Part shown: positions 1-64,000 of the stretch, piece by piece | How positions within the stretch are numbered: position 1 is the first letter of the stretch | Layout of the letters: each line of letters opens with the position of its first letter | DNA from: Eledone cirrhosa | Lineage: Eukaryota | Assembly (NCBI GenBank): GCA_964016885.1 | Contig: OZ024752.1 | Span: forward strand, 36,890,001 to 36,954,000 | Length of the DNA: 64,000 nucleotides | Direction of reading: 5' to 3' | Program-made: the position numbers and the translations under genes | Notes under the pieces: model-generated | Told to the model about the DNA's origin: nothing | Seen by the model: the letters and a program-made list of their open reading frames with translations, nothing else | Database searches by the model: none

Positions 1-72
1 ACACACATATATATATATACACACATATATATATATGTATATACAAACACACATACAAACATATACATATGC

Positions 73-141
<69 letters not shown>

Positions 142-148
142 CACACAA

Positions 149-179
<31 letters not shown>

Positions 180-187
180 CACACACA

Positions 188-229
<42 letters not shown>

Positions 230-242
230 AATATATATATAT

Positions 243-275
<33 letters not shown>

Positions 276-567
276 CACACACACATATATATACACACAT
301 ATATATATATGTATATACAAACACACATACAAACATATACATATGCACATACATACACACACACACACATATATAAATATATATATATATATATATACAC
401 ATACACACATAGACACACACACACACATACATATATACACACACACACACATATATATACACACATATATATATGTATATACAAACACACATACAAACAT
501 ATACATATGCACATACATACACACACCACACACATATATATATATATATATACCCATACACACATAG

Positions 568-606
<39 letters not shown>

Positions 607-816
607 CACACATATATATATATATACACACACATATATACACACACACACACACACATATATATACACACATATATATGTATATACAAACACACATACA
701 CACATAGACACACACATACACACACATATATATACACACACACACACATATATATACACACATATATATATGTATATACAAACACACATACATATACACA
801 TACATACACATACGCG

Positions 817-868
<52 letters not shown>

Positions 869-1300
869 CGCGTATGTGTATGTATGTGCATATGTATGTG
901 TGTTTGTATATACATATATATATATGTGTGTGTGTGTATGTATGTGCATATGTATATGTTTGTATGTGTGTTTGTATATACATATATATATATATATGTG
1001 TGTGTATATATATATGTGTGTATATATGTGTGTGTGTGTATCTATATATATATATATATAATGAATAATAATAATAATGAAATTATTATGTACAAATTAT
1101 TGTATACATGTACACATATACACATACATATACACATACATATACACACACACATATATATATATACAAACACACACACACATACATATACACACATATA
1201 TATATATAAAGATATATACAAACACACACACACACATACATATACACATACACGCACGCACACATACACACGCATATATTCACATATATACACACACGTA
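1..1300. repeat. Compound (CA)/(TA)/(TG) microsatellite with a fold-back inverted duplication centred near 842
   Basis: ACGCGCTTA(TA)nTAAGCGCGT at about 811-873, with CA-rich sequence to the left and reverse-complementary TG-rich sequence to the right. Confidence 0.9.
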
Positions 1301-1657
1301 TACGACATAGCCACCACGACAACACCACCTCTTCCACTTTCACCGACATGGCGCTAATCTCACAGCTATCATTATCAAACCTCGTAAAGCTAACGATAAA
1401 ATTACTATTACGTACTTATATGCAAGTAGTAATTGTGGAGCACACGCAAGAATTACCTCCCTTGTGCCATTTGTCAGATATTCTCTACATAATACGGTTT
1501 TACTCACTCGGTACAAATATATAACCACAGCAAACAATATGTTGCTGCTTTGTTTTTCCTCTTTTATCACACACGCGCGCACACACACACACACACGTGT
1601 ATGTGTATGATAGTATAAGGATTTTCCAATTAAAATTGTTTTAAGTATAACTTGATT

Positions 1658-1923
<266 letters not shown>

Positions 1924-3133
1924 TATATATATATATATATATACACACACATACACCAATATGTGTGTGCGTGTTTATATATATATATTAGAATGCGTGT
2001 ATAAAATACCATAGTATTTAACACGCACACATATATATGTGTGTATGTGTGTGAGTGAAAAGCTTCGTTGTTAATGGCCCGGTTCCCGCGAACGTTTCGA
2101 ATGCTTAATGATCAATTCTGGTAAAGAAAGAGAGGGGAGACAACTCCAATATTTGAATAGGTGAGCAAAGTAGTTAGAATTGAATGTGACCATAACAAAA
2201 GGGGGAACAACTGCGGATATGTTTCGATTTCATTTGACCTCCTCTACAAAGCATAGTCTTCGAGAGTACTGCTAAACAGTGATGACCACAGAAATATATT
2301 AAGATTAGTTTGTTAATAAACACTAAATAGTATAATAACTTTAAATTCCTTGATTCCAAACATTAAGTATGTTAGCACCGATGTTATTATTTGGTTTCAA
2401 TGCAGAGACAGTGCTGAGCTTACCTACAAGCTAAATAAGCTTTAGTTTAGGGCCACACACCCTCTGATGGACTCATTTTTTTAAACATATTATTTTATCA
2501 TTAGTGTTCCTGAGTAATTTTCTAGTTCTTCCGGGCTATTAGTCTGGCACCTCACAGTTCTAATGGATTAAAATGCCAAAGAAACATTCAATCTATTGTA
2601 ACTGATAAAAACAACAAATTTTATCATTTCGTGATTACTGCAGATTAACATGACCTAAGTTGTAGCTTAACTTATGCCTAAGTCTGGCACTTTTCATAGT
2701 AATTTTATGTAAAAAAAAAATCGTCATTATTACTTTTCTATGAAAATAATTATTTCTACATTTGGCACAAGGCCAGTAATTTAGGGCAGGGAAAAAGTTG
2801 ATTATATCGACTCCAGTACTTGACTGGTACTTTATTTTATAGACCACGAAAGGATGAAAGGCAAAGAAGAGAGCTATGCCGCAAATCATGTTGTCTGACG
2901 CGCTTACGATACTGCTAATCCACCGAATGCTTGCAGAATGAAAATATAGACACATATAATATATATACAATTACTTATTGCTAAGAACCTTATAAATATA
3001 ATACACATCTAGTGAATCAATAAAAAAAATCAAGCGTCTTTCCTAATAGCAGAAATAATGAGATAATGTAAACAGACTAAATAGATTCTCTCCTGACAGA
3101 AGAGCTCAGTTCAAAACAAAAACTAAAGAGCAG

Positions 3134-3141
3134 CCGGAAGT
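3134..3141 (+). promoter_or_regulatory. ETS/GABP(NRF-2)-type motif CCGGAAGT just upstream of the MRM3 ATG
   Basis: Exact CCGGAAGT about 25 nt before the ATG. The motif is typical of housekeeping and nuclear-encoded mitochondrial gene promoters. Function is not shown. Confidence 0.45.
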
Positions 3142-3166
3142 ATCCGGTCTGGTTCATTTAAACAGC

Positions 3167-3450
3167 ATGGCTATTCCATTAAGAACAGCGTGTTTACTTA
3201 GTTCCCAGTTTAGATTTAGGGTTTTTAGTCAAGGAAAACATAAGCTTGGTGTCCGGAGTCCTATTATTAAAGAGATTTCTCCAGAGGAAGAAAAAAGGAA
3301 AATATTAAAGAAGAGAGGTTTCTTACAACCGAAAGATAAGGCAAAGGAAGATTTAAAATTTAACAGAAAAAAGGACAACAAAATAAAAACACGAGAAAAT
3401 GCATTGGTATTTCATGATGAAAAACTTGCCGAAGGAGATCCAAGATTCAG
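3167..3450 (+). CDS. MRM3: rRNA methyltransferase 3, mitochondrial (RNMTL1), exon 1 of 4, including probable mitochondrial targeting peptide
   Basis: ATG at 3167. Arg-rich, acid-free N-terminus MAIPLRTACLLSSQFRFRVFSQ. Donor CAG|GTTAGA after 3450 (phase 2) joins in frame to 9354. Confidence 0.88.
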
Positions 3451-3534
3451 GTTAGAATGTTTTGTGGTATTTTTTCAGAAATACTAACTGCATTTGTATT
3501 AAGGAATGTTTTTTTTTTAATTAGAAAAACGTAT

Positions 3535-3780
3535 ACATCGTTAGCGGCTTGTCTTACCGAGGTTATCAGGTGATGGCCCAGATAAGGGTGTTTGGATGTT
3601 CCAGCGTCTTAGCCTCGCCATCCCCCGCGGTAATGCCACCAGTGTGTTGGCTTGCCTCAAAACGTATTAGTATGAAGCTCATGTACCCCTTGTGGTGTAT
3701 AACTAATTGACACACAATGTTAACTTAATATTTTCTTTCGTTTTGATTCTATATTTCAATATGAAATATTTATAAAATTA
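3535..3780 (+). mobile_element. 3' fragment of a CRE-clade (REL-endonuclease) non-LTR retrotransposon in MRM3 intron 1
   Basis: 3593-3670 reads WMFQRLSLAIPRGNATSVLACLKTY*, matching the C-terminal QRLS.AIQRGNA.SV motif of CRE-type elements, followed by an AT-rich tail. Confidence 0.6.
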
Positions 3781-5400
3781 TGGATCTAGCTGTAGAAACG
3801 GCCGGAGCTCAGCCGTCGGGGTTCTGACTCTTTTCCTATTACTCACAATACCACCCTAAGTATCGAGTCTTCTGGTGTGTTATGGTCCACCTGGTTTCTT
3901 ACCACACTTACTTTGTTTATAATGAATCACTAGAGATATATGTATGTATGTGTTGAATGTTGACAGCTATACAACATATTTGTATTTTATTAGGGTTTCT
4001 TAAATAAAACTGAAAATTGTTGATCCATACAAACTAAGTCCAAACATTTACGATGATCTATTTATGTATTAAACCTGTTTAATTTTGATTGAGCAGATGT
4101 ATGATTAAAGTTATTCTAACCGTGACCATCCTGTCTTTTAGTTATAATTAGACATCGATCGAATCTATCGACGACATCCCAGGCCTCATTCGCCTACTGA
4201 GTGGGGGTAGAACTAATCAAATTGACCCAAGGAAACAATGCTTCCATTGGTATTTCCACTTGCTGATATTATCGACTGGTCGCAACTGCTGGCAGAAAGA
4301 GCAACATAAAATAAAGTGTCTTTGTCTTGCTCAAGGACATAATGTGTTGCCCGGTATGGGAATCGAACACGCAACCTTACGATTGCGAATCGAATTCTCT
4401 AAGCTCTAAGCTCACATAGTGTATCTAATGTGTTCTTTTTTTAAAGATCGTAGGATGTGATTTGAAGGAAATTTTGCTGCTATTTCTAGCAGTTCGAGTG
4501 ACAACTTAAAGGTTCTGTCTGTTATTAAATCGTCCTGTCATTTGCTTGGTTTTTAACATCAAGGTGTAACAAAGAGAATCATCCGATTTTATTTACATTT
4601 TTTTACAAATGCTCAATATGTAAATAACTTTATAAAAGTTATAAAAAATAATAGAACTTTATATCCAGACGTGTATTGTACAAGTTACTGCCCCATTTGT
4701 TTCAAAAATATAGCTTTTTTTTAAATCGGATGATTCATTTTGATACAGCCTGTATTTGGTAAAATCAGAGGACATGTGGAATGTCTATATTATTTATCTG
4801 TCGAGTCTCTTCAAGTTTCCATTATGGAAATAAAGAAATTAAAAGAAACCAGAGCTAACACATGTCAGAATTGTTGCGTTGGTCTTCCGTCGACAAGCGA
4901 TCAACGTAATAGTCTGCCCGTGAAATTAACGTGCAAGTTGCTAAACATTCAAATGGGCACGTGTACCCACCCTTAACTTAATTCTCAGGGAGATTCAGTG
5001 TGACCGGGTGTAACAAGGTCGGCTGGCCCTTTGAATTACATGTACAATTCTTTTTTTTTTTTTTTTTTTTTTTATTTGCTAGCGTGAAATAATTGTTTCT
5101 ACTTTAGGCACAAGGCTAGCAATTACCCAGTGCATTACTGGTACTTTATTTTATCTACCCCGTAAGGATGAAAGGCAAAGTCAACCTCGGCGGGATTTGA
5201 ACTCAGATCGTAAAGGGACGTAACTATGCTGGAAAGCATGGCGTCCGACCCTCTACCGATACTGCCAATCCACCGCCCATTTTTTTTTTGCTAGCGTGAA
5301 ATAATGTTTTGATCAAGGACACAACACGCCGCCGGAAATAGAGCTGGCGACCTTACGATCGTGAGCCAAATACTCTAACCACTAAACGACGCACCTTTAT

Positions 5401-5478
<78 letters not shown>

Positions 5479-5560
5479 TGTGTAGGAATAAACTGATATA
5501 ACCTTGAAGTCTAAATCTTCGTTTAGCTATTCTAATAGAATCATATAGGCAGCTTTCAAA

Positions 5561-5595
<35 letters not shown>

Positions 5596-5953
5596 CTTAT
5601 GTAGTTGACTGACGGAAGAAAAGAGTACTCAATAGCGAAGTAGAGTTTAAATATTCATTTATTATGGCCAAATTATGAGTATTGTTACTCTGGAGTTTCA
5701 CCTGCTCACTGACAGGACAGTCTGACAACTCTGTGACTGTGCAGGTGAAACTCCAGAGTAACAAGACTCCCTATTTAACCATAAGAAATGAATATATATA
5801 TATATGTATATATATTTGTTTCTATTTTTATTTTTATTTGTACTTTTAAAAAATTTACTTTTTAAAAATTGTTCCCCCCCCACCTTTTAAAAAAAATGTC
5901 TTTCCACCACTCCCCCACACACCCTCGGAACTCTCTTCCCACCCACTGTTCTC

Positions 5954-5984
5954 CTGATGAAGGGCTTATGCCCGAAACGTAGTC
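5954..5984 (+). ncRNA. Minimal hammerhead-ribozyme core of PLE type (degenerate stem I)
   Basis: CTGATGA-A-GGGC-TTAT-GCCC-GAAAC-GTA-GTC. Core and stem II are intact, but no convincing stem I was found. Confidence 0.5.
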
Positions 5985-6128
5985 CCTCCACCCCCCCACT
6001 CTCAAGCGTGAAACTAAAAACCATCATTTGTACTGCCTCTCTGTTTTTTGTTCTCTGTTCATTTATTCAACTATATATATATATATATATAATATAAGAT
6101 CAAAAGATGGTTAAAGGAGTTCCATGTA

Positions 6129-6195
6129 TTTTATTATGCGCATTTCAAAAACAAACATCATCATGCAATAATATTTGTGTTTTCATCAGATAAAA
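6129..6195 (-). ncRNA. Type I hammerhead ribozyme (inverted copy)
   Basis: Reverse complement reads UUUUAU CUGAUGA AAACACAAAUAUUAUUGCAUGAUGAUGUUUGUUUUU GAAA U GCGC AUA AUAAAA. Confidence 0.75.
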
Positions 6196-6900
6196 CAGGA
6201 GAACATGATATGAAGGCTAAAAAACACTTGTGGATAGTGCAGTTTTAAATCAACATTCTTATCCGATATCTGCATTGCTTTATTGTACTACAATAAAACT
6301 CACCTCCTACATATATATATATATGTAGGAGGTGAGTTTTATTGTAGTACAATAAAGCAATGCAGATATCGGATAAGAAGCACTCTACAGTTTGTAGGAC
6401 TGGAGTATACATAATTTTCAAATTTCCATAATACTTGTAAACATACACACTTTTTTTTGACGTTAGAATATTCATCCGCAATTCATTATTTTATTCTCTC
6501 TATCATCAAACTCATTATTCTAAATACATATTAACTCCCTCTCCTTCGTCGCACATAATTTTCCCTTCGTTAATTTTCAAATTCTTTTAATTCATACATT
6601 ATCTTCCAACGGTTTTCAACCTCTCTATGTAAAACAATATATCTTTCTCAGTTATAAAAACTATCTCTCTCTCTCTATCACCCATCTCTCCTCCTATCTC
6701 ATCCTTCCTCATTATATTCCTCCCTCTCATCTCACCTTCACTCTCACCTCCTCCTCTTTTTTTTCATCCTTTCCACCCCCCCCCCTCTAAATAAAATATT
6801 TTTCCCAATATCACACATCAATCTAAAACTACTTCTCATATGTTGATTTAAAACTGCACTATCCACAAGTGTTTTTTAGCCTTCATATCATGTCCTCCTG

Positions 6901-6965
6901 TTTTATCTGATGAAAACAAATATTATTGCTTGATGATGTTTGTTTTTGAAATGCGCATAATAAAA
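6901..6965 (+). ncRNA. Type I hammerhead ribozyme (PLE type)
   Basis: Stem I UUUUAU (6901-6906) pairs with AUAAAA (6960-6965). CUGAUGA at 6907-6913, long stem II 6914-6947, GAAA 6948-6951, palindromic stem III AUGCGCAU, cleavage triplet AUA at 6957-6959. Confidence 0.75.
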
Positions 6966-6997
6966 TACATGGAACTCCTTTAACCATCTTTTGTTCT

Positions 6998-7034
<37 letters not shown>

Positions 7035-7209
7035 ATATATATGTATATATAATTATATATATATATTGAATTGAATTAGTAAGCTTGCCATATTTTTTTT
7101 ACTACAGAAAACAGTCCGATAATAACAGGGGGTAGTATAAGACCCCAGAACGGAAAACAATGGACATCAGCATGATTTCAATGGCTTGATGTCCTTTCTA
7201 ACACCAGCC

Positions 7210-8905
7210 ACATTACAGGGTGGACTGGGAACATTTCATCATGTCTCTAGCACTTCCACCTTACAGGGTGGACTAGGTGCTTTTGTTGTGGCACCAGCAG
7301 TACCATCTTACAGAGTGGACTGAGTGTTTTTGTTGTGGCACCAGCACTACCTAACACATTACAGGGTGGACTGGGTACTTTTCATTGTGGTACCAGCAGT
7401 ACCATCTTACAGAGTGGACTGAGTGTTTTTGTTGTGGCACCAGCATTACCACATTACAGGGTGGACTGGGTACTTTTCATTGTGGCACCAGCAGTACCAT
7501 CTTACAGAGTGGACTGAGTGTTTTTGTTGTGGCACCAGCATTACCTAACACATTACAGGGTGGACTGGGTACTTTTCATTGTGGTACCAGCAGTACCATC
7601 TTACAGAGTGGACTGAGTGTTTTTGTTGTGGCACCAGCATTACCACATTACAGGGTGGACTGGGTACTTTTCATTGTGGTACCAGCAGTACCATCTTACA
7701 GAGTGGACTGAGTGTTTTTGTTGTGGCACCAGCATTACCACATTACAGGGTGGACTGGGTACTTTTCATTGTGGCATCAGCAGTACCATCTTACAGAGTG
7801 GACTGAGTGTTTTTGTTGTGGCACCAGCATTACCTAACACATTACAGGGTGGATTGGGTGCTTTTCATTGTGGTACCAGCAGTACCATCTTACAGAGTGG
7901 ACTGAGTGTTTTTGTTGTGGCACCAGCATTACCACATTACAGGGTGGACTGGGTACTTTTCATTGTGGCACCAGCAGTACCATCTTACAGAGTGGACTGA
8001 GTGTTTTTGTTGTGGCACCAGCATTACCTAACACATTACAGGGTGGACTGGGTACTTTTCATTGTGGTACCAGCAGTACCATCTTACAGAGTGGACTGAG
8101 TGTTTTTGTTGTGGCACCAGCACTACCACATTACAGGGTGGACTGGGTACTTTTCATTGTGGCATCAGCACTATTACCTTACAGAGTGGACTGAGTGTTT
8201 TTGTTGTGGCACCAGCATTACCTAACACATTACAGGGTGGATTGGGTGCTTTTCATTGTGGTACCAGCAGTACCATCTTACAGAGTGGACTGAGTGTTTT
8301 TGTTGTGGCACCAGCACTACCACATTACAGGGTGGACTGGGTACTTTTCATTGTGGCATCAGCACTATTACCTTACAGAGTGGACTGAGTGTTTTTGTTG
8401 TGGCACCAGCATTACCTAACACATTACAGGGTGGATTGGGTGCTTTTCATTGTGGTACCAGCAGTACCATCTTACAGAGTGGACTGAGTGTTTTTGTTGT
8501 GGCACCAGCACTACCACATTACAGGGTGGACTGGGTACTTTTCATTGTGGCATCAGCACTATTACCTTACAGAGTGGACTGAGTGTTTTTGTTGTGGCAC
8601 CAGCATTACCTAACACATTACAGGGTGGATTGGGTGCTTTTCATTGTGGTACCAGCAGTACCATCTTACAGAGTGGACTGAGTGTTTTTGTTGTGGCACC
8701 AGCACTACCACATTACAGGGTGGACTGGGTACTTTTCATTGTGGCATCAGCAGTACCATTTTACAGAGTGAACTGAGTGTTTTTGTTGTGGCACCAGCAC
8801 TACCACATTACAGGGTGAACTGGGTGCTTTTCATTGTGGCACCAGCACTATTACCTTACAGAATGGATTGGGTGCTTTTCATTATGGCACCAGCATTACC
8901 ACCTT
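7210..8905. repeat. Minisatellite in MRM3 intron 1: alternating 47-51 bp subunits forming 95/99-bp and 194-bp higher-order units
   Basis: ttacagggtggactgggtacttttcattgtggcaccagcagtaccatc alternates with ttacagagtggactgagtgtttttgttgtggcaccagcattacc(taac)aca. ORF-track starts recur every 194 nt. Confidence 0.95.
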
Positions 8906-8996
8906 ATAGCACTATAATGGTCAATGTCCTTGGTCTTACTGGAAAGGCTAGAATTCTCTCACCTCTTTCAGTTCAAACCGGCCACTCATACTGATG

Positions 8997-9326
8997 TTAA
9001 CCCTTTAGCATTTACATTATTCTATATATACAATTCCATTTTCTAGTAATTATCTCACATAATATTGAATCTATGAGATTTTGATATTATTTATTTTGAG
9101 AACAATACCTTAACATCAGTATGAGTGGCCAGTTACAGCTGGTTTGAACAGAAAGAGGTGAGAGAATTCTGGCTGGATACGGCCAGTTTAAATGCTAAAG
9201 GGTTAAGGTATTGTTCTCAAAATAAATAATGTCAAAATCTCATAGATTCGATATTATGTGAGGTAAAGCCTTTACCGTGAAAATATAATAGTAAATATAG
9301 AGTAATGGAAATACTAAAGGGTTAAT
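8997..9326. mobile_element. piggyBac-type MITE (TTAA-CCCTTTAGCA...TGCTAAAGGG-TTAA) with a partial duplication; further copies at about 22933-23162, 37530-37733, 40972-41187 and 49546-49770
   Basis: Terminal inverted repeats begin CCCTTTAGCATTTA and are flanked by TTAA. Internal sequence is shared among copies. Confidence 0.7.
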
Positions 9327-9353
9327 TTATTTATGATGTTCTAATTCTTTCAG

Positions 9354-9598
9354 ATCCAACATTAGTATTGCCAAATCTCGAAAGACTCGTTATAAAGATG
9401 GAAAAATTTTCTTGGAAGGTAAAAGACTGATTCTGGATGCATTGGAAAGTGGTGCTCAGTGTTGTGTGATGTATGTAACAAGTGACGTGGAGCCAGTCAA
9501 TCTACCAGCTCATCATATTGGCAAATTTCCTATCTATAAAGTTCAGTATAAACATTTGAAATTATGGTCTGATGTTGTAACACCATCTGGCATTGCAG
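9354..9598 (+). CDS. MRM3: MRM3 exon 2 (SpoU substrate-binding-like N-terminal domain)
   Basis: Acceptor ttctttcag|A. Reads RSNISIAKSRKTRYKDGKIFLEGKRLILDALESG...WSDVVTPSGIA, matching the MRM3 motifs LEG(R/K)RLI.DAL and WSD.VTP.GI. Donor GCAG|GTAAAC (phase 1). Confidence 0.93.
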
Positions 9599-11426
9599 GT
9601 AAACCATAAAAAATTTCACTTTATTTCTTCTATAAGTAATTTTCATCATCATCATCATCACCGCTGTACGTCCATTCTTCCACGCTAGCATGGGTTAGAC
9701 GAGGTGTCCTGTTGTGTTGTAGGCAATGCTAGGTTCAGGTGATCATGTCTTGCTCATACAGAACTGATTTTGGCTTGATATCTACAGTTGCATACCCTTC
9801 CTAACACCAACCTCATTTACAGTGAGTACTGGGTGCTTTTTGTCGTGGCACCTCCATGACCACATTACAGGGGATTGGGGAGCATACTGTCTTTATACTT
9901 CATCTTCGGCTTGTACACATAAATGTGGCTGGTGTTAGGAAGGGCATCCAGCTGTAAAATACCCGGCCAAGTTTACAGTCCTCGTCAGAGCAAGGGGTGG
10001 CATGGCCAACTCTGGCTAGACTTGCCTCCTGGCATGGACGACCCATCTAACCCATGCAAGCATGGAAAAATGGACACTAAACAGTGATGATGATGATATA
10101 TCAGGTGATGTTTACATAAAATTAATTTTAATATTTAGTGTAGCTAGTTATTCTTTAATCCCAGGTCATCCATGATTGAGGCCTTCCAACTATGACCTTC
10201 CCATATTGTTGTATATATGGAGACTGCATTGTTGATTCTTTTCTTCCTATTTTTAATCGCTTATTCAAGAAGAATTGGTAGCAAATTGTGGTATTTCTTC
10301 TGGCTCTTTTCTCCGGGGTCAACTTTGCCGTTCATCCTTTCAAGATCGATAAAGTACCAGTCTAATACTGGGGTTGGTTCTTCCTCTATATCTCTTTCCT
10401 ACTTCCATTCTCTCACTCTCTCTATCTTTCTCTGGATGAAATCTGCTGTATTCAGACCTGGAGAGGCGATGGTCTTTGCCAGGCTTAAAAATGCCCCAGA
10501 AACGCCATATACCAATATGGCATCCATATGAGTCTGTCAGGAGTTACAGGACCATCCATCTATCCACCAGGAAGAATGGCATCACCAATGGCCCTTTATT
10601 TTTTCAGGGCCTCTGAGCCTGGTGGGGAGGAAGTGTCCTCAAACTAGAGATTGATCTTGAATGCTTGCAACAGAGTGAAGTCCTCTCAACATACCTAAGC
10701 TGTTTCCTTTCTCTACTTCTTCTACCTCGACTACAATACTTTCTATTCCAATTGGGAGGAATAGACCTCTATTGCTTTCAACAATGAGTGTTTCAGTTGT
10801 TTGATCAACAGGACAGCCTGCCCATGACATTAATATGTAAGTGGCTGAACATTCCACAGACACGTGTACTTTTAAGGTAGTTTTCAGGGAGATTCAGTGT
10901 GATATAGTGTGTGACAAGGCTGACCCTTTGAATTACTGGTACAGTTCATCTTGAATTATTGTGTAAGAGACTGAACGTTCCATTTTCCACGCTAGCATGG
11001 TTTAGACAGGTTGTCACGTTATGAGACAAGTCGGGTCAGGAGACCACGTTTTGCTCATGCAGATCTGTGGTATGGCTTGTTTTCTATGGCTGGATGCACT
11101 TCCTAAAACCAACCACATTACAGTGGGGACTGGGTGCTTTTTGATATATCACCAGCACGACCACCTTACACTGTGGACTGAGTGCTTTTTGATATGTCAC
11201 CAGCACGACCACTTTACAGAGTGGACTGGGTGCTTTTTGTCATATCAGGAGCCCAACCACTTTACAAAGTGAACCGAGTGCCTTTTGTCGTCTCAGCAGC
11301 CTGACCACCTTACAAGGTCGACTGGGTGCTTTTTTTAAATTTTAAATACCATTTTTTTTCTATTGTTTTTATTTAATCAAATCTAAAACTATTTCAGCTA
11401 ATTTTTATTGTGTAAACATTTTTCAG

Positions 11427-11585
11427 CTGTTTTCAAAATGCCAAATCCTGGAGAAGCACTCATTCCTCAGAAGGAATCAATTCCTTTAACTCTTATTCTT
11501 GACAATATTCGAGATTCTGGTAATATGGGGACCTTGATACGGTCAGCTGCAGCTGTTGGTTGTTCAAAAATTCTTGCCTCCATTG
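11427..11585 (+). CDS. MRM3: MRM3 exon 3 (SpoU/TrmH motif 1)
   Basis: Acceptor tttttcag|CT. Reads AVFKMP...LILDNIRDSGNMGTLIRSAAAVG, SPOUT motif 1 (D.GN.G...RS). Donor ATTG|GTAAGT (phase 1). Confidence 0.95.
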
Positions 11586-12820
11586 GTAAGTAATATTTTC
11601 TGTTGTATATCATGATTTATAGTCTTTTCTTTATAAATACTAGTTGTAGCCCGGTTTTCCTTAGAACATACACAAACACACATACCTTTTTTCCACACTT
11701 GTTGATAGACTTGTGCTTAAAATTCCCGCATTTTCAATCAAAACTCAATAGTTTGGTAACAACACTCTCTACCTATCTATCTTTCTTTTACACACTCACT
11801 CTCTTTCACTGTATTTCTCTTACCACTAGGCCATGTGCCTCCACATAAAACTATTTCTAATTAGTGTTTTTGAAGCTATTAAAAACGGTAACTTAGTATT
11901 AAAAGTATTAAAAACAGTAACTTAGCTATTGTTTATGTAGATGGAGTCTCTGAGTAATTTATCATCTATTATATTTGTACCTGTTTAATTGTTATATTAT
12001 ATAAAAAGCTTAGAAGGACATTTCAGTAGTTATAACATTTTATACATATTATTATCATCATTTTAATGTCTTCTTTCCCTGCTTCCAAGACTTGGAGGGG
12101 TTTACATAGACCAAACAAGTACTGAAGTAGGGCTGCTGTTCTCCCAGACAGACCAGAGATCTGCATCTCGCTTATGTACAGTCTCACATTCTACCGACTG
12201 CACGGGAAAGGTTGTCATATCTTTGACACAACTGAAGGTCCTCCAAACCTTTTGTTTGGCAAGCCTTCTATGGCTGGATGCCCTTCTTAACACCAACCAC
12301 TTTACAGTATCTACTGGGTGTGTTTATTGTTTAGATCACCAGCACAGGAGAAGTTGTCATGTCTTGACACAACTGAAGGTCCACCCAGCCCTTTGTTTGG
12401 TTGGATGTCCTTCCTAACACCAACCACTTTACAGCATGCACTGGGTGTGTTTATTGTGTAGAACCTCTAGGGAGGTTGTCATGTCCTTGACACAACTGAA
12501 GAGTAGTCCTAACCCTTTGTTTGGCAAGCTTTCTACTGCTGGATGGTAAGAAATAAAATAGAAGAGAGTAGCTTTTAAATTAAAATTCCATAGACTTACA
12601 CTGATTAAAGCTAACTGATAATGGATGTCCATCCAATTTGAATAAATCGGTTATGTTGTATGTCTAAAGCCAGAAATATATAATAAAACACTCACCGTTT
12701 TCTTATATATTTCTGGCAATATTATATCAATATGAAACCTCCCCAAATATTTCTTTCAACACACGATTTCATAATCAAAACTTTGCAAAACAAATATATT
12801 TTATTGTTTTTGTTATTTAG

Positions 12821-13401
12821 GTTGTGCCGATATCTGGGAACCTAAAGTGTTACGGTCTGGCTGTGGATCCCATTTCCGTGTTCCTGTCTATAATAATATC
12901 TCTTGGGGAAGTATGTCAAATTATATACAAGAAGACATTCAAGTGTTGTTGGCATCAACAATGAGAAATGATAAATTAGAATCTCAGCCATCTTGTAATT
13001 TTGAGGATATGCATAGACTAATTAATCTAACAGAAGATGACGAGTCAAAAGGTGAGGAGTCAGAGTCAGAAGATGACGATTTAGAAGACAATGAGTCGAC
13101 AGACATGCCTGAGGATATTACTGGTATGTCAACTGAAGATGAACTGTTGTACCATAAAGCACCACTACCTAATAATGTCTATCATCAGACTTCTTACACG
13201 GGAAGAGAGATTGCTCTGGTAGTCGGCAATGAAGCTCATGGACTAAGTGCCGATGCCAAAAAGTTTGCTTTTGAAAATTATGGCCAATATGTTTCCATCC
13301 CATTAGCGAATGGAGTTGAGAGTCTAAATAGTGTTGTGGCAGCTTCTGTCTTTATGTTTGAAATTCGGAAACAGCTGAAGTCTTCTTCTGCAAAACTATA
13401 A
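12821..13401 (+). CDS. MRM3: MRM3 exon 4 (SPOUT catalytic knot, motifs 2 and 3, stop codon)
   Basis: Acceptor ttatttag|GT. Reads GCADIWEPKVLRSGCGSHF...ALVVGNEAHGLS...IPLANGVESLNSVVAASVFMFE, then TAA. Exon total 284+245+159+581 = 1269 nt = 422 aa plus stop. Confidence 0.95.
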
Positions 13402-13458
13402 CATTAACTTCCATTTCAGCTGATTAGAAAAGTGTATGTAGCTTTTAAAATATATACA

Positions 13459-13787
13459 CAGTGGAATCTCAGGTCACCAACACTAATCATCACAAACAAA
13501 CCAGCTCATGGAGAATTTTTTCCAAACATAAAATGCTTGGTTCACGAACAAAGACTTGAGTAACGAACATGCAAGCTGGCAACAATAGTTGGCAACAAGC
13601 TTGGATTATCAGTGGGAAAGCATCACTTGTTGTGTTGTGTAATTAGTTACTATGGTGATATCTATGTGTCTTTCACACACAGTCTCTCTCTCACTGTATT
13701 TCACTCTCAACTTTTCATATGGGAAAAATAGTTTCAGTTTATGAACATTTCGGGAACGAATTAAATTTGTGAACTGATGTTCCACTG
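13459..13787. mobile_element. Tc1/mariner (Tigger-like) MITE just downstream of the MRM3 stop
   Basis: Ends CAGTGGAA... and ...GTTCCACTG followed by TA. Confidence 0.55.
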
Positions 13788-14489
13788 TATATAATTTTTT
13801 TGTTTCTTTTTGTATATGAATTGAGAAAATTTGCAAGAAAATATATTTAATTATAACCAAAATATATTTAATTATACTTAGATATATTTAAATATATTTA
13901 ACTATAACCAAAAGTTGAGTTTTTAATTTTACTTCATCATCATCATTGAATGTCTATTTTCCATGCTTGCATGGGTTGTCACATTATGAGACATGTCATG
14001 TCAGGAGACCACGTCTTGCTCATACAGTTCTATACTCTGGCTTGGTTTCTACAGCTGGATGCTCTTCCTAATACCAACTACATTACAGTGTGGATTATAT
14101 ACATCAAGTGATGTATATATATCATCATCATCATCGTTTAACATCCATCTTCCACGCAAGCACGGGTTGGATGGGTTTGTCCCACTTGAGGCAAGATTGG
14201 TCGGGTGACCATGCCTCGCTCGTATTCTACGGCTTGATGCCCTTCCTAACACAAACCACATTTACAGTGTGGACTGAGTGCTTTTTGTCGTGTCACCTAC
14301 ACCACCACTTTACAGTGGACAGAAGTGGGAGGATGGAGTAAGGGGTGGGGTGGGTTGTATACTTGGTTAAGAGGTGCCTACTGGTTGTAGGTTTATATAT
14401 ATATATATATACAGGGTGTCCCAGAAATACATACATATTTATTAGAATGCTGATGAAGTCCGTATACATTTTTGAGGGGGCACCCTGTC

Positions 14490-14830
14490 ATCATCATCAT
14501 CATTTCATTTTACGTCCACTTTTCCCTGCTTGCAAGGGTGTGACGGGAACTGATTCTGGCTTGATTTCTACAGCTGGATGCCCTTCCTAACACCAACCTC
14601 ATTTACAGTGAGTGCTGGGTGCTTTTTTGCCGTGGCACCTCCACGACCACTTTGCAGTGGAATGATATGGACCCCAGTCCCTATCATCTCCTTTCTACAG
14701 CTGAGTAAACTGGAGCAATGTGAAATAAAGTGTCTTGCTCAAGGAAACAACACATCACCCGGTCTGAGAATTGAACTCACAACCTTTCGATTGCAAGGCC
14801 AATGCTCTAACCACTAAGCCATGTGCCTCC
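14490..14830 (-). mobile_element. tRNA-head / CORE-like / RTE-tail SINE; near-identical copy at about 18905-19242
   Basis: Minus strand: TGGCTTAGTGG A box, GAGTTCAATTC B box, TCCTTGAGCAAGACACTT core, then 3' end CCCTTGCAAGCAGGGAAAAGTGGACGTAAAATGA with a (TGA)n tail. Confidence 0.8.
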
Positions 14831-14940
14831 ATGTATATATATATATTAACAATATTAATAAATGGAAAAATATCTTTATAAAACCATATTTATTTTATTA
14901 TACGTATTTCAAGGACACAAAATTTTAGTGTGCTTTCATC

Positions 14941-16379
14941 ATCATCACCGTTTTACGTCCGTTCTTCCACGCTAGCATGGGTTAGACGGGTTGTCCTGTT
15001 GTGGGCAGTGTCTGGTCGGCTGACCATGCCTTGCTCATACAGGAACTGATTTGGCTTGATTTCTACAGCTGGATGCCCTTCCTAACAACACCAACCTCAT
15101 TTACAGTGAGTGCTGGGTGCTTTTTCGTGGCGCCTACACGTCCACTTTACAGTGTGGGCTGGGTGCTTTTTTGCCGTGGCACCTCCACGACCATCTTGCG
15201 GTGTGGGGGCATATTGTCTATATGCTTCAACTTGTACCCATGGGAGGTCGGGTACTCTGTATTACTGCGTGACGCCAGAGGTCACGGTCGTGTGTCATTG
15301 CCTTTGAGAGGTGTAATTGGGTACGGTCGGCTTTTATCACCTCATCCCAGGTCATCTTGGGTCTCCCCACTCTGCGGTTTCCATCGACTTCTAGTGTTCT
15401 GCACCTTTTTATGCAGCTGTCATCCTTCAAACGCATCACATGTCCATACCAGCACAACCGCCTCTCCTGCACACAGCATTTGATTCTTCTTATGCTCAGT
15501 CTCTCTCTCAATTCATTTATGCTTTGTCGTTCACGTATATTACTGTTACACATCCATCGGAGCATGCAGGCTTCGTTTCTCTCTAATCTACGTAAGTCTT
15601 CCACCTTCAGCGCCCAGGCCTCACTACCATGCAACATTGCTGTTCGGATACACGCATCATACAGTCTGCCTTTCATTCTGAGGGAGAAGCCTTTTGCAGC
15701 TAGCAGTGGTAGTAGTTCCCTAAACTTCTTCCATCCCGTTCTTACTCTAGTTATTGTACTTTCTGAACACCCACCTCCGCTGCTAATTCGGTCACCTAGG
15801 TAGCAGAAGCTGTCTACTGTTTCTACAGAGCCCTCCCAGAGATTGGTGGTACTTGTTTCCTGTGGCTGTTTGCTGTCCCAGCACAGCTGCTGCATGTGAA
15901 GCCTACATTCTTAATTAAGCTTCCTGAGATCCCGCTACATCTCTTGTGTACCCATTGTTTGCATTTGGGGCAGAGAATGGAGTTCCTACCTACACCTTTC
16001 CTACATACTGAGCAAGGCCATTTCCCTGAGGGGATCTGGGTTCTGTTTTCTCGTCTACTTATAAGGACCTTAGTCTTTGTCATGTTGACTTTGAGACCCT
16101 TTCTTTCTAGTCCCTGCTTCCAAGTTTGGAATTTCTTCTCTAGTTCTACCATAGATTCAGCTATGAGTGCGAGGTCATCAGCATACAGGAGTTCCCATGG
16201 GCATCCGGTCTTAAACTCCTCCGTTATTGCCTGCAGGACTATGATGAACAGGATGGGGCTAAGAACAGAGCCCTGGTGGACCCCAACCTGTACGCTAAAT
16301 TCCTCGCTGATTCCTCATTGGTAATCCTAACTTTGCTGACTGCTCCCCTATATATGGCTTGTACTGCTTTCACAAGCCA
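14941..16379 (-). mobile_element. 5'-truncated RTE-clade LINE (frameshifted RT C-terminal half) inserted into a PLE hammerhead
   Basis: ORFs 15823-16152 and 15227-15895 (WPCSVCRKGVGRNSI, RLCWYGHVMR). LYADDL and GVHQGSVL motifs lie upstream. (CAT)n tail at 14937-14947 and ttcatca duplicated at both ends. Confidence 0.9.
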
Positions 16380-16486
16380 TTCATCAGATAAAATATATTT
16401 GGTGTTAAGATATTGACATACCTTAACGTAGACTAAATATTTAGTCTACGCTAAGGTATGTCAATATCTTAACACCAAATATTATA

Positions 16487-16542
16487 TTTTATCTGATGAA
16501 AGCACACTAAAATGTTGTGTCCTTGAAATACATATAATAAAA
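16487..16542 (+). ncRNA. Type I hammerhead ribozyme (PLE type, slightly degenerate)
   Basis: UUUUAU CUGAUGA AAGCACAC...GUGUCCUU GAAA U ACAU AUA AUAAAA. The split mirror copy has the palindromic loop ACGU. Confidence 0.65.
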
Positions 16543-16674
16543 TAAATATGGTATTATAAAAATATTTATTAATATTGTTAATATTAATAATACTCCAGAT
16601 AAATTCTATAGAGTCCTTCAAAACTGTTATAAAATTAACTTTGTTGAATGATAATCAACAAACCATATAACTCA

Positions 16675-18033
16675 ACGTTTAACGTCCGTGTTCCACGCTT
16701 GCATGGGTTTGGACGGGGGTTTTCCCACTTGAGGCAAGAGTGATTGTCTTGCTCGCATAGGACTGTCTGGCGGGTTTTCTACGGCTGGATGCCCTTCCTA
16801 ACACCAACCACATTTACAGTGTGGGGCTGGGAGGTTTTTACCGTGTTGCCTACACGGCCACATTACAGCGTGGACTGTGTGTTTTTTGTCGTGACACCTA
16901 CACGATCTCATTTGTTTCGGCCTGGATGGTGTGGCACCAACATAACTTTACATAGAAGGGGGCGGTGTGGATGGGGTGGGGGGTGGGTGGGACGGGGGTG
17001 TATTTTGTTAGAGATGCCTACTGACTGTAGTAGGTTTTACTATGTATTTAGGTAAGGCGGGTCTTCTCTATTACTGAGTACCGCCAAAGGTCTCGGTCCA
17101 GTGACATTGTCTTGGAGAGGTGTAAGTGTGTGAGGTCGGAGTTTATCAGCTCGTCCCAGATTTTTCTAAGTCTGCCTATTCCGTGGCTACCGTCTATCTT
17201 TATTGCCCTGCACTTTGTTATACAGCTATCGACTTTCATGCGCATCACGTGTCCATACCAACGTAGCCTTCTCTCGAGTAAACAACATCTGATCCCTCTT
17301 ATTTTTAATTTTTTCCTTAGTTCGTTTATGCTTTGCCGTTCACGTATATTACTATTACACATCCAGCGGAGCATGCAAGCTTCGTTCCTCTCTAGTCTGC
17401 GTATATCCTCTGCACACAATGCCCAGGTCTCACTGCCATGCAACATTGTTGTTTGTATGCAGGCATCATACAACCGGCCTTTCATTTTTAGGGCGAACCC
17501 TTTAGCGGCTAATAGTGGTATAAGCTCTCTGAACTTTTTCCATCCAGTTCTGACTCTAGCTACTGTACTTTCAGAGCACCCTTCCCCACTGCTGATTTTG
17601 TCACCCAGGTAACGGAAGCTGTCCACTATTTCTATAGAGCCCTCTGCGCAGTTGAAAGAGCTAGTATTTTGTGGGCACTTGCTGCTACTTATTGCACCAG
17701 AGCACTGGCCACATGTGAAATCTATGTTCTTAGCTTACCTGTGATCCCACTACATCTTTTATGCACCCATACTTTGCATTTGGGACATAAAATGGAGTTT
17801 CTACCTACGCCTTTCCTACACACTGAGCATGGCCACTTCCCGGAAGGGACCGCCGCCTTATTTTTTTTCCTACAAACTAGAACTTTGGTCTTAGCCAGGT
17901 TAATTTTAAGGCCTTTTGATTCTAGGCCGTGCTTCCATGTTTGGAATTTCTTCTCTAGTTCGGTCATTGATTCAGCTATGAGTGTTAGGTCGTCTGCGTA
18001 TAGGAGTTCCCATGGGCAGCCGGTCTTGAACTC
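16675..18033 (-). mobile_element. 5'-truncated RTE LINE with long 3' UTR
   Basis: ORFs 17722-18084 (EFKTGCPWELLYADDL, PHD-like Cys cluster) and 17048-17626. 3' end GGACGTTAAACG. Confidence 0.9.
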
Positions 18034-18046
18034 CATATATATATAT

Positions 18047-18238
18047 ATAACAAAGGAATTGTGGTAAGGAACCAAATGGACCATAACACACCAGAGTACT
18101 TATGGTAGTAGAGTGGGAAATAGGAAAAAGTAAGACCCCGACGGCAGAGCTCAAGCCGTTTCGGCGGCTATTTCTGGACAGAAATAGCCGTCGAAACGGC
18201 TTGAGCTCTGCCGTCGGGGTCTTACTTTTTCCTATTTA
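18047..18238 (-). mobile_element. Palindromic (TA)n-targeting element, probably PLE pseudo-LTR derived; copies at about 3785-3920, 25733-25952, 30248-30360, 30480-30585, 48885-49076 and 62172-62368
   Basis: About 55-bp arms ataggaaaaagtaagaccccgacgg...gccgtttcg / cgaaacggc...ccgtcggggtcttactttttcctat, plus a shared tail gtattgagtactttggtgcgttatggtccacctggttccttaccac, nearly always abutting (TA)n. Confidence 0.7.
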
Positions 18239-20964
18239 TATATATATATATTTACTTATATATATATATATCATCATCTGTTTTTTCATGCTTGCATGGG
18301 TTAGGTGGGCTGTCACAATATGTCGGGTCAAGAGACCGCATTTTGCTCTTAAAGATCTGTATTTTGGCTTAGGTTTCTACACCTGGATTACCTTCCTAAT
18401 GCCAACCATCTTACAGTTTAATATTGTTTATGAAGGTTTTGCTATACTCAGATGAATCTTATATTTCCCAATGGGAAGTACAAACCCATAAAATGAGAAG
18501 CAATAAACAAGAAATCATCATCACCATCATTATCATTATCATCCTATTTAATTATTCCATATAAATAGCTGTGCATAGAATATTCCAGTAGGTAAGACTA
18601 ATCTCAATTTGCTGAACTTCAATGGAGATGATACTGCACCAGGAAATGCATGCAACATTGGTAAAACGGATACTTCTATATAGTAATGTTGTTGGATGGT
18701 TGTGCTGATGATACAACAAAATATGTCTAGTCCACCCTGTAATGTGGTCATATTGGTACCAATATGAAAAAGTACCTAGTCCATGTTGTTAGATTGTAGT
18801 TTTGGTGCCACTATAAACAGCACCCAGTCCACCCTGTAATTCTTGATTATTTTCAAAATTATTTGAAAACCATTGGCAGTGTCTATCATTAGAAATAAGG
18901 TAATCATCATCATCATCATCATCATCATTTTACGTCCACTTTTCCCTGCTTGCAAGGGTGGGACGGGAACTGATTCTGACTTGATTTCTACAGCTGGATG
19001 CCCTTCCTAACACCAACCTCATTTACAGTGAGTGCTGGGTGCTTTTTTGCCGTGGCACCTCCACGACCACTTTGCAGTGGAATGATAGGGACCCAATCCC
19101 TATCATCTCATTTCTACAGCTGAGTAAACTGGAGCAATGTGAAATAAAGTGTCTTGCTCAAGGAAACAACACATCACCCGGTCTGAGAATTGAACTCACA
19201 ACCTTTCGATTGCAAGGCCAATGCTCTAACCACTAAGCCATGTTTCGACTTTTTTTGGCACAAGGCTAGTAATTTGAAGAGAAGAGGAAAGTAGTTTAAA
19301 TTGGTCCCAGTCTGTTACTGGTACTTTAGTTTATCAACCCCGTAAAGATGAAAGGCGAAGCTAACCTCGGCGGGATTTAAACTTAGAATGTAAAAGGACA
19401 TAACTAAATGCCACAAAACATGTCCGACGATCTATCAATACTATCAATAATGGAAAGATGCATAGTATAATGTAGTCCAAGGTATACTGTGCTTTAAAAA
19501 AGGCAGCATGCCTTTTTAAGTCTAGCTCAACTAGGTTTGACCTAGGGCTAAACAATAATGGCACAAGGCCAACAATTTTAAGGGAGGAGAAAGTCGATTA
19601 AATCGACCCCAGTGCATTGCTGGTACTTTATTTTATTGACCCTGTAAGGATGAAAGGCAAATCTAACCTCATCTGGCTTTGAACTCAGAACATAAAAGGA
19701 CGTAACTAAGATACATAGTATGATGTAGACCATGGTACACTGTGGTTTAAAAAAGGCAGCAGCGTGCCTTTTTTCATAAGTCTGGCTCACCCATGTCTGA
19801 CCTAGGGTTAAATAGCAAATAACAACAGTCATAAATATAATTGTTTCTACTTTAGGCACAAGGCCAGCAATAAACCAGTACATTACTGGTACTTTATTTT
19901 ATCGACCCCGTGAGGATGAAAGGCAAAGTTAACCTCGACGGGATTTGAACTCAGACCGTAAAGGGACGTAACTATGCTGGAAAGCATGGCGTCCGACTCT
20001 ATCGCCCTTAGTCATAAATATAATAATCTACCGCCCTTAGTCATAAATATAATGATCACCAAATATTCTTTCCTGGAAAGTTCACATCCTCAAGTTACTT
20101 GTACTAAATTACCTCATGTTTGTGAAGAAATCTGCACTGTCATTTTCTACATAACCTGCTGAGTCATCTTCTGTATACCACATATACTAGAATATTAGAA
20201 GAGGAATATGTGACCTTTACGGTCTGAGTTCAAATCCCGACGAGGTTAACTTGCCTTTCATCCTTACGGGGTCGATAAAATAAAGCACCAGTAATACACT
20301 GGGGATAACTGCTGGCCTTGTGCCAAAAATAGAAACAGTTATTTATTATTTCTTTGTCAACATCCTTCGTACTTCAATAGTTTCTATATGGTTACTGCCG
20401 TCGTTTGGATCTACGGAGTTACTGATATGCAACTTAACCTGGACAGTTGCCATCGAGATCGGATTAAAGTAATTAAAGCCTTTGGAGCAGGCATGGGCAA
20501 CCTGCGGCCCGCGAAGCTTTCTAAATGGCTCGCCTAAGTGAAATCTTTCTGGGTTTTTTTACCCCAACTTTTCAGTCGTAATTTATCTTTCTATCATTTT
20601 TACGATCGAAGAAAACAACGTGTACGAATTCTGAAGAAACAAATCAAAACAACCTGAATTACCACCCTTTTTTTAATGTGGATACGGATGTAAATTAGCT
20701 CTTGATGATGAGCCATATCTCCATATTTGGTGTAATTTTGCTTATCTTATAGTTTAACTAAAGCTATACCTGTATATATATATATATAAAATAGAATTAG
20801 GATTTAGCTTCATGCATAGTTGTATAAAGATATATATTGAAATTTCGTATTTCTAAAGAAATACGGTATGTTTATGGGTAATCTTTTAGAAAGCTGTAGC
20901 TGTGCAAAACACCGGGGATATCGTCTTTTGGTGGTGTCCAGCAGAAATATATATATATATATAG

Positions 20965-21297
20965 ACAATATGCCCCCACACCCCCCACCGCAAGGTGGTC
21001 GTAGAGGTGCCACGGCAAAAAAGCACCCAGCCCACACTGTAAAGTGGACGTGTAGGTGCCACGAAAAAGCACTCAGCCCTCACTGTAAAGTGGACGTGTA
21101 GGCGCCACGAAAAAGCACTCAGCCCTCACTGTAAATGAGGTTGGTGTGAGGAAGGGCATCCAGCTGTAGAAATCAAGCCAAATCAGTTCCTGTATGAGCA
21201 AGGCATGGTCAGCCGACCAGACACTGCCCACAACAGGACAACCCGTCTAACCCATGCTAGCGTGGAAGAACGGACGTAAAACGGTGATGATGATGAT
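20965..21297 (+). mobile_element. RTE 3'-UTR/tail fragment; similar pieces at about 9645-9920, 13935-14320, 30865-31195, 43440-43740, 43745-44390, 49880-50085 and 63180-63715
   Basis: AGGAAGGGCATCCAGCTGTAGAAA...AACCCATGCTAGCGTGGAAGAACGGACGTAAAACGGTGATGATG, shared with RTE 3' ends. Confidence 0.8.
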
Positions 21298-21429
21298 ATA
21301 TATATATAGTTTAACTAAAGCTATACCTACAAACTACTGAAAATGACATGTTTTAAGGCAATACCAATATACGTTGTCTTCCATTTTGTATGCTATATTA
21401 TCTTGAATGTCAAGTTCGTAGATTTATTT

Positions 21430-21545
21430 TCTTCTTTTCTTCGGCCACTTATTCCTGAGAGGGTCCTCGAACACTCCCTCCAGTGGGTCCTGTCTGAAGC
21501 AACCGTCTCCAACTGATCCGGTTTGATCTCCAAGCGTCTCAAGCT
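21430..21545 (-). mobile_element. Degenerate 3' end of a second (BovB-like) RTE-type LINE ORF
   Basis: Minus strand reads PDQLETVASDRTHWRE, resembling the E..A.DR..WR C-terminal motif of RTE ORFs. Confidence 0.45.
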
Positions 21546-23918
21546 TCAAATCTCGACCTTACTCGAATACCTTGAAGAGTTAAGAAATTTTGACAGACAT
21601 ATATAAAGCAAATTATTGAAGGAATTGATAATATAGTGAATCTATGAAAATAGAACCTGTAAATAATTTGATCCAAATATTACGAAGCAACTGGATAGAA
21701 GCCAAATAATGGATGTGAGATCTGGTAATAGAAATCAAAATCTTCCGTTGACACAAGTCGAAAGGGAAGAAGATTCATGTCGACATACCACTTGATGCTA
21801 CTTAGCGGAAATCACTGGCACACATGATTCACAAAAACAAGCCTACTTAAGAAAATATGTTTGATTGATGATGTTATTGCAAAATGAACACTACCTTCTA
21901 CAATGAAACCATCCCACGTTATCTGAAAATGAACTTTAAAAAAAACCAAACGACTGAGTTAGTACACTAATACGATACTGTCTTTAACGATAAAGATTTT
22001 ACGACAGAAATGTAACGGGTTCATTACATAAACTCAGAGCTAGACTTTCACCCGTTGAAGCCCGAGACTATATGAACTACATGAAATTTGAGGCCCTTCT
22101 CTAAATAAATAAAAATATTATTTTTTATATTTATAATAATTGTTTCTACTTTTGGCAGCAATTATCCCAGTGCATTACTGGTACTTTATTTTATCGACCC
22201 CATAAGGATGAAAGGCAAAGTTAACCTCGGCGGGATTTGAACTCAGACAATAAAGGGCCGTAACTCTTTGCTTACAAAGCATGGCGTCTGACCCTCTACC
22301 GATACTGCCAATTTATAATAATTGTTTCTACTTTAGGCACAAGGCCAGCAATTACCCAGTGCATTACTGGTACTTTATTTTATCGACCCCGTAAGGATGA
22401 AAGGCAAAGTCAACCTCGGCGGGATTTGAAATCAGATCGTAAAGGGACGTAACTATGCTGAATAATGATGAAGAATAACACACACACACACACACATATG
22501 TATGTGTGTGTGTGTGTATATATATATATATAGAGAGAGAGATATATATATATAGGAGATGAATACATTGCGTATAATACCAGTTTCTTACCAAAAGCCA
22601 AGAAGCTCAATATATAACCATTTATGGAAGAATGCAGAGCATAAAATCTTTTAAATTAATTGACAACCAAAAAAGATACTTCAGATTTATGTCTACACAT
22701 GTTTCAACTTATATATACATACACACACACACATGTCAATTCTCACCGTCCGACAGGGAGACTCCCACCCACTCTGGAATGAATGAGAGATGTCTTCTCT
22801 TGTGAAAATGGGTATAGCGTTCATTATGTAAAATCTCCCCGCTTTGGGACACTTTTTTTCATGGTACTCCTCGTTTAGGTTTTTAGAGGTTGGCAAGTCT
22901 GTATATACATATATAATTTTTTATGAATATTTTTAACCCCTTAGCATTTAAACCGGCTATATCCGGCCAGAATTCTTTCACCGCTTTCTGTTCAAACCAA
23001 CTGTAACTGGCCACTAATATTAACATTAAGGTATTGTTCTCAAAATCAATACTATCAATATCTCGTAGATTCAATATTATGTAAGATAATTATGTAAGAT
23101 AAAGCCTTTCCCCCAAAAATATAATAGTATATATATAGTAATGTAAATGCTAAAGGGTTAAAAATGGGGCCATCGAAGGAGTGTGGCTGTAAACTATACC
23201 TTATTTAGCTTATAAGTCCAGCGTTGCGTAAGCACATTATTAAAAAAAAGTAGAAAATGAAACCTTTAGAATTGCTAAATTTATTAACTTTGAGAAATAT
23301 TTCCAATTGTTTGTGTTACTCTGGGAATATTGTTGACAATTTCAAGTATAGTAGCATACGTAAAAGGTTCTTACAAAAGGTTTTCAGGTCTACTATGTTT
23401 CAAACCATAGTTGTTAATTTACTAAAATCGGATATGGATGAAACAAAAAAAAATAATAATTTTGATAGTATTATAAGAAATCTTATAGGCGTTAGAATTT
23501 TAGAGTCGTTAGAATGCTTTGCGGTATTCATTTCGGCTTTCTGCTTTCTTAGAACATATCCTGCCTAAGTCAACTTTGCCTTTCAGCCATTCGCGGTGAT
23601 AGAAAAAAGTACCAGTCTAGTACTGGGGTCGATTCTTCCTCTATACCCCCCCCCCCCCTCTTTCTCTCTTTTTCACTGGAAGAATTCTGCTATACTCAGA
23701 CCTAGAAGCAAATAGGCTCTGCCATATTTTAAAATGCCTTAGAAATACCGTATGTCGATACAGCGTCCCGACGACTTCGTGATGAGTTACGGGACCATAC
23801 ATACATAAGAAATTTTACAGGTTAAATAAGACTGAAAAGCTCATTTCATCAGTTGGTTCGACTTAATATATTATATAACTTAAATTGTTATCTGTGATTC
23901 TGGTATACAAAGGTTAAC

Positions 23919-24102
23919 TGTTTCTACTTTAGGCACAAGGCCAGCAATTACCCAGTGCATTACTGGTACTTTATTTTATCGACCCCGTAAGGATGAAAGG
24001 CAAAGTCAACCTCGGCGGGATTTGAACTCAGATCGTAAAGGGACGTAACTATGCTGGAAAGCATGGTGTCCGACTCTCTACCGATACTGCCAATCCACCG
24101 CC
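23919..24102 (-). mobile_element. tRNA-derived SINE with 20-bp target-site duplication; at least 15 copies of the family in the window (e.g. 5094-5278, 22135-22460, 25143-25327, 34397-34618, 35057-35243, 36788-37150, 50960-51150, 52360-52550)
   Basis: A box TGGCAGTATCGG, B box GAGTTCAAATCC, central GCCTTTCATCCTTACGGGGTCGATAAAATAAAGTACC (Meta-domain-like, from memory). TSD tctggtatacaaaggttaac at 23899-23918 and 24103-24122. Confidence 0.9.
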
Positions 24103-25419
24103 TCTGGTATACAAAGGTTAACGTGTTTATGACAGTTTAGCAGTGGTCATATTCAGAAAGCCTGAGGTCGTTACGTTCAACTTCTTGCTCTTGCTCGTCG
24201 AGGCCAGTGTCATCCGAAGCCAGCGATCCCAAAGCATCGTCGTGTTTTCATAATGGTTAATAACACTTGCCTAAGTTACCATCCAATAGGATCGAAATTA
24301 GATCCTAATGATTGTGAAGTTTACTTATTAACATTTGAAACACACTATGATGAATTTTACCTTAGAAATAACACATGAAAATGGGATCTTGAGGATAGAG
24401 ACGTAACTAGGGTATAACAAGCACGCCACGTGTCATGGGCGTCACTTAAACGGGGGCGCCACTGAGACAAGGAGCACTTTCTATTAAAGTAAGATAAGCT
24501 ATCGTCGGAGAGCAAGAAAAAGAAACTTCTCCAGATCTATGATCTGTCTTTGATTATCCTAAGTGAGAAGCACTATGGTGGTTGGATCATTAAACCAATT
24601 ATATATATTATTAGACCTCCATAGGTAAAAGATACAATGTTTGGAACCACACGGCCGAACAGGCATACCTCATAGTATGGCTTGTGAAATATTTTAATAA
24701 GGTTTAATATTTATCAAATATCAGTATTACATAGATCGCACCCTTTAAATAAATACACTAACACTTTTGCAAATAATTCACATATACTGATTTTAAGGTT
24801 ATTTGAAAGATATTAGTCAGATATTTGGGCAGGGGCGCAAATTTACTGCGCTATTTTCCCTTGTTACGCTTCTGCTGCTGGGATATTCCTACAAACCAAC
24901 ATATCATGCAACTTAATATAACCACTCAGGAAGAATAATGTATGATTTTGATGAATGATATTTCAGCAATTCTATTAAGTGAGAGAAAGCTGAATCGCTG
25001 GGCGTAAAGTGTAAATGTGTGAGCAAGGGGAGCGTTATATAAGTAGTGAATGTTGTTCGAGCTGGATGTGCGGGGTGTAATTTTTCTCTCTCGTGGGTTT
25101 AGCTTGGAAAAAGATGGCTTCTTATTGCTGCAAACATATTAAATATTTTTCTACTTTTGGCACAAGGCCAGCAATTTCCCAGTGCATTACTGGTACTTTA
25201 TTTTATCGACCGCGTAAAGATGAAAGGCAAAGTTAACCTCGGCGGGATTTGAACTCAGACCGTAAAGGGACGTAACTATGCTGGAAAGCATGGCATCCGA
25301 ACCTCTACGGATACTGCCAATTCACCGATATTGCTGCTTCACTCCTCTCTCACGTGATTGAGTGTGTTTGTGTTTTACCACCATAACAATTATGTATATA
25401 TATATATATATATATGTGT

Positions 25420-25635
25420 GAAGGCGTGTGGCTGAGTGGTTAGAGAATTGGATTCGCAATCGTGAGGTTGTGAGTTCGATTCCCGGACCGGGCGATGCGT
25501 TATGTCCTTGAGCAAGACACTTTATTTCACGTTGCTCCTTCTACCTGGAGTTGCGACCGATAGATAGTATTAGCAATTGGAAAGACCAACGGAAACATTG
25601 TTCCCTCGGTCCGATTTGACGAAAGTCGATCGTAA
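25420..25635 (+). mobile_element. tRNA-derived CORE-like SINE; close copy inverted at about 43085-43300, others at about 4190-4410, 41350-41460 and 52830-53100
   Basis: TGGCTGAGTGG A box, GAGTTCGATTCC B box, TGTCCTTGAGCAAGACACTT core, A-rich tail. Confidence 0.85.
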
Positions 25636-25699
25636 AAAAAAAAAATATATATATATGTATATATATATATATATGTATATATATATGTATATATATATG

Positions 25700-25737
<38 letters not shown>

Positions 25738-25954
25738 AAAAGAGTCAGGACCCCGACGGCTGAGCTTCGGCCGTTTCGACAGCTAGGTCCGAGCGTTCAG
25801 ACTGCTAAGTCTGCGTTCAGACCTAGCTGTCGAAACGGCCGGAGCTCAACCGTCGGGGTCCTGACTCTTTTCCTATTACCCTCTCTACTACCCAGTATCG
25901 AGTACTTTGGTGCGTTATGGTCCACCTGGTACTTACCACACTTCCTTCGTTATA

Positions 25955-27087
25955 TGCATTACTTTCAACTCTTCTTATTAATAACTGCATTGTTTCTTTT
26001 CACGGACTATATTTAAAAATAAACCTCATTTGGTCATTCCATGAGAGTATCTTGGTCAGCCTATGAAGGAGTGTTGCTAGAGCTGTGAAATCTTGCATGC
26101 ATTACTTTCAACTCTTCTTATTAATAACTGCATCGTTTCTTTTCACGGACTATATTTAAAAATAAACCTCACTTGGTCATTCCATGAGAGTATCTTGGTC
26201 AGCCTATGAAGGAGTGTTGCTAGAGCTGTGAAATCTTGCATGCATTACTTTCAACTCTTCTTATTAATAACTGCATTGTTTCTTTTCACGGACTATATTT
26301 AAAAATAAACCTCATTTGGTCATTCCATGAGAGTATCTTGGTCAGCCTATGAAGGAGTGTTGCTAGAGCTGTGAAATCTTGCATGCATTACTTTCAACTC
26401 TTCTTATTAATAACTGCATTGTTTCTTTTCACGGACTATATTTAAAAATAAACCTCATTTGGTCATTCCATGAGAGTATCTTGGTCAGCCTATGAAGGAG
26501 TGTTGCTAGAGCTGTGAAATCTTGCATGCATTACTTTCAACTCTTCTTATTAATAACTGCATTGTTTCTTTTCACGGACTATATTTAAAAATAAACCTCA
26601 TTTGGTCATTCCATGAGAGTATCTTGGTCAGCCTATGAAGGAGTGTTGCTAGAGCTGTGAAATCTTGCATGCATTACTTTCAACTCTTCTTATTAATAAC
26701 TGCATTGTTTCTTTTCACGGACTATATTTAAAAATAAACCTCATTTGGTCATTCCATGAGAGTATCTTGGTCAGCCTATGAAGGAGTGTTGCTAGAGCTG
26801 TGAAATCTTGCATGCATTACTTTCAACTCTTCTTATTAATAACTGCATTGTTTCTTTTCACGGACTATATTTAAAAATAAACCTCATTTGGTCATTCCAT
26901 GAGAGTATCTTGGTCAGCCTATGAAGGAGTGTTGCTAGAGCTGTGAAATCTTGCATGCATTACTTTCAACTCTTCTTATTAATAACTGCATTGTTTCTTT
27001 TCACGGACTATATTAAAAAATAAACTTCATTTGGTCATTCCATGAGAGTATCTTGGTCAGCCTATGAAGTTTGCAACCGATCCTCGT
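25955..27087. repeat. 143-bp tandem array (about 8 units) amplified inside a Tc1/mariner-type MITE
   Basis: attactttcaactc recurs at 25958, 26101, 26244 and onward to 26959. The array ends in the TIR gaagtttgcaaccgatcctcg followed by TA. Confidence 0.92.
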
Positions 27088-27115
27088 ATTCATTTCTTTG
27101 GCAGGGAAACGTATA

Positions 27116-27456
27116 CGAGGGTCGACTGCAAAGTTTACAGGCTGACCAAGATACTCTCGTGGAATGAACAAATGAAGTTTATTTTTTAATATAGTCCGTG
27201 AAAAGAAATAATTCAGTTATTAATAAGAAGAGTTGAAATTAATGCATGCAAGATTTCACAGCTCTAGCAACACTCCTTCATAGGCTGACCAAGATACTCT
27301 CATGGAATGACCAAATGAGGTTTATTTTTAAATATAGTTCCTGGAAAGAAACAATGTAGTTATTAATAAAAAGAGTTGAAATGAACGCATGCAAGATTTC
27401 ACAGCTCTAGCATCACTCCTTCATAGTCAGCCTATAACATTTTCAGCCGACCCTCG
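27116..27456. mobile_element. Tc1/mariner-type MITE with two internal 143-bp units, inverted relative to the adjacent array; fragment also at about 35490-35590
   Basis: TA|CGAGGGTCGACTGCAAAGTT...ACATTTTCAGCCGACCCTCG|TA. Confidence 0.8.
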
Positions 27457-28234
27457 TAAAACAAGCCAATTTTAGAGATACATCGTAGAATCAAATATTG
27501 TTCGAGATAAAAACTCAACGAAACCTTTGTAAAGATGATTTAAGTCAATACATCTTCTACTATAAATAAATTCTATTTTATTTCCATTTTTAGATTACCA
27601 TTCATAGTAAACGTGACAACAGTCTCTCCTCCATCTCTCTCTCTCACGTTATTTTTATTTTTGAAATTTCAGCTTGCATGTTTTGCAAACCGTATTAGGA
27701 AGTTCAGTTTGACGTAAGGACATTTTCCGAATAAAACAAAACATTAGAGTATGTTCTGTGTCCATTCTGAGAGGGAGGGATTAAAATAAGACACTTTATT
27801 GTCAAACAAGTTGAAAATAAATAAATAACTTCTTTAGTTTAAAATGTTAGCTATGTCTTTCAGGAAACTAATCCGGATGTTTCCAAGGGAAGGGAAAGGA
27901 TATGACAAACTCTCATGATATATACATTTTTGTGAGTAGGTGTTGAGTGAGGAGATGGTGGTGGTAGAGAGATGTAGGCTTAACAGTATTTCAATTAGTA
28001 CATATCATATTTACATATCACCTGGAGTAGGTGCTGTTTACAGACCGAGGACTCGGGAGAAAGAAAGAAATTGCGACAAAAAGGAGAGAGAGAAAAAAAT
28101 CTCAATTCAAGTAAGTTTTTGACGTATTTCAAATTCTTTTGTTCTTTTAGGGGTTTCTGTCAGGAGATTGCGGCCATGCTGGGGTACCATCTTGGAGAGG
28201 TTTTAGTCGATCATATCGACCCCCGACCCTTTTT

Positions 28235-28789
<555 letters not shown>

Positions 28790-29109
28790 AGGCATTTTTG
28801 CCCAATATAGGTCTGTTATTTTTCTTTATTTTTCTTAATTTAATATTTAAAGTTAAGGATAACAAACTATATTGCTGTAGTTAGTATTTTTTCACCCTAG
28901 AACATTTTGATCCTTACGATTCGAACACATGTATGTTTATATCAGTTTTCATCTCTCTTGTTTATTCAATTATATTGTACGGCTCGGAAAAGCTTTTTTC
29001 TTAGAGCTATTTAATTGTAAGGGACTACCCTCAATTCTTAACTCAATATATATATATATTTATTAAAATAACAGATTAAAGTTTAAGCAAAGAATCGCTG
29101 CTTTCACCC

Positions 29110-29673
29110 TTAACGGGATCTTCTGAAACTAACAAAGTCAATATGTGAACGCAGAAGTGAATATTTGGCAGGATGGTTAGAATGCTTACTTATGTAATTA
29201 AGCGTATCATTCGGCTTTCTATACGGGTAATACAAACCATTCGATAAATTGAGGGTAACGTCGAAGTAATTAACGACCGAGAGGTTGGCCTCAACCTGTA
29301 TAGAGAGGTTGAAGCCTTTAAAGAAGGCTGTGAGTTCTTTTCTGAATCTGTCGCAAGCACGTGGTCTGCACTTAGTCATGGTCAAAAGACCATCATCACG
29401 GTACAAACCACCGCCCACGTTGGGGAATTCGTCCTTGATAGAGAAAAGAAGGAAAAGGCCGATAAGATCAGTAACCTCCGCAGAATCGCTGGCGCCCATA
29501 CTCACGTCGAATGGGTTACTATTAGATTTTTTAATCCAAATAGAGTCGTCGAAATTAATCACCGACTTACGGGCATTGAGGATGACATCAACTTCGAAAT
29601 CCTTAACCACTGTGAGTGTTTTAGCGAAATTAATAGCTCTAAGGAATTGCCAGAGAACGTCTCTATGAACCAC
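29110..29673 (-). mobile_element. Penelope-like element reverse transcriptase fragment (YRDD type)
   Basis: FDVSMGASDSAEVTDLIGLFLL...GLYRDDGL...VNYFDVTLNL...YRKPN...SNHP: PLE RT motifs including the thumb YRKP and SNHP. Bracketed by a 24-bp inverted repeat at 29056-29079 and 29685-29708. Confidence 0.85.
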
Positions 29674-29829
29674 CTAAGAGAATATTAATGTGTTATTTTA
29701 ATAAATATTTGCTCTACAGTTCTTATATATTTGATATATATTTATCCTTATCGAGCCCTCTTTGGATTTTAGTCTTCAAATTTATTATTATTACTATATA
29801 TATATATATATATACACATACGTATAGCA

Positions 29830-29965
29830 GAGTATAAATGTTTTAATATAGAAAAGCTTCTACAGGACTAGAACTGTTTCATTCGTGAGAAATCACTAGG
29901 AAGCTTCCTGATGATTTCTCACGAATGAAACAGTTCTAGTCTTGTAGAAGCTTTTCTATATTAAT
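29830..29965. mobile_element. PLE pseudo-LTR palindrome with hammerhead-like core
   Basis: Near-perfect palindrome centred on ggaagcttcc (about 29899-29908). Right arm reads CTGATGA TTTCTCACGAAT GAAAC AGTT. Confidence 0.6.
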
Positions 29966-29994
29966 ACATATATATATATGCATTTATATATATA

Positions 29995-30043
<49 letters not shown>

Positions 30044-30070
30044 ATACTTGGGGGAACTAATTCATCGCCG

Positions 30071-30124
<54 letters not shown>

Positions 30125-30756
30125 AAGAGTTCAAATCCCGCCGAGGTTGACTTTGCCTTTCATCCTTACGGGGTCGATAAAATAAAGTACCAGTAATGCA
30201 CTGGGTAATTGCTGGCCTTGTGTCTAAAGTAGAAACAGTTATATATAATAAAGAGTTGGCACCCCGGCAGCTGAACTTTTATCATTTCAACAGCTAGTTC
30301 CAGTCTGGAATTAGCTGTTGAAATGGCAAGAGCTCAGCCGTCGGGGACCCGAATCTTTTTTAATATGTGTGTGTGTATGTGTGTGTACACACACACACGC
30401 ACAGACACACACACACACATACACAGACACACAGACACACAAACACACATGTATAAAGCAGGATGGATTTAGTTTGAAACTGGTTAGACCATTACTCAAC
30501 AGAGTACTCAATACTTGGAATAGTAGAGTATGGTTATATTATAAAGAGTTGGGACCCCGATGACTGAGCTCTTGCCGTTTCAACATAATATCATTAAATC
30601 TATAAAGTACTATATATGTAGCTGATCTCCCAGACTTTTATGAAGCGCTGGGGGGGGGGGGGGGATAAAGTTAATATAAAGAGTTGTGTGCTTATGTGGG
30701 GAGATGCTATGAAATAGAGTGAAGACCCTTAAAGACAGAAAAAGAGGTTGTCATCG

Positions 30757-30830
30757 GTCAGCATAAGGAATCGAACCCCATATCTCTCAGATGCCATCTA
30801 GGTGCTTTTAACCATTAAGCCAATGGTCCG
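30757..30830 (-). pseudogene. tRNA-like pseudogene or SINE head
   Basis: Minus strand has a TGGCTTAATGG A box and a GGTTCGATTCC B box, but the acceptor stem pairs poorly. Confidence 0.4.
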
Positions 30831-31980
30831 TGACAACTCTTACCGTCTGAAATTAGATAGCTGAATCATCATCATCATCATCATCACCGTTTTACGTCCA
30901 TTCTTCCACGTTAGCATGGGTTAGACGGGTTGTCCTGTTGTGGGCAATGCCAGGTTAGGTAACCATGTCTTGCTCAAACAAACTGATTTTGGCTTGATTT
31001 CTACAGCTGGATGCCCTTTCTAACATCAACTTCATTTACAGTGAGTGCTGGGTGCTTTTTTTACCCTGGCGCCTACACAACCACTTCTCAATGTGAACTG
31101 AGTGCTTTTTTGTCATGACACCTACCTGACTCCTTTACAGTGGGAGGGGGTGTTGGGGCATACTGTCTATATGCTTCAGCTTCAGCTTGTACCCGTGGGA
31201 AGTCAGCCATAGATTTTAAATTTAAACTGAGGCAGCTAATCAACACATTATCTTTAGATGGCAAATATAAGCTAACCTCCCATTTTACCATCGCTTTTTT
31301 TATTGTCACATATTCCTCGGCTTATATTTGAGTATATATGATAATTGATTTATTTTACACTCTTAGAGGTAAATTTTATCTTTGTTTGCTAGCAGGGAAT
31401 ACTTTTGCTGTCTTATCCGCAGGGCACAGCACTTCTTCCCTTTTGCCCTAGGCCCAAATCCCAATCACCCTCCCCCTGACCCTTCTCCTCTCCTGCGACA
31501 CCAGAGCTCTTTCTATCCTCCCCCTTCCCGGTTTTTTTCCTTCTTTCTTTTCTCTTTTTTTCTCTATATTTCCCTATTCTTTCTTTCCTTTTGTTTCCCG
31601 CCCCCACCCTCTTTTTTATTATTGCCTTCGTTATCGTTGTCATTGTTTCGCAGCATAGAGTTATGGTCCTTTACGATCTGAGTTCATTGGTTTCGAGTTA
31701 TGGTCCTTTACGATCTGAGTTCAAATCCCACTGAGGTTAGATTTACCTTTCATCCTTACGGGGTCGATAAAATAAAGCACCAGTAATGGACTGGGGGTCG
31801 ATTTAATTGACTTTCCCCATCCCCTCAAATTGCTGGCCTTGTGCCTAAAGTAGAAGCGATTATTATTGATTTTACTGTAAATAATATGTTTATAAAGTTT
31901 TTATCAGGTGACAATTATAAACGTTTTGATCTCGTTGAACATCATCAGCATAGCATGGCATAATATACTGAAACCTATTT

Positions 31981-34039
31981 CAGAGGTTTGCAACCTGGTT
32001 CCTGTGGACCACTAGTGGTCCACAGGAAAATTCAGGTGGTCCACAGAAAATTTTCAATAGCAAATTCTTTTTTGATCCCTGCATTTGACTTAAAGCGCTG
32101 TTCTTATTCTTCGCATAAGTACGACATCAGCTGTTTATTTGCGTAGATTTTTAGGCACTGCGACATGATAAAATAAAGCACCAGTAATGGACTGGGGTCG
32201 ATTTAATTGACTTTCCCCATCCCCTCAAATTGCATTTTCTAATTCATTGAAAAAAAAACATCTACTGATGCTTATAAGTAGCAGTTCTATTACAAAAGAT
32301 TTAAAAGTTTAGGTGGTCCACAGAAAATTTTCAATAGCAAATTCTTTTTTGATCCATGCATTTGACTTAAAGCGCTCTTCTTATTCTTCGCATAAGTACG
32401 ACTTCAGCTGTTTATTTGCGTAGATTTTTAGGCACTGCGACATGATAAAATAAAGCAGCAGTAATGGACTGGGGTCGATTTAATTGACTTTCCCCATCCC
32501 CTCAAATTGCATTTTCTAATTCATTGAAAAAAAAACATCTACTGATGCTTATAAGTAGCAGTTCTATTACAAAAGATTTAAAAGTTTAGGTGGTCCACAG
32601 AAAATTTTCAATAGCAAATTCTTTTTTGATCCATGCATTTGACTTAAAGCGCTCTTCTTATTCTTCGCATAAGTACGACTTCAGCTGTTTATTTGCGTAG
32701 ATTTTTAGGCACTGCGACATGATAAAATAAAGCACCAGTAATGGACTGGGGTCGATTTAATTGACTTTCCCCATCCCCTCAAATTGCATTTTCTAATTCA
32801 TTGAAAAAAAAACATCTACTGATGCTTATAAGTAGCAGTTCTATTACAAAAGATTTAAAAGTTTAGGTGGTCCACAGAAAATTTTCAATAGCAAATTCTT
32901 TTTTGATCCATGCATTTGACTTAAAGCGCTCTTCTTATTCTTCGCATAAGTACGACTTCAGCTGTTTATTTGCGTAGATTTTTAGGCACTGCGACATGAT
33001 AAAATAAAGCACCAGTAATGGACTGGGGTCGATTTAATTGACTTTCCCCATCCCCTCAAATTGCATTTTCTAATTCATTGAAAAAAAAACATCTACTGAT
33101 GCTTATAAGTAGCAGTTCTATTACAAAAGATTTAAAAGTTTAGGTGGTCCACAGAAAATTTTCAATAGCAAATTCTTTTTTGATCCATGCATTTGACTTA
33201 AAGCGCTCTTCTTATTCTTCGCATAAGTACGACTTCAGCTGTTTATTTGCGTAGATTTTTAGGCACTGCGACATGATAAAATAAAGCACCAGTAATGGAC
33301 TGGGGTCGATTTAATTGACTTTCCCCATCCCCTCAAATTGCATTTTCTAATTCATTGAAAAAAAAACATCTACTGATGCTTATAAGTAGCAGTTCTATTA
33401 CAAAAGATTTAAAAGTTTAGGTGGTCCACAGAAAATTTTCAATAGCAAATTCTTTTTTGATCCATGCATTTGACTTAAAGCGCTCTTCTTATTCTTCGCA
33501 TAAGTACGACTTCAGCTGTTTATTTGCGTAGATTTTTAGGCACTGCGACATGATAAAATAAAGCACCAGTAATGGACTGGGGTCGATTTAATTGACTTTC
33601 CCCATCCCCTCAAATTGCATTTTCTAATTCATTGAAAAAAAAGCATCTACTGATGCTTATAAGTAGCAGTTCTATTACAAAAGATTTAAAAGTTTAGGTG
33701 GTCCACAGAAAATTTTCAATAGCAAATTCTTTTTTGATCCATGCATTTGACTTAAAGCGCTCTTCTTATTCTTCGCATAAGTACGACTTCAGCTGTTTAT
33801 TTGCGTAGATTTTTAGGCACTGCGACATGATAAAATAAAGCACCAGTAATGGACTGGGGTCGATTTAATTGACTTTCCCCATCCCCTCAAATTGCATTTT
33901 CTAATTCATTGAAAAAAAAGCATCTACTGATGCTTATAAGTAGCAGTTCTATTACAAAAGATTTAAAAGTTTAGGTGGTCCACAGGAAAAAATTACTTAT
34001 TTTGGTGGTTCACAGCGAAAAAAAGGTTGAGAACCCCTG
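31981..34039. mobile_element. hAT-type MITE with 8-bp TSD, expanded by seven 277-bp internal tandem units
   Basis: TIRs CAGAGGTTTGCAACCT and AGGTTGAGAACCCCTG. TSD acctattt at 31973-31980 and 34040-34047. ccacag landmark at 32041, 32318, 32595, 32872, 33149, 33426, 33703 and 33980. Confidence 0.9.
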
Positions 34040-35589
34040 ACCTATTTTGATCTATTGACGAGATAGAAATAAACTACAGAAAGTTTTTAGTACAGTGTCC
34101 CCGGCTTTGTTCATATTAAACTTATCTGTTTGTTAATTGTAAGATATGGGTCAAGGAAGGAGTGACAACATGGTCACTTGACCTTCTAGAAATAGAAGCA
34201 AAATCTTCCTCAAATCACACACCCTACTATCTTAAATAATGCACTCCTTGACAGGATGGTCACAGCCAGAACATATGTCTGTTTTATCTGGTGCAAAACA
34301 ACAACAATAACAACGCTACAAGATATATTAATAAGTCTGTTTGGTCTGGGATGGAGAAGGGGCAAAGCAGCAACAACAACAACCCATTATAATAAAGGTG
34401 GTGGATTGGCAGTATCGGTGGAGAGTCAGACGCCATGCTTTGCAGCATTGAGTTACAGCCCTTTATGATCTGAATTCAAATCCTGCCGAGGTTAACTTCG
34501 CCTTTCATCCTTACAGGGTCAATAAAATAAAGTACCAGTCACACACTGGAGTCGATTTAATCGACTTTCCCCCTCCCCCAAAATTGCTGGCTTTGTGCCT
34601 ATATAAGAAACCATTATAATAAGTCTGTTTTATCTGGGACAAACAACAACAACAACAACAACAACACTACAAGGTATAAATTAACATACTCAAAGATAAA
34701 AAAAAAAAAATCTTTGTCTTTTATATTAAAATATAATCGATTTTGCTGGCTGGTATTTCATATATTGGTTATTCAGCAAGGAAAAAAAATGGTTTTAATT
34801 TCAAAAATGTCCTTAATCTGTATAATTATCGGCTGAATTCTACATGAATTCCTGTAATAAATGGTCTGGAGCTTCCCTCCTCCATCAGGTCCATAATAAA
34901 TATTATACTGTAATGTGTAATAATGTACAGCAATCGTTCTACTTAATTTTTGCTGATCAAATTACAGTTTGTTTGTTTTTTTAATGAATATTGATGTTTC
35001 TCCCATAGTAATTTGGTGGTGGGTTCTATATAGCAACAAAGGCAGGACTATTTCATTATTGGATTGGCAGTATCGGTAGAGGGTCGGACGCCATGTTTTG
35101 CTGCAAAGAGTTACGGCCCTTGCCATTCTGAGTTCAAATCCCGCCGAGGTTGATTTGCCTTTCATCCTTATGGGGTCGATAAAATAAAGTACCAGTAATA
35201 CACTGGGTAATTGCTGGCCTTGTGCCAAAAGTAGAAACAATTATTAGTTCTGAGTTATATATAACAAGAAATAGGTTTTTGTTTGAAACCATTTCACTTT
35301 AGTTATGCTAACTCCCCCCCCCCCCCTCCCTCCCCCCTCATTGAGTGCTATAATGAAAGCCATTGTTGTGATACAGTTATAGTTTCTCTTCAATGGAAAA
35401 TACATCAAATTTTAAACTTACTACTTCCTTACACTGACATTTTGTGAAAGTCTTTGTATAATTTGAACATTAACTCCTGATAGTGCTATACAAGTGTCAG
35501 CTGAAAAAGTTCATAGGTGACCAAGATACTCTCATGGAATGACCAAATGAGGTTTATTTTATCAACATAGTCCTTGGAAAGAAACAATG

Positions 35590-35862
35590 CATTCAGCCAT
35601 GAAGCAACTTGTATTGAGTTACATGGTACCAGTATCTGGCAGAAGCTTGACCAGATCAGGGTCTGGTGGAGGAGCTAGTTTAGTTGCTGACCACTTGACC
35701 ATAAAGCAAGTTGTACTGGATTACATGGTATTTGTAGCAGACAGCAGCCTGACCAGACAAGGGTCTGATGGAATAACTGGTTTAGTCACCGACGACTTGG
35801 CCATGAAGCAGGTTGTACTTGGTTACATGGTACCAGTATTTGGCAGAAGCCTGGCCTGACCA
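35590..35862 (-). repeat. About 2.5 degenerate ~105-bp tandem units homologous to the motif at 62550-62635
   Basis: Minus strand repeats actggtaccatgtaaccaagtacaacctgcttcatgg...gtcgtcggtgactaaac. Confidence 0.6.
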
Positions 35863-35869
35863 CTTTACA

Positions 35870-36180
35870 TCATGTACTGGGAGCATGGTTTCTACAGCAG
35901 GATGCCCTTCCTAATGCCAAATACTTTACAATATGTACTGGGAGCATGGCTTCTACAGAGGATGCATTTCCTTATGCCAACCCCTGTACATCATGTACCG
36001 GGAGCATGGTTTCTACAGCAAGATGCCCTTCCTAATGCCAAATACTCTACAGTATGTACTGGGAGCATGGCTTCTACAGAGGATGCATTTCCTTTTGCCA
36101 ACCCCTGTACATCATGTACTGGGGGCATGGTTTCTACAGCAGGATGCGCTTCCTAATGGCAATTACTTTACATCATGTAC
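35870..36180. repeat. About 60-bp tandem units (about 5 copies, alternating) derived from the RTE/SINE tail motif
   Basis: atgtactgggagcatggtttctacagcaggatgcccttcctaatgcc repeated. Confidence 0.75.
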
Positions 36181-36382
36181 TGTACATGTACATTCCTGGA
36201 ACTCTTCCCTCTTACTTTCCATTTCTGTTTCTTTTTAATCCCTACTTTTCTCATTTCTTTGCACAATTTTTCTGTATTCTTTTAGATGAAACTGCTTAAA
36301 GTTGTGATGTTTCTATTTGTTCATTAAATCAACAATTTTTTTTCTTAGGTACATTAAAGGAAAGAAAACTGAAAGAAAGCAG

Positions 36383-36458
36383 ATGAGTTCAGCAACCCCC
36401 CACTTGTGTATTTTTTCTCTCATTTATGTTTTGATGTATATATTGCCAATATCAACAG
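36383..36458 (+). CDS. Uncharacterised secreted or membrane glycoprotein (gene 2), signal-peptide exon MSSATPHLCIFSLIYVLMYILPIST
   Basis: Acceptor ttttcttag| before 36349, ATG at 36383, hydrophobic core, donor ACAG|GTAAGT (phase 1). The frame is also open back to the acceptor, so an upstream start cannot be excluded. Confidence 0.72.
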
Positions 36459-37839
36459 GTAAGTTCAAGTTTAAAGACTAACTATACCATTTATTGCTTT
36501 GATTAAGATATTGACGATTTAGTATTGGTCCAGACCACAATGGTGGCTTAATAATTTTCTTGTGATCATAGCAAGAAGTGTGGAAATTAGATTCATCAGC
36601 TTGCTAAACTATAAATTGAAATTATTTTATTTGGAAGAAGCATGTGACATAACTGGAAAAAAGGAAGGAACCTTGTAGGAGCTGGTTTAGGGAGTTATAA
36701 CTAAATACCCAGGTACTGGGCCTGAACACAATGATGACATCACAGAATTCTGTAATGTTTCATTTAGCTTGAAAACTGTTATTGGAAAATTGTTTCTGAT
36801 TTAGGCCCAAGGCCAACAATTTTTGGGGGAGGGTAAAGTCGATTAAATCGACCCAGTGCATTACTGGTACTTTATTTTATCAACCCCTGTAAGGGTGAAA
36901 GGCAAAGCTAACCTCGGCGGGATTTGAACTTAGAACATAAAGGACCGTAACTCTATGCCACAAAACATGTTGTCTGATTATAATTGTTTCTACTTTTGGC
37001 ACAATGCCAGCAATTACCCAGTGCATTACTGGTACTTTATTTTATCAACCCCTGTAAGGGTGAAAGGCAAAGCTAACCTCGGCGGGATTTGAACTCAGAA
37101 TGGCAAGGGCCATAACTCTATGCATCAAAGCATGGCGTACAACCCTCTACCGATACTGCCAATCCACCATATTGTCTGATTATAATATTAATAAAAACTA
37201 TAATCCATGGGCATTTTGTAATCTCTTGCCTGTGACTGCCCTCTGGTTCCTCTCCACAGCCTTGGTGTCCACTCTGTCACGCTAGTAGTCCACCTGTTGT
37301 CTCTGAAACGAGAGACATGGCTAGCCCATCTATGTTTGCCCTTCTTGATAGTCTTGATTATGTCTGTTACACCAGTCTGCTGTCAACTCCAGGTGTTGCT
37401 CTTCCTGTCATGTAAAGTAATGCTGAATATGATTTGCCCTATTTTACATATGTTGGGTCACTGCAGTGGTGGTGTTTGAGTGCCTGTGGCTCACTTCCAT
37501 TAGTCATCATTAGCAGAACATATTCATTAAGCATTTAGCCAGAATTCACTCACCCTTTTCTGTTCAAACTGGCTGTAAATGGCCATTCATACTCATGTTA
37601 AGGTATTGTTCTCAAAATAAATAACATCAAAATCTCATAGATTCAATATTATGTGAGATAATTATGTGAGGTAAAGTGTTTACCACAAAAATATAATTGT
37701 AAATACAGAGTAATGTAAATGCTAAAGGGTTAAGCAGCATTCTCTTAGTTTTAATTGTTGACGTGGGACTTCTAACGAGAGAGAGTGAGTAATGGGGTTT
37801 ACTAGTTAAGACTAATAAGACCAGCTTAGTACTTGATAC

Positions 37840-38073
37840 TTAACCCTTTCATGACTGCATTTCTAATGAAGTGCACTCTATTTTGATTAGTTAATGTAGA
37901 ATTTTGAGTGATTTATTAAGATTATTAATTATTTCTTTACTAAGATAGTAACTTAATGTTAAGTTCTTATATAAAATTATGTTGGAAGATTTAAATTTAA
38001 ATTTGAAACCTTTAAAATCGGTGGTTTTATTTCATTGAACCAGAGCTAGTTTGGATGGTAACTAAAGGGTTAA
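37840..38073. mobile_element. TTAA-flanked MITE (second piggyBac-type family), the single-unit progenitor of the 62-bp array at 41761-42500
   Basis: TTAACCCTTT...AAAGGGTTAA ends. Contains one copy of agttcttatataaaattatgttggaagatt. Confidence 0.6.
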
Positions 38074-38349
38074 GATAATAGAGAGTAGGTAGTATAACGT
38101 GTCTCTGCCTGATGACTGTACCATATCGACAACAAGCCAGCCACTCACATGTGCATGTATATATGTATATTTGTGTGCGTATTTTGTATATAATCATACA
38201 TAAAGATTTACCAAAAAAAGTACTTAATATATGTCAGTGGAACATATTTATTTTTTCTATTTTTACTGGAAGAAATTATTCCCACATACACACAACATTG
38301 AAATTTCTTGAATGTAACTAATAACATTCTTTGTTTTATTCTCTTTCAG

Positions 38350-38364
38350 CTGTTTGCGAAATAT
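38350..38364 (+). CDS. Gene 2 microexon 1 (15 nt, phase 1-1; AVCEI)
   Basis: ttttattctctttcag|CTGTTTGCGAAATAT|gtgagt: strong acceptor and donor, length a multiple of 3, in frame. Confidence 0.62.
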
Positions 38365-38489
38365 GTGAGTTAAATAAATTTACACCTACATTATTGTACA
38401 GAAGCATCTAACTGCTTCACAAGCTTCCCTTGCTTACCATTTTTTCTTTATTTTTCTTTTTATGCTTATTTTACCTCCCATAGACCTTA

Positions 38490-38825
38490 CCTATTTAAGT
38501 CTATCTTGTTTTTTATTCCCAACTGTAAGAAGTACTAGATACTTATCCCTAGTCTGTCATCGCTTACTAGCTCTATACAGACGTTTAAATTGATTTTTAG
38601 TTTTATATTCACTTATCTCTGTCTATCTTGTTTTTTTTTTATTTCCCAACTGTAAGAAGTACTAGATACTTCCCCTAGTCTGTTATGGCTTACTAGCTCT
38701 ATACGGACGTTTAAAATGATTTTAATTTTAATTCTTATTTTTATATTCCCTTATCTCTGGATATCTCTGTCTTGTTTTTTTATTTCTCAACTGTAAGAAG
38801 TACAAAATATTCCCCCTAGTCTAAA
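38490..38825. repeat. About 2.5 degenerate ~125-140 bp tandem copies in the intron after microexon 1
   Basis: tcttgtttttt...caactgtaagaagtac...ccctagtct occurs three times. Confidence 0.7.
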
Positions 38826-39940
38826 CACGTCTTCTGCAGTCACTGCCCATGTTTCACTACCATGCAGCATCGCACTTCGCACACAGCCATCATAATGTCG
38901 TCCTTTTGTACATAGGGAGAAACCTTTTGTTTTTGTTTTCTACAATGGGTCTCTCCTCAGCAAAAGGCGTATTGTAGAAGGCTTGTGTGCAAATGGCAAT
39001 GCTAGATGGTGGTGAGAGCTTGCTTGGCTTTGTATATGGTGGACTTACAGAGATTGGAAAGAAATGAGGCAAGCATGCTTCAATGGATGTCTAAAATAAC
39101 AACAACAACAACAACAACAATAATGCCAATATATTTTATTTTGTCATTTTGTTTTTCCATTTCAGAAGGGATAATTTACTTCCCCCTCAACTGTCTCTTT
39201 CACAACCACACTCCATTAGAACCTTTAGTCTTTCTCTATTGCTTTTCAAAATTCTTCTTTCAAGACAAGCAGACAAACTTTCATGCTTATTATATAGACT
39301 GGCATCCAATTAATTTTTACTACACTGCAAATAAAGAACATTTTATAATGATGTGTGTATAATCACTCTTGCTTAGCCTGGCAGCTGTTCTCATCTTGTT
39401 CTCTGATGATGATAAAAAAATAGTATATAAATTAAATAATCAAAATAAATCTATTTATATAAAAACAAAACACATTATTAAAGGAAATGAAAAGAAGAAA
39501 GGGAAAAATGATTTATTGAAAAAAAAAAAAATTTAGTGGTTAGACATTAATTAAAAAAACACGTACTCTTCTACTCTTCCTTATTATTAATTAGTTAATT
39601 ATTCATAATGATTAAAGGTGCAATAGATAATTATGGAAACACCATTATGTTTACTAAAATATCATCATTTTCATTTTAACGTCCTCTTTCCCTGCTAGCA
39701 AGGATTGGACGGGTCTACATAGACCAAGTCAGTACTGAAGCAGAGCCACTGATCCCAGCTTATGTACAGTTTCATGTTCCACCAAATGCATAAGAGAGGT
39801 TGTCCTGTCTTTGACACGATTGAAGGTCCTCCCAACCCTTTGTTCGGCAAGTTTTCTATGGCTGGGTGCCCTTCTTATCACCAACCACTTTATAGTGTGT
39901 ACTGGGTGTGTTTATTGTATACAACATTTGAAAACTTCAA

Positions 39941-40266
39941 GAGAGAGATCCAGCAAAAGGTAATTCATGTTTAGGGCCTGCTTTGAGAGAGATCCAGCAA
40001 ATGGTAATTCAGGTTTAGGGCCAGCTTTGAGAGAGATCCAGCAAATGGTAATTCATGTTTAAGGCCTGCTTTGAGAGAGATCCAGCAAATGCTAATTCAG
40101 GTTTAGGGCCAGCTTTGAGAGAGATCCAGCAAAAGGTAATTCAGGTTTAGGGCCTGCTTTGAGAGAGATCCAGCAAATGGTAATTCAGGTTTAGGGCCAG
40201 CTTTGAGAGAGATCCAGCAAAAGGTAATTCATGTTTAGGGCCTGCTTTGAGAGAGATCCAGCAAAA
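39941..40266. repeat. 44-bp minisatellite, about 7.4 copies
   Basis: gagagagatccagcaaatggtaattcaggtttagggcctgcttt at 39941, 39985 and onward. Confidence 0.92.
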
Positions 40267-40617
40267 GAAAGAAGGTTGGAAGTTCTTTCCCTGTTTTTTT
40301 TGTTTTTTTTTTTTAAATTCGAAGGCTACATGCCTAGAAGAAATCTGTTGTATTCAGACTTGGAGAGGAGATAGGCTCTGATAGGTTTCTAAAAACTGTC
40401 CTAGAAACGTTGTATGTCAATACAGTGCCCCTGCAACCCCCTCAGGAGTTATGGAACTAGAAACTGGGTTGTGAAATAAATACTGTAATAAATTTATTTT
40501 GTTGAAGAATTTAATTTTTCTTATTTATTCTTTTCTATATGCTGTCTTTAAAAATGTGTTCGTTTTTGTGGGAATTTCTTTATAAATAATGAAATTCTTT
40601 GTTTCAATCTCTTCCAG

Positions 40618-40635
40618 CACGCGAAAATTGTAATG
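40618..40635 (+). CDS. Gene 2 microexon 2 (18 nt, phase 1-1; SRENCN)
   Basis: tttcaatctcttccag|CACGCGAAAATTGTAATG|gtaagt. Flanking intron sequence is similar to that of microexon 1. Confidence 0.65.
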
Positions 40636-41760
40636 GTAAGTTAAATAAATTTATCCCTTACATTATTGTACATGAAACTATATAATTCTTTTCTCTCAAT
40701 TCTTTCTGTCATCAAGTCAATGAAAGGAGAAAAAAAGCCAACAATATACTGTGTTACTTCTCAAACCATTGGGCTTTTAACAAATGTTTGGCTTCACAAT
40801 TTTTTTCAACCTTTAATGAATACAATCTCTCCACACACATTCTCCATTTATCAAAACCAGGTCACCATTCTGAATTTTCGAAATGGAATTCATTATGTAT
40901 ATATATTTTACAAGCTATACAACTACATCAACAGGTTCTTTAGATCCTGCTATTAAATTATATTTTCCAGTTTAACACTTTAGCATTTAAACTGGCCATA
41001 TTCGGTCAGAATTCTCTCCTCTCTTTCTGTTCAAACCAGCTGTAACCAACCGCTCATACTTATGTTAAGGTATTGTTCTCAAAATAAATAATATAAAAAT
41101 CTCATGGATTTGATATTATGTGAGATAAAACCTTTATCATGAAAATATAATTGTAAATATAGAGTACTGTAAATACTAAAGGGTTAAGAATTCTATCTTT
41201 CAAACATTGTACAAAATTTAGAATATAATCATCAAAAATGTCTAAAACATTTATAAATGAATGCATTTATTCAAATCTGATGATTCCCTCAATTGCTCAA
41301 CAAAAGGGAATTTATACACTATAAAATCGTTTCCTCAATATTGTTTGAAGGTTTATGATCTAGTGGTTTGGGTGTTATGTTTGGCCATAAGGTTGTGGGT
41401 TTGATTCCCAAACCAAGTTACATGTTATACCCTTGAGCAAGGCATTTCATTTCATGTACGCCCACCATACAACAACAACCTAAGACTAGAATACATGATA
41501 CTCCAATAATAAGATTATTGAAAAATTGATAATTTTGAAATGCTGGGTAAAAATCATTGCTCATCTCTGATATAACCTTGATCCATGTACCAGTTCCACC
41601 ACCCTTTCTTTACAGAAATTGCAAACTATTTTTAAACATCTATAATATTTTTCTCTTTAATCCTTTCATGATTGTATTTTCTTATCAAATATTTTCTATT
41701 TTAATTAATTAATGAAGAATTTTGAGAGATTTAGTAAAATTATTAATTATTTCTTTACTA

Positions 41761-42500
41761 AGTAACTTAATGTGAAGTTCTTATATAAAATTATGTTGGG
41801 AGATTTTAACTTAAATTGGAAAGTAACTTAATATGAGGTTCTTATATAAAATTATGTTGGGAGATTTTAACTTAAATTGGAATAATAAATTAATTTAAGG
41901 TTCTTATATAAAATTATGTTGGGAGATTTTAACTTAAATTGGAATAATAATTTAATTTAAGGTTCTTATATAAAATTATGTTGGGAGATTTTAACTTAAA
42001 TTGGAATAATAACTTAATTTAAGGTTCTTATATAAAATTATGTTGGGAGATTTTAACTTAAATTGGAATAATAACTTAATTTAAGGTTCTTATATAAAAT
42101 TATGTTGGGAGATTTTAACTTAAATTGGAATAATAACTTAATTTAAGGTTCTTATATAAAATTATGTTGGGAGATTTTAACTTAAATTGGAATAATAACT
42201 TAATTTAAGGTTCTTAAATAAAATTATGTTAGGAGATTTTAACTTAAATTGGAATAATAACTTAATTTAAGGTTCTTAAATAAAATTATGTTAGGAGATT
42301 TTAACTTAAATTGGAATAATAACTTAATTTAAGGTTCTTATATAAAATTATGTTGGGAGATTTTAACTTAAATTGGAATAATAACTTAATTTAAGGTTCT
42401 TAAATAAAATTATGTTAGGAGATTTTAACTTAAATTGGAAAGTAACTTAATGTGAGGTTCTTATATAAAATTATGCTGGAAGATCTTAATTTAAATTGGA
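41761..42500. repeat. 61/62-bp minisatellite, about 12 copies, inside a MITE (about 41658-42564) ending about 40 nt before a gene 2 acceptor
   Basis: ggttcttatataaaattatgttgggagattttaacttaaattggaataataacttaatttaa repeats. The flanks match 37840-38073. Confidence 0.9.
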
Positions 42501-42603
42501 AACCTTGAAATTGGGTGTCTTTATTTCATAGAACCAGAGCCAATTTTGGTAACAGAACAGTTAAACATCACAAAATATTTCATGTTATATTCTCCTTTTT
42601 CAG

Positions 42604-42768
42604 AATATTTTTCTTCAATATCCTGTCAACTAAAGTTTGCAGCGTCTAAAAAATGTGCAGTCAAAGTTGAATTTGATGATAAACCTAAAGGCTTTGAACA
42701 TAATAGGTTTGATTTCAACGAACTAAATCTGACAAATCCCATTAAGTTCAATGTTACGGTCTACTTTG
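42604..42768 (+). CDS. Gene 2 exon (EYFSSISCQLKF...NPIKFNVTVYF)
   Basis: Acceptor ctcctttttcag|, donor TTTG|GTAAGA, 165 nt, phase 1-1. Same frame as ORF 42546..42815. Confidence 0.75.
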
Positions 42769-42817
42769 GTAAGATTTTAATAAGTAGTATTATTGAAAAA
42801 AAGCAACATAATTGATC

Positions 42818-42856
<39 letters not shown>

Positions 42857-42978
42857 GGGTGTCATCAGGAAAGGCATCAAGCTGTAAAATATTGTCTCAA
42901 AACATCCCATCCGACACCCACTTGCATGGAAAAGTGAATGTAATAATGATACACACACACACACATATATATATATAC

Positions 42979-43037
<59 letters not shown>

Positions 43038-43050
43038 CATATATACACAC

Positions 43051-43084
<34 letters not shown>

Positions 43085-43398
43085 GTCGATCGACTTTCGT
43101 CAAATCGGACCGAGGAAACAATGTTTCCGTTGGTCTTTCCAGTTGCTAATACTATCTATCGGTCGCAACTCCAGGTAGAAGGAGCAACATGAAATAAAGT
43201 GTCTTGCTCAAGGACATAACGCATCGCCCGGTCCAGGAATCGAACTCACAACCTCAAGATTGTGAATCCAATTCTCTAACCATTCAGCCACACGCCTTCA
43301 CTATATATATATATATATACACATACATATATATACACATACATATATATACACACACATATATATACACACACATATATACATATATACATACACAT

Positions 43399-43431
<33 letters not shown>

Positions 43432-44477
43432 CTGTAATACAGAATACCCGACCCCCCACGATAATACAGAATACCCCCCCCCCACTGGTACAAGCCGAAG
43501 CTGAAGCATATAGACAATATGCCCCCACACCCTCCCACTGCTAAGTGGTCGTGTCGTGGAGGTGTCAAGGCAAAAAAGCACCCAGCCCACACTGTAAAGT
43601 GGATGTGTAGGCGCCACGGAAAAAAAGCACCCAGCACTCACTGTAAATGAGGTTGGTGTTAGGAAGGGCATCCAGCTGTAGAAATCAAGCCAGAATCAGT
43701 TCCAGTATGAGCAAATAAGCAAGACAAAGTCAGCTGACCGGACATCATCATCATCATCATCATCATCATCGTTTAACGTCCATCTTCCACGCTAGCATGG
43801 GTTAGACGGGAGTTGTCCCACTTGAGGCAAGGTTGGTCGGGTGACCGTGTCTTGCTCATATAGGACTATCTGGCAGGTTTTCTATGGCTGGATGCCCTTC
43901 CTAACACCAACCACATTTACAGTGTGGAACTGGGAACTTTTTACCGTGTTACCTACACGGCCACATTAGAGTGAGGACTGTGTGTTTTTTTGTCGTGACA
44001 CCTACACGATCTCGATCTCATTTATCTCATTTATTTGGACTGGATGTTGTGGTACCAACTTTACAGAGAGAGGGTGGTGTTGGTGGGAGTGGGAGGATAG
44101 GGTAGGAGTAGTGGATTGGGGGTGTATATTTGGTTGAGAGGTGCCTACTGACTGTAGGTTTTGTTTTGTACGTAGGCAAGGCGGGTCTTCTGTATTACTG
44201 CGTGGTGCCAAAGATCTCGGTCCAGTGACATTGTCTTAGAGAGGTGCACGTGTGTAAGATTGGAATTTATCAGATCGTCCCAGGTTTTTCTGGGTCTACC
44301 TACTCCGTAACTTCCATCAATTTTGATCGCCTTGCACTTTTTTATGCATCTGTAGTCTTTCATGCGCATCACGTGACCATACCAACTTAGTCTTACACAT
44401 ATATACATACATACATATACATATATATATATACATATATATATATATACACACATATACATCATCATCATCATTTT

Positions 44478-47400
44478 TCATCATCATCATCATTTTACGT
44501 CCGCTTTTCCCTGCTTGCAAGGGTGGGACAGGTCTTATTCAGCACAGCATCTCTCCACTCGTCACGGTCCCTCGTCATCTCCACCGTGAGCTTCAATGAT
44601 CTGAGGTCTGTTCTCACCACCTCCGCCCATGTTTTTCGTGGTCTACCTCTACCACGTCTTCCTTCAACTGGCATTTCCTGGCACTTCTTCACCCATCGGT
44701 CATCCTCCATGCACATCACATGTCCATACCACCTCAGTCTCCTCTCCCGTACACTACATTCTATCCCTCTCAGACACAGTTTCTCTCTCAACACATTTAT
44801 GCTGGGTCGTTCACGCACATTTACACTGCACATCCAACGGAGCATGCTTGCCTCATTTCTCTCCAGCCGTCGCATATCCTCTGCGGTTGCTGCCCATGTC
44901 CCACTACCATGCAGCATCGCGCTCCTCACACAGGCATCATACAACCGGCCTTTCGTACGCAGGGAGAAACCCTTCTTCGTCAACAGAGGAAGCAGCTCCC
45001 TAAACTTCTTCCAACCCGTCCTTATTCTAGATACTATGGCCTCGGAACACCCTCCTCCCATGCTAATCTGATCTCCTAGGTACCGGAAGCTATCCACCAC
45101 TTCTATAGCGCCCTCTCGCATTTGAAAAATGTGTCTATCAGTGCGACTTCTACTGTCTAATTTCCCTGTACATCTACTGCATACATATTTCTCCCTACCT
45201 GTTAGTTTGCCTGCTATCCCGCTACATCTCTTGTGTACCCAGGACCTGCATTGTGTGCATTTTATAGAATTTATGCCAGTTCCTTTTCTGCATATCGAAC
45301 ATGGCCATTTCCCTGACGGAATCAGGGTTTTGTCCTCTTTTCTACTCACCAACACTTTTGTCTTAGCTAGATTTACTCTCAGTCCTCTTGCTTCCAACTG
45401 CTGTTTCCATAGCCGGAATTTATTCTCTAGCTCCTCTACTGATTCTGCTATAAGAGCCAGATCGTCAGCATAGAGAAGTTCCCATGGACAGCCAGTCTTA
45501 AACTCCTCTGTTATGGCTTGGAGGACTATAATGAACAAGAGCGGGCTGAGGACCGAACCCTGATGTACTCCTACTTGTATCTGGAATTCCTCACTAAACT
45601 CCATTCCTACCCTGACCTTACTGAGAGTACCTCTGTACAAAGTTTGCACTGTCCTCACAAGCCATTCCTCAACACCTAGCTTCCTTAGGGACCACCAGAT
45701 GACAGATCGGGGTACCCTATCAAAGGCCTTCTCTAGGTCAACAAAGGCTAAGTATAGTGGCTTATTCTTCTCTAAGAACCTCTCTTGCATTTGTCTCGCC
45801 AAGAAGAGGGCATCTGTTGTTCTCTTCCCAGGCACAAAACCAAACTGCATCTCATCTAGTTTGACCCTTTCTCTAATTAGTTGTGCTAAAATCCTTTCTG
45901 CCACTTTCATAACCTGATCTATCAGTTTTATACCCCTATAATTGCTCCTCCCCAAAGCATCCCCTTTACCTTTGTAGCAATTTATGAGAATACTGCTGCA
46001 CCAGTCTTTGGGTATGACACCACCATATATAGCCTGATTGATGATGCGTGCAACCAGTTTAGTGCCTACGTCCCCTGATGCCTTCAGCATCTCAGCAACT
46101 ATTCCCGATGGTCCGGCCGCCTTACCATTTTTCATTTCCCTAATCGCCTCTTGGACCCTATATTCGTCAATCTCAATAGCTGGTCCCTCTGTCGGATCTA
46201 CCAAGGGTAATTTCTCTCTCTCCCATTCGTTCTCCACATTCATCAGTCTCTCATAATGACATTTCCAGGCCTCCTTTTTCTGGTCATTCGTGACACTAAG
46301 TACACCGGCATCATCCCGGACACATTTATCTCCAACAACATCCTGATTTGCATTGACACACTGCCTTGCAATGTGGAACACCGCACGCCTCTGATCTTCC
46401 CGTCGCAGAACATTGGCAAACCTCCTACTCTCTGCCTCCCTGTGTGCTAAGTACACCTGACGTTTAGCTTCTCTCTTAGTGGCTGTATATTCTTCCCTAC
46501 TCCCACCCTTTTTCCAAGCCTTCCATGCTAGTCTTTTGTCTCTAATAGCCTTATCTACTGTGCTGTTCCACCACCAGGTCACTCTCTGTCTGGTTGGAGC
46601 TCTGCTCCAGCCACAGGTTTCATCAGTAGCCTGCAGCAAGTTGTCACGTAAGAACTTCCAGTTATTATCTATGTCATACGTCTCTAAATCGTCTTCTTTT
46701 TCGTCATATACATCTTGAAGGGCTTTCCTAAATTTGTATTTTAGTGAAAGGTCTTTTAGCTTCCAGACCTTTCTTCTCCACACCTTCCTATATGTCTCAT
46801 TCCATCTCTTGCTTACTGAGATATCACTAACAACTAACCTATGCTGTGGGGGTACATTCTTCCCCAGGGTATGCCTTGGTATTAGACACTATCTGCCTGT
46901 CCCGCTGCCTAACTAGCAGGAAGTCAATCTGGCTTATGTGCTCACCAGATTTGTAGGTTATTAGGTGATTGGCAGGTTTCTGGAAGTTTGTGTTGCAAAT
47001 AGTCAATGTACTCGCATCACAAAATTCAAGAAGTCTCACTCCTTCTTCATTTCTTGAACCGTAACCGTGCCCAGCATGTACCCCAGTGTAACCATCCTGG
47101 AGCTGTCCAACATGACCATTGAAGTCTCCTGCTAGCATAACGATGTCTCCGTCCTCTGTCATTGTGGTTGTTTGCAAAAGTTGCTCATAAAAGCAGTCTT
47201 TCTCATCTTTGCCTAGGCCTGCTTGGGGAGCATAGACCGAGATGATTGTCAGTAGTCTCCTACCTACAACTAATCTAAGCTTAATTATTCGATTACTAAC
47301 TCAAACTACCTCTATTGTCTTATTGATCCATTTCTCAGACAGGAAAATGCCTACTCCCCCTAACCCATCATCCTTACCTACCCAGAATAGCTTATAGCTA

Positions 47401-47650
47401 AGACGCTTGCCTACGACTAGTCTCACAGAGGCACCTCTCCATCTCACCTCTTGCACACAGCACACACCCACCTGCCTTCTCTCCAGCATCTCCGCTATTT
47501 CAGCAGATCTACCTCTGAGAGTGCCAACATTAAGTGTTGCAACTCTGAGATGCGACGTCTTCATATTTTGTTGTTGTTCCTATGCTGTTTTGTTGCTGTG
47601 CTGATAAGCGTTTTGGCATTGATACACTGGTTGGATGCCCTTCCTAACAC
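44478..47650 (-). mobile_element. Near-full-length RTE-clade LINE (APE endonuclease + RT + PHD-like finger), inactivated by one stop and one frameshift, antisense in a gene 2 intron
   Basis: APE motifs ATLNVGTL, CVQEVRW, SVYAPQ, GDFNGHVG, SQIDF. RT motifs QFGF, FVDLEKAFD, GVHQGSVLSPLLF, YADD. In-frame TGA at 47301-47303 and a frameshift near 46850. (GAT)n tail. Confidence 0.95.
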
Positions 47651-47654
47651 CATA

Positions 47655-48632
47655 TATAGAAATAGTGGACAGCTTCCGTTACCTGGGTGACAAAATCAGC
47701 AGTGGGGGAGGGTGCTCTGAAAGTACAGTAGCTAGAGTCAGAACTGGATGGAAAAAGTTCAGAGAGCTTATACCACTATTAGCCGCTAAAGGGTTCTCCC
47801 TAAAAATGAAAGGCAGGCTGTATGATGCCTGCATACGAACAGCAATGTTACATGGCAGTGAGACCTGGGCATTGTGTGCAGAGGATATATGCAGACTGGA
47901 GAGGAACGAAGCTTGCATGCTCCGCTGGATGTGTAATAGTAATATACATGAACGGCAAAGCATAAGCAAGCTAAGGGAAAAATTAGAAATAAGAGGGATC
48001 AGATGTTGTTTACTCGAGAGAAGGCTACGTTGGTATGGTCACATGATGTGCATGAAAGACGACAGCTGTATAACAAAGTGCAGGGCAATAAAAATAGACA
48101 GTAGCCACGGAGTAGGCAGACCCAGAAAAACCTGGGACGACTTGATAAATTCCGACCTCACACACTTACATCTCTCCAAGACAATGTCACTGGACCGAGA
48201 GCTTTGGCGCTACACAGTAATAGAGAAGACCTGCCTTACCTAAGTACAAAGTGAAACCTACTACAGTCAGTAGGCACCTCTAACAAAATACACCCCCGTC
48301 CCACTACCCCGACATCAGCCACACCACCCCCTTTCAATGTGAAGTTATGTTGGTACCACAACATCCAGCCCGAAACAAATAAGGTCGTGTAGGTGTCACG
48401 ACAAAAAAACACAGTCCACGCTGTAATGTGGCCGTGTAGGCAACACGGTAAAAACTTCCCAGTCCACACTGTAAATGTGGTTGGTGTTAGGAAGGGCATC
48501 CAGCCGTAGAAAACCCGCCAGACAGTCCTATACGAGCAGGACAACCAATCTTGCTTCAAGTGGGAAAACACCCGTCCAAACCCATGCAAGCGTGGAATAT
48601 GGACGTTAAACGATGATGATGATGATGATGAT
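47655..48632 (+). mobile_element. 5'-truncated RTE LINE of the long-3'UTR subfamily, head-to-head with the full-length copy
   Basis: ORF 47635-48243 is nearly identical to ORF 17048-17626. Tail GGACGTTAAACGATGATG. Confidence 0.9.
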
Positions 48633-48684
48633 ATATATATATATATACATACACACATATATATATATATATACACACATATAC

Positions 48685-48755
<71 letters not shown>

Positions 48756-48816
48756 CATACACACATATATGTACACACACATATATATATATATATACAT
48801 ACACTCATACATATGT

Positions 48817-48888
<72 letters not shown>

Positions 48889-49073
48889 GTAAGTAAGACC
48901 CCGACGGCTGAGCTCAAGCCGTTTCGACGGCTAATTCTGTACGAATTAGCCGTCGAAACGGCTTGAGCTCAGCCGTCGGGGTCTTACTTACTCCTATTAC
49001 CCACTCTACTACCCTAAGTATTGAGTACTTTGGTGCGTTATGGTCCACCTGGTTCCTTACCACTTTTCCTTCG

Positions 49074-49127
<54 letters not shown>

Positions 49128-49267
49128 ATACAATCCAGTCCAGCAATTGAACCTATGACATTATGATCATAAGTCCAACTCCCTTGCCATTAAGTCATGC
49201 ACGTCTACTAATTTGTATCAGATGAAATAAAATAATTGTTTTACATAAGATTAATATTATTTTTCAG

Positions 49268-49440
49268 GAAAAACTAGTTGTTATGAGACATGCTGCTTGA
49301 AAAGAAACACTACTGAGAAATATCTTTGTTATAACAATAATTGTCAGAATAATATATTTTTCATTTTTCACGACAACACTATGAAAAATGAGACTTCTGA
49401 AAACATTTGTCTTTCTGGCAACCAGTTAGCCATCAAAAGG
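49268..49440 (+). CDS. Gene 2 exon (GKTSCYETCCLKRNTTEKYLCY...NQLAIKR)
   Basis: Acceptor tttttcag|, donor AAGG|GTGAGT, phase 1-0. Same frame as ORF 49297..49497. Confidence 0.75.
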
Positions 49441-50504
49441 GTGAGTGATATTTTTCACAATAAATGTATTTCAATCAAAGAAATTGTCAAAATGTAAATA
49501 AAACATATATGTGTTAACACCACATAAACACAATAGTTGTATATAACCCTTTAGCATTTACATTACTATATATTTACTATTGTATTTTCACAGTAAAGGC
49601 TTTATCTTATATGATATCTCACATAGTATCGAATCTATGAGATTTTGATATTATTTATTTTGATAACAATACCTTAACATCAGTATGAGTGGCTAGTTAC
49701 AGCCAGTTTGAACAGAAACAGAAGAGAGAATTCTGGTCGGATTCAGCCGGCTTAAATGCTAAAGGGTTAAAATGAGTAGATGTAAAAACAGTGCAGTTTG
49801 CACGCAAGTTACATGTATATGGCCTGGGCCAATACTGGCCGAAACCTATAAAAGTTATCTGAGGAGTATGAAAAAAGGATGTAGGTGTCACGACAAAAAA
49901 ACACACAGTCCGTGCTGTAATGTGGTTGGTGTTAGGAAGGGCATCCAGCCGTAGAAAACCTGCCAGATAGTCCTATACGAACGAGATACGGTCACCCAAC
50001 CAATCTTGCCTCAAGTGGGACAACTCCCTTCTAACCCATGCTAGCGTGGAAGATGGATGTTAAATGATGATGATGATGATGATGGAAGTATAAAACTGTT
50101 AAATTATATCATGTATTTTATTGTATCCCAGGTTTCGGGTTTTCTTAAAAAGGATATAACAGCAATGAATTGACAGAGTCGTTAAAATGTCAGATAGAAT
50201 GATTTGTGGTATTTGTTCTGGTTCTCTGTGAAGATCAACTTTGCTTTTCATCCTTTCAAGGTTGATATAAAAATACCAGTCTAGTACTGGGGTCGATTCT
50301 TGCTCCTTCTATATATCTTTACTCTTCTCTGAAAGAAATTTGCTGTATTCAGACCTGGAAAAGGGATGGGCTCCACCAGGCTAAAAAATACCCTAGAATT
50401 GCTGTATGTCAATATGGCACCCCTACATCTCCATCAGAAAAGTCATTGATGGGTAAAAATCTTATAAAATATTTGATTTCTTTTGGGGAGGGTAGGCCTT
50501 ACAG

Positions 50505-50622
50505 AAGAAAATACTAGAAAAGCCATTGATGAAAATGAATTTACGGAATGAAGTATACTTTAAAGATAAGATGAACATAAATAAAAATGAATCCTGTCAA
50601 GAAGATATGTGGCAGATAACAG
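50505..50622 (+). CDS. Gene 2 exon (KKILEKPLMK...NESCQEDMWQIT)
   Basis: Open frame with donor ACAG|GTAAGA. Its phase 0-1 exactly bridges the neighbouring exons. The acceptor ccttacag is weak, and an in-frame alternative AG lies 9 nt upstream. Confidence 0.65.
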
Positions 50623-51364
50623 GTAAGATAGTGTCTTTTTCATGTAGTTGCTTGACTTGTTAGAAATAGCAGCCAAAACTCCCTCATATCACACAATATG
50701 TTGCTTGACTTGATAGAAATAGCAACCAATACACTCCCTCATATAATATGGTAAAGAATAAAAGAATGCGGTGCCCCAGTATGGCCACAGTCTAATGACT
50801 GAAACCAGTAACAGAATAAAAGAACGTGGTGCCCCAGTATGGCCACAGTCTAATGACTGAAACAAGTAAAAGAATAATTATTCCCAAAACTCAACAGAAT
50901 GTGAAAATAGTTTTTTTGTGAATTCTTCTAAACTTTATATCATTATTTATTTATTTATAAGGCGGTGGATTGGCAGTATCGGTTGAGGGTCGGACGCCAT
51001 GCTTTGACGCATAGAGTTATAGCCCTTTCCATTCTGAGTTCAAATCCCGCCAAGGTTAACTTTGCCTTTCATCCTTACGGGGTCGATAAAATAAAGTACC
51101 AGTAATGTACTGAGTAATTGCTGGCCTTGTGCCAAAGGTAGAAACAATTATTTATTTATTTATTTATTTTATTTATTTTATTTATTTTATTTATTTTATT
51201 TATTTTATTTATTTTATTTATTTTATTTATTTTATTTATTTTATTTATTTTATTTATTTATTTTATTTATTTTTTTTATTTTATTTTTTTTAATTTAATT
51301 TTTTTATTTTATTTGTTTTTTTAAAATTTAATTAATTTATTTATTTTTATTTTTTATTTTTCAG

Positions 51365-51468
51365 ATTCCAATGTGGAGGATTGGAATTCATTTTTTTATG
51401 AAAATGTAACAAATTGTTTGTTAAGAACTAAAGACAGAATCAAGAAAAAGTATATTTTGGTCCTTAAA
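51365..51468 (+). CDS. Gene 2 exon (DSNVEDWNSFFYENVTNC...YILVLK)
   Basis: Long T-rich tract ending in tcag|, donor TAAA|GTAAGT, phase 1-0, open in the required frame. Confidence 0.72.
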
Positions 51469-52095
51469 GTAAGTAAAACTATTTTACATTTTACTATATC
51501 AACGGTAGTGGATTGGCAGTAGACTCGGTAGAGCATCAGACAATGTTTTGCAGCATAGAGTTACGGCCCTTTACGTTCTGAGTTCAAATCCCGTTGAGGT
51601 TAACTTTGCCTTTCATCCTAACGGAGTCGATAAAATAAAGTACCAGTGATGTACTGAGGTCGATTTAATCGACTTTCCCCTCCAACCAAAATTTTTGGTC
51701 TTGTGCCTAAAATCAGAAACCATTTTACAAAAACAGTTTTCAAGCTAAATGACACTATTAAAGGGTTCTTCTAACCCTCTGTTTGGTAAGTTTTCTACAG
51801 CTGGATACCCTTTCTAACACCAACCACTTTACAGTATTTACTGAGTGCTTTTATTGTGTAGATCACCAGCACTAGGGAGGCTGTTATGTCTTAGACACCT
51901 AGGGAGGCTGTTATGTCTTAGACACAATTAAATATACATAATTTTTTTCAGATTTTTGAACAAGTGTGGCACACAAATTCAGACATGTTTCGTGTTTCGG
52001 AGTTATTTTGGCTTCATCAGTAAAATATAATTTGATAGAAAAAAAAGGGATACTGACTAATTTTGTTCTTTTCTCATTGCATATTTTAAAATATA

Positions 52096-52818
52096 CAGGG
52101 TGCTTCAAAATATTAGATATCATTTGAGAGGTAAATATCCCAGAAAGTCTAAAACAGGGGGTGCCACGGGCAGCCCACAAGCCACAATCCAGCCTGCTAG
52201 ACCAGTAAGAGTGATCCGCGATGGCCATTTTTAATTTTTACCTTGCAGGCTTATTTAGAATTTTTTCGTAACTGAAATACAATTTTCTGTTAGTTGATCA
52301 ATCCTAAAGGGCTTCATTGATAGGGTTATGTGTGTTATTATTTCCAAGTTTCATTGCCAAGGTGGTGGATTGGCAGTATCGGTAGAGGGTCGGACGCCAT
52401 GCTTTGACGCAAAGCGTTACGGCCCTTTCCATTCTGAGTTCAAATCCCGCCGAGGTTAACTTTGCCTTTCATCCTTACGGGGTCGATAAAATAAAGTACC
52501 AGTAATACACTGGGTAATTGCTGGCCTTGTGCCAAAAGTAGAAACAATTATTTCCTAGTTTCATGTTATGGAAAGAAGTTGTGGTTTTCATTAGATTAAA
52601 TATTTTTGACAGTGACTGGCCCTAATAGTTGTACCAATGTTCAAAAGTGGCTCATCAATGGAATATGTTGCACACCCCTGCTCTAAGACAACAAGACTGA
52701 ACAGGCTTAAGGTTTATTCCTCAAAATTTGTCAACATTATAACACTAATTAACAATATATATTTTAATGTGACAACTTCAAGAACAGGCAATGATATGTG
52801 ATTTTTTGAAACATCCTG
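52096..52818. mobile_element. Tc1/mariner-type MITE with nested SINE
   Basis: TA|CAGGGTGCTTCAAAA...TTTTGAAACATCCTG|TA. The SINE at 52360-52550 has TSD ttatttcc(a/t)agtttcat. Confidence 0.65.
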
Positions 52819-53208
52819 TATATGAGTGGAGACACATGGCCTAGTGGTAAGAGTGTTGAACTTACGATTTTAATGTTGTGGGTTCAATTCCTAGACTGGT
52901 GTGTTTGTTGTGTTCTTGAGCAAAACACTTTATTTCATGTTGCTCCAGTATACTCAGTTGAAAAAGAGTTCCAGTAATAGATAGGGGTTTAACTCTGCAA
53001 AGGACTGGCCTCATACCCAGGTAGAAGTCATCTACTCTCAATCGCTTCACACTATGAAGCTGGGGATAAGTACCGGTATGACGAGCATCTTAGCTTGAGA
53101 CACACTCTAGACTAGACTACACTGTATATAAGTTAACAATATCAATTTAATATCAATTTAAAATGACGATATCAATTTAATTAATGATAAAAAACAATTT
53201 ATTTCCAG

Positions 53209-53263
53209 AAAAAAATTGAAGATAGGGAAATTTGGCATTTCCTTGTTGTTAAACCAGAACGAG
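53209..53263 (+). CDS. Gene 2 exon (KKIEDREIWHFLVVKPER), the last exon found in the window
   Basis: Acceptor atttatttccag|, phase 0 entry, donor CGAG|GTTTGT (weak, phase 1). Read-through gives GGT TTG TAA. Confidence 0.62.
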
Positions 53264-53362
53264 GTTTGTAATTTTATATTCATGGCTTTTTTTCTTCATG
53301 ATTGGGGTTTTTTGCAACTGTTTAATGATTATTTTCCAAGCTTACACTAGTTAGACTGGTGT

Positions 53363-56300
53363 ACAGGTGAGGTGAACATAGCGTACATGGGTTAGACAGG
53401 TGAGGTGAACATAGCGTACATGGGTTAGACAGGTGAGGTGAACATAGATTACATGGGTTAGACAGGTGAGGTGAACATAGCTTACATAGGTTAGACAGGT
53501 GAGGTGAACATAGCTTACATGGGTTAGACAGGTGAGGTGAACATAGCTTACATGGGTTAGACAGGTGAGGTGAACATAGCGTACATAGATTAGACAGGTG
53601 AGGTGAACATAGCTTACATGGGTTAGACAGGTGAGGTGAACATAGCGTACATGGGTTAGACAGGTGAGGTGAACATAGCTTACATAGGTTAGACAGGTGA
53701 GGTGAACATAGTTTACATGGGTTAGACAGGTGAGGTGAACATAGCTTACATAGGTTAGACAGGTGAGGTAAACATAGCTTACATAGGTTACACAGGTGAG
53801 GTGAACATAGTTTACATGGGTTAGACAGGTGAGGTGAACATAGCTTACATAGGTTAGACAGGTGTGGTGAACATAGCTTACATAGGTTAGACAGGTGAGG
53901 TGAACATAGCTTACATGGGTTAGACAGGTGAGGTGAACATAGTTTACATGGGTTAGACAGGTGAGGTGAACATAGCTTACATAGGTTAGACAGGTGAAAT
54001 GAACATAGCTTACATAGGTTAGACAGGTGAGGTGAACATAGCTTACATAGGTTAGACAGGTGAGGTGAACATAGCTTACATAGATTAGACAGGTGAGGTG
54101 AACATAGCTTACATGGGTTAGACAGGTGAGGTGAACATAGCTTACATAGGTTAGACAGGTGAGGTGAACATAGTTTACATGGGTTAGACAGGTGAGGTGA
54201 ACATAGCTTACATAGGTTAGACAGGTGAGGTGAACATAGCTTACATGGGTTAGACAGGTGAGGTGAACATAGCTTACATAGGTTAGACAGGTGAAATGAA
54301 CATAGCTTACATAGGTTAGACAGGTGAGGTGAACATAGCTTACATAGGTTAGACAGGTGAGGTGAACATAGCTTACATAGATTAGACAGGTGAGGTGAAC
54401 ATAGCTTACATGGGTTAGACAGGTGAGGTGAACATAGCTTACATAGGTTAGACAGGTGAGGTGAACATAGCTTACATAGGTTAGACAGGTGAGGTGAACA
54501 TAGCTTACATGGGTTAGACAGGTGAGGTGAACATAGCTTACATAGGTTAGACAGGTGAGGTGAACATAGCTTACATAGGTTAGACAGGTGAGGTGAACAT
54601 AGCTTACATGGGTTAGACAGGTGAGGTGAACATAGCTTACATAGGTTAGACAGGTGAGGTGAACATAGCTTACATAGATTAGACAGGTGAGCTGAACATA
54701 GCTTACATGGGTTAGACAGGTGAGGTGAACATAGCTTACATAGGTTAGACAGGTGAGGTGAACATAGCTTACATAGATTAGACAGGTGAAGTGAACATAG
54801 CTTACATAGATTAGACAGGTGAGCTGAACATAGCTTACATGGGTTAGACAGGTGAGGTGAACATAGCTTACATAGGTTAGACAGGTGAGGTGAACATAGC
54901 TTACATAGGTTAGACAGGTGAGGTGAACATAGCTTACATGGGTTAGACAGGTGAGGTGAACATAGCTTACATAGGTTAGACAGGTGAGGTGGACATAGCT
55001 TACATAGGTTAGACAGGTGAGGTGAACATAGCTTACATGGGTTAGACAGGTGAGGTGAACATAGCTTACATAGATTAGACAGGTGAAGTGAACATAGCTT
55101 ACATAGATTAGACAGGTGAGGTGAACATATCTTACATAGGTTAGACAGGTGAGGTGAACATAGCTTACATAGGTTAGACAGGTGAGGTGAACATAGCTTA
55201 CATAGGTTAGACAGGTGAGGTGAACATAGCTTACATGGGTTAGACAGGTGAGGTGAACATAGCTTACATAGGTTAGACAGGTGAGGTGAACATAGCTTAC
55301 ATGGGTTAGACAGGTGAGGTGAACATAGCTTACATAGGTTAGACAGGTGAGATGAACATAGCTTACATGGGTTAGACAGGGGAGGTGAACATAGCTTACA
55401 TGGGTTAGACAGGTGAGGTGAACATAGCTTACATGGGTTAGACAGGTGAGGTGAACATAGCTTACATGGGTTAGACAGGTGAGGTGAACATAGCTTACAT
55501 GGGTTAGACAGGTGAGGTGAACATAGCTTACATGGGTTAGACAGGTGAGGTGAACATAGCTTACATAGGTTAGACAGGTGAGGTGAACATAGATTACATG
55601 GGTTAGACAGGTGAGGTGAACATAGCTTACATGGGTTAGACAGGTGAGGTGAACATAGTTTACATGGGTTAGACAGGTGAGGTGAACATAGCTTACATGG
55701 GTTAGACAGGTGAGGTGAACATAGACAGGTGAGGTGAACAAAGCTTACATAGATTAGACAGGTGAGGTGAACATAGCTTACATAGATTAGACAGGTGAGG
55801 TGAACATAGCTTACATAGGTTAGACAGGTGAGGTGAACATAGACAGGTGAGGTGAACATAGCTTACATAGATTAGACAGGTGAGGTGAACATAGCTTACA
55901 TATGTTAGACAGGTGAGGTGAACATAGACAGGTGAGGTGAACATAGCTTACATAGATTAGACAGGTGAGGGGAACATAGCTTACATAGATTAGACAGGTG
56001 AGGTGAACATAGCTTACATAGGTTAGACAGGTGAGGTGAACATAGCTTACATAGGTTAGACAGGTGAGGTGAACATAGCTTACATAAGTTAGACAGGTGA
56101 GGTGAACATAGCTTACATAGGTTAGACAGGTGGATAGGTGAGGTGAACATAGCTTACATAGGTTAGACAGGTGAGGTGAACATAGCTTACATGGGTTAGA
56201 CAGGTGAGGTGAACATAGCGTACATGGGTAAGACAGGTGAGGTGAACATAGCTTACATAGGTTAGACAGGTGAGGTGAACATAGTTTACATGGGTTAGAC

Positions 56301-59300
56301 AGGTGAGGTGAACATAGCTTACATAGGTTAGACAGGTGAGGTGAACATAGCTTACATAGGTTAGACAGGTGAGGTGAACATAGTTTACATGGGTTAGACA
56401 GGTGAGGTGAACATAGCTTACATAGGTTAGACAGGTGTGGTGAACATAGCTTACATAGGTTAGACAGGTGAGGTGAACATAGCTTACATGGGTTAGACAG
56501 GTGAGGTGAACATAGTTTACATGGGTTAGACAGGTGAGGTGAACATAGCTTACATAGGTTAGACAGGTGAAATGAACATAGCTTACATAGGTTAGACAGG
56601 TGAGGTGAACATAGCTTACATAGGTTAGACAGGTGAGGTGAACATAGCTTACATAGATTAGACAGGTGAGGTGAACATAGCTTACATGGGTTAGACAGGT
56701 GAGGTGAACATAGCTTACATAGGTTAGACAGGTGAGGTGAACATAGTTTACATGGGTTAGACAGGTGAGGTGAACATAGCTTACATAGGTTAGACAGGTG
56801 AGGTGAACATAGCTTACATAGATTAGACAGGTGAGGTGAACATAGCTTACATAGGTTAGACAGGTGAGGTGAACATAGCTTACATAGGTTAGACAGGTGA
56901 GGTGAACATAGCTTACATAGATTAGACAGGTGAGGTGAACATAGCTTACATGGGTTAGACAGGTGAAGTGAACATAGCTTACATAGGTTAGACAGGTGAG
57001 GTGAACATAGCTTACATAGGTTAGACAGGTGAGGTGAACATAGCTTACATGGGTTAGACAGGTGAGGTGAACATAGCTTACATAGGTTAGACAGGTGAGG
57101 TGAACATAGCTTACATAGGTTAGACAGGTGAGGTGAACATAGCTTACATGGGTTAGACAGGTGAGGTGAACATAGATTACGTGGGTTAGACAGGTGAGGT
57201 GAACATAGCTTACATGGGTTAGACAGGTGAGGTGAACATAGCTTACATAGGTTAGACAGGTGAGGTGGACATAGCTTACATAGGTTAGACAGGTGAGGTG
57301 AACATAGCTTACATGGGTTAGACAGGTGAGGTGAACATAGATTACGTGGGTTAGACAGGTGAGGTGAACATAGCTTACATGGGTTAGACAGGTGAGGTGA
57401 ACATAGCTTACATGGGTTAGACAGGTGAGGTGAACATAGCTTACATGGGTTAGACAGGTGAGGTGAACATAGCTTACATGGGTTAGACAGGTGAGGTGAA
57501 CATAGCTTACATGGGTTAGACAGGTGAGGTGAACATAGCTTACATAGGTTAGACAGGTGAGGTGAACATAGATTACATGGGTTAGCCAGGTGAGGTGAAC
57601 ATAGCTTACATGGGTTAGACAGGTGAGGTGAACATAGACAGGTGAGGTGAACAAAGCTTACATAGATTAGACAGGTGAGGTGAACATAGCTTGCATAGAT
57701 TAGACAGGTGAGGTGAACATAGCTTACATAGGTTAGACAGGTGAGGTGAACATAGACAGGTGAGGTGAACATAGCTTACATAGATTAGACAGGTGAGGTG
57801 AACATAGCTTACATAGATTAGACAGGTGAGGTGAACATAGCTTACATAGGTTAGACAGGTGAGGTGAACATAGCTTACATGGGTTAGACAGGTGAGGTGA
57901 ACATAGCGTACATGGGTTAGACAGGTGAGGTGAACATAGCTTACATAGGTTAGACAGGTGAGGTGAACATAGTTTACATGGGTTAGACAGGTGAGGTGAA
58001 CATAGCTTACATAGGTTAGACAGGTGAGGTGAACATAGCTTACATAGGTTAGACAGGTGAGGTGAACATAGTTTACATGGGTTAGACAGGTGAGGTGAAC
58101 ATAGCTTACATAGGTTAGACAGGTGTGGTAAACATAGCTTACATAGGTTAGACAGGTGAGGTGAACATAGCTTACATGGGTTAGACAGGTGAGGTGAACA
58201 TAGTTTACATGGGTTAGACAGGTGAGGTGAACATAGCTTACATAGGTTAGACAGGTGAAATGAACATAGCTTACATAGGTTAGACAGGTGAGGTGAACAT
58301 AGCTTACATAGGTTAGACAGGTGAGGTGAACATAGCTTACATAGATTAGACAGGTGAGGTGAACATAGCTTACATGGGTTAGACAGGTGAGGTGAACATA
58401 GCTTACATAGGTTAGACAGGTGAGGTGAACATAGTTTACATGGGTTAGACAGGTGAGGTGAACATAGCTTACATAGGTTAGACAGGTGAGGTGAACATAG
58501 CTTACATGGGTTAGACAGGTGAGGTGAACATAGCTTACATAGGTTAGACAGGTGAAATGAACATAGCTTACATAGGTTAGACAGGTGAGGTGAACATAGC
58601 TTACATAGGTTAGACAGGTGAGGTGAACATAGCTTACATAGATTAGACAGGTGAGGTGAACATAGCTTACATGGGTTAGACAGGTGAGGTGAACATAGCT
58701 TACATAGGTTAGACAGGTGTGGTGAACATAGCTTACATAGGTTAGACAGGTGAGGTGAACATAGCTTACATGGGTTAGACAGGTGAGGTGAACATAGTTT
58801 ACATGGGTTAGACAGGTGAGGTGAACATAGCTTACATAGGTTAGACAGGTGAAATGAACATAGCTTACATAGGTTAGACAGGTGAGGTGAACATAGCTTA
58901 CATAGGTTAGACAGGTGAGGTGAACATAGCTTACATAGATTAGACAGGTGAGGTGAACATAGCTTACATGGGTTAGACAGGTGAGGTGAACATAGCTTAC
59001 ATAGGTTAGACAGGTGAAATGAACATAGCTTACATAGGTTAGACAGGTGAGGTGAACATAGCTTACATAGGTTAGACAGGTGAGGTGAACATAGCTTACA
59101 TAGATTAGACAGGTGAGGTGAACATAGCTTACATGGGTTAGACAGGTGAAGTGAACATAGCTTACATAGGTTAGACAGGTGAGGTGAACATAGCTTACAT
59201 AGGTTAGACAGGTGAGGTGAACATAGCTTACATGGGTTAGACAGGTGAGGTGAACATAGCTTACATAGGTTAGACAGGTGAGGTGAACATAGCTTACATA

Positions 59301-61520
59301 GGTTAGACAGGTGAGGTGAACATAGCTTACATGGGTTAGACAGGTGAGGTGAACATAGCTTACATAGGTTAGACAGGTGAGGTGAACATAGCTTACATAG
59401 GTTAGACAGGTGAGGTGAACATAGTTTACATGGGTTAGACAGGTGAGGTGAACATAGCTTACATAGGTTAGACAGGTGAGGTGAACATAGCTTACATGGG
59501 TTAGACAGGTGAGGTGAACATAGCTTACATAGGTTAGACAGGTGAAATGAACATAGCTTACATAGGTTAGACAGGTGAGGTGAACATAGCTTACATAGGT
59601 TAGACAGGTGAGGTGAACATAGCTTACATAGATTAGACAGGTGATGTGAACATAGCTTACATGGGTTAGACAGGTGAAGTGAACATAGCTTACATAGGTT
59701 AGACAGGTGAGGTGAACATAGCTTACATAGGTTAGACAGGTGAGGTGAACATAGCTTACATGGGTTAGACAGGTGAGGTGAACATAGCTTACATAGGTTA
59801 GACAGGTGAGGTGAACATAGCTTACATAGGTTAGACAGGTGAGGTGAACATAGCTTACATGGGTTAGACAGGTGAGGTGAACATAGCTTACATAGGTTAG
59901 ACAGGTGAGGTGGACATAGCTTACATAGGTTAGACAGGTGAGGTGAACATAGCTTACATGGGTTAGACAGGTGAGGTGAACATAGCTTACATAGATTAGA
60001 CAGGTGAAGTGAACATAGCTTACATAGATTAGACAGGTGAGGTGAACATAGCTTACATAGGTTAGACAGGTGAGGTGAACATAGCTTACATAGGTTAGAC
60101 AGGTTAGGTGAACATAGCTTACATAGGTTAGACAGGTGAGGTGAACATAGCTTACATGGGTTAGACAGGTGAGGTGAACATAGCTTACATAGGTTAGACA
60201 GGTGGATAGGTGAGGTGAACATAGCGTACATGGGTTAGACAGGTGAGGTGAACATAGCGTACATGGGTTAGACAGGTGAGGTGAACATAGATTACGTGGG
60301 TTAGACAGGTGAGGTGAACATAGCTTACATGGGTTAGACAGGTGAGGTGAACATAGCTTACATAGGTTAGACAGGTGAGGTGGACATAGCTTACATAGGT
60401 TAGACAGGTGAGGTGAACATAGCTTACATGGGTTAGACAGGTGAGGTGAACATAGCTTACATAGATTAGACAGGTGAAGTGAACATAGCTTACATAGATT
60501 AGACAGGTGAGGTGAACATAGCTTACATAGGTTAGACAGGTGAGGTGAACATAGCTTACATAGGTTAGACAGGTGAGGTGAACATAGCTTACATAGGTTA
60601 GACAGGTGAGGTGAACATAGCTTACATGGGTTAGACAGGTGAGGTGAACATAGCTTACATAGGTTAGACAGGTGAGGTGAACATAGCTTACATGGGTTAG
60701 ACAGGTGAGGTGAACATAGCTTACATAGGTTAGACAGGTGAGGTGAACATAGCTTACATGGGTTAGACAGGGGAGGTGAACATAGCTTACATGGGTTAGA
60801 CAGGTGAGGTGAACATAGCTTACATGGGTTAGACAGGTGAGGTGAACATAGCTTACATGGGTTAGACAGGTGAGGTGAACATAGCTTACATGGGTTAGAC
60901 AGGTGAGGTGAACATAGCTTACATGGGTTTGACAGGTGAGGTGAACATAGCTTACATAGGTTAGACAGGTGAGGTGAACATAGATTACATGGGTTAGACA
61001 GGTGAGGTGAACATAGCTTACATGGGTTAGACAGGTGAGGTGAACATAGCTTACATAGGTTAGACAGGTGAGGTGAACATAGCTTACATAGATTAGACAG
61101 GTGAGGTGAACATAGCTTACATAGGTTAGACAGGTGAGGTGAACATAGCTTACATAGGTTAGACAGGTGAGGTGAACATAGACAGGTGAGGTGAACATAG
61201 CTTACATAGATTAGACAGGTGAGGTGAACATAGCTTACATAGATTAGACAGGTGAGGTGAACATAGCTTACATAGGTTAGACAGGTGAGGTGAACATAGA
61301 CAGGTGAGGTGAACATAGCTTACATAGATTAGACAGGTGAGGGGAACATAGCTTACATAGATTAGACAGGTGAGGTGAACATAGCTTACATAGGTTAGAC
61401 AGGTGAGGTGAACATAGCTTACATAGGTTAGACAGGTGAGGTGAACATAGCTTACATAGGTTAGACAGGTGAGGTGAATATAGCTTACATAGGTTAGACA
61501 GGTGGATAGGTGAGGTGAGC
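53363..61520. repeat. 33-bp satellite, about 245 copies, with higher-order block structure
   Basis: Unit TTAGACAGGTGAGGTGAACATAGCTTACAT(A/G)GG. 19-bp deletion units near 55721, 55841, 55925, 57635, 57753, 61180 and 61297. ggtggatagg variant at about 56130, 60201 and 61501. Confidence 0.98.
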
Positions 61521-61697
61521 ACAGTTTCATTTGGTTAAAATCATTGACCGATGATTTTATGTTAACTGTATGAAACAGTGCTACTCCTGTAGGAGTAATT
61601 TACATCTGGAATTAATTATACACTCTCTCTAATGTAGTGAAAACCTTATCTAACTAGTTTTTTTTATGTTGCTTTATGGAGACCCCCCCTCTCTCTC

Positions 61698-61728
<31 letters not shown>

Positions 61729-61745
61729 ATATTTATATATATATT

Positions 61746-61818
<73 letters not shown>

Positions 61819-61819
61819 T

Positions 61820-61852
<33 letters not shown>

Positions 61853-61883
61853 TTATAAATATATATATATTTATATATATATT

Positions 61884-61944
<61 letters not shown>

Positions 61945-61945
61945 G

Positions 61946-61982
<37 letters not shown>

Positions 61983-62125
61983 GAATATATATATGTGTAT
62001 ATATATATGTATATATATATATATGTGTATATATATATGTATATATATATATATGTGTATATATATATGTATATATATATATGTATATTCAAGTCTATAT
62101 ATATATATATATGTATATATATATG

Positions 62126-62157
<32 letters not shown>

Positions 62158-62478
62158 TATACATATATATAAATAGGAGAAAGTCTGACACCGACGACAG
62201 AACTCAAGCCGTTTCGACGGCTATTTCAGTTCAGAAATAGCCGTCGAAACGCCTTGAGCTTTGCCGTCTGGGTCATACTTTCTCCTATTACCCACTCTGC
62301 TATCCTAAGTATTGAGTACTCTGGTGCGTTATGGTCCATCTGGTTCCTTACCATAACTCCTTCGTTATATATATATATATACATATATATATACACACAC
62401 ACACATATCTATATATATACGTATCATCATCATCATTATCATCATTTTACGTCCGCTTTTCCCTGCTTGAAAGGGTGG

Positions 62479-62522
<44 letters not shown>

Positions 62523-62547
62523 ATATATATATATATATATATACATA

Positions 62548-63070
62548 ATGTCAGGTCACCACTTGGTGCTACTGGTAACATGTATCCCAGTACAACCTGT
62601 CTCATGGTCGGGTCGTTGGCGACTAAACTGGCAACCCCACCAAGGTTTCTTGGTGAGGAGGGTGACTTTGGACATCCTGCAGGACTAAAAACAAAACCTG
62701 TCAAAGGGCAAAGGACCTCTTAAGAGTCAATGGCCATTCAAAATCACCGGGAGAGATGACCCCTTAGCCTTTGTCAAGGCAGAATTCTAGGAGAAGGAAA
62801 ACTCTGATATAACACCTGCAACCCTGATGGTATCCAATGATGTTGACTTGTTCTTCTTTTTGGTAAATATCATCTTGGTTAAGAGAGTGGGACTGGCTTT
62901 GTGCAGTGCTTTTGCTCACTATAAAAGCTTCACGGCACAGGCATTGCTTTATATCTGGAGATCTCTCTGCACTTGTCATCACATGGTACCATGGGCCCAG
63001 CACTGTGTGTCAGTAATTGTCACAGGTGTAGTGTTTGTACCAGAATTTTCAAGTCGCTGGCTGGACTAAA
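62548..63070 (+). mobile_element. Probable 5' region of a LINE (degenerate) containing an HDV-like fold candidate
   Basis: GC-richer island between microsatellite and an RTE tail, homologous to the repeats at 35590-35862. Confidence 0.35.
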
Positions 63071-63904
63071 AAGTCACACTCGTTCAGCGCATTGGTAGGG
63101 GTTCTCCTACATGGATATAAAGTAGTGGCCGTACTCGAAAACAAGTTGGCAGCCACCATATATACATAAAAATAGACGGTAGCCATGGAGTAGGCAGACC
63201 CAGAAAAACCTAGCACGACTTGATAAATTCCGACCTCACACACTTACACCTCTCCAAGACAATGTCACTGGACCGAGATCTTTGGCGCTACACAGTAATT
63301 CAGAAGACCCGCCTTACCTAAGTACAAAGTGAAACCTACTACAGTCAGTAGGCACCTCTAACAAAATACACCCCCGTCCCACTACCCCCACCCCATCCAC
63401 ACCACCCTTTCAATGTAAAGTTATGTTGGTACCACAACATCCAGTCCGAAACAAATGAGGTCGTGTAGGTGTCACGACAAAAAAACACACAGTCAAACGC
63501 TGTAATGTGGCCGTGTAGGTAACATGGTAAAAACCTCCCAGTTCCACACTGTAAACGTGGTTGGTGTTAGGAAGGGCATCCAGCTGTAGAAAACCCGCCA
63601 GACAGTCCTATACGAGCAAGACAACCACTCTTGCCTCAAGTGGGAAAACTCCCGTCCAAACCCATGCAAGCGTGGAATATGGACGTTAAACGATGATGAT
63701 GATGATGATGATGATATATATATATGCATATATATGCATATATATATATACACATATATATACATATATACATATATGTATACATATATATATACATATA
63801 TATATACATATACATTATATATATACATATATATACACATATATATATACATATATATATATACATATATATATACATATATACATATATATAAATATAT
63901 ATAC

Positions 63905-63963
<59 letters not shown>

Positions 63964-64000
63964 CATATATATATGTCTATACATACATATATATATATAT

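Follow-up and report, generated by a model that had tools for sequence, protein, structure and literature searches.

Eight exons with two cysteine-bearing microexons very probably open an adhesion GPCR gene in Eledone cirrhosa

What kind of protein begins with a signal peptide, two microexons and a cysteine-rich glycoprotein region that resembles no known domain? This question is raised by a stretch of E. cirrhosa DNA of 64,000 nucleotides (the window; contig OZ024752.1, positions 36,890,001 to 36,954,000), in which an earlier note, made from the letters alone, had proposed a hidden gene of eight plus strand exons. We re-found all eight at their proposed positions, each with AG/GT ends, and with the exon 6 acceptor used in that proposal the phases 1,1,1,1,0,1,0,1 again gave 241 stop-free codons. 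As anticipated, the gene runs on beyond the window, and 21 further exons were found downstream of exon 8 (Table 1). The full predicted gene comprises 29 coding exons for 843 amino acids, with 0 internal stops and GT-AG boundaries in 28/28 introns. The eight exons almost certainly belong to an adhesion GPCR gene, and very probably they form the 5′ part of this predicted 29-exon gene for an 843-residue receptor. Since exon 1 carries an acceptor at its 5′ end, a non-coding exon probably lies upstream of it. An MRM3-like gene and a gamma-tubulin-complex gene flank the locus.

Table 1 Features of the predicted gene in window coordinates, continued past 64000 for exons 9-29 (contig position = 36890000 + coordinate)
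Feature	Position	Strand	Remarks
Exon 1	36349..36458	+	ATG at 36383, predicted signal peptide; aligned to the N-termini of two complete homologues
Microexon 2	38350..38364	+	15 nt, phase 1-1, one Cys; strong splice sites; Cys aligned with Cys30 of the homologues
Microexon 3	40618..40635	+	18 nt, phase 1-1, one Cys; flanks like those of the 15-nt microexon
Exon 4	42604..42768	+	N-terminal Cys-rich domain; tblastn E 4e-8; one match in own genome
Exon 5	49268..49440	+	Six Cys; tblastn E 1e-12; one match in own genome
Exon 6	50496..50622	+	Acceptor moved from 50505; tblastn E 1e-4
Exon 7	51365..51468	+	tblastn E 3e-6
Exon 8	53209..53263	+	End of N-terminal domain; tblastn E 0.35, weak alone, but collinear
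Intron 8, first part	53264..64000	+	Whole intron 13.4 kb
Linker exons 9-10	66667-67265	+	Least certain exons; identity to homologues 7/20
GAIN/GPS exons 11-18	68406-77988	+	Phases chain; 53-55% identity to homologues
7TM and tail exons 19-29	81815-101739	+	Phases chain; 78% identity to homologues

The absence of a conserved homologue in related species would have spoken against such a gene; instead, whole-length homologues exist in three Octopus species. These are predicted gene models that carry the name ‘adhesion GPCR L4(-like)’: XP_014769618.1 and XP_052823013.1 (O. bimaculoides), XP_029634696.1 (O. sinensis) and CAI9721574.1 (O. vulgaris). Exons 4-8 all match the O. bimaculoides homologue collinearly by tblastn (Table 1), and an 8-residue run in exon 8 is identical in all four sequences of the multiple alignment. 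Exons 1-3, too short or divergent for tblastn, are backed by their splice sites, their phase and a C-x6-C spacing that is conserved across the alignment. The mature N-terminal region scored 496 against the O. bimaculoides homologue, whereas 300 shuffles reached a mean of 42 and a maximum of 74, and on this comparison the exon chain is more than chance.

That the chain came together by chance, or belongs to a decayed pseudogene, has next to no probability, although the polypyrimidine tract of exon 6 is poor, the exon 8 donor is weak by an ad hoc score, and N-terminal identity stays below 50%. Against it stand 843 open codons spread over 65 kb and the conservation of 12/12 cysteines of the mature chain, along with the far exceeded shuffle control. 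Contigs from three sequencing runs of one sample read through the introns, as genomic DNA does, and the lack of any exon-exon joint in them, among the 15 joints listed ahead of 3847 others, bears neither way on expression.

Exon 6 itself was confirmed with a different start. Its acceptor region is purine-rich and offers several in-frame AGs; among the five compared, 50496 scored best against 4/4 homologues (340/351/337/242 vs 318/329/315/231 for the acceptor first proposed, 50505). This choice, which lengthens the eight-exon chain to 244 codons, is backed by a partial hypothetical protein of Argonauta hians (GAB1597454.1, 150 aa) that matches exons 5-8 (profile E 1e-34, 57/132 identities).

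The earlier note had left the choice between a secreted protein and a receptor ectodomain. The predicted chain leads into GAIN/GPS and 7TM exons; the second alternative very probably holds, and the first does not. Pfam recognized the GPS on the genome's own exon 77868-77988 (E 1.7e-12, 48.1 bits vs a cut-off of 22.5), and both GPS and 7tm_2 on 3/3 homologues (7tm_2 E 6e-35 to 1e-36); a single 22-aa 7TM exon of this genome scored below the 7tm_2 cut-off by itself. In a PDB sequence search, ADGRL3 and latrophilin-1 aligned with the homologue through their GAIN domains. About 500 residues precede the GPS, and identity to the homologues, 45-48% for the N-terminal domain, is higher in the GAIN and 7TM parts (Table 1). 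A signal peptide at the start of the chain, as claimed earlier, is supported by the hydrophobic N-terminus seen in a hydropathy analysis and by alignment with the homologues. With the GPS identified, a cytokine-receptor or FnIII ectodomain was no longer considered.

Could the eight exons nevertheless be a gene of their own, for a secreted cysteine-rich glycoprotein or a soluble short isoform, with the downstream GPCR as a separate transcription unit? Between exon 8 and the GAIN exons lie the 13.4-kb intron and two exons of weak conservation; in O. bimaculoides, an older annotation keeps a 427-aa GPCR apart from a 107-aa ‘uncharacterized protein’; and the Argonauta model, itself partial, has neither GAIN nor 7TM. 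In contrast, XP_014769618.1, XP_029634696.1 and CAI9721574.1 each take in the eight exons and then, collinearly, the GAIN-7TM exons within a single protein, so that the annotations of three species unite both parts in one chain of 830-860 aa, and by eye the split O. bimaculoides models are contained in the joined ones. Furthermore, exon 8 closes with a donor site rather than a stop, in a phase that fits exons 9/10. Past the N-terminus, a hydropathy scan revealed nothing hydrophobic until the first membrane helix, and therefore the downstream part would lack a signal peptide of its own. We consider this reading very improbable.

The predicted receptor gene is likely orthologous to the one that bears the ‘ADGRL4-like’ annotation in the three Octopus species. 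The Octopus proteins resemble the E. cirrhosa receptor in architecture, in all 12 cysteines of the mature N-terminal region, in an identical GPS/agonist motif and in a similar C-terminus, but differ from it in more than half of the N-terminal residues. The earlier description of the gene as a whole as uncharacterised and lineage-specific does not survive this comparison; it remains apt for the N-terminal domain, which has matches in octopods alone. The gene is an ordinary one, a known receptor type completed in one more octopod with one splice site corrected, and only its cysteine-rich outer tip is without a known family.

Among vertebrate receptors, the ADGRL (latrophilin/ELTD1) and ADGRE families share the combination of GAIN and 7TM. 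The best PDB match of an Octopus homologue was ADGRL3 (E 7e-58, residues 317-789), followed by ADGRD1 and ADGRE5, with ADGRL4 at E 7e-32. Subfamilies differ in their N-terminal domains, with EGF in ADGRL4 and lectin, olfactomedin and hormone-receptor domains in ADGRL1-3; unlike these receptors, the E. cirrhosa exons and their homologues gave no lectin, olfactomedin, hormone-receptor or EGF match in the N-terminus by Pfam. Part of these domain lists is given in PMC6422961. The same paper states that the latrophilin-like receptors of invertebrates have no one-to-one orthology with those of vertebrates, and the ‘L4’ label therefore expresses similarity. Those adhesion GPCRs whose expansion is octopus-specific (group 3 in PMC6408891) likewise are class B receptors with a GPS and an adhesion-type 7TM, but the homologue's model Ocbimv22006741m is placed in the non-expanded group 0 (Table S2 there). 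The same table gives expression values for the C-terminal model of the O. bimaculoides homologue; they are highest for retina, at 0.36, and posterior salivary gland, at 0.21, with a Tau of 0.84.

The GPS carries the cleavage motif H-L|T, followed by an intact agonist motif, T-S-F-A-I-L-M. In the E. cirrhosa protein and 3/3 homologues, a tyrosine occupies the position exactly 33 residues ahead of the catalytic histidine (H-33) and a glycine precedes the cysteine. An aromatic residue at H-33 is reported to support cleavage, and the F803Y mutant of ADGRL1 is still cleaved (PMC13062082). Because H-L|T, the aromatic residue and the agonist motif are all intact, autoproteolysis at the GPS is likely. 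By analogy with its relatives, the receptor probably cleaves itself and signals by a tethered agonist. On the model of the adhesion GPCR family, it would enter the secretory pathway, cleave its own chain at the GPS and keep both fragments associated. The cysteine-rich tip may then bind a partner on an adjacent cell or in the matrix, and binding or pulling would expose the tethered agonist, which in turn would drive G-protein signalling through the 7TM.

A cleavage-resistant or tethered-agonist-independent receptor encoded by the same gene, acting chiefly as an adhesion or scaffold molecule, is the less probable reading, though one with some weight. An H-x-S/T motif is insufficient for cleavage, as uncleaved ADGRB2 with its H-L-S shows, the flap regions matter, and tyrosine instead of phenylalanine slows cleavage of a purified ectodomain (all from PMC13062082); one adhesion GPCR is reported to signal independently of its tethered agonist (PMC13322242). 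On the other hand, the histidine, the threonine, the H-33 aromatic, the glycine and the agonist motif are kept in 4/4 octopod sequences, in favor of a self-cleaving receptor.

The N-terminal region is, on its sequence features, a cysteine-rich, glycosylated-type ectodomain, much as first described. Counting confirmed 13 cysteines, 12 of them past the signal peptide, and six N-x-S/T sequons, a number only mildly above chance (reached by 2.6% of 5000 shuffles). The ~220-aa domain had no acceptable Pfam or PDB match: exons 4-7 and the Argonauta fragment yielded nothing over the Pfam cut-off, and the sole PDB match of the N-terminal profile, NTR2, was judged to be chance (E 0.043). A profile search of proteins returned no such domain outside octopods, and with the N-terminal region of the homologue as query only the two Octopus clusters came back. 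Exon 5 alone gave no match in a word-index protein search, and the homologues were reached via the GPS exon instead. In their own genome, the N-terminal exons have one convincing place in checks made with single queries; a second match, on C24 at E 0.65 and interrupted by a stop, was not accepted as a paralogue. As a module, the ectodomain is cysteine-rich, fast-evolving and unannotated.

Structure predictions provided a faint lead. By Atlas features, the second half of the region scored 0.81-0.83 against Ig clusters, short of the bar of 0.9, and a low-confidence Atlas model gave TM values of 0.46-0.60, while Pfam detected no Ig domain in the homologues, the exons or the Argonauta fragment. 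AlphaFold2 models of the domain reached pLDDT values of 31.6 and 38.9, and Foldseek with the latter returned 0 matches at E <= 0.001. The weak hint of an Ig-like second half comes from the Atlas results; the AlphaFold2 models, at these pLDDT values, say nothing about the fold.

Comparison with XP_014769618.1 bears on the disulfides. The E. cirrhosa protein lacks an 8-residue cysteine-bearing segment after the second microexon (Cys45 in XP_014769618.1) and also one cysteine of exon 4 (Cys69). As both counterparts are lost as a pair, the alignment suggests that one disulfide, Cys45-Cys69, is missing in E. cirrhosa; the pairing in the module may thus be partly readable from paired cysteine loss. 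A speculative and rather doubtful extension gives the receptor a ligand-binding module peculiar to octopods, ~220 residues long, whose fold is new or else that of an Ig pair too diverged to be recognized. At its outer tip, cysteine-bearing microexons would duplicate and drop out between lineages and so retune the disulfides and the choice of partner in an adhesion GPCR enriched in retina and salivary gland. Should the module turn out to have a new adhesion fold and a ligand in either tissue, it would be of interest for adhesion GPCRs and cephalopod senses.

Among 9 candidate phase-1 cysteine-bearing mini-exons between exons 1 and 4, strong sites were present only in the two known microexons, and a third was not found. 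The intron DNA flanking these two is 75% alike over 106 nt (E 5e-12), the best of 378 exon-flank pairs, with a control that excluded the two loci. This common flanking sequence points to a local duplication, and the pair neatly illustrates how a microexon has probably arisen by that route.

The exon chain that the earlier note had described as a hidden uncharacterised gene is real, and it very probably encodes the ectodomain of a known receptor type with annotated homologues. We located its exons by mapping the proposed peptide pieces to the window DNA (G000:C12:36890001-36954000, on contig C12 of the 3.0-Gb genome assembly G000) and joined them by script. Re-joining bore out the eight phase-compatible plus-strand exons (phases 1,1,1,1,0,1,0,1), which together form a stop-free frame of 241 codons. 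The peptide has 13 cysteines, of which 12 lie beyond the signal peptide, and its six sequons are a mildly unusual count (2.6% of 5000 shuffles in a shuffle control). The total of 241 needs correction. The exon 6 acceptor region (window 50470-50571) is rich in purines and offers five AGs in frame (50496, 50505, 50508, 50523, and 50571). Acceptor 50496 scored highest against all four homologues tested, so 244 codons, still stop-free, is the better count for the N-terminal part. Switching among these acceptors would shorten the ectodomain while keeping the frame.

Positions of the receptor exons and of neighbouring features, in window numbering, which is continued past 64000 for downstream DNA
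Feature	Position	Strand	Remark
Exon 1	36349-36458	+	ATG at 36383
Exon 2, 15-nt microexon	38350-38364	+
Exon 3, 18-nt microexon	40618-40635	+
Exon 4	42604-42768	+
Exon 5	49268-49440	+
Exon 6, version of the earlier note	50505-50622	+
Exon 7	51365-51468	+
Exon 8	53209-53263	+
17-nt exon	67249-67265		L002:4249-4265 (downstream block); phase 1 to 0
GPS exon	77868-77988
MRM3-like gene	9337-13401	+	possibly from about 3062
MRM3-like gene, candidate exons	9354-9598, 11427-11585, 12821-13401	+
187-aa ORF	29110-29673	-
Minisatellites flanking exon 3	39941-40265; 41763-42501		44 bp x 7.4; 62 bp x 12
Non-LTR retrotransposon copy, intron 4	44495-47579	-
Similar-looking fragments	15227-18099; 47623-48243
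Satellite, intron 8	53363-61504		33-bp unit, 249 copies, 92% matches
Gamma-tubulin complex component gene	about 114000-170000	+	downstream blocks L007-L012

As the earlier note had proposed, the gene runs on past the window. Scanning 150 kb of the assembly from window position 63001 with a simple splice-site score yielded 21 more exons (66667-101739), all in phase with the first eight. The resulting predicted model comprises 29 coding exons across 65 kb and 843 codons with a single terminal stop, and 28 of 28 introns are GT-AG. One downstream exon matches Pfam GPS above cut-off (E = 1.7e-12). Linker exons 9 and 10, picked on splice sites and phase, are the least certain of the model, with only 7 of 20 aligned residues identical to the homologues. 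A third very short exon, of 17 nt and with strong splice sites, puts the linker in frame with the GAIN exons.

When the GPS exon served as query, a protein search yielded two clusters of O. bimaculoides, O. sinensis, and O. vulgaris proteins, annotated as ‘adhesion G protein-coupled receptor L4(-like)’. In a tBLASTn comparison against the DNA of this genome, these Octopus homologues aligned collinearly with exons 4-8 and the downstream exons. Identity was 45-48% in the N-terminal domain, 53-55% in GAIN, and 78% in the 7TM plus tail; the N-terminal alignment scored 496 (mean 42, maximum 74 in 300 shuffles). All 12 mature-chain cysteines are kept, including the C-x6-C pair from the two microexons. 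Pfam GPS and 7tm_2 are the only domains over cut-off in the homologues, and among solved structures the O. bimaculoides protein matches ADGRL3 best (E = 7e-58, residues 317-789). Identity between the O. sinensis protein and the other two Octopus proteins is 87% and 98%; the three resemble each other more than any resembles this gene, which suggests that the genome comes from an octopod further removed from them.

Judged by sequence, the gene qualifies as an adhesion GPCR. Between the secreted protein and the receptor ectodomain first considered, the GPS, the 7TM exons, and the homologues favour the ectodomain, and the GPS exon and the named Octopus proteins speak against a separate uncharacterised gene. 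The window that gave that impression cuts the gene; an older O. bimaculoides annotation conveys the same, with the receptor divided between a 107-aa ‘uncharacterized protein’ and a GPCR of 427 aa (P0004 and P0006; UniRef A0A0L8HT67 and A0A0L8HT54). Unlike ADGRL4 and the latrophilins, this gene has no detected counterpart of their N-terminal domains, and because invertebrate receptors are often not one-to-one orthologues of vertebrate subfamilies (available text of PMC6422961 and PMC6900090), ‘L4’ is a similarity label. GPS motifs occur at at least 10 places in this genome, among which, as listed, only this gene's lies on C12; the N-terminal exons have one convincing place each. Literature searches, covering few subscription papers and no bioRxiv supplements, returned no paper devoted to this gene and none on cephalopod or octopus microexons.

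The GPCR half of the split annotation appears under its UniRef accession in the accessible part of PMC6408891, where the O. bimaculoides C-terminal model Ocbimv22006741m is placed in class B, group 0, outside the octopus-specific expansions. Its Tau is 0.84, and among 12 tissues the retina (0.36) and the posterior salivary gland (0.21) have the largest shares (Table S2 there). These values cover this gene model alone; they are taken as proportions, since they add up to 1 and such a calculation is set out in that paper's methods.

In the GPS, S-F-A-I-L-M comes right after H-L|T, and a Tyr 33 residues ahead of the GPS His and a Gly before the Cys are shared with all three homologues. According to the accessible text of PMC13062082, self-cleavage needs an H-x-S/T motif, a His-stacking aromatic, and flexible flaps; the aromatic-His pair of ADGRL1 is F803 to H836, and Tyr is tolerated. 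The first two of these features are present here. By analogy with the family, the receptor would be cleaved within the secretory pathway, its N-terminal tip would bind a partner, and the tethered agonist would engage the 7TM and trigger signalling.

The claim of a Cys-rich region without a recognisable domain stood: the N-terminal domain gave no Pfam match, and nothing credible came from a PDB sequence search. In a profile search against 1.84 billion representatives, three proteins reached E <= 0.001: the Octopus cluster, a partial model from Argonauta hians, and an 89-aa fragment without a name. At this sensitivity, and among the named matches, the domain is confined to octopods; diverged versions in squid or other molluscs may exist. 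Its ESM Atlas feature neighbours were Ig-type (0.81-0.83, below the 0.9 bar), and a low-confidence Atlas model of residues 140-262 had TM 0.46-0.60 to mostly Ig-like clusters. Two low-confidence AlphaFold2 models (pLDDT 32 and 39) are helical over some of these residues and so do not support the Ig reading.

The intron flanks of the 15-nt and 18-nt exons are alike (75% across 106 nt, E = 5e-12), with 25 of 30 upstream bases identical. Their flank score of 88 is the highest among 378 exon pairs of this gene (next 48, mean 5, SD 12), which suggests that one microexon was duplicated locally. At this spot the Octopus proteins are eight residues longer, the extra stretch bringing a third Cys, and one more Cys lies in their exon 4 region; both are absent from this gene. 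A third microexon candidate was sought here and not found. The joint absence suggests a disulfide between these two residues in Octopus. What remains of value is the N-terminal domain without an assigned family, together with the apparently duplicated microexons. Minisatellites lie in both introns flanking the second microexon.

Upstream lies an MRM3-like mitochondrial rRNA methyltransferase gene (Pfam MRM3-like_sub_bind, E = 1e-9; SpoU_methylase, E = 6e-13), of which ORF 3062-3487, itself without a Pfam match, may be the first exon. Downstream, a gamma-tubulin complex component gene, one exon of which matches GCP_C_terminal (E = 4e-13), is a useful synteny marker. A 187-aa ORF had no Pfam match at E 0.001; we take it to resemble a reverse-transcriptase fragment of a Penelope-type element. 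In the non-LTR copy of intron 4, two short ORFs hold parts of an endonuclease, and an ORF of 797 aa contains RVT_1 and a PHD finger. The intron 8 satellite begins 100 bp past exon 8 and accounts for long spurious minus-strand ORFs.

Follow-up and report, generated by a model that had tools for sequence, protein, structure and literature searches.

Microexons in the ectodomains of aGPCRs (adhesion G protein-coupled receptors) and exon duplication are already known, and the pair of exons described here is not new in its general kind. In the micro-exon genes (MEGs) of schistosomes, most of the coding region consists of very short symmetric exons; as outlined in PMC4350168, such genes appear to be limited to flatworms. 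Small in-frame extracellular exons occur as splice inserts of aGPCRs, i.e., the latrophilin mini-exon and exon 6 of ADGRG6/Gpr126 (PMC13108381, PMC6954182); the former is located between the lectin and olfactomedin domains (PMC13108381). The neural microexons dependent on SRRM3/4 (eMIC) comprise 27 nt or less, preserve the reading frame, and are typically preceded by UGC between the branch point and the AG; 74-79% of them have this motif, which is not strictly required (bioRxiv 2024.09.17.613571).

The two exons under study, A and B, lie on the forward strand of the window (the whole analysed stretch of 64,000 nt from Eledone cirrhosa, contig OZ024752.1). As in MEGs, they are symmetric candidate microexons that follow a putative signal peptide. 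The initial annotation cited MEGs as a known parallel, which does not extend to family membership: in spite of the signal-like stretch, the gene encodes a seven-transmembrane (7TM) aGPCR rather than a secreted product, the symmetric microexons constitute 33 of its 2,524 coding nucleotides (1.3%) and 2 of its 29 exons, and one of their combinations creates a stop. Similarly to the latrophilin and ADGRG6/Gpr126 inserts, A and B are small, extracellular, and in frame. However, those inserts have been shown to be alternative, whereas A and B form a duplicated pair at the mature N-terminus, contain a Cys each, and one of them needs the other for an open frame. With 15 and 18 nt, they also share the size and frame preservation of SRRM3/4 microexons, while the UGC is found before neither of them (0/2).

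The features tested – GPS, GAIN, and 7TM – identify the predicted product as an adhesion GPCR (class B2). The hand-built model comprises 29 exons, all with AG/GT ends, and 840 open codons. Exon 5 (49268..49440) encodes a Cys-rich part of the N-terminal domain with six Cys residues; exons 6 (50505..50622), 7 (51365..51468), and 8 (53209..53263) are modelled by orthologue alignment, all on the forward strand. Exons 9-29, encoding GAIN, GPS, 7TM, and the tail, are located past the window, and the gene runs ~38 kb beyond it, to about G000:C12:36991740. The GPS motif within exon 18 (PF01825, E 1.7e-12, 48.1 bits with a cut-off of 22.5) contains the H-L-T cleavage triad. The secretin-type 7TM family (PF00002) was detected in both orthologues scanned, and the 7TM exons of this gene are collinear with them and open. 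For the GAIN domain, the orthologues were tested instead of the window protein: a profile of three Octopus orthologues matches ADGRL3 at 314-795 (E 1.4e-58) and latrophilin-1 (chain 4dlq) at 316-520, and the orthologues match solved adhesion GPCRs from GAIN onward (48 sequences), with ADGRL3 as the best. Exon 10 is another microexon, of 17 nt (L002:3249-3265); it is non-symmetric (phase 1-0) and cannot be skipped in frame. It is preceded by a 94-nt AG-free zone; as conservation is poor in this region, its position in the model relies on the reading frame and splice signals.

Exon 1 (36383..36458), the first coding exon, encodes a hydrophobic, signal-peptide-like stretch (residues 4-26 by hydropathy) and ends in phase 1 with a G followed by the donor gtaagt. 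Microexon A (exon 2, 38350..38364) consists of 15 nt, encodes Cys28, and ends with a T; microexon B (exon 3, 40618..40635) consists of 18 nt, encodes Cys35, and ends with a G. Exon 4 (42604..42768) starts with AA and encodes two Cys residues, lacking the Cys69 of the Octopus proteins. Every junction among these exons is in phase 1, both microexons thus being 1-1, and the ends of A and B are AG/GT. The duplicated acceptor flank of A (38315..38349) has a branch-point-like CTAAT at -32, a pyrimidine tract, and a 77-nt AG-free zone, while that of B (40583..40617) has a pyrimidine tract and a 110-nt AG-free zone. The duplicated donor flanks comprise gtgagt and 30 further nucleotides in A (38365..38400), and gtaagt and 31 further nucleotides in B (40636..40672). 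The coordinates, lengths, phases, splice-site ends, and single Cys codons given for A and B by the initial annotation are all confirmed, and the flank sequences that it quoted agree with the window to the letter. The GCGAAA core that it described is indeed present in both exons, but does not pair their Cys codons. This common 6-mer is the only one, two indels are needed to align the exon bodies, and the Cys codons remain out of register. Since GCGAAA places the Cys codon of A opposite an Arg codon of B, the two Cys residues are not homologous in this sequence register, and divergence is greater in the exon bodies than in the adjoining introns.

As in tandem exon duplicates, A and B are bordered on both sides by homologous intron that is not a dispersed repeat. 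Their flanks are identical at 62 of 72 positions (29/35 upstream and 33/37 downstream, counted from the alignments). The self-comparison of the window, proposed earlier in the form of a dot plot, recovers this match (38302-38400 and 40573-40672, homologous at 75%), yet its second match, 37540-37734 with 41007-41188, is a dispersed repeat that has copies near 9.0, 23.0, and 49.6 kb and a read depth near 500,000. A/B ranks first among the 378 donor-flank pairs of this gene (51.5; next 34; mean 15.2) and first among its 378 acceptor-flank pairs (50; next 44; mean 23.3), the lead being clear for the former and narrow for the latter. The local score of 82 was equalled in none of 500 shuffles (maximum 28). 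In a DNA search of the 3.0-Gb genome, with the best candidates scored, the B segment matched itself and A (E 1.4e-8). Contigs from three runs of one sample, which behave as genomic DNA and are possibly the source of the assembly itself, cross both microexons at a depth of ~13-50, as compared with 10^4 to 10^6 for the neighbouring repeats. A search of sequencing runs with a 6.7-kb, mostly intronic stretch listed these three and no RNA run, a blank that carries no information on expression. As these low-depth DNA contigs span both exons, a dispersed repeat and an assembly artefact are ruled out as the source of the pair. The flank is not a repeat family either: its 18-mer has three genome matches, the third of them without further likeness, versus eight for a control. 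Similarity of the flanks is at the level of chance past +37 (367/500 shuffles) and weak past -43 (5/500 shuffles); the homology ends near -35 and +37. A longer duplication unit was rejected, since the two further blocks in common, at 37.5/41.0 kb and at 37.8/41.7-42.5 kb, are high-depth repeats. Neither the exon-1 donor (10.5 and 11.5) nor the exon-4 acceptor (32.5 and 23.5) stands clearly above background as the source of the unit, and no third microexon or remnant was found in introns 1-3. By these sequence comparisons, the duplication of A and B is real and local, and covers ~100 nt, which supports the earlier proposal of a duplication-born, phase-symmetric microexon pair adding one Cys each after the signal peptide.

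Exons whose length is a multiple of three and whose phases agree are not necessarily free to combine, since a stop may arise from the codons split at their junctions. It had been proposed that either, both, or neither of the microexons could be included. The frame is preserved in every case; however, A joined directly to exon 4 creates TAA (T|AA) at codon 31 and a product of 30 aa. The predicted products of the other three combinations are open, with 840 aa (A and B), 835 aa (B only), and 829 aa (neither). Of the nine symmetric internal exons, only B leads to a truncated protein when skipped by itself, and among the 11 phase-1 exon ends that of A is the only T, while eight are G. The joining of exon 1 to A or B yields Ala26, also found at position 26 in O. 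bimaculoides and O. sinensis, whereas its joining to exon 4 yields Glu instead. As signal peptidase cleavage requires small residues at -1/-3, Ala26 is likely the residue preceding the cut; cleavage after Ala26 would fit the hydrophobic stretch of residues 4-26, a candidate signal peptide.

A search with the GPS exon returned two candidates, from Octopus bimaculoides and O. vulgaris, whose clusters add O. sinensis. These proteins are collinear with the model over the full length, and XP_014769618.1 has 496 identities to it in 826 aligned residues. The protein divergence points to an octopod other than the three Octopus species. One-to-one orthology with the Octopus proteins is likely on the basis of sequence, because the genome's further five GPS matches show 45-53% identity and searches of it with exons 4 and 5 recovered nothing but these exons, with no N-terminal paralogues among the few candidates scored. 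A protein search with exon 4 gave no match among seven candidates. The Octopus proteins, annotated as 'adhesion G protein-coupled receptor L4-like', share the Cys-rich N-terminal domain, GPS, 7TM, and the cysteine segment following Ala26; their slot contains 21 residues and three Cys, as opposed to 11 residues and two Cys here, where Cys69 is also absent. The L4 label is automatic. ADGRL4/ELTD1 has EGF-like N-terminal domains, while Pfam finds GPS and 7tm_2 alone in the orthologues, which does not support orthology to ADGRL4/ELTD1. The title of PMC6626334 places the origin of ADGRL4 with vertebrates.

Six Octopus records were retrieved, of which five reach the N-terminus (XP_014769618.1, XP_052823013.1, A0A0L8HT67, XP_029634696.1, and CAI9721574.1) and the sixth starts in the GAIN region. 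The 21-residue segment with three Cys between Ala26 and the exon-4 equivalent is present in all five; these records are annotations with one form each and give no measure of skipping. The RefSeq isoforms X1 and X2 differ at the C-terminal tail only. Both species groups share the C-x6-C-N spacing, at Cys28/35 here and 30/37 in Octopus. With A and B included, the mature N-terminal domain contains 12 Cys, versus 14 in Octopus, where the surplus consists of one Cys in the microexon slot and Cys69 in the exon-4 equivalent. This distribution, one in the slot and one in the next exon, suggests that they might be disulfide partners and that the bond was gained or lost as a unit. The choice of the extra Octopus block depends on the alignment, and the spacing to the next Cys also fits an equivalence of Cys35 and Cys45. 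Octopus Cys332 is lone and unshared, so that even parity is not strict in this protein. No Pfam family covers the N-terminal 240 residues, with the Cys-rich domain of exons 4-8; their three matches in 1.84 billion representatives come from O. bimaculoides, a fragment of Argonauta, and one further fragment. The microexon slot falls outside the coverage of the outgroup Argonauta hians fragment (GAB1597454.1) and of the Logan fragment. The AlphaFold model of the Octopus N-terminal domain (pLDDT 35) has a low-confidence alpha/beta second half and is too poor to reveal any disulfide bond; a Foldseek search with it gave no match at E<=0.001, and the Atlas leads are weak (Ig-like at 0.84 or less, or absent).

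A and B are likely genuine microexons with a structural role, normally included together, and each of them probably contributes one disulfide Cys to the tip of the receptor's outer domain. A unit of ~100 nt, or a larger one since eroded to its splice signals, would have been duplicated; the two exons would then have come to differ in length and sequence, with retention of the branch point, the pyrimidine tract, and the donor-side element. These signals would have been kept because tiny exons need strong definition; together with the AG-free zones (77 and 110 nt), they would define A and B. With both exons always included, nothing would have protected the junction between A and exon 4, which was therefore free to become a stop. 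A transcript losing B alone would encode the 30-residue peptide and no receptor, and would probably be degraded. Stops very near the start can escape decay. If a Cys pair is gained or lost together, the difference between 12 and 14 Cys is as expected. Co-inclusion is favoured by the truncation of the A-only form, the Ala26 rule, the five of five Octopus records, the Cys spacing, the 12/14 Cys, the 17-nt exon 10 that this gene cannot skip in frame, and the lack of TGC before either acceptor, which says little, as 27 of the gene's 28 acceptors lack it. Against it count the open frames of the B-only and skip-both forms, Ala26 being retained in the former, and the greater likeness of the flanks than of the exons, which is also compatible with a regulated exon. 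The orthologue and cysteine evidence favours joint inclusion over the earlier suggestion that the microexons change Cys number or disulfide parity.

Constrained alternative splicing is possible but rather unlikely. Under this alternative, either A would be a regulated cassette in addition to B, or A and B would be skipped together. The receptor would then exist in two or three forms (12, 11, or 10 Cys), and the loss of B by itself would serve as a decay (off) switch. The open B-only and skip-both frames permit such forms, the exonic donor end of A (TAT) is a poor match to the consensus, and the likeness of the flanks extends to 14 identical nucleotides past the donor consensus. Precedents exist: N-terminal splice variants are reported for 72% of the mouse aGPCRs studied (PMC6667449), and the 4-aa latrophilin mini-exon affects teneurin binding (PMC13108381). 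However, the segment is missing in none of the five Octopus records, an odd Cys count would mean a free thiol, and skipping of both exons places Glu at the likely cleavage residue.

Rather doubtful is also a wider conjecture, according to which an octopod-specific receptor domain was built and rebuilt by copying a one-Cys microexon, with two copies here and three in Octopus, and with a parallel gain or loss of the partner Cys in the following exon. The 63-nt Octopus slot divides into 18+21+24 nt, each piece ending with Cys-X. The junction codons would constitute a built-in splice logic, in which A without B gives a stop and the absence of both removes the signal-cleavage Ala. A shared intronic element of 35 nt, preserved through selection or gene conversion, would co-regulate the pair as an on/off or free-thiol switch of the receptor.

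A recent, lineage-specific duplication, with B as the sole functional exon, A decaying or included at a low level, and the match to the Octopus spacing due to chance, is improbable. The flank identity of 86% is high for copies predating a split that left the proteins 60% identical, and the exons of A and B align poorly with each other. Nevertheless, A retains intact AG, GT, and branch-like signals as well as a length divisible by three, and it still provides Ala26 and a Cys spaced as in Octopus, while the B-only form would have an odd Cys count (11), and plain neutral decay does not predict that exons diverge more than flanks. The flank identity needs selection or gene conversion if the copies predate the split from Octopus; if they are recent, the match in Cys spacing is a coincidence. 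Finally, a free four-way combination (+0, +15, +18, and +33) yielding four proteins as in schistosome MEGs, to which the divisibility by three, the 1-1 phases, and the position after the signal peptide had pointed, is refuted for this assembly as regards the proteins, unless the junction codon is altered by double editing or in different alleles, since the +15 join gives TAA, exon 4 offers no in-frame alternative acceptor nearby in its sequence, and A-to-I editing would presumably have to alter both adenosines to remove the stop.

The value of the A/B pair lies in its being a compact test case for the limits of free microexon combination; it might also exemplify disulfide content evolving through microexon copy number in an N-terminal domain whose matches are all from octopods. 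Octopus-specific aGPCR expansions, expressed in the nerve cord, suckers, and skin, are described in PMC6408891, and the long-read annotation of O. sinensis (PMC9699675, data S1) may bear on the inclusion of the microexons. In the full-text literature, from whose coverage most subscription journals are absent, there was no paper on this gene or its exons, and its accessions returned zero matches.

At 41763-42501, a 62-nt segment from the interior of a dispersed repeat forms a tandem array of 12 copies, which ends ~100 nt upstream of exon 4; the repeat also occurs in unexpanded form at 37840-38073. Further arrays occupy window positions 32027-33990, 35859-36182, and 39941-40265, with periods of 277, 61/121, and 44 nt, respectively. 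In exon 15, the acceptor and the initial bases recur ~6 times in tandem with a period of ~47 nt (L002:8421-8720), which provides several candidate acceptors upstream of the modelled one. Intron 4 contains a LINE-like element on the minus strand (44495-46888), whose 797-codon open frame encodes a reverse transcriptase (PF00078, E 5e-29) and, after it, a segment matching the PHD finger (PF00628, 25.6 bits, cut-off 24). Intron 8 harbours an 8.1-kb satellite (53363-61504 of the window) with 249 copies of a 33-nt unit at 92% matches, yielding long spurious open reading frames on the minus strand.
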